The notes beneath the pieces were generated by a model, which saw only the letters and a list, made by a program, of their open reading frames with translations, was not told where the DNA came from and did no database searches. DNA of 64,000 nucleotides. It comes from Candidatus Stramentimicrobium fermentans. GTDB lineage: Bacteria; Atribacterota; Phoenicimicrobiia; Phoenicimicrobiales; Stramentimicrobiaceae. How positions within the stretch are numbered: position 1 is the first letter of the stretch; each line of letters begins with the position of its first letter. This document shows positions 1 through 64,000 of the stretch, piece after piece. The stretch covers positions 5,264 to 69,263 of the forward strand of contig JAAYOB010000002.1 in assembly GCA_012520575.1 (NCBI GenBank), in the 5' to 3' direction. The position numbers and the translations under genes were made by a program.

Positions 1-1
1 T

Positions 2-1453
2 AGCGTGGTTGATGGTGTTCTGGCTGTTTTAAATTATATTCCTATTTTTGCCATCCTGTATACCTTGGTGGCTGTCCTGGAAGATGTTGGCTATATACCT
101 CGAATGACTTTTATTATGGATCGGGTTTTCCGTCATTTTGGACTACATGGGCAGTCATTGTTCCCTCTTGTTTTAGGTGGCGTGTTTGTTGGTGGTTGCG
201 CTATCCCAGGCGTTATGGCTACCAGAGGAATAAAGGACGAGAGAGCTCGTTTGGCAACTATTCTTATCGTTCCGCTTATGAATTGTGCGGCTAAGACCCC
301 CTTGTATCTTCTTCTAATCGGTATATTTTTTGCCCAGTATCAAAGTTTTGTTATATTTTTTATGGCTACAATTACGTTGATTATTGCCCTTAGTGTCAGC
401 AAGTTATTTTCGTTAACAATCCTAAAGAATAAAGAACAAGCACCTTTTGTTTTAGAGATGCCCCCCTATCATTTACCTACCGTTGGCGGTGTTTTAAGAA
501 GATGTATTGAGAGATTATGGATATTTATCAGAAAGATGGTCACCGTAGTTGTGGCAGTCATGATTCTAGTGTTTGTTTTGACAAATTTTCCAGGCATTAA
601 TCAAGAATCGAGAAGTAATTATCAATCACAAATGAATCGGATTGTTGACAAGTTTTACCGTAGTATAGGAGAAGAATCTCCTTATCGTGCTGTACTTTCA
701 GGAGATAATCTGGAAAGCTATATCAACTATAGCAATGATTATAGTTTGGCAAAACGGGGTGCAAATGGCGCAAAAAAGGAAGACATAATTGAGCAAAAGT
801 TTAGGGAAAGAAACAAAGATTTTTACATCATTGCCAATAGAGGAATATATAGAGAAGAGGGTGAGCTTACAAGAGATAAAGATGCCATACAGGTATCTAA
901 GGCGCTTACTCAGTTTGAACGAAGCAGAAAAGAAATAAGAGCCGAGATACACGACAAGACTGTTATTGGCAGTGTGCTTGGTTTTGTTGGCCGTAAATTA
1001 GAGCCAATAACTAAATACGCCGGATTTAATTGGCGGGTCAATATTGCCCTGATCAGTTCTTTTGCTACAAAAGAAAGCAGTGTCGCAACTTTAGGCAGTA
1101 TCTATAAATCAGACGAAGGGGCAAGTTTGGAACAAAAGGTTGCTGAACAGGAAACAGGATGGACCCCACTACATGCACTTGCCATTATGTTGTTTATGGC
1201 CATGTATCCGCCGTGTATTCCTACGCTGTTGGCTGTACGATTGGAAACCGGTAGTACCAAATGGATGCTCTTTGCTACTTTTTATCCTATTATTTTGGGT
1301 TCCATTATTGCAGTGCTTATTTTTAGTGGAGGGAGTTCGTTAGGTCTTACCGGTATACAGGCGGTAATATGGTTTTATGTTTTAGCAATTATTGTAATGA
1401 TCTTAATGGGTCTTATTAAAAATAGAACCGATGAAATTAATGATAATTTGTAA
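2..1453 (+). CDS. feoB: Ferrous iron transporter FeoB, membrane (C-terminal) domain; 5' end truncated by window start
   Basis: ORF is open to the window edge. Polytopic hydrophobic FeoB core segments (LNYIPIFAILY...LEDVGYIPRMTFIMDRVF gate-like region) and a cytoplasmic insertion. Followed by feoA genes. Confidence 0.75.
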   Translation, partial: SVVDGVLAVLNYIPIFAILYTLVAVLEDVGYIPRMTFIMDRVFRHFGLHGQSLFPLVLGGVFVGGCAIPGVMATRGIKDERARLATILIVPLMNCAAKTPLYLLLIGIFFAQYQSFVIFFMATITLIIALSVSKLFSLTILKNKEQAPFVLEMPPYHLPTVGGVLRRCIERLWIFIRKMVTVVVAVMILVFVLTNFPGINQESRSNYQSQMNRIVDKFYRSIGEESPYRAVLSGDNLESYINYSNDYSLAKRGANGAKKEDIIEQKFRERNKDFYIIANRGIYREEGELTRDKDAIQVSKALTQFERSRKEIRAEIHDKTVIGSVLGFVGRKLEPITKYAGFNWRVNIALISSFATKESSVATLGSIYKSDEGASLEQKVAEQETGWTPLHALAIMLFMAMYPPCIPTLLAVRLETGSTKWMLFATFYPIILGSIIAVLIFSGGSSLGLTGIQAVIWFYVLAIIVMILMGLIKNRTDEINDNL

Positions 1454-1507
1454 TCCAATAAAAAATTTATTAACCAGATAAATAACCAGGAAATGGAGAA
1501 TCAGAGA

Positions 1508-1762
1508 ATGGTGTTTAATCAATCTAAAATTATACCACTGGCTCAACTTAAAGCAGGGCAAAAAGGCCGGGTAACTTTAGTCGGGCTTTGTGGAGGAAGA
1601 GATTTTTCTCAACATTTGCATGATATGGGTATTATTGAAGGATCAGAAATTGAAGTGATTACCCCCGGTAGGCCAGGTCCTTTTTTGGTCAACATAAATA
1701 ATACATCTTTGGCTATCGGTCAGGGAGTGGCCGGCAAAATCATGATTGAAGAGAGAAGATAG
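1508..1762 (+). CDS. feoA: FeoA family protein (SH3-like)
   Basis: ~85-aa protein with the FeoA pattern (KAGQKGRVTLVGLCGG...G..IEV). ATG at 1508 has a GGAGAA RBS 8 nt upstream; the track start at 1493 is an in-frame alternative. Confidence 0.7.
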   Translation: MVFNQSKIIPLAQLKAGQKGRVTLVGLCGGRDFSQHLHDMGIIEGSEIEVITPGRPGPFLVNINNTSLAIGQGVAGKIMIEERR

Positions 1763-1778
1763 AGGAGGAAGTTTTTCT

Positions 1779-2021
1779 ATGTCAAAAAACAAAGCATTCT
1801 ATTTGAACCAATTAAAACCCGGTCAAAAATGTAAGTTGGTTGATGTTAATATAGGTGGGGCTACAGGTCAGAGATTAACAGATATGGGCTTTATTCCGGG
1901 TGTTGAGATAGAAGTGTTACGCAATGCTCCCTTAGTTGATCCGGTTGAATTGAAAATAAGGGGTTACAATGTGAGCATTCGTCATTCTGACGCCAAATAT
2001 ATAGAGGTAAATATTTTATGA
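1779..2021 (+). CDS. feoA: FeoA family protein (second copy)
   Basis: LKPGQKCKLVDVNIGGATGQRLTDMGFIPGVEIEV FeoA motif. GAGGAGGAAG RBS precedes ATG 1779. Stop overlaps the next start (ATGA). Confidence 0.7.
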   Translation: MSKNKAFYLNQLKPGQKCKLVDVNIGGATGQRLTDMGFIPGVEIEVLRNAPLVDPVELKIRGYNVSIRHSDAKYIEVNIL

Positions 2022-2701
2022 ATAAGAACAAACAAGAATATATCGTTGCGGTAGCAGGGCAGCCAAATTCCGGTAAATCTACTGTCTTTAATATGTTAAC
2101 CGGAGCCAGGCAATTTGTAGCTAATTATCCCGGCGTTACGGTAGAGAAAAGGATTGGTATTTATTCTTATCAGGGGCAAAAGATCAAATTGGTTGATTTG
2201 CCCGGAACCTATAGCCTGACTTCATACAGTTTAGAAGAAAGAGTTGCCCGCAACTTTTTAATAAACGAAAACCCTGATCTGGTACTGAATATTGCCGATG
2301 CTTCCAATCTGGAACGCCATCTCGTCTTAACTGTCCAGCTTTTAGAGATGGGCATGCCCTTAGTCGTTGCTTTAAATATGATGGATATTTCCAAAGGTAG
2401 AGGATTTGAAATTGATGAAGAGAGCCTTGCTAAAGAACTTGGAGTGCCCGTTGTTCCGACTATTGCCCAAAAAGGAAGAGGGAAAGAAGAATTGCGGCAG
2501 GCTATTTTAAAAGGTTGCCTTGGCAAAGATAAGTACAAGAATAGTCTTGTAGTAGATTATGGTCAAAAAATAGAACAAATTTTAGATGAGTTGACACAGA
2601 ATATTGCTAATGATAATAGGTATTCTAATTATAATCCCCGCTGGCTGGCAATCAAACTATTAGCCGGTGATACGGAAGTAAGGAGTATGTTCCACCAATG
2701 A
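2018..2701 (+). CDS. Stand-alone FeoB N-terminal GTPase + GDI-helical domain protein (no membrane domain)
   Basis: G1 GQPNSGKST and G3 DLPG motifs, NMMD (G4), and a helical region ending ...RWLAIKLLAGD exactly where the membrane domain of full-length FeoB would begin. Stop at 2701. Confidence 0.75.
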   Translation: MNKNKQEYIVAVAGQPNSGKSTVFNMLTGARQFVANYPGVTVEKRIGIYSYQGQKIKLVDLPGTYSLTSYSLEERVARNFLINENPDLVLNIADASNLERHLVLTVQLLEMGMPLVVALNMMDISKGRGFEIDEESLAKELGVPVVPTIAQKGRGKEELRQAILKGCLGKDKYKNSLVVDYGQKIEQILDELTQNIANDNRYSNYNPRWLAIKLLAGDTEVRSMFHQ

Positions 2702-2726
2702 GGAATTAATGAAGGAGAAAATAGTT

Positions 2727-2873
2727 ATGGATAATATCATATTAATCATTGTTGGTCTGATAAGCGGGTACTATATTTATCGAAAATTATTTAAATGTAG
2801 CACCGGTAAAAACTTTTGTAAATCATGCGGGACGTGTAATGTCTGTCAGATATCAAAAACCAAAAAAAGATAG
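2727..2873 (+). CDS. FeoB-associated Cys-rich small membrane protein (48 aa)
   Basis: Not in the ORF track (too short). GAAGGAGAAA RBS, ATG 2727. One TM helix followed by CKSCGTCNVCQ, typical of the small proteins found after feoB in Firmicutes. Confidence 0.5.
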   Translation: MDNIILIIVGLISGYYIYRKLFKCSTGKNFCKSCGTCNVCQISKTKKR

Positions 2874-3104
2874 AGTTTGTTTTATTTTTACTGGATATAT
2901 TCTTTAAAAGTGATGATAGAATTATAATCCGTTCTTTATGGTCTTTTTGTATTATTTTTCCTATGGAATATTTTAATGAATAAAGAAATAAATAATATTG
3001 AAGAGAATTCGGCAATATCTTTTTCATTTATTTTTCACCTTTAAAGACAAGCCGTTCATAAAGTGTAAAAATACTTCTATCCATTTTTTTAGAAAAGAGA
3101 TCAA

Positions 3105-4280
3105 TTATCGGAATATTAATCGAGATAGTTTACTTCTCTTTATTTCAACTGCCTGTTCAGGGCATAATTCCTGACAGCAGAAACAGCGAATGCAACGCGT
3201 AAGGTCTGCCTGGGGTTTACTTGCAATCATCTCAATACATTGGGGCGGACAGTTGCGGGCACATAGACCGCAGTTAATACATTTTTTGTGTATAAAAATA
3301 GGCTTAGGACGTAATAGTTTATAAAAGAAATCGTCCAATTTAGCAGGTAGGGGAATGGGAAGATGTCTGCTTCTGGAGGTAGCAGGTACTTTGAAAGGTA
3401 TCGGTTTGAATTCTTCATCGGCTATTCCTCGAATATCCAGTTCCCGGATATTCTTTGGTATCAGCCCTCTTGCTATAGCCTTCTGCAAGGTAGGTACCTG
3501 CTCAGGGTTAAGTCCAATGATATAACAGCAAGCCAGGTCGAGCCCATGCGGGTTTTCCGATGCGGCTAAAAGGCCTACTGATTTCGGTTCACCGGCAGAA
3601 GGGCCCGGACCCTCCATGGCAATAACGGCATCCATAATGGATAGAGTTGGTTTTACAAATTGAGCGATATCGACCAACATATCAGAAAAATCTCTTACAT
3701 CATCCAGCCTTAAATGGTAATCCGCTTTCAGGAGACCGGGTATAGTGCCGAAAAGATTCTTTACCGCACCGGTATAGATGGTAAAACCATGTGTTTTTAG
3801 TTTAGCCAGAGAAATAACAACATCTGCTTCTTTAACAATTTTTGCCAGGGTAATATGTTTTAAGATTCTACCTTCCGGATAAGAAAATTCCTGCTGCTCA
3901 AAATTCCAATTTAGCTCAGCACCGGTCCGTTTAGCAACTTTTACCATGCCGGTTTCCTGATAGATACCCTTTAACCAGGCTTTGGTAAATGGACCGCCCG
4001 GACTATCAGCTATAATGGTTTTTGCCCCCAGGGCTTGGATTTGATTAACAAGAGCTTCCACTAAAGCCGGATGTGTGGTGACTGCAGCCTCCGGGGGTTT
4101 TTTCATTAAAAGGTTGACCTTCAAGAGTACCTTTTGTCCGGGCTTTATATATTGGGCTAAACCCCCTAATTCAGCGAGTAATTGCTGAACAGCCTGGTTC
4201 ACTTCATTTTGTTGATAGGTCTTACAAGGTATAAAGGCTACCTTTTTATTTAACATAATTACACTTCTCTCAACCTTCAT
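3105..4280 (-). CDS. DUF362-family protein with C-terminal 2x[4Fe-4S] ferredoxin domain
   Basis: C-terminal CINCGLCARNCPPQC and CIRCFCCQELCPEQAV cluster motifs. DUF362-like N-terminal region. Confidence 0.55.
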   Translation of the reverse strand: MKVERSVIMLNKKVAFIPCKTYQQNEVNQAVQQLLAELGGLAQYIKPGQKVLLKVNLLMKKPPEAAVTTHPALVEALVNQIQALGAKTIIADSPGGPFTKAWLKGIYQETGMVKVAKRTGAELNWNFEQQEFSYPEGRILKHITLAKIVKEADVVISLAKLKTHGFTIYTGAVKNLFGTIPGLLKADYHLRLDDVRDFSDMLVDIAQFVKPTLSIMDAVIAMEGPGPSAGEPKSVGLLAASENPHGLDLACCYIIGLNPEQVPTLQKAIARGLIPKNIRELDIRGIADEEFKPIPFKVPATSRSRHLPIPLPAKLDDFFYKLLRPKPIFIHKKCINCGLCARNCPPQCIEMIASKPQADLTRCIRCFCCQELCPEQAVEIKRSKLSRLIFR

Positions 4281-4354
4281 TTTTAATCATCCTATTATAA
4301 CAAAACTTCGTTAGAATAGACAGAAGAATATAGAAGTTTACAAGTTGCCCTTTA

Positions 4355-4405
4355 CAAAAAAATACACTCGTTCTGAGGAAATTTTAATATTCAGAACGAG
4401 TGTAT
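4355..4405 (-). terminator. Rho-independent terminator after the ABC-transporter SBP gene
   Basis: Perfect 15-bp inverted repeat ATACACTCGTTCTGA / TCAGAACGAGTGTAT, followed on the minus strand by TTTTTTT. Confidence 0.5.
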
Positions 4406-4443
4406 TCATTTTTAAAATAAACTGATTTTAATAATTAAATATC

Positions 4444-5316
4444 TTAGTTAGTCATCATGCATTGAGCCAGGTTTTTGGCAAATTCCTCTTCATCCGTTTT
4501 TAACAAGTCAATAACCTGGGGGTAACAATCTGAAATTTTATTTAAATCACCTACAAAATAGGCATTTACCAGATTATTCCAGATAGAGGTCATCTTAATT
4601 TTTGCTATTCCGTCATTAACTAAAGCCAAGATACCCTTCGGGTCGCCTTTTGGGGCGAAACAGACATACTCCTCTTCGGTATTGATGGTGCCTACTATTT
4701 TGATGGGGTTGACTTTGGTAAAGGCTTCCGCTGCGGGAGTATCAGCCACAAATACGTCAATTCGTTTATTTACCAGGTCTATAATCCCCAGATCATTCGT
4801 TTCGTAAAGTTCCAATGATTTAATATTGGCTCCCTCTTGCACCAAGTTATCTTCCAGCCAGTCTGCTTGGGTGGTGCCCCTTTGAGCGCCGACAGTATAT
4901 CCACCGATTAAAGCTGTGGCTATGTTCAGGTCCGAGTCTTCTCGAACCATTACTCCCTGGTTACCGGACCAGTAAGAGCTTGACGCATCTGCTACTGCCA
5001 ACCTCTCTTCCGTAAGAGACATACCGGCAACGAGTAGATCGACTTTACCTGACTGCAGGGCCGGAATAAGAGAATCAAAACCGATATCGAGTATTTCCAG
5101 CTCAAATCCTTGAATTTTAGCAATAATTTTCATTAAATCCATGTCAAATCCCACAAAATTGTTGTTGGCATCTACCCATTCAAAGGGCGGCCAGTCAGCC
5201 GAAGTGCCTACTACAACCTTAGCCGGTGCAGCCGAAGAAATAAGTGCCGCAGACACCATTACCATTGCAAAAATAAATAAGAGACTAACTGTTTTTTTAA
5301 TTACTTTGGTAATCAT
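4444..5316 (-). CDS. Polar amino-acid ABC transporter substrate-binding protein (family 3 SBP)
   Basis: Signal/lipo-type N-terminus. Typical SBP_bac_3 layout. Last gene of a four-gene ABC operon. Confidence 0.75.
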   Translation of the reverse strand: MITKVIKKTVSLLFIFAMVMVSAALISSAAPAKVVVGTSADWPPFEWVDANNNFVGFDMDLMKIIAKIQGFELEILDIGFDSLIPALQSGKVDLLVAGMSLTEERLAVADASSSYWSGNQGVMVREDSDLNIATALIGGYTVGAQRGTTQADWLEDNLVQEGANIKSLELYETNDLGIIDLVNKRIDVFVADTPAAEAFTKVNPIKIVGTINTEEEYVCFAPKGDPKGILALVNDGIAKIKMTSIWNNLVNAYFVGDLNKISDCYPQVIDLLKTDEEEFAKNLAQCMMTN

Positions 5317-5402
5317 ATATTTTATATCCTCCTTAAAATTTATTATAAATTACCCAGTAAATTGTTTAGAAAACGGTAGTTATCTCACCCCCTTCTCGCC
5401 TG

Positions 5403-6059
5403 CTATAAGCCGGGTATGCGAAATTTACTCTCCATCAGGTCTAAAAATTTAGAAAGTATTAAGACTACAACAAGATAAATTACCGTAATAACAATAAAAA
5501 CCTCAAAGGTTCTAAAGTTGCGAGAGGAAATTAATCTGCCCTGGGAAATAATTTCCGGAGCCTGAATCATATAAGCCATAGAGGTATATTTGAGCAGATA
5601 GATGAGCTCATTGGACCAGGAAGGGATTACCAGACGGAGCATTTGAGGCAGGACCACATATCTTATGGCTTGAACCTGTTTCATTCCAAGTGAATAAGCT
5701 GCTATCAACTGCTCTTCTTTAACCGACTGAATGGCTCCTCTAAAATACTCTGCCTGATATGCGGCACTGTTTAGACCCATACCAATCACAGCTGCGGTAA
5801 ACGGTGAAAGCATCACGCCTACACTGGGCAAGCCGAAATAAAGGATAAAGAGCTGGGTCAAAAGGGGGGTACCGCGGAAAATCTCCACAAAAAAAGTACA
5901 AAAAATATAAATTAGCTTAGAGCCATATACCCTGCCAAGGGCAATTGGGATACCCAGTAAAGCTCCCATAGTGATAGCAATAATGGTAAGCTCTAAAGTG
6001 ACTACCATGCCTTCTAACAATTTTGGCAAAATACTCCAGGCTAATTCCGGAAAGCTCAC
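5403..6059 (-). CDS. Amino-acid ABC transporter permease
   Basis: His/Glu/Gln/Arg/opine permease family pattern with an EAA-like loop. Overlaps the ATPase gene by 4 nt. Confidence 0.8.
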
Positions 6060-6862
6060 TCTTTCTTTCCTCCGTAAAGTTCAGTAATTTTATGTAAAAA
6101 CTCTCTGGTCCTGGGGTTTTTGCAATAATTAAACATAGCCTCAGGTGTCCCTTCTTCCACAATTACCCCATTTTCCATAAAGATAATATCATTGGCAACC
6201 GCCCGCGCAAATCCCATTTCATGGGAAACAACTATCATGGTCATGCCACTTTTGGCCAGTTCTATCATTACATTTAACACCTCTCCAATTAATTCCGGGT
6301 CAAGAGCAGAGGTGGGCTCATCAAAAAGAATGAGTTTGGGACTCATAGCCAGAGCCCGGGCAATAGATACCCGCTGCTGCTGTCCACCTGATAGTTCAGC
6401 AGGATAAGAATGCAGTTTATCCTCTAATCCTACTAATTTAAGCTTTTCTATGCCGATTTCAGTTGCCCTTTCCGGCGATATTTTTTTTACCACGGTTAGT
6501 CCTAAGCGAACATTGTCCAGGGCATTCAAATGGGTAAAGAGATTAAAATGCTGAAAGACCATGCCGATAGAAGAACGTACCATATTGAGGTCTGTTTTCG
6601 GATCGGTAATCTCAATGTCTTCTAACCAGATACGGCCCTTATCCGGTGGGGTAATCTGATTGATACAGGTCAGCAGTGTACTCTTTCCGGTACCGGAAGA
6701 GCCGATTATAACCGTAGTCTCCCCTTGTCTTACCTGAAAAGAAATACCCTTCAATACTTCCAGATTACCGTAACTCTTATGTAAGTTTTCAACTTTTAAA
6801 ACAGTCTTTGGCATTTTAGATCCTTTCCAAGACAGATTGATCTCTTCTTTCTTGTATTTCAA
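6056..6862 (-). CDS. Amino-acid ABC transporter ATP-binding protein
   Basis: Walker [13 protein letters not shown] signature [15 protein letters not shown], Walker [12 protein letters not shown]. Confidence 0.85.
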
Positions 6863-7538
6863 ATCCGGGAATCTTATATTTTTTTTCCAGGAATTTTAAC
6901 AATTGATTGCCTGCGAAAACTAAAACAAAATAGATAAGGGCACAGGCCGAGTAAACCAGTAATGCATTACCGAAAGTACGGGCTACAATATAGCGGCCCT
7001 GCCTCAGCAGTTCGGTCACACCTATAGCATAGGCCAATGAGCTGTCCTTAAGTACCACAGCATATTCATTAGCCCAGGAGGGGATAGAGAGCCTTAAAGC
7101 CTGCGGAAGAATCACATATCTAATTGACTGTAAGGTACTCATACCCAAAGAGCGAGCTGCCCTCATCTGATCTTCTCCAATTGATTGTATGGCTCCCCGA
7201 AATATCTGCGATTGATAGGCGGCAGAGCGTAAACCCATAGCCAATACTGCAGCCATAAAAGCACTGATATTGATACGAAAAAAGGAAGAACCGAAAAAAA
7301 ACAGAAACAACAATACCAGTTCGGGAACAGCCCTGAAAAAACGTTCAAAAGGTACAATAAAAAAGATTTTTAAAGGAAAGGGGCCATAGACCTGCCCCAG
7401 GGCAAGTACTATTCCCAGTAAAAAACCGAGTATCAAAAAATAGAAGGTTAGATTTAAGGTAACCAAGGTTCCCGCCAACAGGGAAGGCAAGCCTTGCCAG
7501 ATTATCTGTAATTGATTCATAATGTTAACAGCTCCCAA
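6816..7538 (-). CDS. Amino-acid ABC transporter permease (second TMD)
   Basis: Paralogous permease with the same family pattern. First gene of the operon, directly downstream of the T-box leader. Confidence 0.8.
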
Positions 7539-7544
7539 TTTTGG

Positions 7545-7830
7545 CTTTTAAATATTTGCTGACCAATAGGTAAAAAAAATCTCGCTCCTCTTCTTGTCTC
7601 TATAACCTGCCAAGAAAGAGGGGCGAGATAATATTCCCGTGGTACCACCCTGTTTGGAAAAATGAATTAATTATGCTCACTTTTCCCACTTATGGTCAGT
7701 TTTTAAAGGCGACTAGCCTATTCTTAACCTGTAAATAAGGGCTTCTATTCGGGTAAAAATCAACTAAGGCATTTTCACCTGTATACCTTTCTCTGTATTT
7801 GCAGTTTACCCTACTTTGCCGTTTACTTAA
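7545..7830 (-). promoter_or_regulatory. T-box riboswitch leader controlling the amino-acid ABC transporter operon
   Basis: The minus-strand transcript contains AGAGA (stem I) and the T-box sequence CAAACAGGGTGGTACCACGGGAA (plus 7646-7660). A terminator hairpin follows (CTCGCCCCTCTT...AAGAGGAGCGAG, plus 7570-7619), then U8 immediately before the permease ATG. Confidence 0.6.
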
Positions 7831-7926
7831 TTTTTACAATTGCCAAATTACTATCATTGTAGTTCTAAAACCATACTAAGGAATAAATACTTTTTTGTCA
7901 AGAAGTTAATGAATTGGTTTGGTATT

Positions 7927-8877
7927 TTAAAAGTTTTTAATAAGCTCTTTCAGTTCCTCAATCTTGCTTTGAGTTTCAATCTCACCTTGCCTAATAATGG
8001 CCACCCGGTCCTTCTTTTTTAGAAAATAGGAGACCTCGCCCTGATAATGGGGCTTAAGGACCAGATCGGCACCTAAAAGAGAAAGCTCGGTCAGGTCTTC
8101 TATCATTATGTCCACACTTCTCTCAATGATGGAGATAACATTATTGGGGCTTTTTTGTTCACCGATAATTTCCTGTAAACTTACCGCAATTACGATATCA
8201 GCTCCCATTTCGCGAACCACATCAACCGGTACAGGGTCTTTTAAGGCACCATCAACTAAAACCCTGCCTCCGTATTCGAAGGGGTAGAATACTCCCGGAA
8301 TGGAGATAGAGGCAGCAACGCCATTAGAAACCTTTCCGCTATCCATAATAACTCTCTCACCGGTTATTAAATCTGTAGCAACTGCTTTAAAAGGTATTTT
8401 TAAATCATATTCAAAATGCGACCAATCGGTAAGCTGGTCAAATTTATCCCTGATAGCGGTAGTAGACAAGAGTCCCCTGGGCCAGGTTGCCTCTGCTATC
8501 ATTTTAGGAAGATTTACAAAGATACCCGTTACTTTCTTGTCCTGATACTCTTCAAATTCAAAGGTAATATTCTTAAAAGAGATATATTCGGTAAAGTTTT
8601 CTTTCAAAATGTAATCTTCTATCTTTTTAACATCAAAACCGAGAGCATAGAAGGCTCCCACTAAACTGCCTATACTGGTTCCGGCAATGTAATCGATCTT
8701 AATTCCTTCCCTTTCCAGTACTTTCAATACTCCCAGATGGGCATAGCCTTTGGGTCCCCCGGCACCTAAAGCTAAGCCTATTTTTGGCTCAGTCCGGGCA
8801 ACTGAAAATATAGAGCAGAGCAAGAATATAGAAATAGTAACAATTAGAATTAAGGTTAAGGATTTACTTTTGTCCAT
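7927..8877 (-). CDS. Patatin-like phospholipase
   Basis: N-terminal signal/TM. GxSxG nucleophile motif (IAGTSIGSL), oxyanion GGxK-like GAGGPKG, and a DGA catalytic Asp motif (VDGALKD). Confidence 0.75.
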   Translation of the reverse strand: MDKSKSLTLILIVTISIFLLCSIFSVARTEPKIGLALGAGGPKGYAHLGVLKVLEREGIKIDYIAGTSIGSLVGAFYALGFDVKKIEDYILKENFTEYISFKNITFEFEEYQDKKVTGIFVNLPKMIAEATWPRGLLSTTAIRDKFDQLTDWSHFEYDLKIPFKAVATDLITGERVIMDSGKVSNGVAASISIPGVFYPFEYGGRVLVDGALKDPVPVDVVREMGADIVIAVSLQEIIGEQKSPNNVISIIERSVDIMIEDLTELSLLGADLVLKPHYQGEVSYFLKKKDRVAIIRQGEIETQSKIEELKELIKNF

Positions 8878-9171
8878 AGTCGTTATTATAGTATATTACT
8901 ATTCTCCCTGCAAGCCTAACTTGCTCAGCTCAAAGCCCTACTGGTTACTACTATTAAGAGCATAGATCAAAGAGTATAGTTTTGTGTATTAGATACTACT
9001 AATTTGAGAACAACCGATATATACCAAATTAGAGAGAGAAACAATTGTTTAATTTGTCGGACATTTAGATGAGTTGTTTTTAAGCCTATTCTTTAGACAA
9101 TTAAGAGAAAATATGCTAAAATTTGGGCAATCTATTTATCTTTTTGCTTTTTAAGACAGAGGAGAACGAGT

Positions 9172-10614
9172 ATGAAGGAAACCGGATTTGTAAAAGAGAT
9201 TGCCTCTCAAGAAGAGGCCTTTTCTCAATGGTATATCGATGTAGTAAAAAAAGCCGATTTAGCGGATTACACCTCAGTAAAAGGCTGTATGGTAATTAAA
9301 CCGTACGGATATGGTCTGTGGGAAAATATGCAGCATTGCCTGGACCGGAGAATTAAAGCCACCGGTCATAAGAATGCCTATTTCCCTCTCTTTATCCCGG
9401 AAAGCCTCTTAAAAAAAGAGGCAGAACATGTAGAAGGATTTGCACCTGAGGTAGCTTGGGTCACCCATGGCGGTAGTGAAAAATTGGAAGAGCGATTGGC
9501 AGTCAGGCCAACATCTGAAGCAATCATTGGCAGTCTTTATTCTAAATGGATTAAGTCCTGGCGTGATTTGCCTGTGCTAATCAATCAGTGGGCCAATATC
9601 GTACGTTGGGAAAAGGTAACTCGCCCTTTCCTAAGAACAACGGAATTTTTATGGCAGGAAGGTCATACCGCCCATAAAAACCGGGAAGAGGCCGAGGAGG
9701 AAACTTTAAAAATATTGAACGTATATAAAGATTACATAGAAACTGATCTTGCTATTCCCGTCATTATCGGGCGGAAGAGCGACAATGAGAAATTTGCCGG
9801 CGCCATGCACACCTATACCCTGGAGGCTTTAATGGGTGATGGCAAGATTCTGCAGGCAGGAACCTCTCACAATCTGGGTCAGAATTTTGCTCAAGCCTTT
9901 GATATTCGTTTTCTGGATGAAAATCAACAGGAACAGTATGTCTGGACCACCTCCTGGGGAACCTCCACCAGACTGGTTGGTGCTATAATTATGGTACATG
10001 GAGATGAGAGAGGTTTAAAATTGCCCCCTCAAGTTGCCCCGACCCAAATAGTCCTGGTTCCTATTTTCTTCGATAAATCAAAAAAGGAAGTAATGGAAAA
10101 AACTCGAGAATACAAGAGATTGCTGGAAGAGAAATTTAGAGTGGAATTGGATGACCGCGACAGTTATACACCCGGCTGGAAGTTTAACGAATGGGAGATG
10201 AAGGGGGTTCCGGTGCGGTTAGAAATCGGGCCACGTGACTTAGCTGAGAAACAGGTTACCGCAGTGAGAAGGGATAAGGGGAATAAGATAGCTATACCGG
10301 AAAACGAATTAGTTCCTGCTTTAGAAAAATGGCTGAATGATATTCAAAATAATCTATATATACAAGCCCGGACTCGTTTAGAGGAGAATATTCGGTTTAC
10401 GGAAAACTATGAAGAATTTAAGGAGATAATAAAAGAAAAACTTGGCTTTATAAAGGCATATTGGTGCGGAGATGAGCTATGCGAAAATCAGATTAAAGCA
10501 GAGACCAAAGCCACAATTCGCTGTATTTCCTTAGAAGAACAGCAAGGAAAGGGTAAGTGTATTTTTTGCGGTAAGGAATCTACTACTCAGGTTTATTTCG
10601 GCAGGGCTTATTAG
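9172..10614 (+). CDS. proS: Proline--tRNA ligase, archaeal/eukaryote-like type
   Basis: Class II aaRS motifs. 480 aa. C-terminal Zn-binding tail CIFCGKESTTQVYFGRAY, typical of the archaeal-type ProRS that lacks the bacterial INS editing domain. Confidence 0.85.
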   Translation: MKETGFVKEIASQEEAFSQWYIDVVKKADLADYTSVKGCMVIKPYGYGLWENMQHCLDRRIKATGHKNAYFPLFIPESLLKKEAEHVEGFAPEVAWVTHGGSEKLEERLAVRPTSEAIIGSLYSKWIKSWRDLPVLINQWANIVRWEKVTRPFLRTTEFLWQEGHTAHKNREEAEEETLKILNVYKDYIETDLAIPVIIGRKSDNEKFAGAMHTYTLEALMGDGKILQAGTSHNLGQNFAQAFDIRFLDENQQEQYVWTTSWGTSTRLVGAIIMVHGDERGLKLPPQVAPTQIVLVPIFFDKSKKEVMEKTREYKRLLEEKFRVELDDRDSYTPGWKFNEWEMKGVPVRLEIGPRDLAEKQVTAVRRDKGNKIAIPENELVPALEKWLNDIQNNLYIQARTRLEENIRFTENYEEFKEIIKEKLGFIKAYWCGDELCENQIKAETKATIRCISLEEQQGKGKCIFCGKESTTQVYFGRAY

Positions 10615-10705
10615 TAGAATAAGAAAAGAACTTAATTAACAGGGTAATTCTATTTGTTTTGATAATTTAAATTAAAAAAATCAGTTAGGAAAGGAGGACT
10701 CTGCA

Positions 10706-10963
10706 ATGGAAAAGTTTTTAATTGGTCATGTGGTAAGTTACTTTGCTAAGATTGGTGTAGCGGCAATTGAAATTGAATCAGGAGAAATCAAAGTAGGAGA
10801 CACTCTCTATTTTAGCGGACATACTACTGATTTTGAACAGCAGATTGAATCTATACAGATTGACCGTAATCCTGTGGAATCTGCTCAAGCCGGTGACTCT
10901 GTCGGTATAAAAGTAAAAGATAGAGTTAGAGATGGAGACGAAGTATACAAAGTAACCGACTGA
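10706..10963 (+). CDS. Small beta-barrel protein resembling translation-factor domain 2 (EF-Tu_D2-like)
   Basis: 85 aa. GxxxxG/VGD...G.V pattern of EF-Tu domain-2 barrels. Good RBS AAGGAGG. Confidence 0.35.
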   Translation: MEKFLIGHVVSYFAKIGVAAIEIESGEIKVGDTLYFSGHTTDFEQQIESIQIDRNPVESAQAGDSVGIKVKDRVRDGDEVYKVTD

Positions 10964-11038
10964 GCAAGTGGTACTAAGTTAACATGCTCTTTTATAAAAT
11001 AGCCTTGTTTGAATAAGAATAAAATATAGTGTGAAGAA

Positions 11039-11069
11039 TAATCAGGGGGAAAGTCCCTGATTATTTTAT
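11039..11069 (+). terminator. Rho-independent terminator
   Basis: TAATCAGGG-ggaaagt-CCCTGATTA hairpin followed by TTTTAT. Confidence 0.45.
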
Positions 11070-11284
11070 GTAATAATCAGCTTAAATCAGTTATCTTTAT
11101 ACTTACCTCCCTCTCTGAGAGAGGATAGCAATGCCCCTCTACATCGATTTGTATTGCCCTGTCTGTCATTAATAAATGATATAATAAAAAGATCGGCAGG
11201 GGAACCGTAAATACAATTTAGCCACTCCTACCAGAAAAATTCAACCACAAAAAAGCAATTTATTAAAGCAGGCAAGGACCAAAA

Positions 11285-12397
11285 ATGATTAGTTTGGAGC
11301 TGAGCTACCATGATTTAATCATACCGGGTGATTGGACGCCAATGTTCAGAAAAATCCAGAACCAAAATGGAGTAATAATGGTCTTGGGTAAATCTGATTC
11401 CGGAAAAACTAGCCTAATTAAATTACTTGCCGCATATCTGGTGAGGAGAAATAGGAAAATAGCCCTGATAGATTTAGACATAGGGCAATCTATTTTAGGA
11501 TTACCCGGTACTATGGGAATAGGTATTGTAAACCGGTCAAATTTAAAGAATGGCTTGGTTCAGGTAAATCACAGGTCCTTTTTCGGAGCCACTTCTCCGG
11601 CGAAAGGTATAGATAGATTTCTGGAGAAAGCCTATCGATTATATACCGTTGCTCATAAAGAGAATGCAGATGTATTCTTAATTGATACTACCGGACTGGT
11701 AATGGGTAGTTTGGGAGCATATCTGAAGGGTAATCTAATAAAGCGAATTAATCCGACGGCCTTAATAGCCCTCCAATTCGAGCAGGAATTAGAGCCAATT
11801 CTAACAGAATGTGAAATCCTTCCTGCTCTTAAGATTTACCGTGTAAAACCATATCAAAGAATTATCAGGAAAAATTGGACGGAAAGGAAAACCAGAAGGA
11901 AAAAGCAATTTGAGCTTTATTTTCAAGATGCACAATTGCGGGATCTTGATTTTTCAGCGATACCTATAAGGGATTTTAATTTTGATTTTGATTTCGGCAG
12001 CAAGAGCAGCAGAGCAGCACAAATTTTCCGGCAATTTCAACGGGAGATTATTTCAACAAAGATAGTAGAAAAAAGGACTCTAATGGTTTTATCGCCTGAA
12101 CCGCAGTATAATCCTGACAAGGAATTGCTAAGCAAAATAAAAGATTATTTTAAAGTAGAGCATATAGTTATAATCTTTCCGGAGTGGTTCCAAAATCTGT
12201 TAATATCTCTTACTGACACCGAAGGGCTGAGTAATGGATTAGGAATAATAGGAAATATTGATTTTAAGAAGAAGATAATGACTACTTATTTACCAATATC
12301 TGTTTCGTCAAAAGCCTTAGCTCAAATAGAGTTAGGCATGTTCAGAATTAGACTTGACGGCACGGAGTTGCCCTATCTTGAGCCGGAACAATATTAG
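11285..12397 (+). CDS. Clp1/Grc3/Nol9-family P-loop polynucleotide kinase homologue
   Basis: Walker A GKSDSGKTS. The Clp1-family signature LIDLDIGQS (compare LDLDPGQ in Grc3/Clp1). Walker B-like FLIDTTG. ~370 aa. Confidence 0.5.
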   Translation: MISLELSYHDLIIPGDWTPMFRKIQNQNGVIMVLGKSDSGKTSLIKLLAAYLVRRNRKIALIDLDIGQSILGLPGTMGIGIVNRSNLKNGLVQVNHRSFFGATSPAKGIDRFLEKAYRLYTVAHKENADVFLIDTTGLVMGSLGAYLKGNLIKRINPTALIALQFEQELEPILTECEILPALKIYRVKPYQRIIRKNWTERKTRRKKQFELYFQDAQLRDLDFSAIPIRDFNFDFDFGSKSSRAAQIFRQFQREIISTKIVEKRTLMVLSPEPQYNPDKELLSKIKDYFKVEHIVIIFPEWFQNLLISLTDTEGLSNGLGIIGNIDFKKKIMTTYLPISVSSKALAQIELGMFRIRLDGTELPYLEPEQY

Positions 12398-12437
12398 ATT
12401 ACCGGGAAGGTTAAAAAGGAGAAGAAAAGATAGTGTA

Positions 12438-13337
12438 ATGAATAGAAAAGAGAAAGAAGGGGTGCTGCTGGTAATCCTTTGTGTATTGATGCATGGTGCT
12501 CACCCTATTTTGGGCAAGTATGGTGTCTCTTTAGTGCAACCTCTATTTTTTGCCAGTGTCACCAATCTTATTGCCGCAGTGAGTTTAATTTTGATTATCT
12601 TGTTTAAAAAAGAGTCACTTCTGCTCTTAATAGATAAGAGATACTTTCTTTCCCTTCTGTCTATCGGATTTTTTGGAACCACCCTCTCCAGTATTGTCTT
12701 TTTTTATGGTGTGAGATTAACCAGTGGAATAAATTCGGCAATTTTATTGCAGGCAGAACCGGTCTATTCTCTTGTTATCGGATATCTGCTATTGCAAGAA
12801 AAAGTAACCACCAGACAGATAATTTCTACTATAGTAATTATTATAGGAACCGTACTGGTTATTTATCAGGGAACCTCTCGTCTGAATTGGGGCGATATTT
12901 TAGTTTTATTAACCCCTCTCTGCTACCAAGTGGGACATTATTTTAGCAAAAGATTGCTAAATCAGACCGAAATAAGCCCTCTTTTTATAGCTGCCGGAAG
13001 AACCTTCTATGGCGGGGTGTTCTTATTTATATTAAACCGGTTAGCCGGAACAGGTGACTTTAAGATACTTACTCAACCCAATATTTTTGCTATTTTTATC
13101 TTTTACGGAACTGTAGTATATGCCTTAACCTATTTAACATTCTATGCCGCTATAAAACGCATCAATCTTTCTAAAGCCAGTGCCATTATCTCCATTTATC
13201 CCGCTATATCAATCGTGTTGGCTAATGTAATTTTAAAAGAAGTACCTGATGTTTATCAGTCAAGTGGATTTTTAATTGTATTGGCCGGTGTATTCTATCT
13301 CTCCAATCTCAAAAGCGAATTACGAAAAGATCGTTAA
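12438..13337 (+). CDS. EamA/DMT-family transporter
   Basis: Ten-TM duplicated EamA topology. AAAAGGAGAAG RBS before ATG 12438; the track's upstream extension overlaps the previous gene and was not used. Confidence 0.7.
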   Translation: MNRKEKEGVLLVILCVLMHGAHPILGKYGVSLVQPLFFASVTNLIAAVSLILIILFKKESLLLLIDKRYFLSLLSIGFFGTTLSSIVFFYGVRLTSGINSAILLQAEPVYSLVIGYLLLQEKVTTRQIISTIVIIIGTVLVIYQGTSRLNWGDILVLLTPLCYQVGHYFSKRLLNQTEISPLFIAAGRTFYGGVFLFILNRLAGTGDFKILTQPNIFAIFIFYGTVVYALTYLTFYAAIKRINLSKASAIISIYPAISIVLANVILKEVPDVYQSSGFLIVLAGVFYLSNLKSELRKDR

Positions 13338-13776
13338 CTAAAATTATTTTAATAACATATCTCCCATGTTATATATCTTAAGCAGTTACTAAGAAATTTA
13401 AAAAATCTTGAATGTTGTTCTTTACTTAAAAAGCTATAATTACTTAATTCCGTCAGTGTAAAATTTTAGCAGCCATTTCTCGGATTAAGTTTGTCAGTTA
13501 GTCAACAAAAAAGACAGACTTACCTCTAGCAGTAACCAAAGAAAAAGAAGAGACATTCTTTTTCTAAAGAGAGGTAAATCTACCGAATGAAAGAACTAAA
13601 ACTAATTATTATACTGCCATCTTTTGAGCTTGCTATATCGGAAGATAGGCTCAATACAAAGTATTTATAGTTTTCTTTTTGTATTATTATCTATGGTTAC
13701 ATTATGCTAAATTAAGTATAGCTAGGCAAAAAAGGATGGGTTTTGCACAGTCTGCCGCTCCTATGACAGTTTATCT

Positions 13777-14967
13777 TTATTTGCGGTAGGCTTGCTGGGC
13801 GGCAATGATGCCATGCTGTGCTGCTTTATAACCCTGTTCCTGTAAGATATTCTCCAGTGCCGCAAGAAGCAGCATGACATTGTCACGGGAGCAGGAATAG
13901 CCCATCAGTCCGATACGCCAAGCTTTACCCTTGAACTTACCCAATCCTCCGCCGATTTCAATACCATAATCGCTGAGTAGTGCTTTTCTGACTTTCACAT
14001 CATCAATACCCTCCGGGATATAGACTGAGTTTAACTCCGGTAGCCGATACTCAGGAGCTACCACCATCTCTAACCCCATTGCCTCCAGACCTGCCACCAG
14101 TGCTTTGGAATGGAGCTTGTGTCTTTTGAAACGTTCTTCCAATCCTTCCTCTAAGACTAAGCGCAGGGCTTCATGCAGGGCATAGGACATGCTGATTGGT
14201 GCGGTATGGTGGTAGAATCGCTCTTGACCCCAGTAACTGCCCAGCATCTTCATATCTAAATACCAGCTTTGAATAGGGGTGGTACGCTGAGTCATAACCT
14301 CCCGGGCGGCTTCACTAAAGGAGACCGGTGAAAGTCCAGGTGGGCAACTGATACATTTTTGAGTACCGCTATAGATGGCATCGATCTGCCATTTGTCGGT
14401 CTCTACTGGTATACCGGCGAGTGAGGTTACCGCATCCACTACGAAGAGTGCTCCGGCTTCTTTTACCAGCCGGGATATCTCTTCTAAAGGTTGTCTTACT
14501 CCTGTTGAGGTCTCGGCATGGACTATAGCAAGCAGTTTTACCTTGCCGATATCAGCAAGGACTTTTTTGACTTCATCCGGCTCTACGATGGTGCCCCATT
14601 CGGCATTCAGGATTATCGGTTCTGCCCCACAACGCCTGACAATATCTGCCATACGCTCACCAAAGTAACCGTTGATACAGACAACCGCTTTATCACCCGG
14701 CTCAAGCAGATTAACCAATACTGCCTCCATACCGGCACTACCGGTACCGGAGATGGCGATAGTCAGTTCATTTTTGGTCTGATAGACCTCTCTTAGCATC
14801 TCTCTGGTCTCATTCATTATCTCTAAGAAGTCGGGGTCTAAGTGGCCTACTAAGGGGGTTGCCATGGTCTTTAAGACACGGGGATGGACATCACTGGGAC
14901 CCGGGCCCATTAAAATTCTTTTTCCGGGGTTTAAATCGGTATAATTTTTCATTATAATTACCTCCAA
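13777..14967 (-). CDS. Class V (AGXT/serine-pyruvate/PhnW-like) pyridoxal-phosphate aminotransferase
   Basis: 396 aa. PLP-lysine context SGTQKCIS. AGXT-family N-terminus MGPGPSDVHPRVL. Confidence 0.75.
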   Translation of the reverse strand: MEVIIMKNYTDLNPGKRILMGPGPSDVHPRVLKTMATPLVGHLDPDFLEIMNETREMLREVYQTKNELTIAISGTGSAGMEAVLVNLLEPGDKAVVCINGYFGERMADIVRRCGAEPIILNAEWGTIVEPDEVKKVLADIGKVKLLAIVHAETSTGVRQPLEEISRLVKEAGALFVVDAVTSLAGIPVETDKWQIDAIYSGTQKCISCPPGLSPVSFSEAAREVMTQRTTPIQSWYLDMKMLGSYWGQERFYHHTAPISMSYALHEALRLVLEEGLEERFKRHKLHSKALVAGLEAMGLEMVVAPEYRLPELNSVYIPEGIDDVKVRKALLSDYGIEIGGGLGKFKGKAWRIGLMGYSCSRDNVMLLLAALENILQEQGYKAAQHGIIAAQQAYRK

Positions 14968-15014
14968 TATCTTTCTTTGAATTTATTACTATCTAATATT
15001 TACTATAAATAACT

Positions 15015-15818
15015 TTAAATTAATATCTTACTAAAAGTTGAATAAAATTCTGTTTCTTTCTCTATTACGGTGATATCCTGTTTACGGGCAATTCCCTTCT
15101 GTTCCTCTGTACAATACCCCCAGCCGGCTAAAAAGACCTGCACTCCTAACTCCTTTGATTCCTCCAGATAATTAAGCTGATCATCGATAAAACAGATATT
15201 ATTAAAATCGGTCCGGTACTGTGCTGCTATGGCTCTCATATGGTCGGATTTACTCCGGCCGTAGTTTTTATCGAATATATCCTCTATTGGCAGTACAAAT
15301 CCTAAATAATCCTGATGGAAGGCCGGATGAATAGCAGTACCCAAATTAGAAGTAGCAATGACTACTTTCACTCCCTCTTGTAATAGCCGTTTTATTCCGG
15401 TTGTGACCCCTTTATAGGCAGGGGATAGGGCAAACCATTTCGTAAAATCTTTCTTTTGCCAGATCTCTTTCTCCTGAAAAAATAGTTCGTGAAAGATTTC
15501 GTAGTCTAAATCCAGTTCACTGCGGATTTTTCTAAACTCTTGTTGGTCACGTACCGGTATTTCTTCTTCTATAATCTTAATCATGACCAGAAAATCACAG
15601 GAATACTCCACATAGGCACGCAACCGTTGGTATTTCTCCATCTCCCGGTGGTATTCCTTCTTCTTACGCTCCCAATTGTCAAAGGTGAAAATCTCCCCAC
15701 CAAAATTCTTTTTCACCTCAGAGCCAAAATAACGGCAATAGGCATTGTGGGCGGTGAATAATGATTTTAAAGCACTATCACTGATTACCCCATCATAATC
15801 AACAGCTAATATCTTCAT
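15015..15818 (-). CDS. HAD-superfamily hydrolase (copy 1 of tandem cupin+HAD cassette)
   Basis: DYDGV motif I (LAVDYDGVISDS). Capped HAD architecture. Paralogous to 16297-17118. Confidence 0.65.
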   Translation of the reverse strand: MKILAVDYDGVISDSALKSLFTAHNAYCRYFGSEVKKNFGGEIFTFDNWERKKKEYHREMEKYQRLRAYVEYSCDFLVMIKIIEEEIPVRDQQEFRKIRSELDLDYEIFHELFFQEKEIWQKKDFTKWFALSPAYKGVTTGIKRLLQEGVKVVIATSNLGTAIHPAFHQDYLGFVLPIEDIFDKNYGRSKSDHMRAIAAQYRTDFNNICFIDDQLNYLEESKELGVQVFLAGWGYCTEEQKGIARKQDITVIEKETEFYSTFSKILI

Positions 15819-15909
15819 TGAGACCCTCTGCTATCATAAAATTTATTCTGCTATCTTACCTATAATTTTAATTGATTTGTGAACCATAGTCTAGTTGGCA
15901 GACGAACGA

Positions 15910-16248
15910 TTATTTATAAGGTATCAGGCATAGAAACCTTAACAATTCCTCTCCCGTGTTTTTAAACCCGTGCTCCAGCCCCGGCTCCACAAAGACCACA
16001 CTGTCTTTTTTAATAGGATAGCTTTTGCCCTCTATCTTGACTTCTCCCTCGCCTTCCAGTACGAATACTTCATGTTCCCAATCATGGGCATGGTAGGGAA
16101 TGTGACCCTCGGCGTCAATTTCAAACATCCTCATAGCAAAATTTTCGGCATCATCCTTATCGGAAATAAGCCATCTCACTTTCGCACCTTTGGTATCTTC
16201 CATTGCCATATCTTCTAAAGGCACTTCCTGATAAGCAGCTACTTTCAT
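15910..16248 (-). CDS. Cupin-domain protein (copy 1)
   Basis: Cupin_2 His motifs HAHDWEHEVFVLEGEG...GLEH. 112 aa. Confidence 0.6.
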   Translation of the reverse strand: MKVAAYQEVPLEDMAMEDTKGAKVRWLISDKDDAENFAMRMFEIDAEGHIPYHAHDWEHEVFVLEGEGEVKIEGKSYPIKKDSVVFVEPGLEHGFKNTGEELLRFLCLIPYK

Positions 16249-16296
16249 CCGCTGATTCCTCCTTTTTCACTTCAAATAATTATTCTTTCACACTTA

Positions 16297-17118
16297 TCAC
16301 GCATGATTTTCAGCTTTATTCATATATCTCTTGATAGTTGGATAGAAATCCGCTGTTTTTTCTATAACCGGGATGTTCTGCTTATTTGCCTTTCTCTTTT
16401 GCTGGGAAGTTGCATAGCTCCAACCGGCGAGCAAGACATTGATTCCTAAAGGACGAGTCTGCACCAGATGCGCCAGCTGGTCATCAACAAAGTAAATCTC
16501 TGCAAATTTAGCCCCATAAAAACTGTTCATATACTTAATCTGATTGGATTTATCTTCTCCAAAACTGATATCGAGTATATCCTCTTCTTTGATGGGAATA
16601 TTATAGTATTGCGGAAGAAAAGCCCGGGCAATGGTGTCACGGAGATTAGAGGTAGCTACCGCCACTTTTACCCCTTCTTGCACAAATTTTTTAATCCCCC
16701 CTACTATTTCCGGATAAGCGGGCTCCAGAGCCAACCATTTTTGAAAACTAATCTCCTGTAATCTCTTTCTCTCTCTATAAAATAGTTCGTAAAACTTATC
16801 AAATTCAAATTTAACCGTATTGCGGTATTGGTCAAATTCTACCTGAGTAGAGATATAATTTTTTTCTTCGAGCAGTTTTTGTATCAAGCCATAGTCGGTA
16901 GCCGCTCTGATATAAGGCCTTAGAGAGCGATAATGGGCAATATCTCGGGCATATTTCTTTTGAATATCAGCCCAGTTTTGAAAAGTAAACTTTTCTCCGC
17001 CAAATACTTTGCTATTGTTGTTACCTATCAACTGCAAATAGGCATTATGGCTGACAAAGAGGGCATCCATTTCACTATCTACAATTACCCCGTCATAATC
17101 AAGTGCCAATACTTTCAT
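16297..17118 (-). CDS. HAD-superfamily hydrolase (copy 2)
   Basis: LALDYDGVIVDS motif I. Collinear similarity to 15015-15818 along the whole length. Confidence 0.65.
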   Translation of the reverse strand: MKVLALDYDGVIVDSEMDALFVSHNAYLQLIGNNNSKVFGGEKFTFQNWADIQKKYARDIAHYRSLRPYIRAATDYGLIQKLLEEKNYISTQVEFDQYRNTVKFEFDKFYELFYRERKRLQEISFQKWLALEPAYPEIVGGIKKFVQEGVKVAVATSNLRDTIARAFLPQYYNIPIKEEDILDISFGEDKSNQIKYMNSFYGAKFAEIYFVDDQLAHLVQTRPLGINVLLAGWSYATSQQKRKANKQNIPVIEKTADFYPTIKRYMNKAENHA

Positions 17119-17152
17119 CTAATTTCCCTTTTTACTACTATTGTGCCGCTAA

Positions 17153-17491
17153 TCAGGACAAAAAATCTTCTCTGACGGGATAGAAAATGTCAATTATCTG
17201 AGCACCTTCTACCAGAGCATGTACCTCATGGGTCATATTAGAAGGAATAATAGCCCCTTCGCCTGCTTTTAAGACTTGTTCTTTACAGCCGACAATCATT
17301 TTTACAGAACCTTTGAGGACATAACAGATCTGCTCATGCGGATGTTCATGTTCCGGCATAATAGTATCTTCGGAACCAAAATCAAACAAGCTCATCATGA
17401 CATGGTTATGGGCTACTGCCCTAATCTGGGAGTTTTTTAATACCGGTTTTACCTTTAATTCATCTTTTTTAAAAAATTTTACTTCTTCCAT
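17153..17491 (-). CDS. Cupin-domain protein (copy 2)
   Basis: HEHPHEQICYVLKGS...THEV cupin motifs. 112 aa. Confidence 0.6.
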   Translation of the reverse strand: MEEVKFFKKDELKVKPVLKNSQIRAVAHNHVMMSLFDFGSEDTIMPEHEHPHEQICYVLKGSVKMIVGCKEQVLKAGEGAIIPSNMTHEVHALVEGAQIIDIFYPVREDFLS

Positions 17492-17568
17492 ATTGGTGTT
17501 CTTTACTCCTGATTACCTCTGAAAATAATTTAGTTATGATAAATATTGTATTAATTAGAAAAATATTT

Positions 17569-18090
17569 TTAAGAACAGCCGAAAACTTGCTCTACTGCCT
17601 CCTGCTGAAAGGGGAAGGCCAGGGGAGGCATATCTGCAATATTAAAATATTCAGCCCTTTCTGCATCATCACCGGCACGCAACTCCCCACCAATAATGCC
17701 CGCCTCATAGGTGATAATAATTACATGGCCATATAAATCACTCTCATGGTTAAAAATTTTAATAAAATTGTTTACAATGCCCTTTAAACCGGTCTCCTCC
17801 TCCAATTCTCTCAATGCCGCCTGAATAGCTGATTCTCCATTATTAATAAATCCACCCGGTAAAGACCATTTTCCTTTCCCCGGCTCTGATTTTCTCTTTA
17901 CCAATACTATGCGGTCATTCCCATCACTAACCACCACTGCTACACTGGGGAGGGGATTATCATAATAGGTAGTCTGACAATTTTCGCAATACTTCCGAAC
18001 CTTGCCCTCTTCTTCCATTTGGGTCAACAGGCTGCCGCATTTGGTGCAATACTTTATATTAATCTGTTTCATCCGATTCTCCTCTATCAA
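17569..18090 (-). CDS. NUDIX hydrolase with N-terminal zinc ribbon
   Basis: Nudix box GGFINNGESAIQAALRELEEETGL. N-terminal CTKCGS...CENCQ. Confidence 0.75.
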   Translation of the reverse strand: MIEENRMKQINIKYCTKCGSLLTQMEEEGKVRKYCENCQTTYYDNPLPSVAVVVSDGNDRIVLVKRKSEPGKGKWSLPGGFINNGESAIQAALRELEEETGLKGIVNNFIKIFNHESDLYGHVIIITYEAGIIGGELRAGDDAERAEYFNIADMPPLAFPFQQEAVEQVFGCS

Positions 18091-18125
18091 TATTTTTACT
18101 TTGTGGGCTACTTATTTTTACAATT

Positions 18126-18833
18126 TCAAATCTGCCCCATCTGGGCGAAGCTATAAAAGCATTTTTCTCCTATTATAATATGGTCCAGCACCTTTACCCC
18201 TAACATGGCACAGGACTGACACAATCTTTTAGTCAATTCCAGGTCTTGCGGACTGGGGTTGGGGTCACCACTGGGATGGTTGTGTAAAAAGACAATGGCT
18301 GCGGCTGATTCTTTAATAACCTCTTTCATCACCTCGCGGGGATGGACGGTGGTCTCATTCAGGCTACCCATAGAAATAAGTACATCACGGATAATCTGGT
18401 ATCTAATATCAAGCAGTAAAATATGAAATACCTCTTTTTTCTTGTCTTTCATTTTGCTATAGTAGTAATCAACTATATCCTGGGCTTTTTGTATTCTCGT
18501 TCCCGGTAAGACCTTCTCCCTTGATAATCTGACTGCCACCTCTAAAGCCGCCCTTATCTGGGCATATTTGGCTTGTCCTATACCTTTTATTTCTTTTATT
18601 TCGGCAAAAGAAGCCGTTGCTAAATTCCTGAGGCTGCCGAATTGGGCCAGCAAATCCCGAGCCACTTCCAATGCAGTCTTACCGGAATGGCCCTTGTTAA
18701 TTATAAGAGCTAATAACTCGGCATCAGTCAAAAATTGAGGACCATGCTGCAATAATCTCTCACGAGGACGTTCGTATTCCGGCCAATCCTTGATGGTATA
18801 ATTCTTTTTTCCTTTTCTATATTCTATGGTCAC
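18126..18833 (-). CDS. radC: RadC-like JAB/JAMM domain protein
   Basis: HhH N-terminal region. JAMM motif HNHPSGDPNPSPQD. Confidence 0.8.
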   Translation of the reverse strand: MTIEYRKGKKNYTIKDWPEYERPRERLLQHGPQFLTDAELLALIINKGHSGKTALEVARDLLAQFGSLRNLATASFAEIKEIKGIGQAKYAQIRAALEVAVRLSREKVLPGTRIQKAQDIVDYYYSKMKDKKKEVFHILLLDIRYQIIRDVLISMGSLNETTVHPREVMKEVIKESAAAIVFLHNHPSGDPNPSPQDLELTKRLCQSCAMLGVKVLDHIIIGEKCFYSFAQMGQI

Positions 18834-18848
18834 TTCTTACTCACTTCA

Positions 18849-20141
18849 CTACCCTTCAGAACAAGAAAATCCTTCCCTTTGTTTTTTCCTTTTTATACGG
18901 GCTAAGCGATGATCTAAATCCTTTCGCCACTCTGTTTTCACGCTCCCGGAAATGTTTTCCCGGTTTAACCTATGTAAAGCCTCTTCAACAATACTTTCAG
19001 CCTGACCATAGTCCTTCTTTTGGTGTTCATAATATTTTGCCAATTCTTCATAGGGATAGGGCGAAAAATCTCTACTTAAAGAGATAATATCACGCCAGGC
19101 GGCCTCTGCTTTGTCCCATTTTAATTGCTTCTTATAGGCAAAGGCACACAATCTTAAGGTTTCCACTGCCTCTTCATCAGAGAGGTCGCATTTTAAGGCT
19201 TCCTCATAACATTTGCTGCTATATTGAAAATCCCTATGTCCTTCAAATATTTTACCGATGCTGCATAAGTCTAATGCTGACTTTACCATCTCTAAGGGAT
19301 CTTCTAATACCTGACCAATCCTGGTAGCGAGAAGCACCAGGGAAATAATGTCCTGCTGATTGTGGGCAAATACCGGTTTAAGGGGCCGGGCATCTTTATC
19401 CAGCAGATAGCGAAAATAGACTTGGGGAATAAGATAACCGGGTATATCTCCGTTTCTCCTAATTTTCAAAACTTCCTTCTCAATATTTTGCAGGGTGCAG
19501 TCCTGTAGCCTCCTCTTCCATAGTCTGCGAGTGGGGAAGAGTAAATCAAGATGGTGAGAGGTATTCAAGTGAAAGGGCTGCCGCGTCATAATGTAGCGGG
19601 TCTGCAATAGAGGGAAATCATAACTTTTCCCATTATAAGTAACCAATATCTTAAAGCCCTGACCAAAAAGCTGGTTAACCCCCCATAAGAGGGCTTCCTC
19701 TTCATGGTAGTCCGACATAAAATATTGTCTGATATGGAACTCTTCGCCTCTAAAAAAGCCGAGGCCCAATAAAAAAATATACGTGCCGGAACCTCCCGCC
19801 AATCCGGTCGTTTCGGTATCAAAAAAGAGCATCTCTTCTAATTTGAACTCTTCGCCTCTCCTATTAAATTGCGGCAACCAAAGATGCAATCCGGGGGTAA
19901 AATAGCGTTGTATGTCGGATAAGGAGTTTTCACCAAAAGAGGTATCCGGGGTAATGATTCTTTCCGCATAGAAACAATTGCCATGCGGTGTCTCAATGGT
20001 ATTTCCGGGTACAATTTCCGAGACAGATGACTTATTGTTACTTTTTTTAGAAAAAGTATTTTTCTGATTACGGTTATTGCTGATTTGCTGTACTTTTTTC
20101 TTCAGACTCTCAATCTGCTCCAGTCGGTCACGTAAGTTCAT
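18849..20141 (-). CDS. RNase H-like (DEDD-type) exonuclease with C-terminal TPR region, YprB/MrfB-like
   Basis: FFDTETTGL DEDD motif. TPR-like C-terminus. Sits directly downstream of, and 2 nt from, the YprA-type helicase, as in the B. subtilis yprA-yprB (mrfAB) pair. Confidence 0.55.
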   Translation of the reverse strand: MNLRDRLEQIESLKKKVQQISNNRNQKNTFSKKSNNKSSVSEIVPGNTIETPHGNCFYAERIITPDTSFGENSLSDIQRYFTPGLHLWLPQFNRRGEEFKLEEMLFFDTETTGLAGGSGTYIFLLGLGFFRGEEFHIRQYFMSDYHEEEALLWGVNQLFGQGFKILVTYNGKSYDFPLLQTRYIMTRQPFHLNTSHHLDLLFPTRRLWKRRLQDCTLQNIEKEVLKIRRNGDIPGYLIPQVYFRYLLDKDARPLKPVFAHNQQDIISLVLLATRIGQVLEDPLEMVKSALDLCSIGKIFEGHRDFQYSSKCYEEALKCDLSDEEAVETLRLCAFAYKKQLKWDKAEAAWRDIISLSRDFSPYPYEELAKYYEHQKKDYGQAESIVEEALHRLNRENISGSVKTEWRKDLDHRLARIKRKKQREGFSCSEG

Positions 20142-20143
20142 AA

Positions 20144-22432
20144 TTAACGAATGGCCTCCTTCAGAATGAAGAGTGCACTCTGCTTCCCCTGTTTCCCAAC
20201 CTGATTAATGGGTCCCACACAGGAAGGACATCCTTCATCGCAGCCGCAATTTTCGATCAAATTACGAGCTGCCGCTAAGATTTTAGAGCGTAACTCAAAA
20301 ATTTTCTCACTAAAACCAACCCCTCCCGGGTAATTATCATAGATAAAGAGTGTGGGTAAATCGGTAAAAGGAGAGCGAACTTGGGCCACTGCTTTAATAT
20401 CATTGGGATCACACATTACAAATAAGGGGGCTACATTGACCAGAACATTGGAGAGAGCTAATAAGCCCCCTGCCAGGTCAAAGGCAGCACCGGGGGCAAT
20501 TTTTCCACCCACTAGCTGGGGAAAGGTTTCCGCTAAAATAAGCCAATAGGCAGTAGTATGCATATCCTCTGCCGGTAAATTAATCTTGCCATAACCCAAA
20601 TTTTCATGGGTATAGAATTTTACCTTTTTATACATAGTGGAGAGGGTAGTAATAGCTATCTCACCATGCTGATGGTAAACATTTTCTTCCTCATGCAGAT
20701 TAAAGACATCCATAACTTTAATATCACTCTCTACCTGGGCATCGGTATAATAATTGACCTCCACCTTCTTGGCATAAGCCTTATAATCATCATAATCAAG
20801 TTTGGTAATGGTGTATTGTTCACCCTCATGTATATAGATAGCCCCTTCAAATATGGTAGTGTGGACGCTTTCTCGGTCAACCTCTCCGATAACCTTGTCC
20901 ATTCCCTCCTCTACATCGATAATGGTAAAGTTATCCGGGGAAGCACTGCGCAGACTGATTTCATCAGCCGGATAGGCATCGCTCATCCAGTGCCATTTAT
21001 TTCGTGAGAAATGAAGAATTCCTTTATCCTCTAGGAATTGCAGTATCTCTTCCAGCTCTTCTGTACCAAATTTTTCCTCCGGGATAAAGGGGAGTTCAAA
21101 GGCGGCACATTTGATATGACTGATTAAAATACTCAAATTGTCAGGGTCAATAACGGCACTCTCCGGGGTCTCCTTAAAAAAGTAATCAGGGGAATTGATA
21201 ATATACTGGTCTAAGGGGATACTGGAGGCAACCAATATAGCCACTGAGGAGTGGGAACGCCGACCGGCGCGACCTGCCTGCTGCCAGGTACTGGTAATGG
21301 TACCCGGATAGCCGGCAATGAAGCAGGCATCCAATTGTCCTATATCTACCCCTAATTCTAAGGCATTGGTGCTGACCACACCCTTGATATGGCCCTCTTT
21401 AAGCCCTTTTTCAATCTCACGCCTCAGATTGGGCAGATAACCGCCCCGATACCCTCTTACTAAGTCGCGGTCTTGTCCCAATTTTTCAAAATAATCTTTC
21501 AGATAACTGGTCAAAAGCTCGGTGGCCAGACGGCTGCGGGCAAAAACGATAGTCTGTATATCGTGATTTAGAAATTTACTGACCAGGCGCGATGTTTCTT
21601 TAATCAAGCTTTTCCTTATACCGAGTTCTCTGTTGATTACCGGTGGATTATAAAAGAGAAAATATTTTTCTCCGCTGGGCGCCCCATTGTTATTAATCAG
21701 GGTAAATTTTTCTCCGGTAATTCTTTCCGCCAACTCCTGAGGATTGGCGATAGTGGCTGAACAGCAGATAAACTGCGGCTTAGAACCATAAAATTCACAG
21801 ATTCGTTTTAAACGGCGCAATACATTAGCCATGTGGCTGCCGAACACACCACGATAGATATGTATCTCATCTATGACAATATATTTCAAATTTTGAAACA
21901 ATCTATGCCACTTAGTATGGTGGGGCAATATACCGGTATGCAGCATATCAGGATTAGTGACAATGATGTTCCCCTGATTACGGATAGCCGAACGAGCTGA
22001 TACCGGGGTATCTCCGTCATAGGTGTGGGTACCGATAGATTTATCCAGGGCTTCTACCAACCGATATAGTTCTCTCAGTTGGTCCTGAGCCAGAGCTTTA
22101 GTGGGAAAAAGATAGATTGCCCGGCTCTCCGGCTCTCTGATAACCCTATTCAATACCGGCAAATTATAGCAAAGTGTTTTACCGGAAGCAGTAGGGGTAA
22201 CCACCACCGCATTTTGCCCCTCTTGGATAGCATTTAAGGCACTCACTTGATGTGAATAGAGCCTGGTTATGCCATCCTCTTTTAAACGGTTAATCAGTTC
22301 CGGCTTCAGCCAGCCCGGGTAATCGGCTAACTTGGCTTCCTGTGCCGGCAGATACTCCAGCGCAGTCAGGTATGGACGGATAGTATAATCCTGTTCCAGT
22401 TCCTGAATGATGGATTTAACATCACATTTCAT
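20144..22432 (-). CDS. DEAD/DEAH-box helicase with C-terminal DUF1998 Zn domain, YprA/MrfA-like
   Basis: Walker A TPTASGKT, DEAH box VIDEIH, helicase C motifs QQAGRAGR. C-terminal four-Cys cluster CGCDEGCPSCVGP. Confidence 0.7.
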   Translation of the reverse strand: MKCDVKSIIQELEQDYTIRPYLTALEYLPAQEAKLADYPGWLKPELINRLKEDGITRLYSHQVSALNAIQEGQNAVVVTPTASGKTLCYNLPVLNRVIREPESRAIYLFPTKALAQDQLRELYRLVEALDKSIGTHTYDGDTPVSARSAIRNQGNIIVTNPDMLHTGILPHHTKWHRLFQNLKYIVIDEIHIYRGVFGSHMANVLRRLKRICEFYGSKPQFICCSATIANPQELAERITGEKFTLINNNGAPSGEKYFLFYNPPVINRELGIRKSLIKETSRLVSKFLNHDIQTIVFARSRLATELLTSYLKDYFEKLGQDRDLVRGYRGGYLPNLRREIEKGLKEGHIKGVVSTNALELGVDIGQLDACFIAGYPGTITSTWQQAGRAGRRSHSSVAILVASSIPLDQYIINSPDYFFKETPESAVIDPDNLSILISHIKCAAFELPFIPEEKFGTEELEEILQFLEDKGILHFSRNKWHWMSDAYPADEISLRSASPDNFTIIDVEEGMDKVIGEVDRESVHTTIFEGAIYIHEGEQYTITKLDYDDYKAYAKKVEVNYYTDAQVESDIKVMDVFNLHEEENVYHQHGEIAITTLSTMYKKVKFYTHENLGYGKINLPAEDMHTTAYWLILAETFPQLVGGKIAPGAAFDLAGGLLALSNVLVNVAPLFVMCDPNDIKAVAQVRSPFTDLPTLFIYDNYPGGVGFSEKIFELRSKILAAARNLIENCGCDEGCPSCVGPINQVGKQGKQSALFILKEAIR

Positions 22433-22689
22433 TTTGCTGCTCCCTTATTTCAAGTAAATCATAAATTCTACTATAAATTAATATCGCTACCAGTATACCA
22501 TACCTGATGAAAAAACATGTATGAGCGAAATGCCAAGAGCTGCAAGCTTTTCATCGTTGACTTTAAGTTTTTTATTTATTATTAGGAATAAAGGAATAGG
22601 GTATGTTTGAAGTAGAGAAGACTTTCAATGTAACCCCGGACCGAATGCGAGGAAACAAGTATTCGAATAATTCTATTTTAAAAACAATC

Positions 22690-25422
22690 CTAATAAGTTA
22701 ATTTTAATTTTTTTAAGAGTTCTACAAAAGGAATGGGTGTTAAGGAGATAAAAATAACTACCAGCCATTGGACAGCAGTAAGTGCTGTTACTTGAAAAAC
22801 AGATTGTAAAAAAGGTATCAACATAACACCCAACTGTAAAAAAGCAGAGGCAATGATAGCCAGCACTAAATAACGGTTACTAAAAATACCTAAACTGAAG
22901 ATAGAAAATTTATTGGAGCGAGAGTTGAGGGAGTGAGCCAGTTGACTCAAACTCAAAGCACCAAAAGCCATAGTTTCACCAACCGCTAAAGAATACCGGC
23001 TATAGCCATAATAAAAAGCAATCAGGGTTATTGATCCAATAAAAACCCCTTGAGAGAAAATATTAAAGCCCATCTTGCCTGAAAAGAAACCTTCCTTGGG
23101 ATTACGGGGGTGTTGACTCATCACATCCCGTTCTGCCGGGTCTAGCCCTAAAGCCAAAGCAGCTAAACCATCGGTCACCAGATTGACCCAGAGAATTTGA
23201 ATAGGCAAGAGCGGACGTGGCCAGCCGATCAGGATAGCCACAAATATGGTTAAAATTTCTCCTAAATTGCAAGATAGTAAATAATTAATAAATTTTCTGA
23301 TATTCTGATAAATCTTTCGGCCTTCTTCTATGGCTCGCACGATAGAGTAAAAATTATCATCAGTTAAAACCATATCCGCTGCCTCTTTAGCTACATCGGT
23401 CCCGGTGATGCCCATAGCCACCCCGATATCCGCCTCTTTCAGTGCCGGTGCGTCATTGGCACCATCCCCGGTCATGGCTACCACCTGTCCGTTCTTTTGC
23501 AGAGCTTGAACAATCCTCATCTTGTGACGTGGCGATACCCGGGCAAAAATTGCAGTCTGTCCTACCACCTGTTCCAATTCCTCTTGAGACATCTGTTCTA
23601 ATTCTATGCCGGTAATTATTTTATCCTGGGGATAATATATGCCTATCTTCTCAGCAATCGCCTGGGCGGTTAGGGCAAAATCACCGGTTATGATAACGGG
23701 GCGAATTCCTGCCTGACGGCAAGTCTGCACCGCCTCAACCGCCTCTTTGCGGGGCGGGTCAATCATAGCAGCCAGCCCTAAAAAGGTTAACCCATTTTCC
23801 AACCGGTCAGGATCCAATTTTTTATTCTTATCTATTCCTTCCAACTCTTGAGGGCTTATACGCCGGTAAGCAACCGCCAAAACACGCAATGCCATGGCTG
23901 CTAATTCATTATTCCGTGCTATAATCTTTTCCCTAAAGCCATCAGATACAGTTAGTTCTTGTCCATCATTTCTAAAGGTAACACTGCGCTCTATAATACT
24001 TTCCGAGGCTCCTTTGGTAAACAGCATATAATCCCCTGCCGGTGTGCGGTGAATGGTGGACATTCTCTTCCGTTCAGCATCAAAAAGTACCTCCCTGACG
24101 CGGGGGTATTCTTTTTCCAATCCTTCCTTCTGATAACCTGCTTTGGCAGCAGCTACCACCAATGCTCCTTCAGTGGGATCACCGATAATCTCCCATTGCC
24201 GGTCATCTTCGTTCTTTCTTAAATAGGAATTGTTACAAAGTGCGGCGGCTTTTAATAAGAGAGATAGGGTTTCATAATCACGAGGACTAATAATGTGCAC
24301 ACCTTCCAGAAAATGTCCGGCAGGTTGATATCCTACACCTTCCACCTCAATCTCTCGTTCCGGCAAAACCAGTCTTTGTACTGTCATCTGGTTTTGAGTC
24401 AATGTTCCGGTCTTATCAGAGCAGATTACAGTCGTGGCACCTAAGGTTTCTACTGCCGGCAGACGTCTGATAATGGCATTTTTCTTAATCATCTGTTGTA
24501 CGCCTAAAGCAAGCACTATAGTGACAACCGCCGGTAACCCTTCCGGAACTGCGGCAACCGCCAGGGAAATACCGGTAAGGAACATATCAAAAAAGGGAAT
24601 TCCCCGCCAGTAGCCTAATAAAACAACAACTATTACTATTGCCAGGATAATTATTCCTAAGTTTTTTCCAACCTGGTTCAGCTTTTTTTGCAGAGGCGTT
24701 AACTCTCTTTGTTGTTCCTGCAACATCCCGGCAATTTGGCCGATTTCAGTATTCATACCGGTGCCAACTACTATTCCCTTGCCACGACCGGTTACTATCG
24801 TAGTGCCCGTATAAGCCATATTGAAACGGTCGCCCAACGACACCTCTCCCTGACTGGTCAGCTCCCGATCATTCTTTTCTACCGGTTCTGATTCTCCGGT
24901 CAATACCGCTTCTTGAATACCTAATTCAGTAACTTCAAATAGGCGTAGGTCAGCAGGAATCCGCTCACCTGCCTCTAAAAATACTATATCTCCGGGCACT
25001 AATTGAGTAGATTTTATTTTTTTCTGTCTTCCTCCCCTTAATACCAGGGCTTCCGGAACGGTCATCTTTTTTAAGGCATCGAGGGATTTCTCTGCTTTAA
25101 ACTCCTGTACTACGCTCAAGGTAGCATTTAAAATTACAATGATACCGATAATAATCGCATCAGTCACCTCTCCCAATAACACAGAAATAGCGGCAGAGAC
25201 TAATAAGATTATAATCAAAACATCGCTAAACTGGTCTAAGAACATCTGCCAGATAGTCCTTTTTCTACCCTCTTGCAATTGGTTCGGCCCGATTTTCTCC
25301 AACCGCAGCTCAGCCTCAGCAGGCGTTAGCCCCACCTGTAAAGAGGTTTTTAAATCCTGCTCGACCTCTGGCACTGTCTTTAAATAATATTTAACTGGTA
25401 CTTGCTCTATTTTTTCATTCAT
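22690..25422 (-). CDS. P-type cation-transporting ATPase, Ca2+ (P2A/P2B) type
   Basis: 910 aa. Phosphorylation motif DKTGTLT, TGES, hinge GDGANDAPAL. Ten TM segments. Confidence 0.85.
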   Translation of the reverse strand: MNEKIEQVPVKYYLKTVPEVEQDLKTSLQVGLTPAEAELRLEKIGPNQLQEGRKRTIWQMFLDQFSDVLIIILLVSAAISVLLGEVTDAIIIGIIVILNATLSVVQEFKAEKSLDALKKMTVPEALVLRGGRQKKIKSTQLVPGDIVFLEAGERIPADLRLFEVTELGIQEAVLTGESEPVEKNDRELTSQGEVSLGDRFNMAYTGTTIVTGRGKGIVVGTGMNTEIGQIAGMLQEQQRELTPLQKKLNQVGKNLGIIILAIVIVVVLLGYWRGIPFFDMFLTGISLAVAAVPEGLPAVVTIVLALGVQQMIKKNAIIRRLPAVETLGATTVICSDKTGTLTQNQMTVQRLVLPEREIEVEGVGYQPAGHFLEGVHIISPRDYETLSLLLKAAALCNNSYLRKNEDDRQWEIIGDPTEGALVVAAAKAGYQKEGLEKEYPRVREVLFDAERKRMSTIHRTPAGDYMLFTKGASESIIERSVTFRNDGQELTVSDGFREKIIARNNELAAMALRVLAVAYRRISPQELEGIDKNKKLDPDRLENGLTFLGLAAMIDPPRKEAVEAVQTCRQAGIRPVIITGDFALTAQAIAEKIGIYYPQDKIITGIELEQMSQEELEQVVGQTAIFARVSPRHKMRIVQALQKNGQVVAMTGDGANDAPALKEADIGVAMGITGTDVAKEAADMVLTDDNFYSIVRAIEEGRKIYQNIRKFINYLLSCNLGEILTIFVAILIGWPRPLLPIQILWVNLVTDGLAALALGLDPAERDVMSQHPRNPKEGFFSGKMGFNIFSQGVFIGSITLIAFYYGYSRYSLAVGETMAFGALSLSQLAHSLNSRSNKFSIFSLGIFSNRYLVLAIIASAFLQLGVMLIPFLQSVFQVTALTAVQWLVVIFISLTPIPFVELLKKLKLTY

Positions 25423-25499
25423 CGGTTAAATTTAACACCTCGCCGAACTAACATTATAATTTTACTCAAAATACTTTTTAAGTAGGGGTATATTTTTCA

Positions 25500-26030
25500 G
25501 TTCCTGTATGCATCCACCAAAGCTCTTGCCCTTATCGGATAAGCTTGTTAAAAGGCTGCTGTGTATTTTTAGAGTTTGGCGGCAGTGCTCTCGGTAAAAT
25601 TGTTTACCTTCCCCAGAAAGGGCAACCAGCACCTCCGCCTATCCTGTTGGGCACGGCACCTTTGCAGCAATCCCCGTTTAATCAGGCAGTCTACCATACT
25701 GGTCATAGTATTGGGGACAACTCGAATTAATTGAGAGGGCTTGCCCATAGATACAAATGTTTCTTGCCTAAATATTCGATAATAAAGTGTTTACAAATGC
25801 TTAAAGTTGGACCTTCCTTGCTACAAGAACACCGGGCAACATGTAGCCGGAGCATTTCCATTAATTTAAGAAGGGGCTCTCCATGTTACTGGCGGCCTTT
25901 CCCCCCGGCTTTACTTCCCTGCCCATTCTCATAAGCAAGAAATAGCCCTATCGTACGAATATCGTATATTGTAATTTTTGTTCTATCAATATGGTAGGAA
26001 CCTGCACTCGGAAAGTCAAGATAATGCCAA
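25500..26030. other. GC-rich structured non-coding island between the P-type ATPase start and the creatininase gene; unassigned (possible ncRNA or leader)
   Basis: GC content is clearly above the surrounding AT-rich intergenic DNA. Long imperfect hairpin GGCGGCAGTGCT...AGCACCTCCGCC (25579-25639) enclosing GGTAAAattgTTTACC. Nested palindrome CTTATCgGATAAG. Only short unconvincing ORFs. Confidence 0.3.
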
Positions 26031-26385
26031 CGAAAAAAGATAATACACCTTAAAAATTTGTTCCTGCCAATTTTTCTTAGTTGTTTTAGTTCTCTTCTTA
26101 AAAATCTAAAATAATCTCAGCTAGCTTCAAAGCTGGATCCTATCGGAAAATGCCAGAGATTGATAAACAGGTTGGCCAGAAGGCCTATGCCTGAACCATC
26201 TGTTCTTTTATGCCGCTTTATTTTCGCTATTTACTTTTCAAAGGATTTATCAAGTTAAATTTACTGCTTAGGTTGAATATTTTTTATTGAATTGGCAGAG
26301 TATTTTGGGTGATAAAGAGATTATTGATTTAAAAAAATAGTTGATTTAAATTGTTTTATTTACATTCCTATTTTTGCTTATTAAT

Positions 26386-27162
26386 TTAATTAGCCAGCCC
26401 ATTCGCAATATCATCAAACAAATATGAAAACTCTTGGACCATGATCTGAAAGAGCTCTTTTCCTGTGCTTTTTAAAGCTGCCCTAGGCTCTCCAATAACT
26501 CCAATATCGCTATAATGAGAAAAAGGCCTATACTGGTGTATTCTTTTGTTTGTGAACATGCCGGGCTGAAAATATTTTTTAGCTTCTATTATTCCCCCCA
26601 TTAAATTTTCAGTATCAACAAGGTCGGGAGACAGGTAAAGTTGCAATGAAGTTTCTAGCTCCCCGGCATGCCCCATTCCTCCTTTTTGTGACCTTTGAGC
26701 TTTTTGGATAATTTCTGAAAAATAATTATAGTATGTTACGAGTATAGGGTAAATATTATGACTTGCTCCTAATTCATCAACCACTGTTCTTAAAATTCCG
26801 ACATTCCCCCCATGGCTATTTATAATTAGAATATTCTTTATTTTATGAGCATCTAGACTCACACAAATATCCAAAACGAAGTTGCTAAAAGTTGCCTGTC
26901 TTAAGGTTATGCTGCCGCAAAAATCCATGTGATGAGGCGAATAACCAACCCAAATAGGTGGTAAAATTAACACTTTTTCCTTTGCTAGCAAAGCTGCTTC
27001 CTCTATTAAACGATATCCGATTGTTGTATCTGTTTCCAAGGGCAGATGAAAACCGTGCTGTTCACAAGAGCCTACGGCAATAACAACTACTGTTTTATCG
27101 TCAATATAAGACTTCAGTTCATTAGATTTAAATTTAACCCAATAAATATTTTTGTTTTTCAT
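26386..27162 (-). CDS. Creatininase-family amidohydrolase
   Basis: GSCEQHGFHLPLETD metal-binding motif of the creatinine amidohydrolase / MftE-like family. Confidence 0.75.
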   Translation of the reverse strand: MKNKNIYWVKFKSNELKSYIDDKTVVVIAVGSCEQHGFHLPLETDTTIGYRLIEEAALLAKEKVLILPPIWVGYSPHHMDFCGSITLRQATFSNFVLDICVSLDAHKIKNILIINSHGGNVGILRTVVDELGASHNIYPILVTYYNYFSEIIQKAQRSQKGGMGHAGELETSLQLYLSPDLVDTENLMGGIIEAKKYFQPGMFTNKRIHQYRPFSHYSDIGVIGEPRAALKSTGKELFQIMVQEFSYLFDDIANGLAN

Positions 27163-27420
27163 GATACGATAATTACTCCTTCTTACAGTTTTATTTGTAC
27201 TAATTTTAAATAGTGTCTACGCTTTAGTCTAAACTAATCTAAAAAAATTGGCCATGCATGTTCACTTTCCTATAGAATATTTATAACCGAAAGGATTAGC
27301 ATAGGAGGAGCAGAAGCACACTTGACCAAAATCTAACCGTATTATCATTTTAATTACAGCGTACTTGGACACGGATATAAAAGAATGTAAGCTGCTTAGC
27401 CTATACAGGTCGCCTACTTG

Positions 27421-27744
27421 CTATGGTTTATCAATAAATTTACTTGAATTTATTTTTATAATGATGTTTTCTATTAAATTTTGTCCAATTTCCTGGTTTA
27501 ATATATTGATAATTTCACCTTTTCTAATAACTATTTCGCTTGCCCAGATATGGTTTTTAACCATTAAAAAAAGATTATTATTCTGAATTTTCAGTGGTTT
27601 GGTATTTAGGGCAATTTCAGGAGGAAGAATATCTTCCCAAGAATCAAAAAAATTGTAACCATCGACTCTCTGTGTCCAATTGCGCGATTTAAAAAATGAT
27701 TGGACAATCTCATTGATATGTCTTGGTTCCTTACTCTCCATCAT
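27421..27744 (-). CDS. DUF721-domain protein (DciA/RemB-like) downstream of recF
   Basis: 107 aa. The pattern W..I..P.I...T.P..I.N..L.V.V..S.WA.E......EI...LN matches DUF721. Overlaps the recF stop by 14 nt. Same position as Rv0004/dciA and B. subtilis yaaB. Confidence 0.55.
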   Translation of the reverse strand: MMESKEPRHINEIVQSFFKSRNWTQRVDGYNFFDSWEDILPPEIALNTKPLKIQNNNLFLMVKNHIWASEIVIRKGEIINILNQEIGQNLIENIIIKINSSKFIDKP

Positions 27745-28882
27745 TCTGCATTGTCCCGTCCTTTATTCGGAATATTTTTGAGGAGGAATTAATATTATAT
27801 TGTGTCAAGTCTTCTATATCTATACTGGTAATAAAAGTTTGCAGAGGCCTTTCTTTGATTATTTTCATTAAAAATAATCTTCTTTCTGAATCAAGCTCTG
27901 ATAAGACATCATCTAGCAGCAAGGGGGGGTACTCACGGTCTTTCTCCTTCAATAGTTCCAATTCGGCCATTTTCAGAGCTAACACTGCGGTGCGCTGCTG
28001 CCCCTGGGAACCATAAATACCTAAATCCACTAAATTGTTCATAATAAAGTAATCATCTCGATGGGGACCGACAGTGGTTACTTTAAGTCTTAAATCTTGT
28101 TCTTTGGCCTGGCTGAGTTTCTGTTCAAAAATATTTCCTATCTCCTCATTATCTTCTGAAAAAGATGTTAAAATATTACTGTTATATTTTAGTTTTAAAA
28201 CTTCCTGGTTTTTAGTCATCAATTGATGTATGATTTTAACTTTTTGATTCATTATTTGTAAGGTTTTCACCCTATACCGGATAATCATGCTTCCTATTTC
28301 TACTATTTTCTGGTCCCAGACAGTTAAGTGTTGCTCTAAATTGCTTTTACTTTCTATGCTCTTTAACAACATATTTCTCTGGAATAGTACGCGGCTATAG
28401 TCCCTTAGGTAGCGTTCATAGATAGGATTAAGATTAATAATCACCTCATCCAAAAATTTTCTTCTAACAGAGGGAGAGCTTTTAATGATTTGCAGGTCTT
28501 CTGGTGTAAATATTACCGGGGTGAATCTTTTGGTGAGCCAGGATTTTTGCCGGTATTTTTTATTTACTTTGATAATTTTTTTGGCTTTTTTAGGCAGGGA
28601 ATTTATCCGGTCAATGTCTTGGAGTAGAATATTAATTTGAAATTTTTCTTTATTTTTACTTACTTCCCCTAAAATATAACTTTCTTTTTCAGACCAGTTT
28701 ATTAAATTGGAATCCTCTTTGGCTCGGTAACTATTTCCTCTTAGTAAGGTATAAATCGATTCAATAACATTTGTTTTACCTTGGGCATTATCGCCTATGA
28801 AAATGTTTAAGGAGCTATGAAAATTAAAAGAAGCATCTTTAAAATTTCTAAAATTAATTAATCTAATCTTATCAACATTCAA
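27731..28882 (-). CDS. recF: DNA replication and repair protein RecF
   Basis: N-terminal Walker A GDNAQGKTN. SMC-like signature and Walker B near the C-terminus. dnaA-dnaN-recF synteny. Confidence 0.85.
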   Translation of the reverse strand: MNVDKIRLINFRNFKDASFNFHSSLNIFIGDNAQGKTNVIESIYTLLRGNSYRAKEDSNLINWSEKESYILGEVSKNKEKFQINILLQDIDRINSLPKKAKKIIKVNKKYRQKSWLTKRFTPVIFTPEDLQIIKSSPSVRRKFLDEVIINLNPIYERYLRDYSRVLFQRNMLLKSIESKSNLEQHLTVWDQKIVEIGSMIIRYRVKTLQIMNQKVKIIHQLMTKNQEVLKLKYNSNILTSFSEDNEEIGNIFEQKLSQAKEQDLRLKVTTVGPHRDDYFIMNNLVDLGIYGSQGQQRTAVLALKMAELELLKEKDREYPPLLLDDVLSELDSERRLFLMKIIKERPLQTFITSIDIEDLTQYNINSSSKIFRIKDGTMQNDGE

Positions 28883-28944
28883 ATAATTTTTCCTTCCTGT
28901 ATTATCCTCACCTACGCCCTTATAGGAGTGTTGTCCTCACTGGA

Positions 28945-30117
28945 TTAACTCATTCTTACCGGCATCAAAACATAGCTATATTGTTCTTCTTTAGCAACTG
29001 GATTAATCATAGCAGGATTTAGATTTTCATTTAATTTTATCTCAGTCTGATCTGTTTTAATAATTCTTAAAACATCATTTATATAACGGGAATTGAAGGA
29101 TATCTCAATATATTCCCCATCTATTAAGCAGGGAATCTGTTCACTGGCATCCCCTATATCCGGTGTGTTTACCTTTAAAATTAATTCTCCCCTATTTTCT
29201 CCTACCTGCTGAGAATAAATATGTGTTTCTAATCTGATAGTATTAATATCTTCTGTAACAAATAAACTGATTCTTTCCATTCTTTGTCTAAATTCTTCGG
29301 TATCTATTTTAATAGTAGTTTTAAATTGTTGAGGTATTATTTGGTGGTAATCAGGATATTGGCCATCGATAATGCGGGAAAATAACCTAATTCTATTCTT
29401 TTCCCCTTCCGAATTTAAAGTAAAAATAACCTGTTTTTCACCTAAATCTATTTCCACTATATTGTCATCCTCAAAGCTGAGTAATTTAAATAATTCAGAT
29501 AGTGCTCTCTGGGGAATAATAACTTCAAATTGGCTGTCTGTATCAATCCTATTCTTACCGGTTAATTTAATTTTTTTTAAGGCCAGACGGTGGCTGTCGG
29601 TTGCTACAATCTCTATTCCTTTTTCTACATTTTTAAATAAAATACCATTTAGAAAAGATCTGCTCTCATCCCTAGAAGAAGCAAATACCACCTCTTGTAT
29701 GGTCTCTTTTAATATTTTCTGTGTTAGTTTAATCTTTACTCTGCTTTGAACATCAGGAAATGGTGAAAAATCTTCAGCAGAAAACCCTAATATTTTATAG
29801 TTAGACATATCTTCTTCTTTAATATGAATTATATTATTTTTATCTACCTCAATCTCTATATTACCTTCCGGAAATTTTCTGATTAAATCGCTGAAAATTT
29901 TATTGGGAATAACTACCGCACCATGTTCTATAATCTGTGCGGAAATATAACAATCAATTCCTATTTCTAAATCGGTTGAAAATAAGTGAATTTTATTATC
30001 TTTAGTCACTTCAAAAAGAATACCGTTATATATAGGTAAACCAAGTTTGGTAGAAATGGCCTTCTGTACTATTTGAGTTCCGTTTTCTAAACTTTTTTGA
30101 GAACAGATAACTTTCAT
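28945..30117 (-). CDS. dnaN: DNA polymerase III beta sliding clamp
   Basis: 390 aa with three-domain clamp organisation. Directly downstream of dnaA. Confidence 0.9.
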   Translation of the reverse strand: MKVICSQKSLENGTQIVQKAISTKLGLPIYNGILFEVTKDNKIHLFSTDLEIGIDCYISAQIIEHGAVVIPNKIFSDLIRKFPEGNIEIEVDKNNIIHIKEEDMSNYKILGFSAEDFSPFPDVQSRVKIKLTQKILKETIQEVVFASSRDESRSFLNGILFKNVEKGIEIVATDSHRLALKKIKLTGKNRIDTDSQFEVIIPQRALSELFKLLSFEDDNIVEIDLGEKQVIFTLNSEGEKNRIRLFSRIIDGQYPDYHQIIPQQFKTTIKIDTEEFRQRMERISLFVTEDINTIRLETHIYSQQVGENRGELILKVNTPDIGDASEQIPCLIDGEYIEISFNSRYINDVLRIIKTDQTEIKLNENLNPAMINPVAKEEQYSYVLMPVRMS

Positions 30118-30463
30118 TTTTTTTCTCCCATTCTTTATAGTTTGCTTAATATTTTTGAAATATATTAAATATAAGAATAAGTAGTATTAGTAGTAATAAT
30201 GTTAATAAAGTGAATAAATATTTTAATCTCATCTAATTTAACAGTTAAATATGTGGATATTATTCTTAATAATTATATCTTTTATTAACAATATTCACAT
30301 AACCATATTTATTATTATATTAATTTATTTACTTAAAAAACGAAGAAATTATTAATAAGTGTTATATTATAATATTGAAGGTATATTTCAAATTACAAAT
30401 TATTTTCTTACCCATTAAAAAGATATTAATAATTATTCATTATGAGCAAAATATATTTATTGT
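30118..30463. promoter_or_regulatory. AT-rich dnaA-dnaN intergenic region with DnaA-box-like sites (possible oriC half / DUE)
   Basis: More than 80% AT. Contains TGTGGATAT and ATATTCACA (one mismatch each to TGTGGATAA/TTATCCACA). Confidence 0.4.
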
Positions 30464-31843
30464 TTAAGAACTATTTTTAATCTTATTTATTATTCTATCT
30501 ATATCCAATTTTAGTTTGTTATCTTTTAACAGCTGTTCTCTAATCTTATTGCAGGAGTGAAGAACAGTGGTATGGTCTTTCCCTCCAAAAGAGGCACCAA
30601 TCACAGGGAGGGAGTTATCGGTTAATTCCCGGGACAGATACATGGCAATATGACGGGCAGTTACTATATTTCTAGTTCTTTTTTTGGATAATAATAAACC
30701 CATTTTGATATTAAAAAATTCTGCAGTGTGTCTTTGAATTAAAGGGATGGATATCTCTTTTCTCTCAATAGGAATAAGGTCTTTTAAGATTTGCTGGGCT
30801 TGGGTAAAGTCAACCTCTTTTTGACCTGTTAAATCTAAATATGCCTTCAATTTAATTAAAGCACTTTCCAATTGACGAATATTAGATGGCTTTTCGGCGA
30901 TATGATTTATAATATCATCAGAAACCTCTAATTGATAAAATTCTGACTTCTTTTGTAATATAGCAATCCTGGTTTCAAATTCAGGCATCTGAATATCAGT
31001 GATAAGACCCCATTCAAATCGGGAAACCAAACGGCTCTCTAAATTGGCGATATCTTTAGGTGGTTTATCCGAAGTAATAACAATCTGTTTTCCGGCATTG
31101 TATAGCGTATTAAAGGTATGAAAAAACTCTTCCTGAGTTCTTTCCTTCCCTACTAGGAACTGTATATCATCAATCAATAGGACATCATAATTACGATATT
31201 TTTCTCTAAAGGATACTGTGGCATCTTCTTTAATAGCGTTAATTAATTCATTGGTAAACTTTTCAGAAGAAATAAAAGCAATATTTATAGAATGAAGAGA
31301 ATTTTTGTTAACAATATAGTTTCCAATGGCATGCATAAGGTGTGTTTTACCTAATCCTACCCCACCATAGATAAAGAGGGGATTATAAGATTTTCCGGGA
31401 GATTGAGCTACTGCCAAGCTGGCAGCCTGGGCTAATCGGTTAGAGTCCCCTACCACAAAATCATCAAAAGTATATTTGCTATTTAAACCGGTTTCTCGAT
31501 ATTGTTTCTCCAGGATATCTTTATCCGCCGCCTTGTTCTTCTTCCCCCCGGCAATTAAATTTGTGGACGACTTCGGGCTTTTGATTGTATCTATACTAAA
31601 TTTAATGTTAATATCCCCCTCTAGCCCCAGTTGTTCCATAAAAATATTATTGATGAAATGGATGTGGTTTTTTTCCAGCCATTCTTTACAAAACTTATCG
31701 GGTACCGCAAGATGTAATTCATTATTTTTAAAGTCGATGAGTTGAATTCTGGAAAACCAGGTATTAAATATCTGCAGGCCCACTCTGTCCCGAATAATAT
31801 TTAGAGCTTCCTCCCATTTTTCATCTAATCGGTGATAGTTCAT
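30464..31843 (-). CDS. dnaA: Chromosomal replication initiator protein DnaA
   Basis: AAA+ Walker A GGVGLGKTHL, Walker B LLIDDIQ, domain IV DNA-binding C-terminus. Confidence 0.9.
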   Translation of the reverse strand: MNYHRLDEKWEEALNIIRDRVGLQIFNTWFSRIQLIDFKNNELHLAVPDKFCKEWLEKNHIHFINNIFMEQLGLEGDINIKFSIDTIKSPKSSTNLIAGGKKNKAADKDILEKQYRETGLNSKYTFDDFVVGDSNRLAQAASLAVAQSPGKSYNPLFIYGGVGLGKTHLMHAIGNYIVNKNSLHSINIAFISSEKFTNELINAIKEDATVSFREKYRNYDVLLIDDIQFLVGKERTQEEFFHTFNTLYNAGKQIVITSDKPPKDIANLESRLVSRFEWGLITDIQMPEFETRIAILQKKSEFYQLEVSDDIINHIAEKPSNIRQLESALIKLKAYLDLTGQKEVDFTQAQQILKDLIPIERKEISIPLIQRHTAEFFNIKMGLLLSKKRTRNIVTARHIAMYLSRELTDNSLPVIGASFGGKDHTTVLHSCNKIREQLLKDNKLKLDIDRIINKIKNSS

Positions 31844-32452
31844 AATAACCCTTAAATAGCATATAGTTTAATGGTAATTTAAGCAGCTGTTGAAAAGTTC
31901 AGCCCCAACTATTAAATAATTAAGAATTTAAAAAAGTATTAACAGTATTAACAATAGACTGTGGAAAACAATCTATGGGCTTCTTGATTAGATCAAAAAA
32001 GCCTTTGCCGTAATAAAAGTATTTTTCAAAAAAAATGGCTTTCAAAGGTTTCGGTAATAATAAAAGGTTTTTATCTAATTCACAGTTTATTAACAGTTGT
32101 GGATAAATAAGAAAAACAAAACCCAATTAAAATAAGAGCAAATTTAAAGTTTGTGTTTAAATTATACTCCTAATATCATAGCAAAAATATGGAAACATGC
32201 CAAGAAATTTTTTGAACACTTTCTCCAGCCAGAAGCAATGACAAATTTTAAAACGCTTTTCAGATTTTATAATATCTTGTTATTATAATTGAAATGAGGT
32301 AGACTATTTCAGTATTTGACATATTTATGGAATTATAGTTATAATTTGGAATCATAACTCGCTGGCTCAATATCAGCATGATTGGTTAAGTCTAACCAAG
32401 ACAGGAAAGATATAAAACAATTTCTAAATAGCTAACAGGAGAATAAAAACAA
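31844..32452. promoter_or_regulatory. dnaA-upstream origin region with DnaA boxes
   Basis: Perfect TGTGGATAA (32098-32106). TGTGGAAAA (31960-31968). TAATTCACA (32076-32084). AT-rich flanks. Lies between divergent dnaA and rpmH. Confidence 0.55.
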
Positions 32453-32593
32453 ATGAAGCGTACTTATCAGCCCAGTACCAGAAAGAGACTGAAGACACAC
32501 GGATTTCGTAAACGTATGAGTACTAAAAGCGGAAGACTTATCTTGAAAAGAAGAAGACAAAAAGGAAGGAAGAGATTAACCGTTTCCGGTTAG
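32453..32593 (+). CDS. rpmH: 50S ribosomal protein L34
   Basis: [46 protein letters not shown], 46 aa. Not in the ORF track because of its length. Confidence 0.9.
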
Positions 32594-32595
32594 AT

Positions 32596-32949
32596 GGCAA
32601 CCTAGTTAAGGAGAGTTCCATAAAAACTAGTGAGTTTAGAAGAGTTTTTTCCGGTGGAAATAAGATATTAGGAAAGAATATTGTACTCCATGTCCTATCA
32701 ACTCAGCAGGAGAATAATAAGGTAGGTATTATCGTTAAAAAGAGCATTGGCAATGCTGTACAGCGCAACAAAATTAGGCGAAGATTAAGGGAGATCTGGC
32801 GTCAACAGAATAAGGTGCTAAGTCCGGGCTATGATATGGTTATCGTCGCTCGAAAGGAGATTATCTCAGCTACGTTTGCCGAGATAGAACAAGAAATTAT
32901 AGAATTATTGCAAAGGAATAATATCAAATTGGTAAAGAGAGAAACATAA
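32596..32949 (+). CDS. rnpA: Ribonuclease P protein component
   Basis: SEFRRVFSGGNK...VGIIVKKSIGNAVQRNKIRRRLRE conserved RnpA core. The 5' boundary is uncertain: no in-frame ATG/GTG/TTG near the conserved N-terminus. Confidence 0.7.
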   Translation, partial: GNLVKESSIKTSEFRRVFSGGNKILGKNIVLHVLSTQQENNKVGIIVKKSIGNAVQRNKIRRRLREIWRQQNKVLSPGYDMVIVARKEIISATFAEIEQEIIELLQRNNIKLVKRET

Positions 32950-32973
32950 GAGAATTCTTATGTTAATACTATA

Positions 32974-33198
32974 ATGATGAAAAAAATACTAATTACAGTG
33001 ATTGTCTTTTATCAAAAGCATATTTCCCCTTTAAAACCGGCAACTTGTAGGTTTTACCCTACTTGTTCCGAATACGCTCTACAGGCCATTCGCAAATATG
33101 GCTATTTAAAAGGAACCTGGCTATCTTTAAAGAGGGTGTTGAGATGCCACCCTTATCATCCCGGCGGTTTTGACCCGGTACCGGTACTTGATAAGTAA
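32974..33198 (+). CDS. yidD: Membrane protein insertion efficiency factor YidD
   Basis: [21 protein letters not shown]...HPGG hallmark. Confidence 0.85.
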
Positions 33199-33274
33199 TG
33201 TTAATTAGATAGAAAGCTTAATAGAAATAGATAAATACAGGCGGTATTTTTAAAGAGAAAAGGAGAATAGTGAT

Positions 33275-34168
33275 TTGGGAATTTGGAATACATTGGCAGG
33301 TTGGGTAGAACAATTACTCAGTATATTATATGGAATTACTCATAATTATGGCTTAGCTATAATTATTTTAACCCTCATTATTAGAGCCATCATGTACCCT
33401 CTGATGCAAAAACAGATAGTGGCTATGCGTGACACACAAAAAATTCAGCCCCTTATACAGGAAATACAAAAAAAGTATAGCCATGATAAAGAGCGCATGA
33501 ATCAGGAAGTAATGGCTTTATACAAACAGCATAAGATTAACCCCATGGGAGGGTGCCTCCCCTTACTCATTCAGATGCCTATCCTGATTCTATTTTTTAG
33601 GGTTTTAAGGGAATTCAAGTATTTTATTCCTAACACCGAGATTATAGACAGCGGATTTTTATGGATTAAAAATCTAGCCGCACCTGATGAGTTATTTGGT
33701 GTCATGGGAAATTATAGTATTGGCATTTTGCCATTCTTAGTAGCAGCCTCTATGTATTTTCAACAAAAACTGACCATGTCCGCTATGCCGGCAGCCGGTC
33801 AGAGCAGTGCCTCATCTTCTTCCAACCCGGCTGCTGATACCCAAAAAATTATGGGAACAGTAATGCCGCTGATGATAGGCTTTATCAGCTTTAATCTGCC
33901 CTCGGGATTAAGCCTATACTGGCTTACCTCCACTCTTTTTGATATCGGACAAAGGCTGATAATTAACAAAAAAGACAAAAATACTGAGGCAGAAAAGAAA
34001 CCGGTTGCCGATATCTCTCCGGAGCAAACAGTTCCGGAGCAAACAGCTCTAGAACAGAAACCGGAACAGAAACCTAAAAAGAAAACCCAACCAAAACCTA
34101 AAAAGCCGGATACTTCCTGGATACCGGGATATGAAACACCTTCTGCTAAAAAAACTAAAAAACAATAA
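33275..34168 (+). CDS. yidC: Membrane protein insertase YidC/Oxa1 family (short form)
   Basis: TTG start with AAAGGAGAA RBS. Conserved 5-TM core. Lys/Pro-rich C-terminal tail. Confidence 0.85.
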   Translation: MGIWNTLAGWVEQLLSILYGITHNYGLAIIILTLIIRAIMYPLMQKQIVAMRDTQKIQPLIQEIQKKYSHDKERMNQEVMALYKQHKINPMGGCLPLLIQMPILILFFRVLREFKYFIPNTEIIDSGFLWIKNLAAPDELFGVMGNYSIGILPFLVAASMYFQQKLTMSAMPAAGQSSASSSSNPAADTQKIMGTVMPLMIGFISFNLPSGLSLYWLTSTLFDIGQRLIINKKDKNTEAEKKPVADISPEQTVPEQTALEQKPEQKPKKKTQPKPKKPDTSWIPGYETPSAKKTKKQ

Positions 34169-34236
34169 ACCAAATGATAGTCCTATTAGCTGGAGTTCTT
34201 GGTAGAAATTAGCAAATCGCTGAAAAGAGGTATCTT

Positions 34237-34752
34237 TTGCTACATTTTGAAAATGATGGAATAAGATATAGTGAGCAGGACCAAAAAGCATGGCAGATTG
34301 TTTCTCGAATTGTAGAAAGCATAAGTGCAGGTGCAGAAGTAAAGATTGTCACTGCTGATCAGGGCCATACTCTTTTTGAGATAGTGAAAACAGACCCCGG
34401 AATTATTATTGGGAAACATGGCCATACCCTTGATGCTATTCAATATATAGTGAATTTGATTATGAATAGGAGGAGAGGTTCGGAAAACTATAAGAATTAC
34501 ATAGTCGATATTGATGGATATCGCAAAAGAAGAGAAGAATCCCTAAAACGTTATGCCCGAGAACAGGCAGAATTAGCCAAAAGAAAGGGCTATAACATTT
34601 CACTTTATTATATGAATAGTATGGAAAGAAGATTGGTGCATATGGCTTTGCAGGAAGATTCTGATATTATTACTTTTAGTGAGGGAAGGGAGCCTTATCG
34701 TAGAATTATCATCAAGCCGAGCTCGATTAAAAATGAAGAAGACAGGCTTTAA
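34237..34752 (+). CDS. khpB: KH+R3H RNA-binding protein Jag/KhpB
   Basis: KH segment IIGKHGHTLDAIQYIVNLI. R3H segment RRLVHMALQEDSDIITFSEG. TTG start. Conserved position after yidC. Confidence 0.75.
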   Translation: MLHFENDGIRYSEQDQKAWQIVSRIVESISAGAEVKIVTADQGHTLFEIVKTDPGIIIGKHGHTLDAIQYIVNLIMNRRRGSENYKNYIVDIDGYRKRREESLKRYAREQAELAKRKGYNISLYYMNSMERRLVHMALQEDSDIITFSEGREPYRRIIIKPSSIKNEEDRL

Positions 34753-34905
34753 AAAGCACTTATTAGAGACCGCCAAGGAGTATGCCTTAAAAAGGGCTTA
34801 ATAAAGATTACCGTTAAATAACAGTTAAAGCAAGACTATCTACAATAATAAAAACAAGTTTATAAAAATACATAATTATTTTGTTAATAATTTAAATAAG
34901 AAATT

Positions 34906-34939
34906 GCAGATACCCACGGGCAAACTCGTGGGTATCTGC
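34906..34939. repeat. Perfect 13-bp inverted repeat (GCAGATACCCACG-n8-CGTGGGTATCTGC) in the jag-mnmE spacer
   Basis: Seen directly. No U-tract follows, so not a canonical terminator. Lies ~50 nt upstream of the mnmE ATG. Confidence 0.4.
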
Positions 34940-34987
34940 GCAAAAGAAGATGCCGGTAAGAGACTAATAGATAAAACGCGATGTAAG

Positions 34988-36421
34988 ATGAAAACCAAGC
35001 CATTCTGTAATAAGAATAAAGAAAATGATACCATCGTTGCCATATCTACACCACAAGGTATTGGCGGTATTGGAATTGTTCGTATCAGCGGTCCCCGTGC
35101 CATTGAGATTGCCGGTAAAATATTTCGCTCTAAAGGGAAAATAGAGATGAAACCCGGAGCATTTTACAGTCACCGCATCTATTATGGAACAATTGTTTGC
35201 CCGGTCTCAGATTCTGTAGTAGATGAGGTTTTACTGACCGTGATGCGCAAGCCGAAGACTTATACCAGAGAGGATGTGGTGGAAATCAATTGTCATGGCG
35301 GCTATTTTGCGGTGAATAAAGTGCTGGAAATGGTCCATAAACTGGGAGCTAGGATCGCGGAACCGGGAGAATTTACCAAATTAGCTTTTTTAAGTGGACG
35401 AATAGACTTAAGTCAAGCGGAAGCAGTTATCGATGTCATTAATGCCGGTAATGAAAAAAGTTTGTGTTCTTCCTTAAAACATCTTTCCGGGGGCTTAAAG
35501 AACAAAATAGCCGAGTTAAAGAACCGTATAATCAGTTTAAATGCCGGGATTGAAGCAATGCTCGATTTTCCGGACCAGGGTCTTGGCGATATTGACAAGG
35601 AGAAAATAAAAAAAATACTAAAAATATGTCTCCGAGAAGTAGATAAATTGTTGAATACCGTAAAATACGGAATGCTTATCAAAGAAGGAATCGGCACCAT
35701 TATTTTAGGAAAGACCAATGTGGGAAAATCCAGCCTTTTTAACCTATTATTAAAGAAAAATAAATCAATAGTCACTCCATTACCGGGAACAACAAGAGAC
35801 ATCATTGAGGGAACTATAGACATTAAAGGACTTACTTTTAATTTAATTGATACTGCCGGAATCAAAACTCCCGAAAATATTGTAGAAAAGATAAGCTTAC
35901 AGAAGGTAAACGAGCAAATGGAATTTGCCAGTCTGTTCTTAATAATGTTTGATATTAGTCAACCGCTTGATTCTCACGATCTTAACCTCATTAAAAGAAT
36001 AAAATCTTTCCATAATAGTAATATCATCAAAATATTTATTTTAAATAAGACTGACCTTCCGCCAAAGTTGGACCAATCCAAATTAGTGCATCTGCTTGGA
36101 GGAGATAAATTTGTTAAAATATCCATTAAAAAAGGGATAGGCATCAATGCTTTATTAGAAAATATAGCTCAGCATATTTTATCCGACCTCTATATACCTG
36201 AGGAAGGACTTGTAATAAGCAATAAAAGGCACCAAGAATATTTACTTAAAATACAAAACTCTCTATCCAGTCTTATTCAAAGCTTAAGGGAAGGGATGCC
36301 CATTGATTTGGTAACCCTGGACCTTAGATACATTATCAATCAACTGGCTAATATTACCGGCGAATCTTATGACGATGAAATAATCAAAACTATATTTTCC
36401 CGGTTCTGTATCGGTAAATAA
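34988..36421 (+). CDS. mnmE: tRNA modification GTPase MnmE (TrmE)
   Basis: N-terminal DTIVAISTPQGIGGIGIVRISG, G-domain GKTNVGKSS, C-terminal CIGK. ATG 34988 was chosen over the track's upstream extension. Confidence 0.85.
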   Translation: MKTKPFCNKNKENDTIVAISTPQGIGGIGIVRISGPRAIEIAGKIFRSKGKIEMKPGAFYSHRIYYGTIVCPVSDSVVDEVLLTVMRKPKTYTREDVVEINCHGGYFAVNKVLEMVHKLGARIAEPGEFTKLAFLSGRIDLSQAEAVIDVINAGNEKSLCSSLKHLSGGLKNKIAELKNRIISLNAGIEAMLDFPDQGLGDIDKEKIKKILKICLREVDKLLNTVKYGMLIKEGIGTIILGKTNVGKSSLFNLLLKKNKSIVTPLPGTTRDIIEGTIDIKGLTFNLIDTAGIKTPENIVEKISLQKVNEQMEFASLFLIMFDISQPLDSHDLNLIKRIKSFHNSNIIKIFILNKTDLPPKLDQSKLVHLLGGDKFVKISIKKGIGINALLENIAQHILSDLYIPEEGLVISNKRHQEYLLKIQNSLSSLIQSLREGMPIDLVTLDLRYIINQLANITGESYDDEIIKTIFSRFCIGK

Positions 36422-36674
36422 GAATGCTTTAAAAAATCTAAGTCTATCTTAAAATACCCGTCCCCATATTAGGCTGTCTCAGAACATCATTAAAACCGAA
36501 ACTGCATATCCGGCCTTGCCTCGGCTAAGTTAAGAAAGTTCCCATAATTTTGCAAAATTAGGGATGCATCATATCAGTTAACATAGGTTAAAACTAACAA
36601 AAATAGATAATATTGAACCAATATTATCTTTATAGAAATCTTTCTATGACTTTAAAGAAGTAGAAATAGTTTAA

Positions 36675-36690
36675 TGTTCCACGTGGAACA
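36675..36690. promoter_or_regulatory. parS site 1 (TGTTCCACGTGGAACA) within a 26-bp perfect palindrome
   Basis: 15/16 match to the Firmicutes parS consensus TGTTNCACGTGAAACA. Extended palindrome TTTAATGTTCCACGTGGAACATTAAA (36670-36695). Confidence 0.7.
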
Positions 36691-36998
36691 TTAAACTCAA
36701 ACATAATTCATTATCATATTAAAAACGGAAATTGCTGTTTCGGTCTGCTGTTTGATAAATTATTAATTAGATATAAAGAAAAGCTAATATCTAATTGTTG
36801 CCATATTCTTTATATATTAAGGCAGAATAACAGAATCAGTTTAAGGTAAGATTTACGCTTAAAGGAAACAAAGAAGACTTATTTTTTATATACTGTCCGT
36901 AATTAATGAGAAGCTTTACCGGCAGAAAAGTCCCTTCCTCCAGAATAATAAGAGATAAGGAGAAGTAAAAAACTATAGATTCTAATAAGATTTTATAT

Positions 36999-37250
36999 TT
37001 GTGAATAAGCTGTGGAAAAATACAAAAACACACTTTTGGTTGCACCTAGAGAAAATTAACAAAAAGATAGTTCGAAAATTATTTAGGAGAAATAGAGGAG
37101 AATTTTACGTTGAAAGGCATACTTCTACAGGCCTTTTTATGAAAATAACTAAAAAATAACCCGGAATTCTATTAGCCTAATATACATATATAAATATAAT
37201 AATAAATTGTGGAAAACCTGTGGAAAATGAAAATTGTTAATGTGGAAGAC
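36999..37250. promoter_or_regulatory. Cluster of five same-orientation DnaA-box-like 9-mers plus adjacent AT-rich tract (candidate oriC core / DnaA-box cluster)
   Basis: TGTGAATAA 37000-37008. TGTGGAAAA at 37011, 37208 and 37219. TGTGGAAGA at 37241. AT-only stretch ATATACATATATAAATATAATAATAAA just upstream. Confidence 0.5.
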
Positions 37251-37529
37251 AGAAATTAGAATGTTATGGAAGATGGCGCCCCCCAATCCGGGTAAGGAAT
37301 GTTTGAAAAGACCTTTGTATTTTGGATATTTTTTTGATAATATAAAATTGCTTTGTTTTGTTAAAGTATAAAAAGCATTGACTATTTTACCGGTTTCCAA
37401 AGTATGGAGTAACTTTATGCAATAACTTATTGTTAGATTAGTATTTAATATTTTTATTTTCTACTGTATAATTGGAGAGAAGTTCGAAATTAACCCTTAA
37501 TCTGCCGAGATGTTTTTATGAATTTAATA

Positions 37530-37545
37530 TGTTCCACGTGGAACA
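37530..37545. promoter_or_regulatory. parS site 2 (TGTTCCACGTGGAACA), 29 nt upstream of parA
   Basis: 16-mer identical to site 1. Confidence 0.7.
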
Positions 37546-37573
37546 ATTTTTTAAATAAGAGGACTGGTCGATA

Positions 37574-38335
37574 ATGGGTAAAATAATAGTAATCGGCAAT
37601 CAAAAGGGCGGAGTGGGGAAGACCACTACCGCCATTAATTTGAGTGCTTTCTTAGCCCTGGAGGGAAAGAAGGTATTATTGGTTGATATTGATCCACAGG
37701 GCAATGCCAGCAGTGGTATAGGAGTGGAACGTTCTAAAATTAAGAAGACTATCTACGATAGTTTGATTAATCAAGTTCCTATACAGGAAGTTCTGATTCC
37801 CAGCCAGATTAAAAATCTTGATGTTTTGCCATCCACACTGCAGTTAGCTGGTGCTGAAATTGAATTAGTAAATTATATTTCTCGAGAAAACCGTTTAAAA
37901 CAACTTCTTCGAACCATTAGAGAGGATTACAATTATATTATTATTGACACCCCTCCTTCTCTAGGGCTTCTTACCTTAAACGCCCTGAATGCCGCCGATT
38001 CCGTTATTATTCCGGTGCAATGTGAGTACTACGCTCTGGAAGGTATCGGGCAATTGCTCAATACCATAACGCTGGTAAAAGAAAATTTAAATCCTAATTT
38101 AGCCATAGAGGGGATTTTGTTGACCATGTATGATGTTCGAAATAATCTCTCGAAAGAGGTAGCAGAAGAGATCGAAAAACATTTCCACGGCAGTGTTTTC
38201 CAGTCGGTTATTCCTCGTAATGTGCGTTTAAGTGAGGCGCCCAGCTATGGCCAGCCCATTGTTCTCTATGAGGCAAAGTCCCGGGGTGCGCAAGCCTATC
38301 ACAAGTTAGCCGGGGAGGTAATAGCTAATGGCTAA
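37574..38335 (+). CDS. soj: Chromosome partitioning ATPase ParA/Soj
   Basis: Deviant Walker A GNQKGGVGKTTT. 253 aa. Confidence 0.85.
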   Translation: MGKIIVIGNQKGGVGKTTTAINLSAFLALEGKKVLLVDIDPQGNASSGIGVERSKIKKTIYDSLINQVPIQEVLIPSQIKNLDVLPSTLQLAGAEIELVNYISRENRLKQLLRTIREDYNYIIIDTPPSLGLLTLNALNAADSVIIPVQCEYYALEGIGQLLNTITLVKENLNPNLAIEGILLTMYDVRNNLSKEVAEEIEKHFHGSVFQSVIPRNVRLSEAPSYGQPIVLYEAKSRGAQAYHKLAGEVIANG

Positions 38336-39170
38336 AAAGGGTTTAGGAAAAGGATTGGAATCGATAATACCAATCTCTAGTATACAGGATAGGTCCTACG
38401 TGATGGAGGTGGAGATTGAACAGCTAACCCCCAATTTATATCAACCACGACAGGCTTTTGATCAGGAAAAAATGAATGAACTAAAGGAGTCCATAAGAGC
38501 ACATGGTATTATTCAGCCCATTATTGTTCGAGAATCAGCTCAAGGGTACGAAATAGTAGCCGGTGAAAGGAGATTGAGAGCTGCCCAAGAACTGGGCATG
38601 AAAACCATACCGGTTATTATTCGCCAATTCAATAATCTCAAGACTTTAGAAGTAGCCTTAGTGGAGAACATACAAAGAGAAGACTTGAATCCAATTGAAC
38701 AGGCGTTTGCCTTTAAAAGATTAGTAGAAGAATTTAAACTTACTCATCAAGAATTGGCTGCCATAACCGGGAAGAGCAGATCTTTTATTACCAATACTCT
38801 GCGCTTACTTAATTTAGATGAATGGGTCAGGGAAAAGATAGCTTCTGGTAAGATTACCTCCGGACATGGCAAGGTGCTGTTAGGCATAGAAGAAAAGCAG
38901 ATTCAAAAGGAATTCGGACAAAAAATAATGGAACAGGAGTTATCCGTACGAGATTCGGAAAGATTAGTGGAGCGTTGGCTAAAAATAAAAGATAAAAAAT
39001 TCTCTTACAATAAAAGCAAGATCCAATATTATCCTGAAATAGAGAAAAAGTTGAGAACCAAATTAGGAACCAGAGTAAATGTTAAATTTAGCGGGAAAAA
39101 AGGAAAGATTACTATTGAATTTTATAGCAGTGATGATTTGAACAGAATTTCCGGCTTTATTCTAAATTAA
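38328..39170 (+). CDS. spo0J: Chromosome partitioning protein ParB/Spo0J
   Basis: ParB box GERRLRAA, HTH, C-terminal dimerisation region. Start overlaps parA by 8 nt. Confidence 0.85.
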   Translation: MAKKGLGKGLESIIPISSIQDRSYVMEVEIEQLTPNLYQPRQAFDQEKMNELKESIRAHGIIQPIIVRESAQGYEIVAGERRLRAAQELGMKTIPVIIRQFNNLKTLEVALVENIQREDLNPIEQAFAFKRLVEEFKLTHQELAAITGKSRSFITNTLRLLNLDEWVREKIASGKITSGHGKVLLGIEEKQIQKEFGQKIMEQELSVRDSERLVERWLKIKDKKFSYNKSKIQYYPEIEKKLRTKLGTRVNVKFSGKKGKITIEFYSSDDLNRISGFILN

Positions 39171-39202
39171 TTTTAAGAGGTTATAGAGGCATTGTTTTTT
39201 AT

Positions 39203-39751
39203 ATGAAAGAAAAAGTCTTTAACAGTATAGTGTTTGTTTTTTTTATTGTTATATTGTTGACAGTATCTTTGAAATGTTTTTTAATATCTTTCCATATTAT
39301 TGAGAGAGAGCATTTAATTAATCTCATTGTAGAGAATCTAAATCTGATTTACAGCGATGTGATTTATAAGACAATGCTGGCTTTAGTCGGATTAGTCTTT
39401 TTCTTACTGGCCCTTGGTCTTATATTGGTCAAACAGAGGATGGTGCAGCGGCAGCTCCATGTTAAAGTTATTACTGATTTTGGTGAGATAAAGGTTTCTC
39501 TTTTCTCTTTAGAGCAGGTTATTCTAAATATACTTAAAGAAGTGGGCGGGGTAAAGAGAATAAAACCGGAGATTCAAATACAGAAAGGCGGAGATATTAA
39601 AACAGTTTTAGAACTGGTTGTTGCTAAAGATAGTAATATACCGGATGTTGCAACCACCATTCAGCGTAAATTAAAAGAAGAACTGCCTAAAATCAGCGGA
39701 GCTGTTTTAAGGGAAGTAAAAATTAACGTTAACAAGATTGACTTTGAGTAA
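39203..39751 (+). CDS. Alkaline-shock-protein membrane anchor AmaP-like (DUF2273/DUF4446-like)
   Basis: Two N-terminal TM helices plus a soluble domain. Immediately precedes an Asp23-family gene, as amaP-asp23 does. Confidence 0.45.
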   Translation: MKEKVFNSIVFVFFIVILLTVSLKCFLISFHIIEREHLINLIVENLNLIYSDVIYKTMLALVGLVFFLLALGLILVKQRMVQRQLHVKVITDFGEIKVSLFSLEQVILNILKEVGGVKRIKPEIQIQKGGDIKTVLELVVAKDSNIPDVATTIQRKLKEELPKISGAVLREVKINVNKIDFE

Positions 39752-39787
39752 TATAAAATAAATCCAAAATTAAGGGGGTATTAATTT

Positions 39788-40276
39788 ATGGATATTCTGG
39801 AAAATAAGAATATAGAAAAAAAATCGGCAGAAGAAGAGAAGAATTTAGAATTGGGGAAAATCTCTGTTTCTAAAGATGTTGTTGCTATTATCGTAGCAAT
39901 GGAGGCAATTAAAGTAAAAGGTGTAGTGGGCTTAACAGGCGGCAGAAAAGGTCTTGCCGCACCGATTTTAGATAAGAACAATTTGAACAAAGGTATTGAT
40001 GTGGTGATGGCCCAGAATCAGAAAGAAGTTGCCTTAACTGTATCATTGGTAGCAGACTATAGTGTTGGTATCTATCAGACTGCCCGGGAAGTACAGAAAA
40101 ATATTAAAAAAGCTGTAGAGACCATGGCCGGCTTAATAGTCTCTAAGGTAGATATAAATGTTCTCGATGTTAAATTTAAAGAAGACTTAGAAAAGGAGAA
40201 AAAAGAGGAAGATACTAAAAAAGAGAAGCCTGTTGAGGTAAAAGAAAAAACTCCTGCTAAAAAGGATGATAAATAA
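39788..40276 (+). CDS. Asp23/Gls24-family alkaline shock protein
   Basis: ISVSKDVVAIIVAMEAIKVKGVVGL core. Lys/Glu-rich tail. Confidence 0.75.
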   Translation: MDILENKNIEKKSAEEEKNLELGKISVSKDVVAIIVAMEAIKVKGVVGLTGGRKGLAAPILDKNNLNKGIDVVMAQNQKEVALTVSLVADYSVGIYQTAREVQKNIKKAVETMAGLIVSKVDINVLDVKFKEDLEKEKKEEDTKKEKPVEVKEKTPAKKDDK

Positions 40277-40381
40277 GTATAAAATTAAACCCGGAATATA
40301 AATTTTGAAAAATATTTCTCTAAAATTTTCAAATTCTAGGGAAATATTTTTCATTTTTAATACCGGCAGAAGGAGAGCGTC

Positions 40382-41602
40382 TTGACTGAAAGTATCAAAT
40401 TATTTTCTGTAACAATACTTATAGTCTTTTTGTTGAGAATGAGGTGTGATTTAGGTCTAACCATGTTTCTGGCTTCACTCTCCTTAAGTATTCTATTTAA
40501 GATTGGCTTTAAATCACTATTTTACAATGCTTATCTCACCATCATTGACCCCATCACCCTGCTCTTGGTTGGGGCAGTAGTATTTGTCTATATCTTGAGC
40601 GGGATTTTAAAAAGAACAAAGAACATGGAAGGTATTGTGGGGTCCTTGCAATATCTAATTGCCGACCATCGGCTGATACTATTTTTAATTGCCTCTTTTT
40701 TAGGTTTAATTCCTATGGTATCAGGTGCCATGTTTTCCGCACCTTTAGTAAAGGAGATTGGAGAGAAGAGCCGGGTAAAGTCTGAAGATATGATGCTGTC
40801 CAATTATTGGTTTCGACACGTCTGGGAATTTATCTGGCCCCTGATTCCCGGGGTGGCATTATATGCTTCTATGCTCGGGATTAGCTTATCAGAAATGATG
40901 GTCAGACAATTCCCCTTAACTATTATAGCCTTAGGCATTGGATTTTTCTGGATGTTTCTTAGTATAGAAAAAAGAAATAATCATAATAAGAATCTAAATG
41001 ATTATAAATCACATCTATTAACATTTTTACAGGGTGTTTGGCCTATACTATTGGTGCTCTCTTTAGTGCTTTTTTTAAGAGTTCACCTTCTTACCGCTTT
41101 AAGTGTAAGTGCCATCCTTTTGATTATAGTGCATAAACTATCTCTGAAAACGCTGCTGGAGATTATTAAATACGATATTCCCCTTAAGGTCGTTACCATG
41201 ATTTTCGGAATTATGCTCTTCAAACAAATCTTAAATGCCACTAATTCCTTAGGCTCCGTTTCTCAATTTCTTTCTGATATGGGCATTAATATATGGGCTA
41301 TCTTGTTTGTGATTCCTTTTTTATTAGGGCTATTAACAGGTATTACCGCTGGTTTCGTGGGGGTGAGTTTTCCCATTGTGCTGCCATTGATAACGAAGAA
41401 TGGTTCCCCGAATATATCTATGGCTATGTTTGCTTACTTGGCCGGCCTTTCGGGTATGATGCTATCGCCAATGCATCTCTGTCTTGCTTTAACCGCAGAG
41501 TATTTTAAGGTTGATCTGTCAAAATTATATAAAAAATTATTTTTAAATGTATTTGCCTTAATAATTTTCGGTTCTATCTATATCATCCTATTTGTCCGAT
41601 GA
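40382..41602 (+). CDS. Polytopic integral membrane protein, family unassigned (about 12 TM)
   Basis: Hydrophobic repeats throughout. TTG start with a GAAGGAGAG RBS. Confidence 0.4.
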   Translation: MTESIKLFSVTILIVFLLRMRCDLGLTMFLASLSLSILFKIGFKSLFYNAYLTIIDPITLLLVGAVVFVYILSGILKRTKNMEGIVGSLQYLIADHRLILFLIASFLGLIPMVSGAMFSAPLVKEIGEKSRVKSEDMMLSNYWFRHVWEFIWPLIPGVALYASMLGISLSEMMVRQFPLTIIALGIGFFWMFLSIEKRNNHNKNLNDYKSHLLTFLQGVWPILLVLSLVLFLRVHLLTALSVSAILLIIVHKLSLKTLLEIIKYDIPLKVVTMIFGIMLFKQILNATNSLGSVSQFLSDMGINIWAILFVIPFLLGLLTGITAGFVGVSFPIVLPLITKNGSPNISMAMFAYLAGLSGMMLSPMHLCLALTAEYFKVDLSKLYKKLFLNVFALIIFGSIYIILFVR

Positions 41603-41762
41603 CTGTTAATATTGAATATTTCTGTTCAGTCGGCAATTATCAATTAGGAAAGAATGTTAAATACTGTAAATAATCAAAAATAATAAAATTAAGAGCGATT
41701 TATAGATAATAAATGTTTTTATGAAAATTCTCAGATTTTTATATTGATAAGGAGTAGAAGTA

Positions 41763-42815
41763 ATGTCTGATATGATTTTTAAATGTGATAATTTAATAAG
41801 TTTTTCTCAAGAAATCCTTAAAAAACTAGGCTTGAATGAAAATGATGCAAAAACCGTAAGTAAAATATTAATAGAAGCAGATTTGAGAGGTATTTCTTCA
41901 CATGGAATTGCCAGATTACCGATATATGCGAAAAGGATTGAATACGGCCTAATTAATCCAAAGCCCGCAATTAAAGTATTAGAAGAAAACCAAACCTCGG
42001 CATTGTTAGATGCCGATAATGGTATGGGACATATTGCCTCATACCAGGCAATGGAATTATGCATAAAAAAAGCTAAAATATCCGGTACGGCATCGGTTGC
42101 AGTAAAAAATTCGAATCATTTTGGGATTAATGCTTATTATACAATGATGGCAACAAAGGCAAATCTAATCGGGATGGCATTTACGAATACCTCTCCTTTA
42201 ATGGCACCTTTTGGCGGAAGAGAAAGACTTTTGGGTTCAAATCCTTTAAGTATAGCTATTCCCGCAGGTAATGAGCCGGACGTTGTTATCGATATGGCAA
42301 CAAGCGTGGCGGCAAGGGGAAAGCTTGAGGTAGCGGAAAGGAAGGGGGAAAGCATTCCTAAGGACTGGGCAATAGATGAAAAAGGCGAAGCAACAATTGA
42401 TCCCAGAAAGGGATTAGCCGGAGCATTATTGCCTTTTGGGGGGCCAAAAGGATATGGTCTGGCAATTTTTGTTGATATTGTTTCTGGCATTATTACGGGA
42501 TCGAATTTTGGCCCAAATTGTGGTTCTTTGTTCGAAGACCTTGATCGTCCTCAAAACATTGGACACTTTTTTTTAGCAATAAATATAGAAAATTTTATTG
42601 AAATAAAAGAATTTAAGAAAAAAATGGACATTATGATACAAAATATTAAGACTTCTAAAAAGGCAGTAGGTTTTCAAAGAATTTACATGCCAGGGGAGAT
42701 TGAATACGATAAACATATTGAACTTTTAAAAAATGGCATCAAATTGAGCGAAAATACAATAGAGCAACTCAATAAATTAGCTCAAAATCTTGGAGTACCA
42801 AATCGTTTATCTTGA
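41763..42815 (+). CDS. Ldh_2-family (malate/L-lactate/L-sulfolactate/ureidoglycolate) dehydrogenase
   Basis: EADLRGISSHGIARLPIY and GGPKGYGLA motifs of the Ldh_2 family. 350 aa. Confidence 0.7.
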   Translation: MSDMIFKCDNLISFSQEILKKLGLNENDAKTVSKILIEADLRGISSHGIARLPIYAKRIEYGLINPKPAIKVLEENQTSALLDADNGMGHIASYQAMELCIKKAKISGTASVAVKNSNHFGINAYYTMMATKANLIGMAFTNTSPLMAPFGGRERLLGSNPLSIAIPAGNEPDVVIDMATSVAARGKLEVAERKGESIPKDWAIDEKGEATIDPRKGLAGALLPFGGPKGYGLAIFVDIVSGIITGSNFGPNCGSLFEDLDRPQNIGHFFLAINIENFIEIKEFKKKMDIMIQNIKTSKKAVGFQRIYMPGEIEYDKHIELLKNGIKLSENTIEQLNKLAQNLGVPNRLS

Positions 42816-43229
42816 TATATAGTTCTTTTATATTAATTAATGAGCAAGATCTCATTAGTGTCGCTCAGACTGTGTTATGATAACATCTGTTTATCCATGA
42901 TCGGGAGTTAAGTCAAAAAAATAAATGATAATAGGGATTAAATAATTACAGACTAACCTCCGCCCATTAATAATGTATTCTTGATTAACACCGGTAAATT
43001 ATAAGGGCTAGATTGAAACAGGTGCCAAAATAAAGTAGATTTTTACTATAAATTAAGTAAAATAAGGATATCTCGTGCGTGCGTATTTTAAACTATTTCT
43101 TTTCTAACCGGCAAGGCAGGGGTTACCTGAAATCATTATAATCTGGTAAGAGAAAAAAGTACCTACAAAAATTTGGTACATACACATACTTATATATTCT
43201 ATAAATATATTTTGGAAAGGAGAGGAATT

Positions 43230-44120
43230 ATGTCTAAACCGAAGATTGGTTTTATTGGAATTGGCATCATGGGTTTTCCTATGGCTTGCAATCTGCTCAA
43301 GGCAGATTATCCCCTTATTGCTTATAATACCAGTGAACCATCCTTAAACAAGGTAGTTAAAGAGGGTGCTGAAAGAGGAAAGTCCTGTGCCCAGGTGGCA
43401 AATAGCTGTGATATTATCATTACCATGCTGCCCAATTCTCCTGATGTTCAGAGAGCTGTACTGGGTGAGGGGGGAATTTTAGAGGGAGCCAGTAAGGGCC
43501 AAATCTATATAGATATGAGCTCCATTGCCCCTTTAGTTTCCCGATCCGTCGCCCGGGAATTGGCTAAGAAGAGCATAGATATGCTGGATGCCCCGGTTAG
43601 CGGTGGACAGGAAAAAGCCCAATCAGGAACTTTGGCTATCATGGTGGGAGGGAAAGAAGAGATTTTCAATTATTGTAAACCCGTGTTAGAGGTCTTAGGG
43701 AAACCGGTTTTAGTAGGAGATATAGGTGCCGGGCAGACGGCGAAATTAGTTAATCAGGCCATCGTAGCTGTTAATATTGCCATAGTTGCCGAAGCCTTTC
43801 TGTTGGGCAAAAAAGCGGGAGTTGACCCGGAAAAAATCTTTAATGCCATCAAGGGCGGGTTAGCCGGTAGTCAATGCCTTACCGACAAACTACCCCGCAT
43901 GTTTAACGGAAATTTTGACCCCGGTTTCCGCTTGAGACTACATGCCAAAGACCTGAATAATGTTTTACAGACCAGTCAGGAGCTGCATAATGCCATGCCC
44001 TTAACTGCCCAGGTTATGGAGATGGTGCAGTCCTTGCTTGCTGAAGGTTACGACGAGTTAGACCATGCCGGACTGGCATTATTCTATGAGAATATGAATA
44101 AAATTTCCCTAAAAAAATAA
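43230..44120 (+). CDS. NAD(P)-dependent beta-hydroxyacid dehydrogenase (tartronate semialdehyde / 3-hydroxyisobutyrate dehydrogenase family)
   Basis: N-terminal GFIGIGIMGFPMA Rossmann motif. 6PGDH-like C-terminal helical domain. ATG 43230 with a GGAGAGG RBS. Confidence 0.75.
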   Translation: MSKPKIGFIGIGIMGFPMACNLLKADYPLIAYNTSEPSLNKVVKEGAERGKSCAQVANSCDIIITMLPNSPDVQRAVLGEGGILEGASKGQIYIDMSSIAPLVSRSVARELAKKSIDMLDAPVSGGQEKAQSGTLAIMVGGKEEIFNYCKPVLEVLGKPVLVGDIGAGQTAKLVNQAIVAVNIAIVAEAFLLGKKAGVDPEKIFNAIKGGLAGSQCLTDKLPRMFNGNFDPGFRLRLHAKDLNNVLQTSQELHNAMPLTAQVMEMVQSLLAEGYDELDHAGLALFYENMNKISLKK

Positions 44121-44145
44121 TTTAGGGAAATAGAAGGAGTTAGAC

Positions 44146-44832
44146 ATGAAGGTAGTTCTGGAAGAAAAACGAAAAGAAAATGAAGGCGTATATAGTCTTG
44201 TTTTTCAGACTGAAGAACCGGTCTCCTGGCAAGCCGGCCAGTATATGGTTTTAAATATTCCTCATGCTAATCCTGATGATAGAGGAGAAACTCGCCATTT
44301 TACCATCTCATCAGCACCTTTTCAAAAAAAACCCATGATTACCACCCATTATCTAGCGGAAGAAGGCAGCTCTTTTAAAAGGGCCCTCTTTGCCAAAAAG
44401 CAGGGAGATACGGTGGAAGTCCTGAGAATTGATGGAGAATTTACTTTAAATAAGGAATATAAAAAGTTAGCTTTTATTGCAGGCGGCATCGGAATAACTC
44501 CTTACCACGCCATGCTCTTAGAATTAGCAAAAGAAAAAGATGATAGGGATGTAATATTGATTTATAGCAACAAAGATAAAAATCATATTGCTTTTAAAGA
44601 CACCTTAGAACGCTTAGAAAAAGAGTATAACAGCTTAAAATTAGTAAATATTTTTTCACCCCGGAGAGCCGATACTAACTTAATCAAAGAAGTAGTTCCG
44701 GACATGGTTGAGCGGGCTTTCTATCTCTCCGGTCCCATAAGATTGGTTAAAGCGGTAGAGGAAGTATTACAGCAGCTCAATATCAGCAGAGACCATATAA
44801 GGAAAGATTATTTTCCACGTGTTGATGAGTAA
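44146..44832 (+). CDS. FAD/NAD(P)-binding ferredoxin-reductase-like oxidoreductase
   Basis: RHFTISS (FAD) and GGIGITP (NAD) motifs. 228 aa. Confidence 0.6.
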   Translation: MKVVLEEKRKENEGVYSLVFQTEEPVSWQAGQYMVLNIPHANPDDRGETRHFTISSAPFQKKPMITTHYLAEEGSSFKRALFAKKQGDTVEVLRIDGEFTLNKEYKKLAFIAGGIGITPYHAMLLELAKEKDDRDVILIYSNKDKNHIAFKDTLERLEKEYNSLKLVNIFSPRRADTNLIKEVVPDMVERAFYLSGPIRLVKAVEEVLQQLNISRDHIRKDYFPRVDE

Positions 44833-44931
44833 TTTTTAAACAGTTATAGAATAAATTTTTAAAATTAAAACATTTGTCCATATATAGCATGCGGGCGTAA
44901 TGATTATTATGTTGATAAGGAAAGTAAGCAG

Positions 44932-45903
44932 TTGGCTATAGAATATTCTGAAAAAGAGAGAGAAGGCATAATTGTTATCGGTGGTGCCAATATAGATGTA
45001 AAGGGTAAACCAAAAAATTTCCTGCAATGGATGACCTCCAACCCAGGCAGTATTCAAGTCAGCCATGGCGGAGTGGGAAGAAACATTGCCCATTATTTAG
45101 GACTGCTTAATATCCCTGTTACCTTTTTAAGTGCTGTTGGTGATGATGAAGCGGGCAGAGAGATATTGGAGAAGCTGAGACATGCGCAGGTACAGACCGG
45201 TGAGATTATTCAGTCTAAAAAGGACCCGACCGGAAAATATATAGCTGTTCTCAATGAAAAAGGAGATATGGAGGTCGGGATAAGTGATACGGAAATTATG
45301 AAAAGGGTTACCCCTCGCTATCTTATTGCCAAAGCAGGGATTATCAGGAAAAACCGCATGGTGATTATCGATGCCAATCTCACTACCCGTGCCCTAAACC
45401 ATATTGCCTCTTTCTGCAGTAGTGAAAATATTCCCATACTTGTTGATCCGGTATCTGTAGAAAAAAGCAGAAAACTATTAGGAATCCTGCCTAAAATTGA
45501 TTTTTTAACTCCCAATATGGGAGAACTTAGTTCTCTTTCCGGTACTATAATTAAAGAGATAGGTGATAGCAAAAGAGCAATAGAGCGACTTATGAAAAAA
45601 GGAGTTAATCATATTATCTTAACCGGAGGCACACAGGGGGCTTACCTCTATTCTAAGGAAGTCCCGGAGGGAAAGTTTATCAGAACCAGGAGAAGAAAAA
45701 TGGTAGATAGTACCGGAGCGGGGGATGCCCTGTTGGCCGGTTTTGCTTATGGCTTGTATCATAATTATGAACTTAGTCAAGCGGTTCAGGCGGGTCTTAT
45801 TATGTCGGCTTTAACGGTTACTTCTTCCCAGACGGTATACTCGAAATTAAATGAGATGATGCTAAAGAAAGAGTTTTCCAGAACATTTAGCAGGAGCTTA
45901 TAA
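44932..45903 (+). CDS. psuK: PfkB-family carbohydrate kinase, likely pseudouridine kinase
   Basis: IVIGGANIDV N-terminus, GAGDA anion hole near the C-terminus. Followed 2 nt later by psuG. TTG start, uncertain. Confidence 0.6.
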   Translation: MAIEYSEKEREGIIVIGGANIDVKGKPKNFLQWMTSNPGSIQVSHGGVGRNIAHYLGLLNIPVTFLSAVGDDEAGREILEKLRHAQVQTGEIIQSKKDPTGKYIAVLNEKGDMEVGISDTEIMKRVTPRYLIAKAGIIRKNRMVIIDANLTTRALNHIASFCSSENIPILVDPVSVEKSRKLLGILPKIDFLTPNMGELSSLSGTIIKEIGDSKRAIERLMKKGVNHIILTGGTQGAYLYSKEVPEGKFIRTRRRKMVDSTGAGDALLAGFAYGLYHNYELSQAVQAGLIMSALTVTSSQTVYSKLNEMMLKKEFSRTFSRSL

Positions 45904-45904
45904 T

Positions 45905-46849
45905 ATGGATTACTTTGAAATTTCAAAAGAAATTAAAGAAGCAATTGGCAAGGGCAGAGAAGGTAAGCCCGTAGTGGCACTGGAATCCAATCTTATTACT
46001 CATGGCCTTCCTTTTCCGGAAAATATTAATACTGCTTTTCAGATGGAAAAGAACATTCGCGATGAGGGGGCAATCCCCGCTACTATAGCCATTTTAAATG
46101 GTAAGATAAAAGTTGGCTTGAGTCATGACGAAATTGAAAAACTGGCACAATTCCCAAATACCATTAAAGCCAGTAAGAGAGATTTATCCGCACTGTTAAC
46201 CAAAGAAATGAATGGCGGCACCACGGTTGCCTTAACCATGTGGATTGCCCATCGCTGTCAGATAGTGTTCTTTGCCACAGGAGGTATTGGCGGAGTACAT
46301 AGCGACTTTGGGGGAGAAGATAATATGGATATCTCGGCTGATTTGACCGAACTTTCCCGAACCCCGGTTGCGGTTCTCTGTTCCGGTCCCAAGGCCATTT
46401 TGGATATCCCTCGCACCATGGAATATTTAGAAACCATGGGTGTTCCGGTATTGGGCTATAAGACCAAAGAACTGCCGGATTTTTACAGTCAATCCAGCCA
46501 TGTAAAGGTAGATTTTCCGGTGAAAGATGCGCAGGAAGCAGCGCAAATTGTCTGGACCCATCTGCACTTAAAGATGGGCACCGGTTTGGTAATCGCTAAT
46601 CCGATACCGACAGAATTTGCTCTCAGCAAAAAGAAGGTGGACCATTGGATAGAACAAGCCCAACAGTCCGCCCAAAAGGAGAATATAAAGGGCAAACAAC
46701 TTACCCCGTATCTCTTAAATAAGATTAAGGAATTTAGTGAGGGAAGAAGTTTAAAAGCAAATATAGAACTGTTAAAACATAATGCTACCGTAACAGCCCA
46801 AATTGCACTGGCTTATCAGGAGATTCTTCTTTCCGGCCCCCATAAATGA
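45905..46849 (+). CDS. psuG: Pseudouridine-5'-phosphate glycosidase
   Basis: IndA/PsuG pattern ALESNLITHGLPFPEN, GGIGGVH. Confidence 0.8.
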   Translation: MDYFEISKEIKEAIGKGREGKPVVALESNLITHGLPFPENINTAFQMEKNIRDEGAIPATIAILNGKIKVGLSHDEIEKLAQFPNTIKASKRDLSALLTKEMNGGTTVALTMWIAHRCQIVFFATGGIGGVHSDFGGEDNMDISADLTELSRTPVAVLCSGPKAILDIPRTMEYLETMGVPVLGYKTKELPDFYSQSSHVKVDFPVKDAQEAAQIVWTHLHLKMGTGLVIANPIPTEFALSKKKVDHWIEQAQQSAQKENIKGKQLTPYLLNKIKEFSEGRSLKANIELLKHNATVTAQIALAYQEILLSGPHK

Positions 46850-46914
46850 TTATATTTTATACCAAAGCTGCCCTATTATCGGAAAGCACTCTCAGTTGGC
46901 CGGAAGAAAAGGAA

Positions 46915-47136
46915 CTAAGTTCTTTTCAGTAAGCTGTTTTTAATCTGTTTTAACGCTCTATGCCTTCTATAATTAATGGTTTGTTGGGATTCATTTAACA
47001 ATTCCCCAATCTCGGCATCACGATAACCCCACCAATAATAGAGCAATATAATTTCGCGGTCCTGCCGGCTAAGTTCATCCAAACACCCTTTTAAAGTATT
47101 GCTTTTAAATTTACATTCTATACCATAGTAATCCAT
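46915..47136 (-). CDS. Sigma-70 region 4 (HTH) protein, downstream half of the split sigma factor
   Basis: LSRQDREIILLYYWWGYRDAEIGELLNESQQTINYRRHRALKQIK, a region-4 HTH. Confidence 0.5.
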   Translation of the reverse strand: MDYYGIECKFKSNTLKGCLDELSRQDREIILLYYWWGYRDAEIGELLNESQQTINYRRHRALKQIKNSLLKRT

Positions 47137-47475
47137 TTATTTCTCCCGCCCCTTTTCATACATTTTTCTAAAATATGTCCATAATCCCCATTTGAGTCTT
47201 TTCTTTATATAGCCGGCAAAGGTAACAGGGGGCATAGGCGTATATTGGTAGACTCCGGTAATGAAGTACAAAACAGACTGTTGATAAATATCTTCGTATT
47301 CTGATCCCATTTGATAATAAAAACAGGCCTTCCTCTTAAAAAGTGGACTGAATTGTTCTATTAGTTGCAGCATGGCTTCTTTATCCCCTGTCTTAGCTTT
47401 CTGAATTAATTGGTCAGTCATATCTTTATTTTGATTAAAATTGCTGGGCTCTCTTCTGCCCTCTGAATCAGCCAT
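47137..47475 (-). CDS. Sigma-70 (ECF-like) region 2 protein, upstream half of a split sigma factor
   Basis: 112 aa with region-2-like EDIYQQSVLYFITGVYQY. Ends in TAA, immediately followed in the same frame by the ATG of the region-4 ORF. Confidence 0.45.
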   Translation of the reverse strand: MADSEGRREPSNFNQNKDMTDQLIQKAKTGDKEAMLQLIEQFSPLFKRKACFYYQMGSEYEDIYQQSVLYFITGVYQYTPMPPVTFAGYIKKRLKWGLWTYFRKMYEKGREK

Positions 47476-47901
47476 CCTTAATCAGCTCCTTCTGTTAATA
47501 TATTATTTCTTTCATTCTTCTTGTCTAATAGTAAGCTGTAGAGGGTGTTGTTGTAGTCTGAAACCGGTAAATATAGAGGATATTTTTGATACATTTTTAC
47601 CTGAATATTACTTTAATCTGAAATAACAGTCTAATAGCGATCTGAAAATACTCAGGACTATAGCAGAAAAGAGTGAAAAGCATCTTAACCAGGGAATTAG
47701 AAAGCTAAACGGGATAAGAAGAGGGTGCAAAATCTAATTTTATTAAATATTGCAAGATAATATCTCCTGGCATAGACCAAGAAAAAACACACTTTTTCTA
47801 CTTGTTTTTATCTTAAAAATATGAGGAAAAAATGAGAATATTTAGAAGAATAGCATTACTTGAGATATTAATGACCTTTCCCGTTACCTCATTATTAAGC
47901 A

Positions 47902-49074
47902 CTATTGTTTATTTGTAGAATGGTCGGAATCGTAGGCACGGTTGAAGAGCAGCAAATAATCTTCTTTGGTCATCGGTCTGGGGTTACTGCTATTGGAACC
48001 GTTTTGAAAGGACATTTCTGCCAACATTTCAAAATCACCCGGATTTACCCCTAAAGACCTAATCCCCGGTAAACCAATCTCCTTAACCAATTTTTTAATA
48101 AGTTCAATGCCTCTTGCCGCTGCTCTCCGGTCATTATGCTCCGTAATTCCCATGGCTCTTGCTACCCTGGCATATTTATATTCGGCATAAGGTAAATTAT
48201 ATTCCATAACGTAGGGCAGTAATATGGCATTACACATACCATGAGGTGCGTCGTATACCCCACCCATTGATTCTGCCATACAGTGCACCGAGCCCACATC
48301 AGCATGGCTGAAGGATAGCCCCGCTAAAAGACTGCCCATCATCATCTTATCTCGTGCCTCAAGGTTTTCTCCGTTTTTTACCGCTTCAACTACATTTGAG
48401 GCAATGAATTCTACAGCGTACAATCCCGCGGCCTCCGCTATCGGTTCAGTACAGTTGGCGGTGTAGCCCTCTATGGCATGGGTGAGGGCATCGATTCCGG
48501 TAGCGGCAGTAATCAGAGGAGGAACGGTTACGGTCAGCTCCGGGTCTACAAGAGCGGTTTTCGCCGCTATAGAAGCACTTTTGATGGTAAATTTAAATTT
48601 TTCTTGAGTATCGGTAATAACAGAGGAGAAAGTTATCTCACTTCCGGTACCGGCGGTAGTCGGTATAGTGATAAGGGGCAGACAATCACCCTGCACTTTA
48701 TTTATACCGCGGTAATCTTTTGCCTTACCTTCCTGAATTGCCAAAACGGCAACGGCTTTGGCCGCATCTATTGGACTTCCGCCGCCGAAAGCGATCAGCG
48801 TATCGACTGCCTCTTCTTTTGCTCTCTGGGTACAGGCTTCTACTTCATAGTCTTTTGGGTTTGCTCCAATCTCATCATAGACAGTAAATTCAATTTTTTC
48901 AGCACCTAATAGTCCGGATAATTTGTTAACCATTCCGGTTTTAACCAGACCTTTGTCGGTTATGACCATCACTTTTTTGGCCTTTAATATTTGCAGCTCT
49001 TCTCCCAATACTGTTAACATTCCTGCACCATACCTTATCTTGGTAGGTAAAACAAATTCAAACGGACTGATCAT
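47902..49074 (-). CDS. Iron-containing (group III) alcohol dehydrogenase
   Basis: GGGSPIDAAK NAD motif. His-rich metal site HAIEGY...HCMAESMGGVYDAPHG. Confidence 0.85.
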   Translation of the reverse strand: MISPFEFVLPTKIRYGAGMLTVLGEELQILKAKKVMVITDKGLVKTGMVNKLSGLLGAEKIEFTVYDEIGANPKDYEVEACTQRAKEEAVDTLIAFGGGSPIDAAKAVAVLAIQEGKAKDYRGINKVQGDCLPLITIPTTAGTGSEITFSSVITDTQEKFKFTIKSASIAAKTALVDPELTVTVPPLITAATGIDALTHAIEGYTANCTEPIAEAAGLYAVEFIASNVVEAVKNGENLEARDKMMMGSLLAGLSFSHADVGSVHCMAESMGGVYDAPHGMCNAILLPYVMEYNLPYAEYKYARVARAMGITEHNDRRAAARGIELIKKLVKEIGLPGIRSLGVNPGDFEMLAEMSFQNGSNSSNPRPMTKEDYLLLFNRAYDSDHSTNKQ

Positions 49075-49446
49075 GATTTCCTAACTCCCTCCCCATAACA
49101 AATTGTTAAAGCACGGATAATTATTACCTACTTGTTTTTCATTACAGGTAAACCGTTTTTCAGTTTCCATTTCCCGGTTTTCAGAAAGAAAGACAAAAAA
49201 TAATACACTTCTATAATATACAAGATTTATCTTTGTATAAAAAGAATTTTTCAAATGTTTTTCTTTAATTATAATCTTTCTCTAAAATACTAATACCTAT
49301 CTCGCCAATTTTCCATTATAATGAAATATCATACTTTACATTTTTTACAGATTTGCTTTCAACAAAAACTGATAAGATCTTGAACCGGAATATTTATTTC
49401 AGAAAGTTGAGCTACAGATTAACTTTAATTGGGAGGAGAAAGTAAC

Positions 49447-50172
49447 ATGAATCTGATTATCGTAAAAGACTATCAAGAACTCAGTCAAGCAGCTGCTGAT
49501 TTGGTTGCCCGGGAAATAATTGCCAAGCCCGATACAGTTCTCTGTTTACCGACAGGTGAGACTCCTATCGGTATGTATCGGGAATTGATTCAGAAATATC
49601 AAAGGGGAGAAATAGATTTTTCTGAAGCAGTTGCTTTTAGTTTAGATGAATATTGTAGCTTATCTCCTGAGCATCCTCAAAGCTACTATTATTACATGCA
49701 GCATACCTTCTTCCGGCATATTAATATCAAAGCAGAGAATATCTATCTCTTAAATGGAATTACGCAGGATATTGTAGCTGAATGTGAAAACTATGACAAA
49801 CAAATTCTGGAAAATGGGGGTATAGATCTGCAGATACTGGGCATAGGCAATAACGGTCATCTCGGTTTTAATGAACCGGCTATCAGTTTGAATAGCAAGA
49901 CCCATCTGGTAAACCTGTCAGATGATACTATTCATGCCAATTCCCGATTTTTTAAAAACATCGAGGAAGTTCCTACCAAAGCTCTAACCGTAGGTATGGG
50001 GGCCATTATGAAAGCTACGAAGATTATGCTTTTAGCGAGCGGAGAGAAAAAAACGGCTGCTATAAATAAGACTATCAACGGCTTAATCAGTACCCGGTCA
50101 CCTTCCACTTTCTTGCAGCTGCACCCCGATGTAACCATAATTATTGACAAAGATGCCGCCTCCAAGCTCTGA
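49447..50172 (+). CDS. nagB: Glucosamine-6-phosphate deaminase
   Basis: LPTGETPIGMY and LGIGNNGHLGFNEP motifs. Confidence 0.85.
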   Translation: MNLIIVKDYQELSQAAADLVAREIIAKPDTVLCLPTGETPIGMYRELIQKYQRGEIDFSEAVAFSLDEYCSLSPEHPQSYYYYMQHTFFRHINIKAENIYLLNGITQDIVAECENYDKQILENGGIDLQILGIGNNGHLGFNEPAISLNSKTHLVNLSDDTIHANSRFFKNIEEVPTKALTVGMGAIMKATKIMLLASGEKKTAAINKTINGLISTRSPSTFLQLHPDVTIIIDKDAASKL

Positions 50173-50515
50173 TTTACGCTACAGTATAATTGTAAGAACA
50201 CAAGGTTTTGGTTTTTTAGTTCCCCGTTTTCAGTAAAATGCGAAATAGTTTGCGTCATAAGTAATGTATAGTGTATAATAAAAATATCTAAAGTTCTCTC
50301 TTTATTCCTTGCGGGCATTCCTCTCTTTGTCTTTGTATTTCTTTGCTGCTTTAGCAGCAGACGGTAATCTCATCCTCTATAGCTTGCAATCTTTCTTTTT
50401 TATTTTCCCTGACAACTATTTTGTTCCATTTGAACAAAACCTCATTTTAATATAAAATAAAAATTAAAACTAATCTATAACTAAGCAATAACTAACGAGA
50501 GGAGCACATTACATA

Positions 50516-52339
50516 ATGAAAGGTAATTTTGGAAAATATCTTTATGTTGACTTAAGTGAGAATGAAGTAAAAGATTATCCTATTCCTGAGGAATGGTACC
50601 GTAAGTATTTGGGCGGCAGGGGTATCGCCGCTCGCATATTATTACAAGAACTCGGCCCCAATACAGAACCCCTATCTGCTGACAATATCATGATCATGGC
50701 TGGTGGCCCCTTACAAGGTTTAGGTATTGCCGGTGCAGCTCGTTTTCTGGTCATGGGTAAATCCCCTAAAACCAAAACCATCAATGATTCCTTCTGCGGC
50801 GGCAGCTTTGGTGATATCTTAGGCAAATCCGGTTATGATGGCATCATCATCAAGGGTAAAGCCCAAGCACCGGTTTATCTCTTAGTGGATAATGGTACTG
50901 CCCGGATATTATCGGCAGAAGACCTTTGGGGTTTAGACCCTAAACAGGTAGAGGAGAAGCTTAATCCACTCTATAAAGGCTGCTCTATCGCCTGTATCGG
51001 AAAAGCAGGAGAAAACTTGGGCATGCAATCCTGTATTATTATAGACCGCAACCGTTCCGCTGGCCGCCCTGCCTATGGCGCCCTGATGGGTTCTAAAAAC
51101 TTAAAAGCAATAGTAATTCGTGGCAACCGGAAGAAGGAGATCGCTGACGCCGAAAGATTTAAAAAATTAAGGAAAGAATTTACCCAAAGAATAATAAAAA
51201 CAGGTACATATAATGGACGTCAGAAGTATGGAACCCCCGGAGGAGTGGAAGCCCTAAGTATAAACGGAGTACTTCCCACCAAAAACTTCACAGATGGTCG
51301 GTATGCTGATGCCGGTAAAATCAGTGGGCAGGCTCTGGTCAAGAGCAAGGTTTGGATAGGCAATGATACCTGTCCCGGGTGTCCTATCAGATGTAAAAGA
51401 GTAGTGGAAGGTGTCTATAATGGTGAACCATTTGAAAGAGCATGGGGAGGGCCCGAATATGAGACCATCGCCTCCTTCGGCTCACTTCTCCTAATCAATG
51501 ACTTAGAGGCTATAAGTCTCTTCAATAAGAAGTGCAATCAGTATGGTCTGGATACCATCTCAGTGGGAGTACAGATTGCCTATCTAATGGAGGCAACCGA
51601 GCGGGGGCTCCTCTCTGAAGAAGACCGGATTAGCTGGGGTGACGCCAAAGCAGTTTCATCTCTAATTGATAAGATTGCCCACAGGGAAGGCATAGGTGAT
51701 TGGGTAGCAGGAGGGTGTGATAAAATCTCAGAGAAAGTAGGAGACGGCTCCTTCTTAGTGCAATGTAAAGGACAAGAGATTCCCATGCATGACCCCCGAG
51801 GTAAATATTCCTTGGCAGTCTACTATGCCACCACTCCCAGGGGAGGTAACCATATGGAGGGTACCCATGACCCGACACCGGCCCATCCGGAATTGAATTT
51901 ACCCGACAATCCAGCTCAAACATGGGAAAACAGGGCTCTCATTGTTGGTGAGTATCTGCACTTGCGTTCCTTTGCCAACTCAGCCATTCTCTGTGCCTTT
52001 ACCTCCGGCTTGAATTATCCGGAAAGTGAATACCTCTTCCCTCTAATCCGCGACATAATAGAGGCGGCTACTGGTCAGAAACTCTCTGTTAAGGAAATGC
52101 TTACCATTGGTGAAAGAAATTATGGATTGCTCCGAGTCTTTGCCGAGAAAGCCGGCTATACCCGGGAAGATGATAAGCTCCATCCCAGATTCTTTGAATC
52201 CCAAACTTCAACCGGCTTTGCCATAGATGAGGAGAAACTGAACGCGACTATCGATGAATACTATAAGCTCTATAGTTATGATAAATACGGTCCTGACCGA
52301 AAGAAAGCTGAACAACTTGGTATATCTGCATTGCTTTAA
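50516..52339 (+). CDS. Aldehyde:ferredoxin oxidoreductase (tungstopterin AOR family)
   Basis: 607 aa. AOR_N (GGRGIAARIL) and the AOR catalytic domain with Cys ligands (CPGCPIRC). Confidence 0.85.
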   Translation: MKGNFGKYLYVDLSENEVKDYPIPEEWYRKYLGGRGIAARILLQELGPNTEPLSADNIMIMAGGPLQGLGIAGAARFLVMGKSPKTKTINDSFCGGSFGDILGKSGYDGIIIKGKAQAPVYLLVDNGTARILSAEDLWGLDPKQVEEKLNPLYKGCSIACIGKAGENLGMQSCIIIDRNRSAGRPAYGALMGSKNLKAIVIRGNRKKEIADAERFKKLRKEFTQRIIKTGTYNGRQKYGTPGGVEALSINGVLPTKNFTDGRYADAGKISGQALVKSKVWIGNDTCPGCPIRCKRVVEGVYNGEPFERAWGGPEYETIASFGSLLLINDLEAISLFNKKCNQYGLDTISVGVQIAYLMEATERGLLSEEDRISWGDAKAVSSLIDKIAHREGIGDWVAGGCDKISEKVGDGSFLVQCKGQEIPMHDPRGKYSLAVYYATTPRGGNHMEGTHDPTPAHPELNLPDNPAQTWENRALIVGEYLHLRSFANSAILCAFTSGLNYPESEYLFPLIRDIIEAATGQKLSVKEMLTIGERNYGLLRVFAEKAGYTREDDKLHPRFFESQTSTGFAIDEEKLNATIDEYYKLYSYDKYGPDRKKAEQLGISALL

Positions 52340-52590
52340 TCTATACTAATTTTTGTATAATACAAAGAGAACCTTTAGTCTCCAACTTAAGGATGTATTC
52401 CTACTTTTACTTCACCTTTTTAGACTTTATTGAAATGTTGTTACAACTTTATCTCCTACTACCACAATAATTTCTTCTAAATTATTTATGAATAATGTTG
52501 ACTTTTATTTTAAAATATATATACTATGTTCAATAATATAAAACAGTGTTTCATAGTACAAGACATAGAATATAGAATGTAAATATACTA

Positions 52591-53376
52591 ATGACTTCTA
52601 CAAATAACAAAAAACGGTCAAATTATTATGTTCGTTCAATTAATAGGGCAATCAATATAATTAATCTGTTAGCCAATAAAAAAGAAGAACAAGGAATAAC
52701 AGAATTAAGCTTACAATTAAACCTGCATAAAAGTACTGTCCATCGCCTTTTAGTTACTTTAGAAGATGAAGGATTTATAGTACAGAATACCATTACTCAA
52801 AAATATAGTCTCGGATTAAAATTTCTTGAATTAGGAAATATTGTTCAAGAACGGATAGAAATCAAAAGATTAGCATTTCCAGTAATGCAATCCCTTGCCC
52901 AAAAAACCCAAGAGAGCATAGACCTTAATATTTTAATAGATGATAAAAGAGTTAGTATAGAAAAGATTGATAGTCCTCATGATTTGAGAAGAATAATACA
53001 GTTAGGCAAGAGTCTGCCATTATATTGCGGGGGTTCTGGGAAAGCAATCCTGGCTTTCCAATCAGACACAGAAATCGACAGGATACTTGATAAAGAAGAT
53101 TTAATTTCTTACGGGGTAAATACTATAACAGATAAGGTTAAATTAAAAAAACACTTAGCAGAAGTACGAAAGAATGGCTATGCTATAAGTTTTGAAGAGA
53201 GAACTATTGGTTCAGCCTCTATCGCGGCTCCTATTTTTAACTTTCAGGGGAAAGTTATATATTCCTTGAGTATTTCTGGGCCCATAACTCGCTTTACCAA
53301 GCAAAAAATATACTTGTATATTTCCTTAATAAAGAATGCAGCGAGCGAAATTTCGAAGACTTTAGGCTATCGTTAA
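52591..53376 (+). CDS. IclR-family transcriptional regulator
   Basis: N-terminal HTH (LHKSTVHRLLVTLEDEGF). C-terminal IclR effector domain. Confidence 0.8.
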   Translation: MTSTNNKKRSNYYVRSINRAINIINLLANKKEEQGITELSLQLNLHKSTVHRLLVTLEDEGFIVQNTITQKYSLGLKFLELGNIVQERIEIKRLAFPVMQSLAQKTQESIDLNILIDDKRVSIEKIDSPHDLRRIIQLGKSLPLYCGGSGKAILAFQSDTEIDRILDKEDLISYGVNTITDKVKLKKHLAEVRKNGYAISFEERTIGSASIAAPIFNFQGKVIYSLSISGPITRFTKQKIYLYISLIKNAASEISKTLGYR

Positions 53377-53467
53377 ATTAACAAAAATATTTTTCTATAT
53401 TTTAGACAGGCAACTACTATTAAAAACCTATCTTGAAAAATAAAAATGTAGAAGAGGTGGTAATCGT

Positions 53468-53629
53468 ATGAAAAACAAGGCTATAGACAAAGAAGTAGGC
53501 ATAGAATTACTTGAGAGTGAATCAAAAACAGAAGACTTGATACTGTTTGACAATACCGACAAGCCTTTTTTGGTCTTGTATTTATTCATATTTATCTTTG
53601 GCATTATTTTGACTGTAATAAGTATTTAG
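53468..53629 (+). CDS. Small (53 aa) single-TM protein preceding the symporter gene
   Basis: GAGGTGG RBS. Hydrophobic C-terminal helix. Not in the ORF track. Tentative. Confidence 0.3.
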   Translation: MKNKAIDKEVGIELLESESKTEDLILFDNTDKPFLVLYLFIFIFGIILTVISI

Positions 53630-53645
53630 GTTAGATAATCACACA

Positions 53646-55115
53646 ATGACAATGCCGATACAAATCATTATTTTAATACTATATTTTATCTTAATAATAT
53701 TCCTGGGAATATTAGCTATGAAAAAGGTGAAAGGCTCTGATGACCTTTTAGTAGCTGGTAGGAATTTAGGAATGATGTATGTTTCTGTTTCTATTGCTGC
53801 CGAATACATGGGAGGATTGGGTACAGTGGGAACGGCAGAGGTAGCCTTTAGCCAGGGAATGGGAGTAATCTGGTATCATATAGCCTCAGCCTTTGGATTA
53901 ATACTGTTTGGAGTAGGGTTTGCCCACTATTACCGCAAATACAATGTCATAACAGTACCGGAGTATCTCTACTTTCTCTATGATATAAAGACCTGGAAGG
54001 CATCTTCCTTTTTAAATGTTTTTGCTTATTGGATTTTTACCGTTATTCAGATGACTGCTATGGGCTCGCTAGTTGCTAGCGTAACCGGATTTGATTTAAA
54101 ATGGAGTGCTTTCATCTGCGGAATTGGTATGACTGTCTATCTCCTAGCAGCCGGTATGTGGTCGGTTGCTTTTACCAGTGTAGCTTTTATGATTACCATA
54201 GGTACAGGCATCCCACTCGCTTTTTGGTGGGTCATGAAACATGAGATGCCCCTTCTGGCAACCTCAGGCGGTATTTCCGGTTTTGCCGGTTTGGCCAATG
54301 CACTTTCCGCCGCAGGTCTTGATGCAGCACATCTAATGAATCCTTATAGTTTAGGAGGAATGGCAATACTGGGATATTTCTTAGGCGGAGTGTTAGGGAT
54401 ACCCGCAGCACAAGCAACTATTAATTATTCATTTGGTGCCCGCAACTGGAAAATAGCGAGATTGGCACCGGTGTTAGCAGCTATTCTGATACTGCCGCTA
54501 AGTATCTGGACCGGTTCTATGGGACTTTTTGCCAGAGCAGCAGACTTGACTACCAATCCGAAGTTGGCACTCGGAGCTACCTTGATGCATATCAATCCTA
54601 TAATTGGAGGCATTGGTATTGCCGGCATATTTGCCGCACTGGTTTCTACCGTGGCTGGCATATTATTTGGCTGTGCCTCTATTATGGCAAAAGATATCTG
54701 GCAAAGATGGCTGCACCCTAATACCGATGACAAATACTTAGCCAAGTGGACCAGATTATGGATACTCATTATTGGGGTTACCTCTGCTTTCGGAGCAATG
54801 AGTCTGCCCAAAATACTACACCAAGCCTATTTTGTCTATTCCATCAGAAGTGCTCTCATGATAGTAGTAGCCTTCGGCTTATGGTGGAAGGCAGCCCATC
54901 CTAATGCTGCTTATTGGAGTATGATAGTGGCATTGGTAGGGGGAACCATGTATCAATTCAATATTCCTATTAACTTTCAGTCATATTTTCATTTACATAT
55001 TGCGATCTGGTGTGGACTCCTAAGCTTTATTACTTTCATAATTGTCAGTTTTTTTTCTAAATGGACTTCCCAAACAGCCGGAGAGTTGCCGCCAGCCTAT
55101 GTAAAACAGAGATAA
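53646..55115 (+). CDS. Sodium:solute symporter family (SSF) transporter
   Basis: About 13 TM helices. SSF N-terminal pattern GRNLGMMYVSVSIAAEYMGGLGTVG. Confidence 0.8.
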   Translation: MTMPIQIIILILYFILIIFLGILAMKKVKGSDDLLVAGRNLGMMYVSVSIAAEYMGGLGTVGTAEVAFSQGMGVIWYHIASAFGLILFGVGFAHYYRKYNVITVPEYLYFLYDIKTWKASSFLNVFAYWIFTVIQMTAMGSLVASVTGFDLKWSAFICGIGMTVYLLAAGMWSVAFTSVAFMITIGTGIPLAFWWVMKHEMPLLATSGGISGFAGLANALSAAGLDAAHLMNPYSLGGMAILGYFLGGVLGIPAAQATINYSFGARNWKIARLAPVLAAILILPLSIWTGSMGLFARAADLTTNPKLALGATLMHINPIIGGIGIAGIFAALVSTVAGILFGCASIMAKDIWQRWLHPNTDDKYLAKWTRLWILIIGVTSAFGAMSLPKILHQAYFVYSIRSALMIVVAFGLWWKAAHPNAAYWSMIVALVGGTMYQFNIPINFQSYFHLHIAIWCGLLSFITFIIVSFFSKWTSQTAGELPPAYVKQR

Positions 55116-55124
55116 GGAGAAAAA

Positions 55125-55307
55125 ATGAAAACTTTTCTTTTCCCCGAATTTCTTAAATTAGACTTGATAATCTGGGCAATATTAGTAATTATTTTTGTCC
55201 TATTTACCTGGCATATCCATAGTTTACCCTATGATGCCATCGATAAGGTCAAAGCACAGGCCATTGAAAATAAAAAACGATTAGGAATTAAAATCTATAA
55301 AATATAA
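55125..55307 (+). CDS. Small membrane protein (60 aa) coupled to the symporter
   Basis: AAGGAGA RBS. One TM helix. Confidence 0.3.
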   Translation: MKTFLFPEFLKLDLIIWAILVIIFVLFTWHIHSLPYDAIDKVKAQAIENKKRLGIKIYKI

Positions 55308-55707
55308 TATATTTTTAACATTATTTCTTAAAACCTTACTTTTCCCAAATAGATACAGAAACTGAAATAATTGTCTAGAAGTAAATGGATATTGGAAAGG
55401 GGAACAAAAATTATTGCCGGACTTGCCTTTGGAATAATTCATACGGCTACCATTAGGGAATATATACTAGTGACATTGCTATCAGCTCTGATAGGAAAGG
55501 CATTTTTAATTTCAAATTAGAAAAGAAAAAATAAAAACTTTGCAAAAGCTGATTGAACAAAGTAAACAATAATTGGCTTAGTACATACTTTATATCTACA
55601 AAAGGAGATGAGTCTATTTGGCAAAAACGGAGAAATATTTTAGTATTTAGCTACTTTGTATGATACTTTTAGCTTTTCCCACCTATAATTAAGGAGGAAA
55701 GGAAGCT

Positions 55708-56040
55708 ATGAAAAAAAGTTGTAAAAAGCAATACATTTTAGTAACCCATATTATCAAAAAAGAAAACGAACAATATGTAGCTACTTGCCCAGAATTTGAT
55801 GTATCTTCTTTTGGCGATACTGTGGAAGAAGCTAATAATAGTTTGAGAGAGGCAATTTTGTTATATTTAGAAGGTATAGAAAGCTTAAATATTCTAGATC
55901 AAATTTTCAAAGAAAAAGCCATTGTAACTTATGAAAGAAAACCTAAATCTGTAACCAGTGATTATAGATTTGCAGATGATCTGGATGGCCAGCCTTTTGT
56001 TACTAAAAAGTCTCTAAATGTTGCTTTATGCAATTCTTAA
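55708..56040 (+). CDS. hicB: HicB-family antitoxin
   Basis: N-terminal YVATCPEFDVSSFGDTVEEANNSLREAILLYLEG, matching the HicB/UPF0150 fold. Strong RBS AAGGAGGAAAGG. Confidence 0.6.
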   Translation: MKKSCKKQYILVTHIIKKENEQYVATCPEFDVSSFGDTVEEANNSLREAILLYLEGIESLNILDQIFKEKAIVTYERKPKSVTSDYRFADDLDGQPFVTKKSLNVALCNS

Positions 56041-56050
56041 TAAAATGTAA

Positions 56051-56274
56051 AATTTCCCCATAATAACTGGTGAAGATTTAATAAGTAGACTATGCAAAGC
56101 TGGTTACATAGTATTAAGAACGAAAAGTTCTCACACTTTCTTGACTTTGCAGGCCACCCTGAAGTGTCTACTGTAGTAAAAAATACCTCTAAAGATATTC
56201 CCCAAGGAACATTGGCTTCTATTAGAAAACAATTAAGATTAACTCGAGAAAAATTTATCGAGATTATTTCTTAA
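56051..56274 (+). pseudogene. hicA: hicA toxin remnant (frameshift plus premature stop)
   Basis: HicA N-terminus (GEDLISRLCKAGYIVLRTKSSHTF) is in one frame and the C-terminus (HPEVSTVVKNTSKDIPQGTLASIRKQLRL) in another, joined at CACAC. Only an ATG-TAA precedes the N-terminal part. Confidence 0.5.
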
Positions 56275-56498
56275 TAATGGGTATTGTTAAAAACTAAGAT
56301 GAATATAGAGTAATATACTACTAACTATATAATACATTTTTATTTGATGATTAACTTTATAATCTATGAAAATGATTTCTAAGTATACCTAAATCCGTAC
56401 ATGATGAAACATTAATATCAAAAATTGTTAATACAATAAGAATTCTTCATTCAACGAAATTATTCAAATAAAGGTCTTTATAAATTCAGGAGGGGGAA

Positions 56499-59030
56499 AT
56501 GCAGGCAATAAATAAAAATTTTTTGCAATTTCTAGAGGGAGTGGACAAAAGGTTTTCAATTCCGGTCTTTCAAAGAAATTATGATTGGCAAAGAGAGCAT
56601 TGCGAACAATTGTTTAATGATTTACTGGACATAATAAAATTTAATTTCCGCAGCCACTTTTTAGGGTCACTTGTGTATGTATTTGATGAATCAAAACCAG
56701 GTTTTGAATTGTTAATTATTGATGGGCAACAGAGAATCGCAACCTTATCTATTTTACTTTTAGCGCTGCATAATCTATTAGAAAACAATGAGATTCAATC
56801 TCGCTCTGAATCATTAAGCGAACAGATTAGAGATACTTACTTGATTGACAAATATGCTCAAGAAGGTAAGAAAATAAAGTTCGAACCGGTCAAAGAGGAT
56901 AATGAAGCCTATCTGAAATTGTTTAAAAATAATAGCGAAGAGTTCATTAAAAATTCTAATATTACTATCAATTATCAATATTTTGTTGATAGGATTAAAA
57001 GAAGCAATTTGTTAGCTGATGATTTATTTGAGGCAATTAAGAAACTAACTATAGTAGATATTAGGTTAGATAGTAATCATGATGATCCACAGTTAATATT
57101 CGAAAGTCTGAATTCTACTGGTTTAAATTTAACCCAGTCCGATTTAGTTAGGAATTTTATCCTAATGGGGAAGAATAAGAGCGAACAGAAAAGATTGCAT
57201 GAAGATTATTGGCTCATTATAGAAAAAAATACAGGAGATCAGGTCGATTCCTTCGTAAGGGATTACCTTACTCTCAAAGAAAGAATTATTCCTAACAAAA
57301 ATAAAATCTACATTAGCTTTAAGAAGCATGTAAAAAAAGAATATTCCAATGATGATATCGAAAGTTTACTAAAAGAGTTAAAAAGATATTCCCAATACTA
57401 CCAAAGAATTATTTTCCCATTAGATGATAAATCCAAGATAAATGTTGTCTTAAAAAGAATTAATAAATTAGATATTACTGTATCTTATCCCTTTTTATTG
57501 GAAGTTTTTAGCTATCACGATGACAAGGTTATAGATGATGAAACACTTGTTAATATTTTAGATACCATAGTATCTTTTGCTTTTAGAAGACTAATATGTA
57601 ATGTACCAACCAATGCCCTAAATAAGATGTTTGCTACTATCGGAAGAGATATCCAAAAATATCCTGACTTCAAAGTAAATTATTTTGAAATATTCAAGCA
57701 TATTTTGATTAATAAGAAATACAGTCAAAGATTTCCAACAGATGAAGAGTTTTCAGAAATACTGGTCACTCGGGATATCTATAATCTGCAAAGTAAAAAT
57801 AAATTACATCTATTAGAGAGGTTAGAGAATTATGACAATAAGGAAAGAGTCAAAGTAGAAGAACTGCTGAATGAAGGGGATTTAAATATTGAACACATTA
57901 TGCCCCAAACACTGACTCCGAGTTGGAAGGCTGCCTTGGGAGACAACTGGGATGAAATATATAATAAATATTTGAACACTCTTGGCAATTTGACACTTAC
58001 CGGATACAACACCAAGATGAGCAATAAGCCTTTTTTAGAGAAAAGAGATATGGAAAAAGGGTATGAAGATAGCAGCCTTGCTCTCAATAAATATCTCCGC
58101 ACCCTAGAAAATTGGAATGAGGAGACAATTATTGAAAGGGCAAATCAACTAACAAGCACTGCTTTAAAAATCTGGACATACCCCAAAACGGAATATAAGG
58201 GACAGATAGAAGAATCAAATAAATTTATCTTATCCGATGACCACGATTTTACCGGAGACAAAATAGCGTCCTTTACCCTTTTAGGACAAGACTTTTCAGT
58301 AAACAGTTGGAGGGATTTTTATATCAAACTAGCGCAAAATTTAATCGAAATTAACCCTAATATTTTTGCTGATTTTTTAAAGGATAAGAGGTTTATTGAA
58401 GAGAGAAAAATAATTTCTGCTCAAGCCGAATCTTTGAGCAATCCTTTTGAAATTGCAGAAGGTATTTTTTTAGAAACACATTTGAGTGCCCAGTCTATTG
58501 TTAATAATGCTTTGTTGATTTTAAGTAAATATGAAATTGATGAAGATGGAGTAGCAGTAATCTTGAGTAATAAGAATAGCCAAGAACTAGCAGATTTCCA
58601 AAAGAAAAGAATAAAATTTTGGGGAGGATTATTAGAAATAAATAAAGATAGAATAAAATATTTCAAGAAAAATACAAGTTTTATACATTATGACCTCTAT
58701 AGCGGAACCGGGATAACAAGGTGTTCTTACTTTTATCGTATTAAACAAAAAAGCGGTACGGTGGGATTGTCTATTGATACGTATGACAAAGAGAAAAATG
58801 AGCATATTTACAACAAACTATTAGAAAAGAAAAACGAAATAGAAAACGCCTTTGGAGAAAAACTTGAATGGTTTGACGGTGAAAAGACTCAGTTTAAGTC
58901 TATCTATAAAGAATATAAATATACTGGCCTTAAAAATGAAGACAAATGGCCGGCTTTACAGCAAGACATGGCTGATGGCATGGCAAGATTTACTGAAATA
59001 TTAGATGAATACCTTGCAGAATTTAAATAA
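56499..59030 (+). CDS. GmrSD-like type IV restriction protein (DUF262 ParB-like NTPase + DUF1524 His-Me nuclease) with long C-terminal extension
   Basis: DUF262 hallmarks FSIPVFQRNYDW and DGQQR. DUF1524 hallmarks NIEHIMPQ and LGNLTLTGYNTKMSNK. 843 aa, about 280 aa beyond the nuclease domain. Confidence 0.7.
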   Translation: MQAINKNFLQFLEGVDKRFSIPVFQRNYDWQREHCEQLFNDLLDIIKFNFRSHFLGSLVYVFDESKPGFELLIIDGQQRIATLSILLLALHNLLENNEIQSRSESLSEQIRDTYLIDKYAQEGKKIKFEPVKEDNEAYLKLFKNNSEEFIKNSNITINYQYFVDRIKRSNLLADDLFEAIKKLTIVDIRLDSNHDDPQLIFESLNSTGLNLTQSDLVRNFILMGKNKSEQKRLHEDYWLIIEKNTGDQVDSFVRDYLTLKERIIPNKNKIYISFKKHVKKEYSNDDIESLLKELKRYSQYYQRIIFPLDDKSKINVVLKRINKLDITVSYPFLLEVFSYHDDKVIDDETLVNILDTIVSFAFRRLICNVPTNALNKMFATIGRDIQKYPDFKVNYFEIFKHILINKKYSQRFPTDEEFSEILVTRDIYNLQSKNKLHLLERLENYDNKERVKVEELLNEGDLNIEHIMPQTLTPSWKAALGDNWDEIYNKYLNTLGNLTLTGYNTKMSNKPFLEKRDMEKGYEDSSLALNKYLRTLENWNEETIIERANQLTSTALKIWTYPKTEYKGQIEESNKFILSDDHDFTGDKIASFTLLGQDFSVNSWRDFYIKLAQNLIEINPNIFADFLKDKRFIEERKIISAQAESLSNPFEIAEGIFLETHLSAQSIVNNALLILSKYEIDEDGVAVILSNKNSQELADFQKKRIKFWGGLLEINKDRIKYFKKNTSFIHYDLYSGTGITRCSYFYRIKQKSGTVGLSIDTYDKEKNEHIYNKLLEKKNEIENAFGEKLEWFDGEKTQFKSIYKEYKYTGLKNEDKWPALQQDMADGMARFTEILDEYLAEFK

Positions 59031-59049
59031 ACTATAAAAAATTTTATAA

Positions 59050-59235
59050 ATGGAGGAAACTAAAATGCCAAACAGAATATGCGACTCATGTGGAAAACTA
59101 AAAGATGTGCAGGGTGGTAAAACCTGTGAAAACGGTCACTTCATCTGCAAGGATTGCGTCTATGCCGGTATAGGGTTTATGGGATTTGGAAGTGTCTTGA
59201 CCACCTGTCCTATTTGCAAAAAACCATTGAGATAA
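59050..59235 (+). CDS. Small Zn-ribbon protein (two CxxC pairs)
   Basis: CDSCG...CENGHFICKDC...CPIC. GGAGG RBS. 16 nt downstream of the GmrSD-like gene. Confidence 0.4.
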   Translation: MEETKMPNRICDSCGKLKDVQGGKTCENGHFICKDCVYAGIGFMGFGSVLTTCPICKKPLR

Positions 59236-59584
59236 TTCCAAAATAAACTGCAGTATTATGTGTGAGAGTCAGATTTTGAATTATCAGTTTTGCGATATTT
59301 CAAATCCTGATTCCATAAGAACTTTGTGCAAACCTTGTATATAATAGAAGATTTTTTGTTCTGCAATATAGAGAAGTTTGCCCTGTCCCTATCATGAGAA
59401 TTATTTTGTTCAGATTTTTATCTGAGGCATTAATACTTTTTCATATATATTGTTGATGAAGCGATTCGATTATTTGTCAGGCAGTCAACAAAAATGTATA
59501 CTATCTATTGCAGATACAGCAGAAGTTACTTTTTCTTTATTGTACCAGCAAATAATATTAATAATATTTAAAAAAGGAATTTAT

Positions 59585-60277
59585 ATGAAAAATAACATTG
59601 GTAATGATTTAAAAATTCCACCGATTGGCAGAAAACCCCTGAATGTAAAGGTTTATGAAACCCTTAAAAAATCAATTATTAATGGTACATGTCAACCAAA
59701 TACAAAATTAAGTGAATCTGAATTAGCTAAACAAATGAATGTTAGTCCTACTCCTGTGAGAGAGGCATTTCGCCGATTAGCTGCGGAAGGATTAGTGAAA
59801 ATTATACCATGGAAGGGTGCTGTTGTTAGTAGTTATTCATTAGCAGACATTAAAGATACATATCAATGCAGAGAAGCATTGGAGGTATATATGACTCGTT
59901 TAGCGGTACCCAATATCGATAAAAAAGGTATAAGCAAGCTGCGAATGCTGCTAGAACAATCGAAAGAAGCAAAAAATGAGACAGAATTAGTTGAAATTAA
60001 TTCTAGAATTCACACTACTATTACGGATTATGCAAATAATAGCAAAATGAAAAGCCTTTTGGATTCCCTGAGAGATGTCATTATTCACGATCGTAATCTA
60101 TCTGCATATAGTTCTGATCGTCGGATTAAGATATATGAAGAACATGTAGAATTAATTAATGCAATAGAAGAGAAAAATATACCAAAAGCAGAGGAAACAA
60201 TGAGAAAGCATATCATTAATGGATACAAGTATATTGTTGAAAAAATTAAGTTTTCAAATAATTTAAATAGAAACTAA
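59585..60277 (+). CDS. GntR-family transcriptional regulator (FadR/FCD subfamily)
   Basis: wHTH LSESELAKQMNVSPTPVREAFRRLAAEG plus an FCD domain. ATG 59585 with an AAAAAAGGAA RBS. Confidence 0.8.
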   Translation: MKNNIGNDLKIPPIGRKPLNVKVYETLKKSIINGTCQPNTKLSESELAKQMNVSPTPVREAFRRLAAEGLVKIIPWKGAVVSSYSLADIKDTYQCREALEVYMTRLAVPNIDKKGISKLRMLLEQSKEAKNETELVEINSRIHTTITDYANNSKMKSLLDSLRDVIIHDRNLSAYSSDRRIKIYEEHVELINAIEEKNIPKAEETMRKHIINGYKYIVEKIKFSNNLNRN

Positions 60278-60478
60278 AAAATTTGACAAAAGATACTATA
60301 GAATATAGAATATATTTTAATTAATAAAAACTCAAGCATTTTATTTTTCGAAAAGTACTACTCTTAAATACCTAACTGGTAATTTTATTTATAGAAAAAT
60401 ATATTGAACTTGACATGAACATAAGTAAATAGTGTCCAGCATAAAAAAGTAAACTTAGGAAAAGAGGAATTTTAATTA

Positions 60479-61447
60479 ATGAATAGTATTCTCATGAGTA
60501 AGGGAGCACGGACAATAGTTGAAGTATGCGCTGGTGTTAGACCTAAAGAAATTGTATTGATAGTTACTGAACATAAAATGATAAAGATTGCGGAAAGTGT
60601 AGCATCCGCTGTTTATGCTAACGGAGCAGAACCCATTCTATCCGTTATGGTTCCTAGATTGTTCGATGGTAAAGAGCCGCCTAATTCTATTGCTGCTGCA
60701 ATGAAAAGTAGTGATGTTTTTATTTGTGCAGTTTATAAATCAATAACTCATACTCAGGCAGTAAAGAATGCGATCTTATCAGGCTCAAGAGGAATCATGC
60801 TTACACAATTTGATGAAAATATGTTAATTAAAGGCGGTATTGAAGCAGACTTTAGAAAAATTGCGCCAATGTGTCATAGAATGTCAAAGGAATTAGAAGA
60901 CAAAAATGAGATAGTTCTTACAACACCACATGGGACGAATTTAAGATTTTCATCAAAAGGCAGGAAAGGAAATGCTTTGACTTGTTTGGTCTCAAAGGGA
61001 GAATTTGCTCCGGTACCTACTATTGAGGCAAATGTTTCACCTTTAGAGGGAACAGCTAATGGCACTATAGTTGCAAATGCTAGTATTCCTTATATTAATA
61101 TTGGTGTTTTGCAAGAGCCGGTTTCAGCAGAGGTAATAAATGGTATGATTGTTTCTATTTCCGGTGGTGAGCAGGCAAAAATGCTGGAAAAGAATTTACA
61201 ATCCATGAATGATCCACTTGTATATAATATTGCTGAGCTTGGAATAGGGTTAAATCCCAAATGCACTTTTATAGGTTCGATGCTTGAAGATGAGGGAGTA
61301 TACGGCTCTGTACATATAGGTATTGGCACAAACATTACCCTTGGCGGAAAGACCAAGGCATCCTGTCATTATGATTTAATTATGACAGAACCAACAGTTA
61401 TTGCTGACGGTAAGGCATTGCTTAAGAATGGCGAAATCTGTATTTAA
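60479..61447 (+). CDS. M29-family (AmpS/PepS-like) aminopeptidase homologue
   Basis: Collinear with the thermophilic metalloprotease core: GTNLRFSSKGR...GEFAPVP.E..NGTIV...SIPY...ELGIGLNP. Confidence 0.45.
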   Translation: MNSILMSKGARTIVEVCAGVRPKEIVLIVTEHKMIKIAESVASAVYANGAEPILSVMVPRLFDGKEPPNSIAAAMKSSDVFICAVYKSITHTQAVKNAILSGSRGIMLTQFDENMLIKGGIEADFRKIAPMCHRMSKELEDKNEIVLTTPHGTNLRFSSKGRKGNALTCLVSKGEFAPVPTIEANVSPLEGTANGTIVANASIPYINIGVLQEPVSAEVINGMIVSISGGEQAKMLEKNLQSMNDPLVYNIAELGIGLNPKCTFIGSMLEDEGVYGSVHIGIGTNITLGGKTKASCHYDLIMTEPTVIADGKALLKNGEICI

Positions 61448-61533
61448 TTATTTTCCCCCCAAATACGCAAGGTTTATGAGGAATAATTTACGTTTGGTAT
61501 CTTAAAAAATTTAAGATGTAGGAATCAATATAC

Positions 61534-62475
61534 ATGTTAAATTATGTAATTAAAAGAATTATCTCCATGATTATAACTTTGTTAATCATTGTGACTATAA
61601 CTTTTATATTAATGCATTTAGTGCCAGGCGGCCCTTTTACAGATTCAGAACGAGCATTATCTCCAGCTGTAGAACAGGCATTAATGGAAAAATATAAACT
61701 GAATGATCCAATATGGAAACAGTATTTGGAATATATAAAAGGGATAATTAGATTCGATTTAGGACCTTCATATGCATATACAGGACGAAATGTAACAGAT
61801 TTAATAAAAAATGGTTTTCCGGTAACAGCAAAATTAGCTGTAATTTCTTTTGTGTTAATTTTAATTATTGGAGTTCCTCTCGGTGTCACATCAGCATTGC
61901 AACATAATAAATTTATGGATAGATTAATCATGGTATTTTCTACTTTGGGGGTAACAATACCAAAATTTGTAATAGCAACTTTACTATTATTTTTGTTTGC
62001 ATACAAATTAAAATGGTTTCCAATTTTCGGTGCTGAAAGTTTGAAAAGTTATATTTTGCCTGCTATTGCCAATGCCTTAGCTTCTATTGCTTATATTACA
62101 AGGTTAAATCGCTCAAGTATGCTGGAAGTCTTAGAACAGGATTACATAAGAACAGCTAGAGCAAAAGGGGTTAAAGGATATAAGATTGTTTATAAACATG
62201 CATTAAAAAATGCCACCATACCTACTGTAACTGTTTTGGGTACGCAAATGGTAACACTTTTGTCGGGTTCATTTATAATAGAAAAAATATTTGCTCTACC
62301 TGGGATAGGTAGATATTTCGTACAGAGTGTCAGCAATAGAGACTATCCAACAATTATGGGTGTTACTATATTCTTTTCATTTATGCTTCTCTTAATGACG
62401 TTAATAGTGGATATTGCTTATGGTTATTTAGATCCCAGGGTTAGAATCCAGAAAACAAGTAAAGGTGACAAGTGA
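61534..62475 (+). CDS. Oligopeptide/dipeptide ABC transporter permease (OppB/DppB type)
   Basis: BPD_transp_1 core with EAA loop. N-terminal pattern VPGGPF. Confidence 0.85.
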   Translation: MLNYVIKRIISMIITLLIIVTITFILMHLVPGGPFTDSERALSPAVEQALMEKYKLNDPIWKQYLEYIKGIIRFDLGPSYAYTGRNVTDLIKNGFPVTAKLAVISFVLILIIGVPLGVTSALQHNKFMDRLIMVFSTLGVTIPKFVIATLLLFLFAYKLKWFPIFGAESLKSYILPAIANALASIAYITRLNRSSMLEVLEQDYIRTARAKGVKGYKIVYKHALKNATIPTVTVLGTQMVTLLSGSFIIEKIFALPGIGRYFVQSVSNRDYPTIMGVTIFFSFMLLLMTLIVDIAYGYLDPRVRIQKTSKGDK

Positions 62476-62481
62476 TAAGCT

Positions 62482-63669
62482 ATGTTAAATGATCGTCAAC
62501 TCAACCAAATTGATTTTCCTTCTGATTCATGGGATGAATTGGATAAAGATTTTCAATTTGTCGAAGATGAAGACCTGCCTACTATGACATATTGGCAAGA
62601 TGTATGGAGAAGATTCAAACAGAATAAACTTTCTATAATGGGAGTTATTATTATTTTTCTCATTACTATAATTGCAATTTTCGGTCCCTTAATTTCTCCT
62701 TATACCTACTCACATCAAGATTTAAATTACACAGCCATACCTCCTTTATTAAATTTATGGAAAATAGGTAATGAAGATACATATATCTATATTCACAAGT
62801 CTCTAAGAATATATACATCTACTGTTAAAGGAAGGCTAATAGAGTATATTCCTCTACAAAAAAATGACTTAATTAATAAGAAGGCCATTGTAGTAGTTAA
62901 TGGTGAGGAAATAACCATTGATTATAACTTTAAACCATTCAAGGTATTTACTCATACCGGCAAAGAAATATCTATATTCAAAAAAGTTTATAATAAATCA
63001 TTTATTTTTGGGACAGATGACTTAGGAAGAGATCTTTTAATTCGTGTGATTTATGGGGCGCGAATATCTTTAATTATTGGCTTTGTTTCATCTTTGGTTA
63101 ATCTTACTGTAGGAATTTTGTATGGGGGTATTTCCGGATATTTAGGTGGCAATATTGATAACTTTTTGATGAGAGTTGTTGATATTATGAGATCTATACC
63201 TAGACTTTTGTATGTTATTATTTTCATGGTTATTTTTGGATCAGGTATGAAAACAGTAGCCCTAACAATTGGATTAGTGTATTGGTTAAATATGGCTAGA
63301 ATTGTAAGGGGACAGGTGTTGTCACTTAAGGAACATGAATTCATATTAGCTGCAAAGACTATAGGTGCAGGAACATGGAGAATCTTGATAAGGCACTTAT
63401 TGCCAAATGCAATGGGTCCTATTCTGGTAGTTGCTACAATGCAGATACCTAATGCTATTTTTACAGAGGCTTTCTTAAGTTTTGTGGGATTAGGAGTTTC
63501 GGCTCCCCAGGCTTCATGGGGTACACTCTGCAATGATGCTTTAGCAGGTATTGGGACAAATCCTTATCAGTTGTTTTTTCCGGCAATGGCTATTTCTATC
63601 ACAGTATTAGCGTTTAATTTTTTAGGTGATGGACTAAGAGATTCACTTGATCCAAGACTTCGAAAATAG
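62482..63669 (+). CDS. Oligopeptide/dipeptide ABC transporter permease (OppC/DppC type) with extended N-terminal region
   Basis: OppC-type core (LGTDDLGRD...). About 150-aa N-terminal extension. Confidence 0.85.
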   Translation: MLNDRQLNQIDFPSDSWDELDKDFQFVEDEDLPTMTYWQDVWRRFKQNKLSIMGVIIIFLITIIAIFGPLISPYTYSHQDLNYTAIPPLLNLWKIGNEDTYIYIHKSLRIYTSTVKGRLIEYIPLQKNDLINKKAIVVVNGEEITIDYNFKPFKVFTHTGKEISIFKKVYNKSFIFGTDDLGRDLLIRVIYGARISLIIGFVSSLVNLTVGILYGGISGYLGGNIDNFLMRVVDIMRSIPRLLYVIIFMVIFGSGMKTVALTIGLVYWLNMARIVRGQVLSLKEHEFILAAKTIGAGTWRILIRHLLPNAMGPILVVATMQIPNAIFTEAFLSFVGLGVSAPQASWGTLCNDALAGIGTNPYQLFFPAMAISITVLAFNFLGDGLRDSLDPRLRK

Positions 63670-63684
63670 GTTTGAGGTTTTTTA

Positions 63685-64000
63685 GTGACGAGAGACATAA
63701 TTAAAGTAAAGAATTTAAAGATATCTTTTTTTACTCATCTTGGAGAAGTGCAGGCAGTTCGAGGAATAAACTTTCATATAAAAAATGGAGAAGTTCTTGG
63801 TATCGTAGGGGAATCCGGTAGTGGGAAAAGTGTTACAGCTCTATCAATTTTAAAACTATTACAATACCCAGGTGTAATAAAAAATGGTGAGATAGTTTTC
63901 GGTGGAGAAGATTTAGTAAAAAAATCTGAAAACGAAATGAACAAAAAGATAAGGGGTAACAAAATATCTATGATATTTCAAGATCCCATGACATCTTTAA
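63685..64000 (+). CDS. Oligopeptide ABC transporter ATP-binding protein (OppD/DppD type); 3' end beyond window
   Basis: GTG start. Walker A GESGSGKS. Open to the window end. Confidence 0.8.
   Translation, partial: MTRDIIKVKNLKISFFTHLGEVQAVRGINFHIKNGEVLGIVGESGSGKSVTALSILKLLQYPGVIKNGEIVFGGEDLVKKSENEMNKKIRGNKISMIFQDPMTSL

Follow-up and report, generated by a model that had tools for sequence, protein, structure and literature searches.

A predicted prokaryotic-type Clp1 polynucleotide 5'-OH kinase gene of Atribacterota and its conserved pairing with eamA

The clp1 gene and its chromosomal neighbourhood

The stretch of DNA analysed here, referred to below as the window, comprises 64,000 nucleotides of an Atribacterota MAG. 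Positions 11285 to 12397 of its plus strand hold a single ATG-started ORF of 370 aa, whose product is predicted to be a Clp1-family polynucleotide 5'-OH kinase of the prokaryotic type; we refer to the gene as clp1 and to its product as window Clp1. That the host is bacterial, as had been proposed before, is confirmed by an identical (100%) protein on record as 'MAG: hypothetical protein GX240_00145 [Candidatus Atribacteria bacterium]'. At 45-55% identity the relatives are also from Atribacterota; they go by the name 'Clp1/GlmU family protein' at NCBI or 'polynucleotide 5'-hydroxyl-kinase GRC3/NOL9' at JGI, and the annotation of both databases already covers the protein family to which window Clp1 belongs. 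The gene has a GC content of 0.376 (GC3 0.356), the GC content of the window being 0.375, and its codon usage is typical of the window; its base composition is native. Further along the window, recF, dnaN and dnaA are located on the minus strand at 27.7-31.8 kb, and yidC, jag, mnmE, parA and parB on the plus strand at 33.3-39.2 kb, with the minimum of the cumulative GC skew at 30-32 kb. From the dnaA region and the skew minimum it follows that clp1 belongs to the core chromosome and that some 20 kb separate it from the replication origin.

The genes around clp1 encode a patatin, a prolyl-tRNA synthetase (ProRS; proS), a small barrel protein, EamA, an aminotransferase, a HAD protein and a cupin. 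The gene eamA (positions 12438 to 13337, plus strand) starts 40 nt 3' of clp1 and encodes a transporter of the DMT family (Pfam EamA, E 5e-44). It is the next gene after clp1 in every Atribacterota locus sampled, namely the window and the loci L005, L007, L013, L014 and L038. These loci represent two lineages, the OP9-type one and another to which we refer as JS1-like, because the cluster concerned, with 30% identity to window Clp1, is composed of Atribacterota/Caldatribacteriota sequences from marine sediment. The spacing between clp1 and eamA is 26-40 nt in the OP9-type loci and about 485 nt in the JS1-like L038. Orthologues of clp1 at 30-55% identity are present in both sampled lineages, between which the EamA proteins are 53% identical and the Clp1 proteins only 30%. 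The related loci were gathered via two peptide patterns that missed the JS1-type, and possibly also Atribacter and Caldatribacterium, so that their number is an undercount. Together, these observations support the view that clp1 and eamA form a conserved unit in Atribacterota.

Upstream of clp1, on the same strand, proS (9172-10614) and the gene for an 85-aa EF-Tu-domain-2 barrel protein (10706-10963) form a conserved pair (9172 to 10963) that is kept in 7 loci. The preliminary description had recognized these neighbours for what they are: the ProRS belongs to family I (619.8 bits against TIGR00408 proS_fam_I, cut-off 437; ProRS-C_1, PF09180, E 1e-24), and the 85-aa ORF encodes a small translation-factor-like protein (38 bits against GTP_EFTU_D2, cut-off 30.3). 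It had also suggested that clp1, an archaeal-type proS and the barrel gene might together constitute a recently acquired archaeal module for RNA processing or repair. The common orientation of the three genes would fit this suggestion, as would the order proS, barrel gene, clp1, eamA, which is found in all five OP9-type species represented (the window, L005/L011, L007/L012, L013 and L014). However, several features of the locus argue against it. Firstly, the stop codon of the barrel gene (10963) is separated from clp1 by a gap of 321 nt, and within this gap lies a stable, terminator-like hairpin (11035 to 11067, plus strand) with a 14-bp stem, a dG of -17.8 kcal/mol and a z of -4.4, which was equalled in stability by 0 of 200 shuffled sequences and was also detected in a terminator scan. 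Secondly, in three of the five species (L005/L011, L013 and L014) a Band7/NfeD gene pair on the opposite strand is located between the barrel gene and clp1, and thereby splits the units. Thirdly, family-I ProRS is the normal housekeeping enzyme of many bacteria, and for this reason its 'archaeal-like' character is uninformative with respect to gene transfer. The proS and barrel genes probably constitute a transcription unit that is separate from clp1, and the suggested link between clp1 and proS does not hold. The possible archaeal provenance of clp1 itself is taken up below together with its relatives.

Family, domains and catalytic motifs of window Clp1

The preliminary description had assigned the product to the Clp1/Grc3/Nol9 family and had proposed a profile search against PF16575 as a check. 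Profile, sequence matches and predicted fold all agree with this assignment. Pfam CLP1_P (PF16575) is the best match (122.7 bits, gathering cut-off 26.6; E 2.2e-35), in which aa 35-214 cover positions 1-187 of the 188 positions of the model. The runners-up CbiA, SRP54 and MobB match only a P-loop stretch of about 40 residues (E 4e-6 to 1e-3), so that the competing assignment, a P-loop protein of the MobB/ArgK kind devoid of Clp1 motifs, is set aside. Among the NCBIfam models none passes its cut-off for window Clp1, all matches being at the level of the P-loop. A PADLOC match to mad8, which would have pointed to a defence system, reaches 21 bits only, consistent with generic P-loop similarity, and was rejected.

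A sequence search against solved structures retrieved human CLP1 (E 2.6e-10), C. elegans Clp1 (6.6e-7) and yeast Grc3 (1e-3; query residues 10-340), and a profile built from 150 homologues matched human CLP1 with an E of 8.3e-30 over human residues 121-327, the lid segment included. An AlphaFold2 model based on an alignment of 11 sequences (mean pLDDT 80.7, pTM 0.80) displays in prediction the Clp1-type fold, consisting of a kinase domain and a C-terminal domain. When this model was compared with the PDB by Foldseek, the top 23 matches were all Clp1, Grc3 or Nol9 (best 2.1e-15, about 360 aligned columns), followed by SRP54 and FtsY at about 1e-4. On the basis of the structure-sequence, profile, AlphaFold2 and Foldseek results, we consider the assignment to Clp1 secure at the level of the fold.

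Three regions can be distinguished in the protein. The first, aa 1-34 (11285 to 11386, plus strand), is a short segment with conserved P14 and W17 that takes the place of the N-terminal domain of about 100 aa of eukaryotic Clp1; W17 is kept in 124 of 157 bacterial-type and in 32 of 34 archaeal or long-form relatives. With only 34 residues preceding the P-loop, which starts at aa 35 (in the long forms from archaea it begins near aa 100), window Clp1 does not have the N-terminal beta-sandwich that characterizes the eukaryotic type. The second region is the kinase (CLP1_P) domain, aa 35-214 (11387 to 11926, plus strand), which is delimited by the Pfam envelope and by the profile match to human CLP1 121-327. 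The third, aa 215-370 (11927 to 12394, plus strand), is a C-terminal domain of 156 aa that is homologous to the archaeal Clp1 C-terminal domain: an hhalign comparison of aa 214-370 plus 114 bacterial-type sequences with 32 archaeal or long-form C-terminal domains gave a probability of 100% and an E of 9.7e-41 over 151 columns. Likewise, phmmer aligned query residues 10-366 to residues 71-424 of a protein of the Njordarchaeales cluster. Window Clp1 therefore belongs to the Clp1_aC type, defined as prokaryotic Clp1 with an archaeal-type C-terminal domain (Saito 2019). Because the N-terminal domain is absent and an archaeal-type C-terminal domain is present, its architecture is that reported for Pyrococcus Clp1.

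The motifs that define the family have been given as Walker A GxxxxGK[S/T], Walker B [D/E]hhQ, Clasp [T/S/L]xGW and Lid RxxxxR (PMC6777427). The P-loop GKSDSGKTS (aa 35-43, nt 11387-11413) and IDLDIGQS (aa 62-69, nt 11468-11491) are present where they had been located before. Within the former, the Walker A sequence GKSDSGKT (G35, K41 and T42 among its residues; 11387 to 11410, plus strand) has G35, G40 and K41 invariant in 191 homologues; within the latter, the Walker B region D63-L-D65-I-G67-Q68 (11471 to 11488, plus strand) has D65, G67 and Q68 invariant in the same set and aligns with the human 'LDVGQ'. The sequence IDTTG (aa 133-137, nt 11681-11695) is also present, but the label 'Walker-B-like' that it had been given does not fit, as it is part of the Clasp motif, and Walker B corresponds to D65-I-G-Q68 within IDLDIGQS. 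The lid arginines are R201 and R205 (RKTRR; 11885 to 11899, plus strand), conserved in 190 of 191 and in all homologues, respectively; in the profile alignment they lie opposite the human 'RRECR', and their spacing is RxxxR, where PMC6777427 writes RxxxxR. All in all, G35, G40, K41, D65, G67, Q68, P105, G137 and R205 are invariant across the 191 aligned homologues.

The state of these residues bears on whether the protein could be an NTP-binding scaffold devoid of catalytic activity. The Clp1 of S. cerevisiae keeps the fold without kinase activity (PMC6777427), and the C-terminal domain of window Clp1 could serve as a protein-binding module. However, the activity of yeast Clp1 was lost via mutations in the kinase domain, and the catalytic residues K41, T42, D65, Q68, R201 and R205 of window Clp1 are all intact, being invariant or nearly so over the 191 homologues. 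We therefore regard a scaffold function as very unlikely.

One motif deviates. In the Clasp, T135-T-G137-L138 (11687 to 11698, plus strand), T135 and G137 are kept and the tryptophan is replaced by Leu138. The 157 bacterial-type relatives have L (95), F (24), Y (16), M (14) or W (4) at this position, i.e., a residue other than Trp in 153 of them, as against W in 28 of the 34 archaeal or long-form sequences. Judged from the alignment, the clasp residue splits the homologues into two classes, one bacterial-type and one archaeal or long-form. Ts-Clp1, the Clp1 of Thermus scotoductus, apparently has Tyr in its clasp, which is a tentative reading of 'ADTDGY' in the OCR text of the gene in Fig. S9 of PMC6777427, where bases were lost. 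As nearly all bacterial-type relatives and the active Ts-Clp1 (with its tentative Tyr) do without it, the clasp Trp appears to be a trait of the eukaryotic and archaeal branches rather than a family-defining residue. Given that Leu138 stands where a Trp has been described as important for RNA binding, the mode of substrate binding, and even the substrate, could differ.

Relatives of window Clp1 and the question of its origin

An exhaustive phmmer search of 1.84 billion representatives yielded 1,941 proteins at E <= 1e-3, of which 1,123 at E <= 1e-10. By length, three classes can be told apart among the best 150 matches: those of about 280-310 aa align to the kinase domain only, those of about 340-380 aa have a short N-terminus and align over their full length, and those of about 420-440 aa carry a TxGW clasp and have their P-loop close to residue 100. 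Those members of the long class that carry a label are archaeal (Njordarchaeales, Bathyarchaeia). Labelled members of the full-length middle class include proteins from Armatimonadota, 'bacterium HR16', a Bacillota MAG, Poribacteria, Scalindua, KSB1 and Deferribacteres, and matches of the short type from Thermodesulfovibrio, Actinomycetota, Vulcanimicrobiota and Anaerolineae.

The preliminary description had proposed a phylogeny as a test of archaeal origin, and we computed a midpoint-rooted neighbour-joining (NJ) tree of 191 sequences with Kimura distances. Its point estimate places Atribacterota, together with every other labelled bacterial sequence, in a clade of 153 tips, apart from a clade of 38 tips that takes in each of the six labelled archaeal sequences and each of the 28 proteins exceeding 400 aa. 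The only robust clade is that of the OP9-type Atribacterota (100 of 100 bootstrap replicates); labelled archaea separated from labelled bacteria in only 43 of 100 replicates, or in 66 of 100 when one short Methanomicrobia sequence was left out, and saturation (1.4-1.6) affects every distance to a relative outside the phylum. On these data, with their poorly supported deep nodes, there is no sign of an archaeal origin, a recent donor included. The Leu in the clasp and the short N-terminus are bacterial-type states.

For the idea of a recently acquired archaeal module, the similarity to the Njordarchaeales cluster (E 2.7e-35) might be adduced, which is slightly lower than that to the best bacterial-type matches outside Atribacterota (E 1e-40 to 1e-36). 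To the hairpin, the 321-nt gap, the NfeD/Band7 insertion and the housekeeping nature of the ProRS must now be added, on the other side, the native GC content and codon usage of clp1, its site near oriC, the orthologues in both lineages that keep the clp1-eamA order, the bacterial-type Leu in the clasp and the position of Atribacterota in the tree. Taken together, these findings make such an acquisition extremely unlikely. Instead, the native composition, the site near the origin and the clp1-eamA order conserved in both lineages support the view that clp1 has long been resident in Atribacterota and has apparently been inherited vertically. For bacterial Clp1 proteins in general, Saito et al. 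2019 considered both an import from hyperthermophilic archaea and an ancient presence with subsequent loss, without deciding between the two (PMC6777427).

The short-N-terminus, Trp-less form with both domains occurs in Atribacterota, Armatimonadota, Poribacteria, Planctomycetota, KSB1 and Deferribacteres. It could be argued from this that the form represents an old bacterial Clp1 lineage, not a collection of scattered archaeal imports, and that a dedicated role in Atribacterota lies behind the clp1-eamA pairing; we consider this combined proposal rather unlikely. If the form were an old lineage, Clp1-type RNA 5'-kinases would predate the split between archaea and bacteria, and bacteria would own a 5'-OH RNA pathway that is as yet unstudied. 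In archaea, RtcB ligates 5'-OH ends directly. Atribacter laminatus, the first cultured member of the phylum, has a membrane that apparently surrounds the nucleoid (PMC7736352), and in a phylum with such a member the surveillance of RNA 5' ends is one possible candidate role.

Proposed function and comparison with known kinases

Based on the above, we consider it probable that the gene in the window encodes a prokaryotic-type Clp1 5'-OH kinase with a kinase and a C-terminal domain, which is long-standing in Atribacterota, is paired with eamA and is not tied functionally to proS. By analogy with characterised relatives, the P-loop (K41, T42) and D65 of Walker B, together with Q68, would bind NTP-Mg2+, and the lid residues R201 and R205 would stabilize the transition state. 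Single-stranded RNA would then receive the gamma-phosphate at its 5'-OH end, and DNA would probably be a poorer acceptor. As to the role in the cell, we can only speculate that the enzyme most likely turns 5'-OH termini of RNA into 5'-monophosphate termini. The former might be generated by metal-independent ribonucleases, toxins, ribozymes or heat, and once phosphorylated they may be open to 5'-P-dependent nucleases or to ligation.

This cellular role is a guess, because no RNA ligase, RtcB, Hen1, phosphatase or nuclease partner is encoded near clp1 in the window, and no partner gene common to the clp1 loci of different phyla was found. Within about 10 kb on either side of clp1 there is no gene for a Las1-like (HEPN) nuclease, and the annotated genes around it include no TSEN- or Pcf11-like partner. 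Neither Rfam at gathering thresholds nor ARAGORN detected an RNA gene anywhere in the window, and thus no intron-containing tRNA or ribozyme adjoins the kinase gene. In other phyla the neighbours vary: three Actinomycetota loci have a NUDIX hydrolase gene directly upstream of the clp1-like gene, six Poribacteria loci (L016, L017, L019, L020, L027 and L042) have a peptidase S49/NfeD1b_N gene in that position, another locus has a His_Phos_1 gene downstream, and NTP_transf_5 and PHP genes flank a 358-aa relative in L041 (a Bacillota MAG by name, with Armatimonadota as its closest named relatives). A role in RNA repair leaves the conserved link with a membrane transporter (eamA) unexplained.

That link could be taken as an indication that window Clp1, as a P-loop kinase, phosphorylates something that is not a nucleic acid and works with the EamA transporter, the more so as the pair is phylum-wide, EamA is the better conserved partner (53% against 30% identity) and the clasp Trp is missing. 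However, the link with EamA is confined to Atribacterota, and the geometry of the lid and Walker B is that of polynucleotide kinases. Moreover, Leu, Phe, Tyr and Met clasps dominate the whole bacterial-type class, and that of the RNA-active Ts-Clp1 is apparently a Tyr, if the damaged OCR text can be trusted. This explanation thus seems highly improbable to us. Alternatively, window Clp1 might act mainly as a DNA 5'-OH kinase in DNA repair. At raised enzyme concentration, DNA is phosphorylated both by Ph-Clp1, the enzyme of P. horikoshii, and by Ts-Clp1 (PMC6777427), the RNA-stacking Trp is missing, one Actinomycetota locus has a uracil-DNA glycosylase gene next after its clp1-like gene, and a MrfA/MrfB-like repair pair is located 6-10 kb from clp1 in the window. 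On the other hand, RNA is the preferred substrate of those prokaryotic Clp1 enzymes that have been characterised, the MrfAB genes are encoded on the opposite strand with six unrelated genes in between, and no 3'-phosphatase or ligase partner was found nearby. We consider a kinase directed mainly at DNA unlikely as well. The preferred reading is that of a Clp1 enzyme acting on RNA 5'-OH ends.

The locus reveals no new type of system, as bacterial Clp1 enzymes have been described before. Clp1 family proteins were found in 14 of 1,543 bacterial species, scattered over phyla (Saito et al. 2019, PMC6777427), and Table S7 of PMC6777427 lists bacterial Clp1 proteins of 233-374 aa, forms of 362-374 aa among them. 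The preliminary description's view that these enzymes are uncharacterised in bacteria is thus outdated: they were catalogued in 2019, and Ts-Clp1 was shown to be an RNA 5'-OH kinase (PMC6777427). A literature search for Atribacter and Clp1 found no paper linking Atribacterota with Clp1, nor does the family come up in the description of Atribacter laminatus. What the locus adds is a well-conserved, apparently vertically inherited example of Clp1 from a poorly studied phylum. It also helps to refine the picture of 2019, in which bacterial Clp1 was said to be devoid of the archaeal C-terminal domain (Saito 2019): a C-terminal domain of the archaeal type is retained by many bacterial members, whose clasp residue sets them apart from the archaeal forms sampled. 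These findings on the C-terminal domain and the clasp suggest concrete mutants and substrates.

Among the known systems, T4 Pnk and bacterial Pnkp-Hen1 are functionally analogous in their activity, being 5'-OH polynucleotide kinases that heal broken RNA ends in bacteria and phages. They belong, however, to a different P-loop kinase family, and in most cases a phosphatase, a ligase or Hen1 is either part of the same polypeptide or encoded alongside. T4 Pnk is treated separately in the account that Saito et al. 2019 give of the extraction of the Clp1 family (PMC6777427). Grc3 and Nol9, the Las1 partners that act as kinases in pre-rRNA ITS2 processing, have 600-700 aa with N- and C-terminal regions of their own, as against the 370 aa of window Clp1. 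Eukaryotic Clp1 (human CLP1, C. elegans CLPF-1) shares 14-18% identity with window Clp1, in which the clasp Trp has become Leu. Eukaryotic Clp1 needs its N-terminal domain for ATP binding and activity (PMC6777427), a domain that window Clp1 does not have. NTP-dependent 5'-OH phosphorylation has been shown for Ts-Clp1, Ph-Clp1 and the human and C. elegans enzymes (PMC6777427).

The closest parallels are found among the prokaryotic enzymes. Ts-Clp1 (E8PQM6, 240 aa), the only bacterial Clp1 that has been assayed, phosphorylates 5'-OH ssRNA and dsRNA; it prefers ssRNA to ssDNA, on which it acts only when more enzyme is present, and its Km for ATP is 2.5 uM (PMC6777427). Like window Clp1, it has a bacterial host, a CLP1_P domain, a short N-terminus and a clasp without Trp (tentatively Tyr); however, it is devoid of both N- and C-terminal domains, whereas window Clp1 has the C-terminal domain of 156 aa. 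The proteins of P. horikoshii (Ph-Clp1; O57936, 361 aa) and P. furiosus (Pf-Clp1; Q8U4H6, 354 aa) are archaeal polynucleotide 5'-OH kinases (Jain & Shuman 2009, as cited in PMC6777427). The labelled archaeal Clp1 proteins among the homologues mostly have the clasp Trp, and often an N-terminal extension of about 70 aa, neither of which is present in window Clp1, and the Pyrococcus enzymes are archaeal whereas window Clp1 has a bacterial host. Nevertheless, judged by their reported architecture, the two Pyrococcus proteins resemble window Clp1 in length class, short N-terminus, CLP1_P domain and C-terminal domain, and the same catalytic core of four motifs is expected in both.

Genes accompanying clp1 and the relative conservation of EamA and Clp1

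The gene that lies between proS and clp1 in the window (10706-10963, plus strand) encodes a stand-alone protein of 85 aa, which in its entirety corresponds to a beta-barrel resembling domain 2 of EF-Tu (GTP_EFTU_D2, 38 bits), and whose top PDB match is to residues 239-295 of aEF1-alpha (E 4e-4). The barrel gene is located directly 3' of proS in all seven OP9-type Atribacterota loci examined, representing five species (the window, L005, L007 and L011-L014), which suggests that its product is a conserved partner of proS. Downstream of clp1, the EamA transporter encoded at 12438-13337 shares 53% identity with its counterpart in the JS1-like Atribacterota locus L038 (2127-3038), whereas the Clp1 proteins of the same two lineages share only 30%; therefore, Clp1 is the faster-evolving member of the conserved clp1-eamA pair. 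A further Clp1 relative of 371 aa (P0011, 34% identity), encoded at 8001-9116 of locus L009, has an N-terminal extension of roughly 70 aa and a truncated C-terminal region. It joins the Atribacterota clade weakly (18/100), and its gene is flanked by pyrimidine-biosynthesis genes and a gene for an Arf/Ras-like small GTPase.

Protease and NUDIX genes beside Clp1-like genes

Among the loci compared, Clp1-like genes are adjoined by a gene for a ClpP-like S49/NfeD1b_N protease in three phyla. In Atribacterota, it takes the form of an NfeD and Band7 pair, divergent from clp1, in L005 (5757-7921), and also in L011, L013 and L014; this pair is absent from the corresponding position beside clp1 in the window genome. 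In Poribacteria, the protease gene is located directly upstream of the Clp1-like gene and on the same strand (at about 5095-5961 in L016, L017, L019, L020 and L027, and at 4094-4960 in L042), and in one Actinomycetota MAG the two genes are convergent (L028, 4471-5241). This adjacency across three phyla could reflect either chance or an old linkage. In three Actinomycetota MAGs, a NUDIX hydrolase gene (L022, 5564-6019; L026, 5562-6011; L031, 5564-6001) overlaps the 5' end of a short-type Clp1 gene; in L026, the short-type Clp1 gene is also closely followed by a gene for a uracil-DNA glycosylase. It is possible that the NUDIX and short-type Clp1 arrangement constitutes an operon for 5'-end remodelling.

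Replication origin and other genes of the window

The window contains the chromosomal replication-origin region (27731-39170), in which the minus-strand genes recF, dnaN and dnaA are followed by the plus-strand genes yidC, jag/KhpB, mnmE, parA and parB. The minimum of the cumulative GC skew falls at 30-32 kb, and AT-rich sequence (GC 0.31-0.35) spans the dnaN/dnaA region. Another low-GC stretch, at 56-64 kb (GC 0.30-0.33), holds a plus-strand gene (56499-59030) for an 843-aa protein of the GmrSD type (type IV restriction) that carries DUF4268 at its C-terminus, and this region may be an island. On the minus strand, a two-gene unit is duplicated in tandem (15015-17491); each copy encodes a HAD-like hydrolase, of 267 aa in one and 273 aa in the other, and a 112-aa cupin. 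An MrfA/MrfB-like DNA-repair pair, also on the minus strand (17569-22432), comprises a DEAD/Hrq1-type helicase that carries the MrfA Zn-binding domain, together with an exonuclease of the RNase_H fold (PF13482), and is followed by RadC and NUDIX genes. Finally, a PfkB-family kinase gene is immediately followed on the plus strand by an Indigoidine_A (pseudouridine-5'-phosphate glycosidase-like) gene (44932-46849), a pairing typical of pseudouridine catabolism.

Follow-up and report, generated by a model that had tools for sequence, protein, structure and literature searches.

A frameshifted MarR-family pseudogene, with a predicted promoter and a putative operator, very probably precedes the Ca2+-ATPase gene of an Atribacterota genome

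Background

In this study, we report that an intergenic island in the genome of Candidatus Stramentimicrobium fermentans (Atribacterota) represents, with an estimated probability of about 0.9, a MarR-family repressor gene that has decayed into a unitary pseudogene (psi-marR), accompanied by the predicted promoter and the putative palindromic operator of a marR-ATPase operon. The DNA analysed was a stretch of 64,000 nucleotides, referred to throughout as the window, in which the island (25500-26030) lies upstream of a gene for a Ca2+-ATPase. An initial annotation had described the island as GC-rich, highly structured and non-coding, and had proposed that it might be a structured RNA, either novel or specific to the clade, an extended regulatory leader of the ATPase gene, or a decayed gene. 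The last of these proposals was confirmed by homology to MarR proteins over the full length, by reading frames that step along the gene and by a repaired protein that matches the MarR family. A BLASTX-type match identifying a pseudogene, which the same annotation had named as the outcome that would speak against a new element, was found. A false structured-RNA candidate is thus removed, and psi-marR, the predicted promoter and the probable operator can be added to the annotation of this Atribacterota genome.

The MarR/SlyA family (PF01047) comprises autoregulated repressors such as E. coli MarR of marRAB, the Zn-responsive AdcR/ZitR, and FabT. Like these, the intact orthologs of psi-marR are winged-helix proteins of ~155 aa, encoded by the first gene of the operon that they presumably control, and a short perfect palindrome is present just downstream of the -10 element. 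Unlike these, the gene in the window is dead, with three frameshifts, and it belongs to an uncharacterised subfamily that lacks an NCBIfam equivalog; the presumed target, a SERCA-like Ca2+-ATPase, also differs from those of the named MarR systems. A MarR protein paired with a Ca2+ P-type ATPase was not found described in a literature search, in which all the articles retrieved were reviews of no relevance to the question.

Composition and coding content of the gap

The gap extends over 963 bp between the start of the ATPase gene (25422) and the stop of a creatininase-family gene (26386), in agreement with the ~960 bp first estimated, and both flanking genes are located on the minus strand, as had been stated. 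The ORF upstream of the gap (26386-27162, minus strand) was identified as Pfam Creatininase. The reported jump in GC content was real, with 44.4% for 25500-26030 against 37.5% for the window, but the description GC-rich did not hold, since the neighbouring genes have an equal content (39-49%; ATPase 43.8%, helicase 44.5%). The composition of the island is therefore coding-like, and it stands out as rich only in comparison with intergenic DNA: between ORFs of at least 150 aa, the remaining gaps have 15-41% GC, mostly 22-35%. The ORFs of the island, which had been considered short and unconvincing, proved to be successive pieces of a single gene distributed across three frames. Both the rise in GC content and the scattered hairpins are probably leftovers of coding sequence. 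A gap whose GC content resembles that of genes, and whose short ORFs tile one protein family over three frames, provides a signature by which such pseudogenes may be recognised.

The genes and the control elements of the locus are as follows:

22690-25422, minus strand: P2A-type (SERCA-like) Ca2+-ATPase gene, 910 aa, intact (Pfam; NCBIfam TIGR01116 at 720.6 bits, cutoff 703.4)
25462-25932, minus strand: psi-marR, full-length pseudogene for a winged-helix regulator of the MarR family, 471 nt (codon alignments, tblastn and Pfam)
25954-25966, no strand assigned: perfect palindrome TACGA-N3-TCGTA (TACGATATTCGTA), putative MarR operator, between the -10 element and the marR start
25991-26019, minus strand: predicted operon promoter (promoter scan), -35 TTGACT (26019-26014), 17-nt spacer, -10 TACCAT (25996-25991)

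Identity of psi-marR

The ATG of psi-marR at 25932 is homologous to the start codon of the orthologs, and its TAA at 25464-25462 to their stop codon. In a six-frame translation, the 59-aa ORF at 25569-25748 (minus strand, ...SQLIRVVPNTMTSMVDCLIKRGLLQRCRAQQDRRR...) matched Pfam MarR with an E value of 7e-5 and a score of 23.1 bits, just below the cutoff of 24.6. When 15 intact orthologs were compared with the gap by tblastn, three collinear HSPs were obtained in frames +3, +2 and +1 successively, and a fourth, N-terminal piece was located in frame +1. The repaired translation matched 16 MarR-family proteins in a database of 5.8 billion sequences, and the best of these matches, to P0001, had an E value of 9.7e-60 with 70% identity over 99% of the length.

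An intact MarR ORF of 154-164 aa was found directly upstream of, and co-oriented with, the orthologous Ca2+-ATPase gene at 17 related Atribacterota loci. In the arrangement described for the relatives, 20-40 nt separate the two genes. The intact orthologs score 42-45 bits against Pfam MarR (PF01047; cutoff 24.6) and match the solved MarR structures 2rdp, 6jbx (FabT) and 5yhy/6fi9 (AdcR/ZitR). None of the NCBIfam equivalogs reached its cutoff on this MarR subfamily, the best being FabT with 49 bits against 200. The closest two loci, L043 and L042, are 84% and 80% identical to the window at the nucleotide level from 26019 into the ATPase gene, and all 157 codons of psi-marR can still be aligned. 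Judged by the match of the repaired translation to family members, the descent of psi-marR from the MarR family is secure, while the domain itself is degraded. An uninterrupted ORF of ~140-170 aa with dimerisation helices is lacking, and the locus was therefore filed as a MarR pseudogene rather than as a member of the family.

Predicted promoter and putative operator

The predicted promoter is sigma-70-like and, in the form TTGACT-17-TAT(C/G/T)AT, is conserved at the equivalent position in 15 relatives. In the window, the -10 element has drifted by one consensus position (TATCAT to TACCAT), and the conserved TCGTAT that overlaps the -10 element in the relatives reads TCCTAC. Owing to this drift, the old promoter may be weakened and the ATPase gene may need another start, for example at 25481-25453, where a further promoter-like sequence was noted:

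25453-25481, minus strand: candidate secondary promoter TTAAAA-17-TATAAT, within the last psi-marR codons, with the ATPase ATG 31 nt further downstream; a speculative assignment

This candidate is common to the window and L043 and is absent from L042; since the region is AT-rich, a chance match is plausible.

The palindrome TACGA-N3-TCGTA has a single exact match within the 64-kb window. In eight relatives, the exact palindrome occurs once per locus and always between the promoter and marR; a further six carry the variant [TG][AG]CGAtatTCG[TC]A (for example TGCGATATTCGCA) at the same position, and two additional loci have degenerate forms. An exact or closely similar palindrome is thus located downstream of the -10 element in the window and in 14 of the 17 relatives, at a distance from the -10 element of ~10-25 nt in the relatives and 25 nt in the window. 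A short palindrome just downstream of the -10 element is the typical layout of MarR autorepression, and the palindrome was for this reason taken as the operator; by this analogy, TACGA-N3-TCGTA is probably the MarR operator. As it is conserved, the putative operator also offers a starting point for studying the uncharacterised MarR subfamily that accompanies the Ca2+ pump.

Compared with L042 and L043, the window carries a 7-nt insertion, ACAATAT (25961-25975, minus strand), immediately 5' of the putative operator, which resembles an imperfect tandem duplication of the first half of the operator (TACAATA/TACGATA). At two of the related loci (L040:4650-5860 and L007:4526-5615), palindromic units that occur repeatedly, AAGGGGAAGGATTCCCCTTGAATATC and TTCAGGGGAAACCTCCCCTGAA, border marR on either side. 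The repeat features of these loci also include runs of CGTATAA heptamers after the operator and, in L007, an additional 180-nt direct repeat (97%). The MITE-like insertions in L040 and L007 place 200-570 nt between the operator and marR and 260-740 nt between marR and the ATPase gene, and they provide the final codons of marR.

Disabling mutations and relaxed constraint

Codon-aware nucleotide alignments of psi-marR with its orthologs revealed exactly three 1-nt deletions and one 3-nt deletion, with no other gaps:

25874-25875, minus strand: lesion 1, a 1-nt deletion of ambiguous placement in ...GAGCC|CCTT... (alignments with L043, L042 and others)
25765-25766, minus strand: lesion 2, an A-run shortened by 1 nt, GGCAAAGAA to GGCAAGAA (alignments)
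25634-25635, minus strand: lesion 3, a 1-nt deletion, GGCGGAAGG to GGCGGAGG, which falls in the 5' arm of the hairpin described below
25494-25495, minus strand: in-frame 3-nt deletion near the 3' end of psi-marR (alignments)

After lesion 1, the native frame stops, leaving 23 codons before a TAA at ~25863-25861. It is slightly unusual that the three frameshifts are all -1 and sum to -3, yet each of them leaves stop codons in the way.

Decay was also evident in the substitutions. The repaired psi-marR scores 22.4 bits against Pfam MarR, about half the score of the intact orthologs and below the cutoff of 24.6. When invariant positions were defined from 29 intact family members, 6 of 29 family-invariant residues were found to be lost in psi-marR (F21L, E48K, S64G, L66P, T75N and R83C), as were 4 of 15 near-invariant residues, whereas intact members depart from such positions 0-3 times each (median 0). 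With L042 as the outgroup, 49 private substitutions (33 nonsynonymous) were counted in the window against 21 (12 nonsynonymous) in the sister L043, which corresponds to a rate 2.3 times that of the sister lineage. A Tajima-type relative-rate test on these private counts gave a chi-square of 11.2 (p ~0.001). The dN/dS of marR was 0.44 between the window and L043, compared with 0.13 between L043 and L042, which are both intact.

Syntenic full-length homology, reproducible disabling mutations and relaxed constraint, the marks by which a pseudogene is recognised, were all found. According to the alignments, three independent 1-nt deletions, together with substitutions at invariant residues, have destroyed the repressor. 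The locus resembles other unitary frameshift pseudogenes in its full-length homology within a conserved gene order, in small deletions that cause premature stops, in accelerated and less constrained substitution and in indel polymorphism between strains; nothing sets it apart from them, and it is young, with the promoter and the putative operator still recognisable. It is an ordinary frameshift pseudogene, with nothing new in how the locus works. We regard it as a small biological observation, and nothing at the locus would surprise a specialist.

Alternative explanations for the frameshifts and for the island

In favour of an intact gene whose three frameshifts are sequencing or assembly errors, two of the three deletions fall in short homopolymer runs (AAA to AA and AA to A). 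These runs, however, are merely 2-3 nt long, the adjacent genes of 910 aa and 762 aa are uninterrupted, and identical lesions recur in three short-read metagenome assemblies that were obtained independently from different samples. Across the 963-nt gap, the independent metagenome assemblies L001 and L002 show 100% identity and a third (L003, Logan ERR6160979) shows 99.9%, one extra indel being its sole difference; lesions common to three independent assemblies are not assembly errors. Decay that does not depend on the indels (6 of 29 residues lost, a 2.3-fold rate and a halved Pfam score) likewise argues against artefacts, and we consider this explanation very unlikely. Three -1 slips, which sum to -3, would on the other hand restore the frame, and the 59-aa ORF at 25569-25748 retains the recognition helix TMTSMVDxLIKRGL (23.1 bits, Pfam MarR); the locus could then be functional through three programmed -1 frameshifts or through a shortened DNA-binding peptide of 59 aa. 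Programmed frameshifting was rejected because none of the three sites has a slippery X XXY YYZ heptamer, and three successive programmed shifts in a gene of 157 codons are, to our knowledge, unprecedented. The dimers in which MarR proteins act are formed by the N- and C-terminal helices, neither of which is encoded in the 59-aa ORF. The invariant R83 of the recognition helix has been replaced by C, the helix-turn-helix carries S64G, L66P and T75N, and L003 has an additional frame-breaking indel, all of which make a functional locus extremely improbable. This indel is a polymorphism within psi-marR in a C-run next to the 3-nt deletion, at window position 25489 (L003:~5933), where L003 has CCCCC and the window CCCC. 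No allele of the same species with an intact marR was detected in a protein-pattern scan of the JGI metagenomes, and a DNA-pattern scan of the JGI data returned four contigs, among which L045 was the sole relative and carries an intact gene at 54% identity.

A structured RNA, either a riboswitch-like leader or an sRNA, that occupies the island and controls the ATPase was also considered. It would fit the long gap upstream of a P-type ATPase gene, the conservation of the sequence in relatives and the one stable local hairpin (z = -2.8). Among P-type ATPase genes, RNA leaders are represented by the M-box/ykoK Mg2+ riboswitch and the mgtA leader, which psi-marR resembles in that several hundred nucleotides of leader follow a promoter before the P-type ATPase ORF begins. 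Unlike these leaders, it is a former ORF and has no Rfam match, no terminator/antiterminator pair, no excess stability and no covariation. The initial annotation had found by eye no convincing match to RNase P, tmRNA, SRP, cobalamin, SAM or M-box signatures in the island, and the Rfam scan agreed: Rfam 15 at gathering scores gave no match in the entire 64-kb window, not even a tRNA, and permissive searching of the gap (E <= 10) returned noise only, the best hit having E = 0.26 over 34 nt. The description of the 531-nt island as highly structured was not supported, the z-score of its folding energy relative to dinucleotide shuffles being -1.08 for the minus and -0.63 for the plus strand, and a second GC-rich stretch at 25860-25925 likewise showed no excess stability (z = +0.3 and +0.9). 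The suggested comparative alignment with relatives disclosed no covariation; the orthologous DNA is an intact protein-coding gene, and the conservation is that of an intact ORF with variation at third codon positions. RNAalifold found next to no consensus structure in the homolog alignment, with -2.65 kcal/mol across 520 columns. With no Rfam match, no excess folding energy and no conserved structure among 19 homologous sequences, a novel or clade-specific structured RNA is very improbable. The proposal of a long regulatory leader survives only in a trivial sense: from its position after the operon promoter and ahead of the ATPase gene, psi-marR is probably transcribed as a leader, but no sign of a regulatory RNA function was found.

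The long imperfect hairpin with the inner GGTAAA/TTTACC stem that had been pointed out is indeed present:

25578-25639, no strand assigned: imperfect hairpin within the MarR wing codons (DRRKVLVxLSxEGKQFY)

Its arms are formed by GGCGGCAGTGCT (25578-25589) with AGCACCTCCGCC (25628-25639) and, further in, by GGTAAA (25593-25598) with TTTACC (25603-25608), and its folding energy on the minus strand is -29.1 kcal/mol (z = -2.8). The hairpin already exists inside the intact L043 gene, where the orthologous segment folds at -25.1 kcal/mol; L042 and 15 further orthologs lack it, with folding energies of -5 to -16 kcal/mol, and it is thus not kept in 16 of 18 homologs. In the 19-sequence alignment, its 22 pairs were formed in 65.3% of cells, compared with 63.8% in column shuffles. 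As a conserved RNA element, the hairpin was rejected on account of its absence in most homologs and of pairing like that of shuffles; on this comparison, it is a lineage-specific accident of GC-richer codons. No U-run follows the hairpin, and a terminator scan found no intrinsic-terminator-like site on the minus strand from 26019 to 25422.

Proposed consequence for the Ca2+-ATPase

The comparisons of gene order and sequence establish a conserved module of predicted promoter, putative operator, marR and ATPase gene in Atribacterota, of which marR alone has been destroyed in this lineage. By the same comparisons, the ATPase is under purifying selection: it has 86.7% amino-acid identity to its ortholog in L042 with a dN/dS of 0.088, and further Atribacterota orthologs are 62-78% identical. 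One lineage of an uncultured phylum has thus lost the dedicated repressor of an otherwise conserved Ca2+-ATPase operon.

By analogy with known MarR systems, the palindrome that closely follows the -10 element would in the relatives be bound by a MarR dimer, and the dimer would repress its own operon until a signal releases the protein. In the lineage of the window, repression would have been lost with the repressor, while the promoter, the putative operator and the ATPase gene are retained, so that the ATPase would now be transcribed constitutively from the retained promoter. The dead marR of ~500 nt would form a passive untranslated 5' leader, in which a stub of 23 codons of the original frame stays open. 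Loss of the repressor thus probably leaves the pump constitutively expressed. An untranslated leader of 500 nt could be subject to Rho-dependent polarity. An intact MarR paralog elsewhere in the genome, of which the 64-kb window is the part viewed here, may also still occupy the operator.

Two more far-reaching readings were considered jointly, and the chance given to them is slim. According to one, the psi-marR transcript would have been exapted, such that the leader and its hairpin modulate the stability of the ATPase mRNA, Rho-dependent polarity or translation; RNA-based control would then replace protein-based control of a Ca2+-ATPase. According to the other, the intact orthologs would constitute a MarR subfamily, so far uncharacterised, that responds to Ca2+ or a different cation and regulates the SERCA-like pump across Atribacterota.

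Synteny breakpoint and wider window

Homology with L042 begins exactly at 26019, which is the first base of the -35 element TTGACT. Beyond this position, the following region extends to the creatininase-family gene:

26020-26385, no strand assigned: AT-rich spacer unique to this genome, at a synteny breakpoint, with no homology to the relatives beyond 26019

In the relatives, arginine-biosynthesis genes are located upstream of marR, whereas the window has dnaA-dnaN-recF-dciA-creatininase in this position. The lack of homology upstream of 26019, together with the differing gene order, places a rearrangement breakpoint at ~26020. No remnants of arg genes were found in the spacer 25939-26385 or elsewhere in the window. 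The loss of the repressor adjoins a rearrangement by which the operon came to neighbour the dnaA-dnaN-recF region. The terminator scan identified a weak terminator-like hairpin at 26135-26118 (minus strand), downstream of the creatininase gene.

The GC content of the genes steps at 26020, from 39-49% in 13777-25422 (ATPase, helicase and beyond) to 31-36% in 26386-31843 (creatininase, recF, dnaN and dnaA). This step, from ~44% to ~33% in summary, coincides with the breakpoint and suggests a rearrangement or an acquired block.

Additional observations were made in the wider window. The number of DnaA boxes in the window is not above chance. The spacer between dnaA and dnaN (30118-30463) has 15% GC over 346 nt and is a candidate part of oriC, as is the 1.4-kb gap upstream of dnaA (31844-33274), which contains the only perfect DnaA box of the window, TTATCCACA (32098). 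Four copies of TTTTCCACA are clustered at 37000-37227, and more gaps of over 1 kb between ORFs of at least 150 aa are located at 36422-37573, 46850-47901 and 55116-56498.

Follow-up and report, generated by a model that had tools for sequence, protein, structure and literature searches.

Gene content of the interval between mnmE and parA

The window, that is, the whole 64,000-nucleotide stretch of Candidatus Stramentimicrobium fermentans (Atribacterota) DNA analysed here, contains a gap at positions 36422-37573 that is flanked by mnmE (34904-36421) and parA (37574-38335), both genes being identified by Pfam. The first-pass annotation had described about 1.15 kb of non-coding DNA after mnmE, and we arrive at the same view, as the gap is devoid of ORFs of Pfam scale, tRNAs and Rfam matches. 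Searches against Rfam, at gathering and at E-value thresholds, and a tRNA search revealed no credible RNA in the gap, and the ORFs at 36836-37045 (minus strand), 37001-37159 (plus strand) and 37149-37400 (minus strand) are unsupported beyond the nearest relative. The GC content of the gap is 29%; the most AT-rich spacer is the one between dnaA and dnaN, with a GC content of 15%.

The plus-strand parAB operon (37574-39170) consists of parA and parB (38328-39170), with Pfam matches to AAA_31/ParA and ParB_N/HTH_ParB/ParB_C, respectively. ParA has the deviant Walker A motif KGGVGKT and ParB the CTP-binding GERR motif. A ribosome-binding site, AAGAGGA, and the ATG start of parA can be read on the plus strand at 37557-37576 and are conserved in alignment A6. 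Pfam detects no mnmG anywhere in the 64-kb window; a 607-aa ORF at 50516-52339 was considered as a candidate MnmG and rejected, being an aldehyde:ferredoxin oxidoreductase.

parS sites and DnaA boxes

Two parS sites lie within the gap. In parS1 (36668-36697) the 16-bp core TGTTCCACGTGGAACA (36675-36690) is embedded in a perfect 30-bp palindrome located 253 bp past the mnmE stop. The second site, parS2 (37530-37545), is found 29 bp before the parA start codon, within the putative parAB 5' UTR, and likewise reads TGTTCCACGTGGAACA, so that the two identical perfect palindromes of the first-pass annotation are both exact. They fit the 16-bp palindrome consensus tGTTNCACGTGAAACa of chromosomal parS centromeres and are the sole matches in 64 kb, even if up to three mismatches are allowed (0.09 expected). 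Both are situated beside parAB and 5-7 kb from the origin flanking dnaA.

Between the parS sites, all five of the co-oriented DnaA boxes annotated earlier are present, namely TGTGAATAA at 37000, TGTGGAAAA at 37011, 37208 and 37219, and TGTGGAAGA at 37241. The first four form two tandem head-to-tail pairs on the plus strand: pair 1 (37000-37019, TGTGAATAA-gc-TGTGGAAAA), in which both boxes fit TTWTNCACA and start 11 bp apart, and pair 2 (37208-37227, TGTGGAAAA-cc-TGTGGAAAA). The fifth, plus-strand box (37241-37249) is weaker, with two mismatches to TGTGGATAA; it is lineage-specific and not conserved in the 11-locus alignment A7. The columns of pair 1 are invariant both in A7 and in the 8-locus alignment A1. 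The recurrence of TGTGGAAAA upstream of dnaA could also be located, at 31960.

Boxes are not enriched over the window as a whole, neither at one mismatch or fewer (22 versus 19.8 expected) nor as exact TGTGRAWAA (7 versus 4.1 expected). The four boxes that fit TTWTNCACA span 228 bp and constitute the highest local density in the window, and four exact boxes on the same strand within 250 bp were encountered in none of 1000 simulated 64-kb sequences, under either composition. The parS pair and the box cluster in the gap are real and non-random. The DnaA protein encoded in the window possesses the Bac_DnaA_C domain (Pfam) and retains the canonical box-reading residues, as judged from its domain IV motif GGKDHTTVLH, the counterpart of E. 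coli D433-H439.

Conservation among Atribacterota

The comparison set comprises 11 Atribacterota loci with MnmE identities of 50-100%; rsmG is present in eight of them, and the three without it represent the clade of the window. A common layout is found in all 11, in the order mnmE, parS, box pair, a distance of about 208 bp (243 bp in two loci), box pair, rsmG where present, promoter, parS and parAB. A second assembly of the same species shows it unchanged, and the gene neighbourhood recurs in 23 further contigs. Outside Atribacterota, 75 mnmE loci were compared, and all of them lack boxes and parS 3' of mnmE. One parS site lies just 3' of mnmE in every locus of the set and another 5' of parA, 28-50 bp from the start in nine loci and roughly 100-310 bp in L089 and L088; both are kept throughout with no more than one mismatch. 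In sequence, position and gene context the two sites of the window correspond to a chromosomal ParABS centromere, and binding of ParB to them is predicted.

The boxes occupy columns with little or no variation, and the intergenic DNA that surrounds them has diverged almost to randomness. The distance from pair to pair amounts to 205-210 bp in nine loci and to 243 bp in two, unlike the segments adjoining the pairs, which range from 20 to about 1375 bp. On the left, parS and the boxes are separated by 20 to about 1375 bp, and on the right by about 260 to 1530 bp. The spacer between the pairs (37020-37207) is conserved in length, not in sequence, and ends in the window in an A/T run of 23 bp (37186-37208), which grows to about 31 bp with a single C tolerated. 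No pure A/T run in the gap is longer; a 37-bp pure tract, as annotated before, does not exist, and the run is not upstream of all five boxes, being positioned between the pairs directly 5' of pair 2. It is shared only with the closest relative, L082.

The spacer yields no consensus RNA fold (RNAalifold on eight loci, zero pairs) and, in six-frame ORFs, no conserved peptide except for the translated boxes themselves. An E. coli-like arrangement, in which low-affinity boxes would fill the interval between the pairs at 11-bp steps, was rejected because the mean mismatch in register (5.9-6.2) is no lower than in other phases. A sigma-70 promoter between the pairs is at best a weak possibility: rsmG-bearing loci display there only the -10-like TATAAA/TATAAG, without a matching -35, and the want of a convincing sigma-70-type promoter between the pairs counts against the control-region reading set out below.

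According to the first-pass annotation, the element replaces mnmG and rsmG. A loss of rsmG did occur, restricted to the clade of the window, but mnmG is missing at this position from every Atribacterota locus examined. Of the eight rsmG-bearing loci, six have pair 2 at the called rsmG start or overlapping it; in the other two, L088 and L089, the pair precedes that start by about 300-390 bp. In the three loci without rsmG the four boxes persist with unchanged spacing, and because they survive there the function of the boxes is independent of the rsmG coding sequence. What the window keeps of the gene is a plus-strand 3' remnant (37305-37329), the last 25 bp or so of the coding sequence, retained after gene loss (blastn, alignment A6); by blastn, 37305-37354 matches the rsmG stop region of L084, L085, L086, L088, L089 and L090. 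A larger degraded rsmG in the gap was sought by tblastn with five Atribacterota RsmG proteins and dismissed, and the same queries found no rsmG elsewhere in the 64-kb window. The idea that relatives would expose the gap as a degraded gene remnant consequently applies in part, in that rsmG occupies this interval in relatives and only its 3' stub is left in the window.

Directly 3' of the rsmG stop, TTTTGATAATAT is nearly invariant in 10 of 11 loci (alignment A6), and its extended -10 motif is retained in the window alongside the rsmG stub. From conservation and agreement with the consensus we infer that this motif is the parAB promoter (37315-37343, plus strand), composed of the -35 TTGTAT (37315-37320), a 17-nt spacer and the extended -10 TG-a-TAATAT (37335-37343). 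It would be located about 110 bp downstream of pair 2. A generic promoter scan of the gap returned 12 matches against 7.3 expected, which is not decisive, and missed the putative parAB promoter because its -35 matches at just 3 of 6 positions.

Location of the replication origin

A canonical unwinding module is present on the plus strand in the dnaA-dnaN spacer (30182-30217), where TAG-type DnaA-trios (TAGTATTAGTAGTAATAA) precede the box-like sequences TGTTAATAA and AGTGAATAA and the side towards dnaN carries an AT-rich tract. It attains the top trio-plus-box score of the window (9, the next best being 5), is conserved in alignment A2 and is the top-scoring site in eight of the nine loci having the spacer, with scores of 7-11. 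Upstream of dnaA follow two conserved three-box modules (31936-32106, alignment A3) that are 138 bp apart, one with two copies of GTATTAACA plus TGTGGAAAA (31936-31968) and one with TAATTCACA, TTATTAACA and TGTGGATAA (32076-32106); the spacing of the modules is 136-140 bp in seven loci. The most probable site of replication initiation is a bipartite oriC of the Bacillota type on either side of dnaA, and unwinding is predicted in the dnaA-dnaN spacer. Atribacterota differ from Bacillota in encoding DciA beside recF and not DnaD/DnaB/DnaI, the helicase-loader set of Bacillota. Box clusters flank dnaA of the window as they do in the bipartite origins of B. subtilis (incAB/incC) and C. difficile (oriC1/oriC2, PMC7561715), and the dnaA-dnaN spacer, read from dnaN, passes from an AT-rich tract through (TAG/TAA)n trios to a box pair, matching the Bacillota origins in both order and orientation. 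Reverse-complemented, the trios of L082 are identical to the core of the trio element at C. difficile oriC2, an experimentally unwound site (PMC7561715).

Both cumulative skew curves reach their minimum at the start codon of dnaA (G-C at 31830, A-T at 31840), some 5.2 kb before the gap cluster, a position for which the 64-kb window, the switch of gene strand at the minimum and the short distance limit the resolution. The skew check that had been proposed to discriminate between the two regions indeed places the minimum at dnaA only and not in the gap, for sites that at 5-7 kb apart are beyond the resolution of skew. Because of this, and because the minimum coincides with the switch in gene orientation, ruling out an origin in the gap rests mainly on motif architecture.

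At least three DnaA-trios (3'-GAT-5' type) within 16 bp of a box, on its correct side, have been put forward as a criterion for oriC (PMC8287927). The gap has no conserved trios, the score reaching at most 3 (TAA TAA TAA) in the window and L082 and the other loci having none, and no conserved unwinding element accompanies its boxes, the A/T run not being kept past L082. A box cluster with a tandem pair is another such criterion, to which the head-to-tail pairs do conform. All confirmed oriCs are reported to follow a rule of transcription direction, whereby the gene adjoining the TGTGNAWAA box on its DUE side reads away from the origin (bioRxiv 10.1101/2025.08.05.668638); this rule holds at the dnaN-dnaA spacer and is broken in the gap, where mnmE on the plus strand reads towards the boxes. 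The relocated oriC, or functional unwinding site, that the first-pass annotation had suspected in the gap finds no backing in view of the module in the dnaA-dnaN spacer, the lack of conserved trios and the direction of mnmE. With neither conserved trios nor a conserved unwinding element, and with mnmE transcribed into it, the gap is therefore regarded as a non-origin DnaA-box cluster. Its dense, origin-proximal and evolutionarily maintained boxes fit that class, and they are predicted to bind DnaA.

Comparison with known systems

Comparable DnaA-box clusters are already known, the closest being oriCII of P. aeruginosa, followed by those of B. subtilis. The oriCII cluster upstream of gidAB-parAB binds DnaA, controls the operon and the level of ParB, and is dispensable for chromosome initiation. 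With the Atribacterota element it has in common some five TTWTNCACA boxes after the mnmE block, upstream of a gid/par operon and about 5 kb from a dnaA-linked origin. In both, the nearest box is more than 100 bp upstream of the promoter concerned, the cluster is conserved over a large clade and chromosomal initiation apparently occurs elsewhere. However, gidA (mnmG) is present in P. aeruginosa and mnmG is missing from the Atribacterota locus, in the window together with rsmG; oriCII is an array of mixed orientation, in contrast to two strict tandem pairs about 208 bp apart; and parS1-4 are 10-20 kb from parAB, whereas the Atribacterota parS sites bracket the cluster within about 0.02-1.5 kb. 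Moreover, oriCII has 13-mer/DUE-like sequences and replicates as a plasmid origin, whereas the Atribacterota cluster has no conserved DUE or trios, and the two share no sequence homology. A defining feature of oriCII is its place upstream of gidA (mnmG), whose 5' end it overlaps, and this gene is found in no Atribacterota locus examined. The gap element would therefore work like oriCII without being its homologue or a member of its class.

In B. subtilis, the DnaA-box clusters proximal to oriC include one in the jag-thdF spacer, DBC[jag-thdF] (Ishikawa 2007, PMC2533591; Okumura 2012, PMC3245932). DnaA weakly represses thdF-gidA-gidB-noc there, and deletion of six clusters leads to early initiation, synergistically with loss of spo0J (PMC2533591; PMC3245932). 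Like the gap cluster they are intergenic, outside oriC, in the same block (jag-mnmE-...-parAB) and a few kb from a bipartite origin flanking dnaA. Stable binding of DnaA characterises the B. subtilis clusters. DBC[jag-thdF] differs in its position upstream of mnmE, one gene leftward, and in having more boxes in a mixed arrangement, no flanking parS pair and no reported conserved spacing.

The slot of the mnmG-adjacent oriC in the gene order of E. coli and Vibrio presumably corresponds to the Atribacterota gap. Boxes occupy the equivalent mnmE-side/gid-par-side slot both in the E. coli/Vibrio-type oriC beside mnmG (gidA) and in the predicted oriC2 of Halomonadaceae (bioRxiv 10.1101/2025.08.05.668638). 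Those loci are actual or predicted initiation sites and differ in possessing a DUE, trios, an R1-type box and a neighbouring gene transcribed away. Judged by DUE, trios and transcription away from the site, tests that the E. coli/Vibrio-type oriC passes, the Atribacterota cluster falls short.

Short regulatory DNA loops mediated by a protein are exemplified by AraC, whose araO2-araI loop measures about 210 bp. The arrangement in Atribacterota is alike in its two operator sets some 20 helical turns apart, its spacer constrained in length and free in sequence, and a promoter enclosed or adjoining. It is an analogue and not a member of that system, since the protein would be DnaA instead of AraC and looping is suggested by the conserved spacing.

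Interpretation of the gap element

We interpret the gap as what remains at the (rsmG-)parAB locus of Atribacterota once rsmG has been deleted, a fused control region, and not as the site of chromosome unwinding, and assign to this reading a probability of about 0.55. The two parS sites, one past mnmE and the other in the parAB leader, would load ParB, and DnaA would bind each tandem pair cooperatively. All on one strand and about 208 bp or roughly 20 helical turns apart, the pairs might touch when loaded with DnaA and loop out the 190 bp or so between them. Such a DnaA-bridged loop is suggested because the spacing of the pairs is strictly kept while the sequence in between drifts. In rsmG-bearing relatives it would enclose the rsmG leader or promoter region. 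DnaA occupancy could thus tune transcription into rsmG-parAB and, in the window, would act just upstream of the parAB promoter. Sequestration of DnaA by four strong boxes 5-7 kb from oriC may be a by-product, and ParB clamps from both flanking parS sites would cover the same DNA as the DnaA boxes. A DnaA-titration cluster tied to ParB loading, the fallback offered by the first-pass annotation, is close to this reading and compatible with it.

We also note that the distance of 205-210 bp is not perfectly constant in terms of helical turns and that the 243-bp class indicates that it can shift, both of which count against the loop model. As a sink, four boxes are small compared to datA or the B. 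subtilis clusters, which is to be held against the control-region reading as a whole.

Titration could alternatively be the entire function. A pure DnaA sink of the kind represented by datA or the B. subtilis clusters would titrate or inactivate DnaA near oriC and delay re-initiation, with any effect on rsmG or parAB incidental. Four consensus-class boxes at the top local density of the window, 5-7 kb from the dnaA-flanking origin, are what such a sink would look like; the oriC-proximal clusters of B. subtilis work in this way and interact genetically with spo0J/soj, and the boxes outlast the loss of rsmG. Yet titration alone leaves unexplained both the fixed distance from pair to pair and the fact that six of the eight rsmG-bearing loci have pair 2 at or on the start of rsmG, and four sites amount to a low capacity, so that we hold a pure sink to be rather unlikely, if a serious competitor. 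The cluster might instead organise the ParB complex, pair-bound DnaA serving as a roadblock or boundary for sliding ParB-CTP clamps or being placed for local regulation by a Soj-like ParA. The bracketing of the cluster by parS in 11 of 11 loci, the GERR motif of ParB and the deviant Walker A motif of ParA agree with this, as do the established cross-talk of Soj/Spo0J with DnaA and the synergy of clusters with spo0J in B. subtilis. But the parS-to-box distances are highly variable and a fixed parS-box geometry therefore does not exist; in most bacteria parS sites cluster around parAB irrespective of DnaA boxes, and DnaA acting as a roadblock to ParB has no known precedent. We consider such an organiser unlikely.

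Less probable still is a functional origin in the gap, be it a relocated oriC or the second of dual origins, in which DnaA bound to pair 2 opens the adjacent A/T tract. The basal unwinding system most often has its boxes as tandem head-to-tail pairs, the A/T run with TAA TAA TAA that adjoins pair 2 on its 5' side in L082 and in the window has the correct orientation, and Gammaproteobacteria have working or plasmid-competent origins in the equivalent slot beside mnmG (E. coli oriC; oriCII/oriC2 of Pseudomonadaceae and Halomonadaceae). Against it stand a trio score that compares poorly with that of the dnaA-dnaN site in eight of nine loci, the failure of the A/T run to persist past the nearest relative, the transcription of mnmE into the element in conflict with the rule for confirmed oriCs, the skew minima at 31.8 kb, and a complete and conserved Bacillota-type bipartite origin around dnaA; we judge this origin to be very unlikely. 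That the whole is a non-functional relic or a chance arrangement, for instance a decayed ancestral origin or rsmG, is hardly credible: the interval did lose a gene and keeps its 3' stub, but the box columns are (near-)invariant amid almost randomised intergenic DNA, the spacing of the pairs is conserved and the cluster is absent from all simulations.

A further, speculative extension, which we regard as improbable, would make the cluster a working part of initiation inside the ParB partition complex, either as a conditional second DnaA-dependent origin or as an auxiliary module bridged by DnaA to the dnaA-flanking oriC. Initiation and centromere loading would then share the same 1 kb or so of DNA, and DnaA boxes at the gid/par block of Pseudomonadota, Bacillota and Atribacterota would be ancestral and the raw material for an E. 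coli-type oriC adjacent to mnmG.

Significance

The attractive reading of a relocated origin is corrected here, since the most likely origin of this Atribacterota genome is a bipartite oriC around dnaA that resembles those of Bacillota and has a textbook trio element. The occurrence of a DnaA-box cluster at the mnmE/gid/par block, known from B. subtilis and Pseudomonas, is now extended to a deep-branching and almost uncultured phylum. With four strong boxes, a fixed spacing of about 20 turns and a spacer free in sequence, parS on both sides and natural variants with and without rsmG, the locus offers an unusually clean system for DnaA looping and for the coupling of DnaA to ParABS. If DnaA does control parAB here, the locus would provide further comparative-genomic support for a wiring of the initiator level to the supply of segregation proteins.

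Gene content around the mnmE-parA gap

The origin gene block of the window is the classical one, but inverted: recF (27731-28882), dnaN (28945-30117) and dnaA (30464-31843) lie on the minus strand, followed on the plus strand by rpmH (32453-32593), rnpA, yidD, yidC, jag/khpB, mnmE (34904-36421), parA (37574-38335) and parB (38328-39170). ParA contains KGGVGKT and ParB contains GERR. The non-coding DNA reported after mnmE is confirmed: the 1152 bp between mnmE and parA (36422-37573) are without a credible ORF, tRNA or Rfam family.

Several features of the surrounding genes deserve mention. From about 32596 onwards the rnpA frame (32594-32949) is open and encodes an RnpA-like sequence, but ATG, GTG and TTG are all missing in frame before 32815; the gene is likewise uncalled on L081, a contig of the same species. 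The missing start codon may reflect a non-canonical start or coupling to rpmH. A DciA-family gene (27421-27744) adjoins recF and stands between it and the remaining block, which indicates a DciA-type helicase loader combined with an otherwise Bacillota-like origin layout. In the relatives L086, L087 and L088 gyrB follows dciA-recF-dnaN-dnaA; in the window a creatininase-family gene (26386-27162) and a P-type cation ATPase (22690-25422) stand next to dciA in its place, so that gyrB is displaced from this origin block (22690-27744). Two Asp23-family genes and a DUF401 gene (39203-40276 in the window) lie 3' of parB in every Atribacterota locus examined, and the syntenic block thus reaches past parAB. 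Between about 55000 and 64000 the GC content drops to 30-33% (about 40% elsewhere). This stretch, likely a defence or mobile island, encodes a fusion of a GmrSD-type restriction endonuclease with DUF4268 (56499-59030) and holds a single isolated TGTGGAAAA (59089).

A conserved arrangement of parS sites and DnaA boxes

Two identical parS palindromes, TGTTCCACGTGGAACA, flank the gap exactly as the first-pass annotation had it, at 36675-36690 (parS1, the core of a perfect 30-bp palindrome) and 37530-37545 (parS2); with up to three mismatches allowed, the 64 kb contain no further match (0.09 matches expected). All five co-oriented DnaA boxes were likewise recovered, at 37000 and 37011 (pair 1), 37208 and 37219 (pair 2) and 37241. 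The DnaA-box count of the whole window is not above chance, yet 0/1000 simulated 64-kb sequences, with the composition of either the window or the gap, contained four exact TGTGRAWAA on the same strand in 250 bp. Each pair is arranged head-to-tail at 11 bp, and all four boxes of the two pairs fit TTWTNCACA. The claimed 37-bp pure A/T tract upstream of all boxes does not exist: the longest such run in the gap is 23 bp (37186-37208) and lies between the pairs, directly 5' of pair 2.

The best genome match of MnmE is a Candidatus Atribacteria MAG (64% identity), and its closest proteins in a large collection are labelled Atribacterota. Ten further loci, with MnmE identities from 100% to 50%, were compared with the window, and all eleven share one layout: mnmE, parS, box pair, spacer, second pair, (rsmG), parS, parA, parB. 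Pair 1 reads TGTGAATAA-nn-TGTGGAAAA or a near variant throughout, and pair 2 TGTGGAAAA-nn-TGTGGAAAA. The layout is confined to Atribacterota within our sample, since among 75 non-Atribacterota mnmE loci retrieved with them, mostly of Bacillota, not one shows two boxes in the 600 bp, or a parS in the 1.5 kb, that follow mnmE.

The gap had been read as replacing mnmG and rsmG, which holds for the latter only. mnmG is absent here in all eleven loci, a trait of every sampled locus of the phylum rather than a replacement event. rsmG lies between pair 2 and the second parS in 8/11 loci and is missing only in the clade of the window (the window, the identical L081, and L082 and L083 at 78% and 70%), which retains a gap of 1152-1219 bp; the gene is found neither at this locus in the clade nor elsewhere in the 64-kb window. 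In other bacteria its loss confers low-level streptomycin resistance (PMC13438810). As to whether the gap is a degraded gene, tblastn detects no rsmG remnant, but blastn and alignment identify 37305-37354 as the final ~25 bp of rsmG together with what directly follows its stop codon. Directly after this stop stands TTTTGATAATAT, nearly invariant in 10/11 loci, with TTGTAT 17 nt upstream; together they read as a -35/extended -10 promoter (37315-37343). We infer that this is the parAB promoter, which would place parS2 inside the parAB leader.

The distance between the pairs is nearly fixed. Nine loci have values of 205, 207, 207, 208, 208, 209, 209, 209 and 210 bp; the two most distant loci have 243 bp. 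The adjoining segments vary far more: between parS1 and pair 1 lie 20 to about 1375 bp, and between pair 2 and parS2 about 260 to 1530 bp. The second parS stands 28-50 bp ahead of the parA start in nine loci; in the two most distant loci this interval is about 100-310 bp. Lineage-specific insertions, a Transposase_mut/MULE gene between jag and mnmE in the relative L084 (6433-7566) and a gain of about 1.4 kb between parS1 and pair 1 in the relative L085 (9590-10950), leave the pair-to-pair distance undisturbed. The spacer itself has almost no conserved columns, and searches within it returned zero predicted pairs of consensus RNA structure and no conserved small ORF; nor are weak boxes overrepresented in phase with the pairs. 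A constrained length with free sequence points to a geometric requirement between two putatively DnaA-bound pairs.

In 6/8 rsmG-carrying loci, pair 2 is located at, or overlaps, the called start codon of rsmG; in several of these six it is translated in-frame as C-G-K-x-V-E. As the frame is broken in the relative L001, the conserved element is DNA, not protein. RsmG calls in L084, L085, L086 and L087 run upstream through pair 2, giving N-termini with C-G-K-x-V-E, while the canonical N-terminus begins about 15-40 codons further on; the extension is thus probably an annotation artefact caused by the conserved boxes.

Probable location of the replication origin

The dnaA-dnaN spacer (30118-30463; 15% GC) contains a block conserved by alignment in 7/7 loci containing the spacer. 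From the dnaN side, AT-rich DNA precedes the trios TAG TAT TAG TAG TAA TAA (30182-30199), a box-like pair TGTTAATAA/AGTGAATAA (30200-30217) and further boxes, arranged and oriented as in the widespread basal unwinding system that was defined in B. subtilis. The trios of L082, TAGTAGTAATAGTAGTAG, are the exact reverse complement of the trio-element core of C. difficile oriC2, where melting was experimentally demonstrated (PMC7561715). In an unbiased scan for boxes (up to two mismatches) with consecutive TAN triplets within the preceding 16 bp, this site scores highest in the window (9; next best 5) and ranks first in 8/9 loci with the spacer. Upstream of dnaA are two three-box modules (31936-31968 and 32076-32106), in each of which one TGTGGAWAA is faced by two TTATTAACA-like boxes. 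Their separation is 136-140 bp in every locus; here too the spacing of box modules is fixed and the sequence between them poorly conserved. Together with the dnaA-dnaN block these modules would form a Bacillota-style bipartite origin, of which the dnaA-dnaN module is probably the real unwinding site in this phylum. The cumulative G-C and A-T minima (31830 and 31840), of limited resolution and coincident with the gene-orientation switch, would fit the dnaA region rather than 37 kb.

The first-pass proposal of a relocated oriC in the gap is not supported. Its tandem pairs are origin-like, TAA repeats adjoin pair 2 in the window and L082, and gammaproteobacteria use the equivalent slot. However, the gap pairs reach a trio-box score of at most 3, a conserved DUE is lacking, and a complete canonical origin competes 7 kb away. 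Furthermore, a rule reported for all experimentally confirmed oriCs has the gene that flanks the TGTGNAWAA box on its DUE side transcribed away from the origin (bioRxiv 10.1101/2025.08.05.668638). dnaN/dnaA conforms to this rule, whereas mnmE points into the gap element. We consider a functional first or second origin in the gap very improbable.

Possible function of the gap element

The closest described system is oriCII of P. aeruginosa, a DnaA-box cluster that precedes gidAB-parAB. It binds DnaA in vitro, can drive plasmid replication and is dispensable for the chromosome, and its deletion lowers operon expression and ParB level; 130 bp separate its nearest box from the downstream -35. The jag-thdF spacer of B. 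subtilis likewise holds a stable DnaA-binding cluster; there DnaA weakly represses thdF-gidA-gidB-noc, and deleting the six oriC-proximal clusters brings initiation forward and, combined with loss of spo0J, is synthetically severe (PMC2533591, PMC3245932). The gap element would work like these systems and is homologous to neither. From this analogy and the anatomy of the gap, we propose that DnaA binds both pairs cooperatively, and that the loaded pairs would touch each other, forming a loop of about 20 turns. DnaA occupancy would then tune transcription into rsmG-parAB; in the window, with rsmG lost, it would act about 110 bp upstream of the predicted parAB promoter. The four strong boxes would also retain DnaA near oriC, and ParB loaded at both flanking parS sites would cover the same DNA.

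Pure titration of DnaA by the cluster is compatible with these observations, but leaves unexplained why the pair spacing is fixed and why pair 2 lies at the start of rsmG in most rsmG-carrying loci. A ParB boundary or a device bringing ParA and DnaA into proximity is speculative and is weakened by the very variable parS-to-box distances, and a neutral relic is contradicted by the conservation of the elements.

Already known are parS sites at parAB, clusters of DnaA boxes away from oriC, and the association of such boxes with the mnmE/gid/par block. What is new is a version that occurs in all eleven sampled loci of a little-studied phylum, has a minimal design of two pairs at fixed distance with parS sites on both sides, and survives the loss of rsmG.

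Follow-up and report, generated by a model that had tools for sequence, protein, structure and literature searches.

A candidate two-subunit sigma factor of the Atribacterota encoded by adjoining sigma-2 and sigma-4 genes

Two genes, their junction and their upstream signals

The window is a 64,000-nucleotide stretch of Candidatus Stramentimicrobium fermentans (GCA_012520575.1, contig JAAYOB010000002.1, positions 5,264 to 69,263), and the coordinates used here are positions within it. Its ORF list holds, on the minus strand, a 112-aa ORF (47475..47137) followed by a 73-aa ORF (47136..46915), 185 aa in all. An earlier note, made from the letters of this DNA, had described a region-2 ORF followed by a region-4 ORF with a combined length of about 185 aa, and the domain matches to the 112- and 73-residue products bear this out. 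The genes and their junction are as follows.

47137..47475, minus strand: predicted sigma-2 subunit gene, 112 aa, 13.5 kDa, regions 1.2/2.1-2.4; the span includes the TAA stop
46915..47136, minus strand: predicted sigma-4 subunit gene, 73 aa, 8.9 kDa, regions 4.1-4.2 with the HTH after a short leader
47134..47147, minus strand: junction and proposed translational-coupling site, GGGAG (47147-47143), a 6-nt AAATAA that includes the stop, and ATG (47136-47134)

At the junction the minus strand reads ...AAG GGG CGG GAG AAA TAA ATG GAT TAC..., exactly as the earlier note had it: the stop TAA (47139-47137) and the ATG (47136-47134) lie in one frame with zero bases between them. TAA is also the commonest stop in the window, where it ends 24 of the 36 long ORFs. 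No meaningful conserved RNA structure was found around the junction (-3.55 kcal/mol), and an Rfam search of the entire window gave zero matches to any known RNA element or riboswitch. We saw no adjacent anti-sigma gene.

Three candidate expression signals lie upstream of the sigma-2 gene.

47528..47558, minus strand: promoter-like block GACTACA-N18-TACTAT upstream of the sigma-2 gene, from the alignment of related loci
47500..47527, minus strand: sigmaA-type promoter-like TAGACA-16-TAATAT, 9/12 in a consensus scan; such sites are no commoner than in shuffles
47763..47784, minus strand: terminator-like hairpin, a single consensus match, separating the sigma genes from the Fe-alcohol dehydrogenase gene upstream

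In the first of these, GACTACA is invariant across subfamily-1 loci and is followed by a nonconserved spacer of 18-19 nt and a TAnnAT hexamer. The pattern GACTACA-N17-19-TANNAT was observed once in the 64-kb window, where 0.10 would be expected by chance, and 10 related loci have it a single time upstream of their N-half gene. The spacers that precede sigma-4 genes lack the block. We had considered it as a promoter or operator shared by both genes and dropped this idea because it stands solely before the sigma-2 gene; from its single site in the window, no regulon can be inferred. The sigmaA-type candidate is partly conserved in the alignment and lies just upstream of the sigma-2 gene's ribosome-binding site, AGGAG (47490-47486). 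The hairpin suggests that the two sigma genes are transcribed as a unit of their own.

Domain content of the two halves

The product of the first gene (the N half) matched Pfam HTH_16 at 23.7 bits, over the cutoff, and Sigma70_r2 at 17.9 bits, under the cutoff, and NCBIfam gave weak matches to the N-termini of SigH and SigF. Against PDB sequences, a profile of the N half found the sigma2 domains of sigmaF (1l0o) and SigE-N (8b3z) through a region 2.3-type 'F-x-x-Y'. AlphaFold2, run on the separate halves with input alignments of 32-33 sequences, gave an N-half model of four helices with a pLDDT of 85.6 (core >90). When this model was compared with the PDB by Foldseek, the best 50 matches were all sigma2 domains (50/50), among them those of sigma32, sigmaB, SigE-N, sigma28, sigmaS and a sigmaE sigma2/-10-element complex, with an rmsd of ~2 A across 75-90 residues. 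The invariant residues of the N half, EYED..QQ and PP.TF.GY.KKR.KWGLW.Y.RK, are region 2.2/2.3-type motifs. By its Pfam and NCBIfam matches, its PDB profile matches and its predicted fold, the N half is a full sigma-2 domain with regions 2.1-2.4.

The product of the second gene (the C half) has a clear region 4, with 44.4 bits for Pfam Sigma70_r4_2 and 37.6 bits for Sigma70_r4. Its AlphaFold2 model (pLDDT 89.9) placed sigma4 domains at the top of the Foldseek results: SigL (3hug) matched with a TM of 0.9 and an rmsd of 1.3 A, and a further match was to region 4 of sigmaE on -35 DNA (2h27), the two spanning a TM range of 0.8-0.9. Its invariant residues are LYY(WW)GY.D.EI...SQQ.INY.R, of which SQQ.INY.R is the region 4.2 recognition helix. 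The Pfam scores and the model matches agree that the C half, as modeled, is a full sigma-4 domain with regions 4.1-4.2 and the HTH. Going by the alignment with characterized sigmas, the invariant residues of both halves would correspond to the segments used for core binding, -10 melting and -35 recognition.

Against the generic sigma family TIGR02937, an artificial concatenation of the halves scored 50.2 bits (cutoff, 42.9), compared with 41.7 for the C half alone and 12.3 for the N half alone. Aligned over their full length, the concatenated halves are colinear with intact sigmas 183-204 aa long. The two polypeptides part within the sigma2-sigma4 linker, and the split proteins have ~20-30 residues fewer there than the intact relatives. 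Those nearest intact sigmas match TIGR02937 alone and consist of sigma2 and sigma4 domains only.

Relatives and the spacing of the two genes

A protein search with the fused query gave only 7 matches, and alignments of diverged halves were needed to expose the family. With profiles of this kind, the C half found 822 proteins at E <=1e-3, the best 120 of which are 66-120 aa long, and the N half found 879 proteins, the best 120 of which are 92-129 aa long. The organism names given among the matches are Atribacterota, except for one MAG (P0326) labeled Elusimicrobiota. The records bear names such as 'hypothetical protein [Atribacterota bacterium]', 'sigma-70 family RNA polymerase sigma factor [Atribacterota]', 'sigma factor-like helix-turn-helix DNA-binding protein' and, at JGI, 'specialized sigma subunit'. 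An exhaustive HMMER search with the N-half profile against 1.84 billion cluster representatives returned 182 matches. Six of them fell below 1e-10, each 74-110 aa long, and these were followed by intact sigmas of 183-204 aa; members of the split family scored 66-178 bits, versus at most 55 bits for the nearest intact proteins. This search found no intact orthologue among the 1.84 billion representatives.

The fused-query search had also given four N-half relatives at 99, 85, 80 and 75% identity, each exactly 112 aa. On the four related contigs, which come from different samples, the 112-aa gene abuts a 73-aa region-4 gene (L003 is truncated), and one of them, L001, has the same psuG/psuK neighbors as the window locus. 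The earlier note had proposed that orthologues be aligned to see whether the stop is conserved. It is conserved in all five assemblies, as TAA in three and TAG in two, with the adjacent ATG in five of five, and a sense codon at this position was found in none of them. In the DNA alignment of the five assemblies, GGGnGAAATARATG is invariant, and the SD-like GGGnG sits 6 nt before the ATG.

Both halves are under purifying selection. By the Nei-Gojobori method, the N half has a dN/dS of 0.14-0.27 and the C half one of 0.14-0.24, with an overall dS of 0.3-1.4 for each, so that relaxed selection past the stop is not seen; no stop-less orthologue was found. The N ORF's final 8 codons behave differently: compared with the window sequence, their dN/dS is 0.9-1.4, near neutral at the protein level, while their nucleotides are conserved. 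One would expect this combination if ribosomes bound the stretch to start the following cistron.

When one genome of each species was scanned, five further loci came to light, all from Atribacterota MAGs. In the distant loci, some of which were found by starting from the C half, two separate genes encode the halves in unchanged order, with the following gaps between them.

L017: 38 nt
L010: 49 nt
L014: 80 nt
L013: 139 nt
L015 and L016: 157 nt each
L006: 215 nt
L008: 265 nt
L011: 274 nt
L009: 595 nt

In these spaced pairs (38-595 nt) the halves are always out of frame, and in the seven loci counted, the N frame meets 8-29 stops ahead of the end of the sigma-4 gene. Both halves are present at every locus with adequate flanking DNA; L004 and L007 are too short. 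We had considered L004 (P0005) as a sigma-4 gene lacking a partner and dropped it, as it is an 861-nt low-coverage contig whose upstream repeats are shared with the L011 spacer.

The loci fall into two subfamilies that have diverged to 40-55% identity, with adjacency and order strict at every evaluable locus. In the chromosomal lineage, convergent psuG/psuK genes are retained downstream. In the second subfamily, a prophage-like module surrounds the pair, with a replication initiator on one side and holin/endolysin genes on the other; relatives were encoded by no viral contig in IMG/VR. Across 11 loci, the identity between two N halves rises and falls with that between the matching C halves (Mantel r = 0.77, p about 0.0004). 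The L009 spacer holds a terminator-like hairpin, suggesting that the halves may sometimes be expressed independently.

A sigma factor in two polypeptides: alternatives, origin and precedents

The explanation that we consider likely is that the two ORFs are genuine genes for the halves of an ECF-size sigma-70-family factor made as two polypeptides, which are translationally coupled in the window clade. From homology and conserved adjacency, we infer that the halves co-assemble on RNA polymerase and recognize promoters jointly. A stop stands between the domains here and in all orthologues, so the pair is not an ECF-size sigma in a single polypeptide. The earlier note had listed an inactivating nonsense mutation as one reading, by which an ordinary ECF-type sigma would recently have become a pseudogene. 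Such an event would leave ORFs in frame, a total of 185 aa and a product that passes TIGR02937 only when fused, all of which are seen here. The conserved stop and the dN/dS values exclude it, however, together with an assembly error: TAA or TAG is kept in five assemblies at dS values of 0.3 up to ~1.4, and the halves hold dN/dS values of 0.14-0.27. The ATG and SD are conserved as well, hundreds of relatives have separate halves, no intact orthologue was found among the 1.84 billion representatives, and the identity spread of 75-99% excludes that the related assemblies are a single clone; we therefore give this reading practically no credence. A false stop from sequencing or assembly is a general possibility for metagenome-derived sequence and nothing more. 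Because five independent assemblies of different samples all show this junction, and do so with either of two stop codons, we assign it no probability at all.

Programmed stop-codon read-through or reassignment, also raised by the earlier note, would give the window clade a single-chain 186-aa sigma resembling the nearest intact relatives, and the in-frame arrangement is indeed retained in all five members of the abutting clade. It is unnecessary here and impossible where the halves lie 38-595 nt apart and out of frame; with multiple stops between the halves of these relatives, the family works unfused, and read-through cannot be its way of working. Furthermore, the site is occupied by TAA in some assemblies and by TAG in others, TAA being the main genuine stop in the window; the junction lacks a conserved RNA structure; read-through would need neither the invariant ATG nor the SD; and descent from one spacer deletion in a common ancestor accounts for the halves being in frame. 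We regard read-through as the normal mode of expression as very improbable, although at a low level it may yield some fused 186-aa protein in the window clade. Pyrrolysine at the TAG was considered and rejected because three of the five orthologues have TAA. The least unlikely of the alternatives accepts both proteins as real and denies that they form one sigma: the first would be a sigma-2-like RNA-polymerase-binding modulator or decoy, and the second an independent sigma-4-like HTH regulator. The hairpin in the L009 spacer, long and variable spacers that would permit independent expression, and the existence of regulatory standalone sigma-like domains, such as the degenerate one of PhyR (PMC8103513), are in its favor. 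It is at odds with the strict adjacency and order at every evaluable locus of two subfamilies at 40-55% identity and with the co-divergence of the halves. Moreover, each half is a complete domain, EYED..QQ, TFAGY and KWGLW being invariant in the N half and SQQ.INY.R in the C half, and together the halves are colinear with intact sigmas. Given these points, we think separate roles unlikely.

If the pair does act as one sigma factor, the 13.5-kDa sigma-2 subunit would bind the beta-prime clamp helices of RNA polymerase and recognize and open the -10 element, while the 8.9-kDa sigma-4 subunit would bind the beta-flap and recognize the -35 element. The two-gene arrangement is widespread in Atribacterota and would be ancestral there, and the window clade would have had its intergenic spacer deleted to zero. 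The sister lineage L017, which shares the N-terminal extension of the window clade, points to how this could have happened. Its N ORF ends in GGG CAG AAT TGA (G-Q-N-stop), followed by a 38-nt spacer with a strong GAGGAGG SD and the sigma-4 ATG. The window clade has TGG at the codon equivalent to the L017 stop, and its ORF continues into GGGGGAAATAG, directly followed by the ATG. On the simplest reading of these sequences, a ~30-nt deletion removed the spacer, leaving the N ORF to read the remnant of the sigma-4 SD. The N-ORF tail in the window has since changed from GQNWGK to EKGREK, and GGGAG has been kept.

In this scenario, the sigma-2 ORF would read across what used to be the sigma-4 gene's ribosome-binding site and stop at the TAA just before the ATG of that gene. 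The sigma-4 subunit would then probably be made by translational coupling on a shared mRNA, through either termination and re-initiation or direct SD-dependent initiation, with GGGAG-N6-ATG as the coupling site. The in-frame relation would be an accident of the deletion and not a recoding signal, its persistence being due to common descent. The suggestion of re-initiation, or TAAATG coupling, in the earlier note is thus plausible for the window clade, where the tail residues drift without any loss of the SD-like GGGnG, the stop or the ATG. Its description of a sigma factor split by a single TAA holds for the in-frame stop and fails in the sense of a point mutation, since comparison with relatives shows an old two-gene system with a collapsed spacer. 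The abutting clade is one point mutation away from re-fusion, and the only exchanges seen at the stop are between TAA and TAG.

SigO-RsoA is, to our knowledge, the sole characterized cellular two-subunit sigma. The operon name yvrI-yvrHa probably gives the gene order, with the sigma4-containing gene first. As in SigO-RsoA (YvrI-YvrHa) of Bacillus subtilis, the sigma-2 domain and the sigma-4 domain here, identified by sequence and fold, lie on separate, adjacently encoded polypeptides. In that system, SigO (sigma4) and RsoA (sigma2) must cooperate for initiation (PMC10028694, PMC7826278, PMC8103513); SigO is 22.5 kDa and RsoA 9.0 kDa (PMC10141391), and the operon is written yvrI-yvrHa (PMC8103513). 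The N half resembles RsoA in its N-terminal 'KAKxGDxxA..L' motif region and in its Pfam HTH_16 family. However, it scores 13.7 bits against the RsoA equivalog NF041489, whose cutoff is 100, and residues 24-55 alone align. Here the sigma2 gene precedes the sigma4 gene, as the domains do in an intact sigma, and this is probably the reverse of the order in SigO-RsoA. The partition also differs, with 13.5 and 8.9 kDa for a complete sigma2 and a minimal sigma4 here versus 22.5 and 9.0 kDa there, as does the phylum, Atribacterota here and Bacillota there. The best explanation by analogy is that the Atribacterota split sigma works like SigO-RsoA while standing outside that family. Of the earlier note's proposal of a two-subunit sigma of the SigO-RsoA kind, the two-subunit part is the best supported reading, and the likeness to SigO-RsoA holds by analogy only, given the RsoA score, the gene order and the sizes.

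Other systems offer partial parallels. Intact ECF-size (group 4-like) sigmas align end to end with the concatenated halves, but the Atribacterota chain is broken in a shorter sigma2-sigma4 linker. Phage T4 uses gp55 and gp33, two small RNAP-binding proteins in the roles of sigma domains 2 and 4 (PMC12867686, PMC2988020, bioRxiv 10.1101/2024.09.12.612765). The phage-like module of one Atribacterota subfamily recalls this system. In contrast, what the C half carries is a canonical, DNA-binding sigma4 HTH, which argues against a pair of the gp55/gp33 type. gp33, a beta-flap binder that does not bind DNA, is not known to be sigma4-like or to read a -35 element, and the T4 late system requires the sliding clamp. 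Engineered split ECF sigmas, used as intein AND gates, are cut between sigma2 and sigma4 and re-ligated by trans-splicing (PMC7090010). Their sigma2 and sigma4 halves are likewise expressed separately, whereas the Atribacterota halves are intein-free and remain separate. A 2021 reclassification of ECF factors left 'ECF factors with split domains' unexplored (PMC7826278), and we found no description of the Atribacterota split sigma in the literature searched (Atribacter sigma factors; split sigma).

We lean toward a broader reading, held somewhat less firmly than that of the locus itself, in which Atribacterota have a phylum-wide, linker-less sigma made of a free-standing complete sigma2 and a minimal sigma4, with a psuG/psuK chromosomal lineage and a prophage-like lineage. 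If this is true, only SigO-RsoA would precede it among cellular two-subunit sigmas, and it would be the first to divide an ECF-size sigma cleanly and colinearly in two. The ECF linker threads the RNA exit path and is thought to aid initiation and promoter escape. A natural sigma without a continuous linker would be a direct test of whether the tether is needed, and initiation would be able to dispense with a covalent linker from sigma2 to sigma4, the segment that in ECF factors is the counterpart of the sigma finger. The halves could be regulated independently, or even swapped between paralogous pairs, as a natural AND gate, and could provide synthetic biology with a compact natural part of that kind. 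The family is new and large, with hundreds of sequence clusters and a break exactly in the sigma2-sigma4 linker. At NCBI, the sigma2 half goes by 'hypothetical protein', the sigma4 half being called a sigma factor or an HTH protein, and these labels would make sigma-factor censuses of Atribacterota wrong. The spacer series, from 595 nt down to 0, suggests that two genes can drift to within one mutation of fusion and still be separate.

Setting of the sigma pair and its upstream block

The split sigma factor of the window, made up of a sigma-2 gene and a sigma-4 gene, is surrounded by metabolic genes, and a conserved block lies 5′ of the sigma-2 gene.

Window 43173-55115: neighborhood genes, namely, 3-hydroxyisobutyrate-dehydrogenase-like, NAD-binding oxidoreductase, psuK, psuG, Fe-alcohol dehydrogenase, NagB-like isomerase, aldehyde:ferredoxin oxidoreductase, IclR regulator, and SSF transporter
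Window 47528-47558, minus strand: GACTACA-N18-TACTAT, conserved 5′ of the sigma-2 gene

The convergent orientation of psuG/psuK and the sigma pair is conserved in loci L001, L006, L008, L011, L015, and L016, all of which carry split-sigma relatives. Only the window has the Fe-alcohol dehydrogenase gene upstream of the pair. Among the neighbors of the pair (window 43173-55115), no gene stood out as an anti-sigma candidate. The GACTACA block occurs once in the 64-kb window and is invariant across subfamily 1, the chromosomal lineage that includes the window, with fixed spacing and a variable intervening sequence. It could be a promoter for some sigma factor, possibly in autoregulation, or an operator. 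Two stretches of the window with a markedly lower GC content (0.30-0.34, compared with 0.38-0.44 elsewhere), at positions 26001-32000 and 56001-64000, are possible islands or regions of mobile DNA.

Spacers between the halves in subfamily 1

The long spacers of subfamily 1 carry T-rich repeats, and a further repeat element is shared by L004 and L011.

L009 6720-6760, L006 2455-2505, L008 3905-3935, and L015 3844-3875: T-rich repeats
L004 250-300 and L011 3900-3950: shared repeat element

The T-rich repeats are common to the long spacers and lie directly 3′ of the sigma-2 stop; they take the form (A/G)GTTTTTAGTTTT.. in L008, L009, and L015 and TTGGTAT in L006. In L009, a terminator-like hairpin, CCACCTTCTAAGAAGGTGGTTTTT, precedes the sigma-4 gene, and the two halves of this locus may therefore belong to separate transcripts. 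The element common to L004 and L011, GAGATTNCCGCAGTCGCTAYGCTYCTTCGCAATGACAAA, is located in the spacer 5′ of the sigma-4 gene and resembles the small dispersed palindromic repeats found in many bacteria. Because of this repeat in its upstream spacer, L004 initially resembled a partnerless sigma-4 gene.

A divergent subfamily in a prophage-like module

A second, more divergent split-sigma subfamily, with an N half of 104-105 aa and a C half of 66-72 aa, is located in a prophage-like module; its loci are L013, L010, and L014.

L013 2451-6209 (Ca. Atribacteria bacterium MT.SAG.1, SORV01000038.1): prophage-like module with a subfamily-2 split sigma (PHROGs)
L010 874-924, L013 3861-4001, and L014 605-686: palindromes in the spacer between the halves
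Window 47010-47040, minus strand: LYYWWGY, region 4.1, C-half residues 32-38

By PHROGs, the L013 module runs from a phage-type replication initiator/DnaD-like loader, whose gene overlaps the start of the N half, through the two sigma halves to DUF1659, DUF2922, a holin, and an M15 endolysin. A search for split-sigma relatives on IMG/VR contigs found none. In L010, L013, and L014, the spacer between the subfamily-2 halves contains either a single GC-rich palindrome or two of them, with the sequences GGGGCGGAT(A/G)AATCCGCCCC and GGGGTTCGATGAATCGAACCC and no U-tract. These may be REP-like elements or hairpins for mRNA stabilization or processing.

The unusually aromatic LYYWWGY of sigma-4 region 4.1 is nearly invariant, and its subfamily-2 counterpart is LYYLEGY. 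We speculate that the aromatic motif might strengthen beta-flap binding where the covalent tether is absent.

Possible homologs beyond Atribacterota

One N-half homolog, P0326 (56% identity), comes from a metagenome-assembled genome labeled Elusimicrobiota, which could reflect either mis-binning or true presence outside Atribacterota. The weaker N-half profile matches include several short sigma2-like proteins (60-130 aa) from outside the Atribacterota family, such as P0022 (94 aa). Some of these may be contig-end fragments, and others may be additional standalone sigma2 proteins of other lineages.
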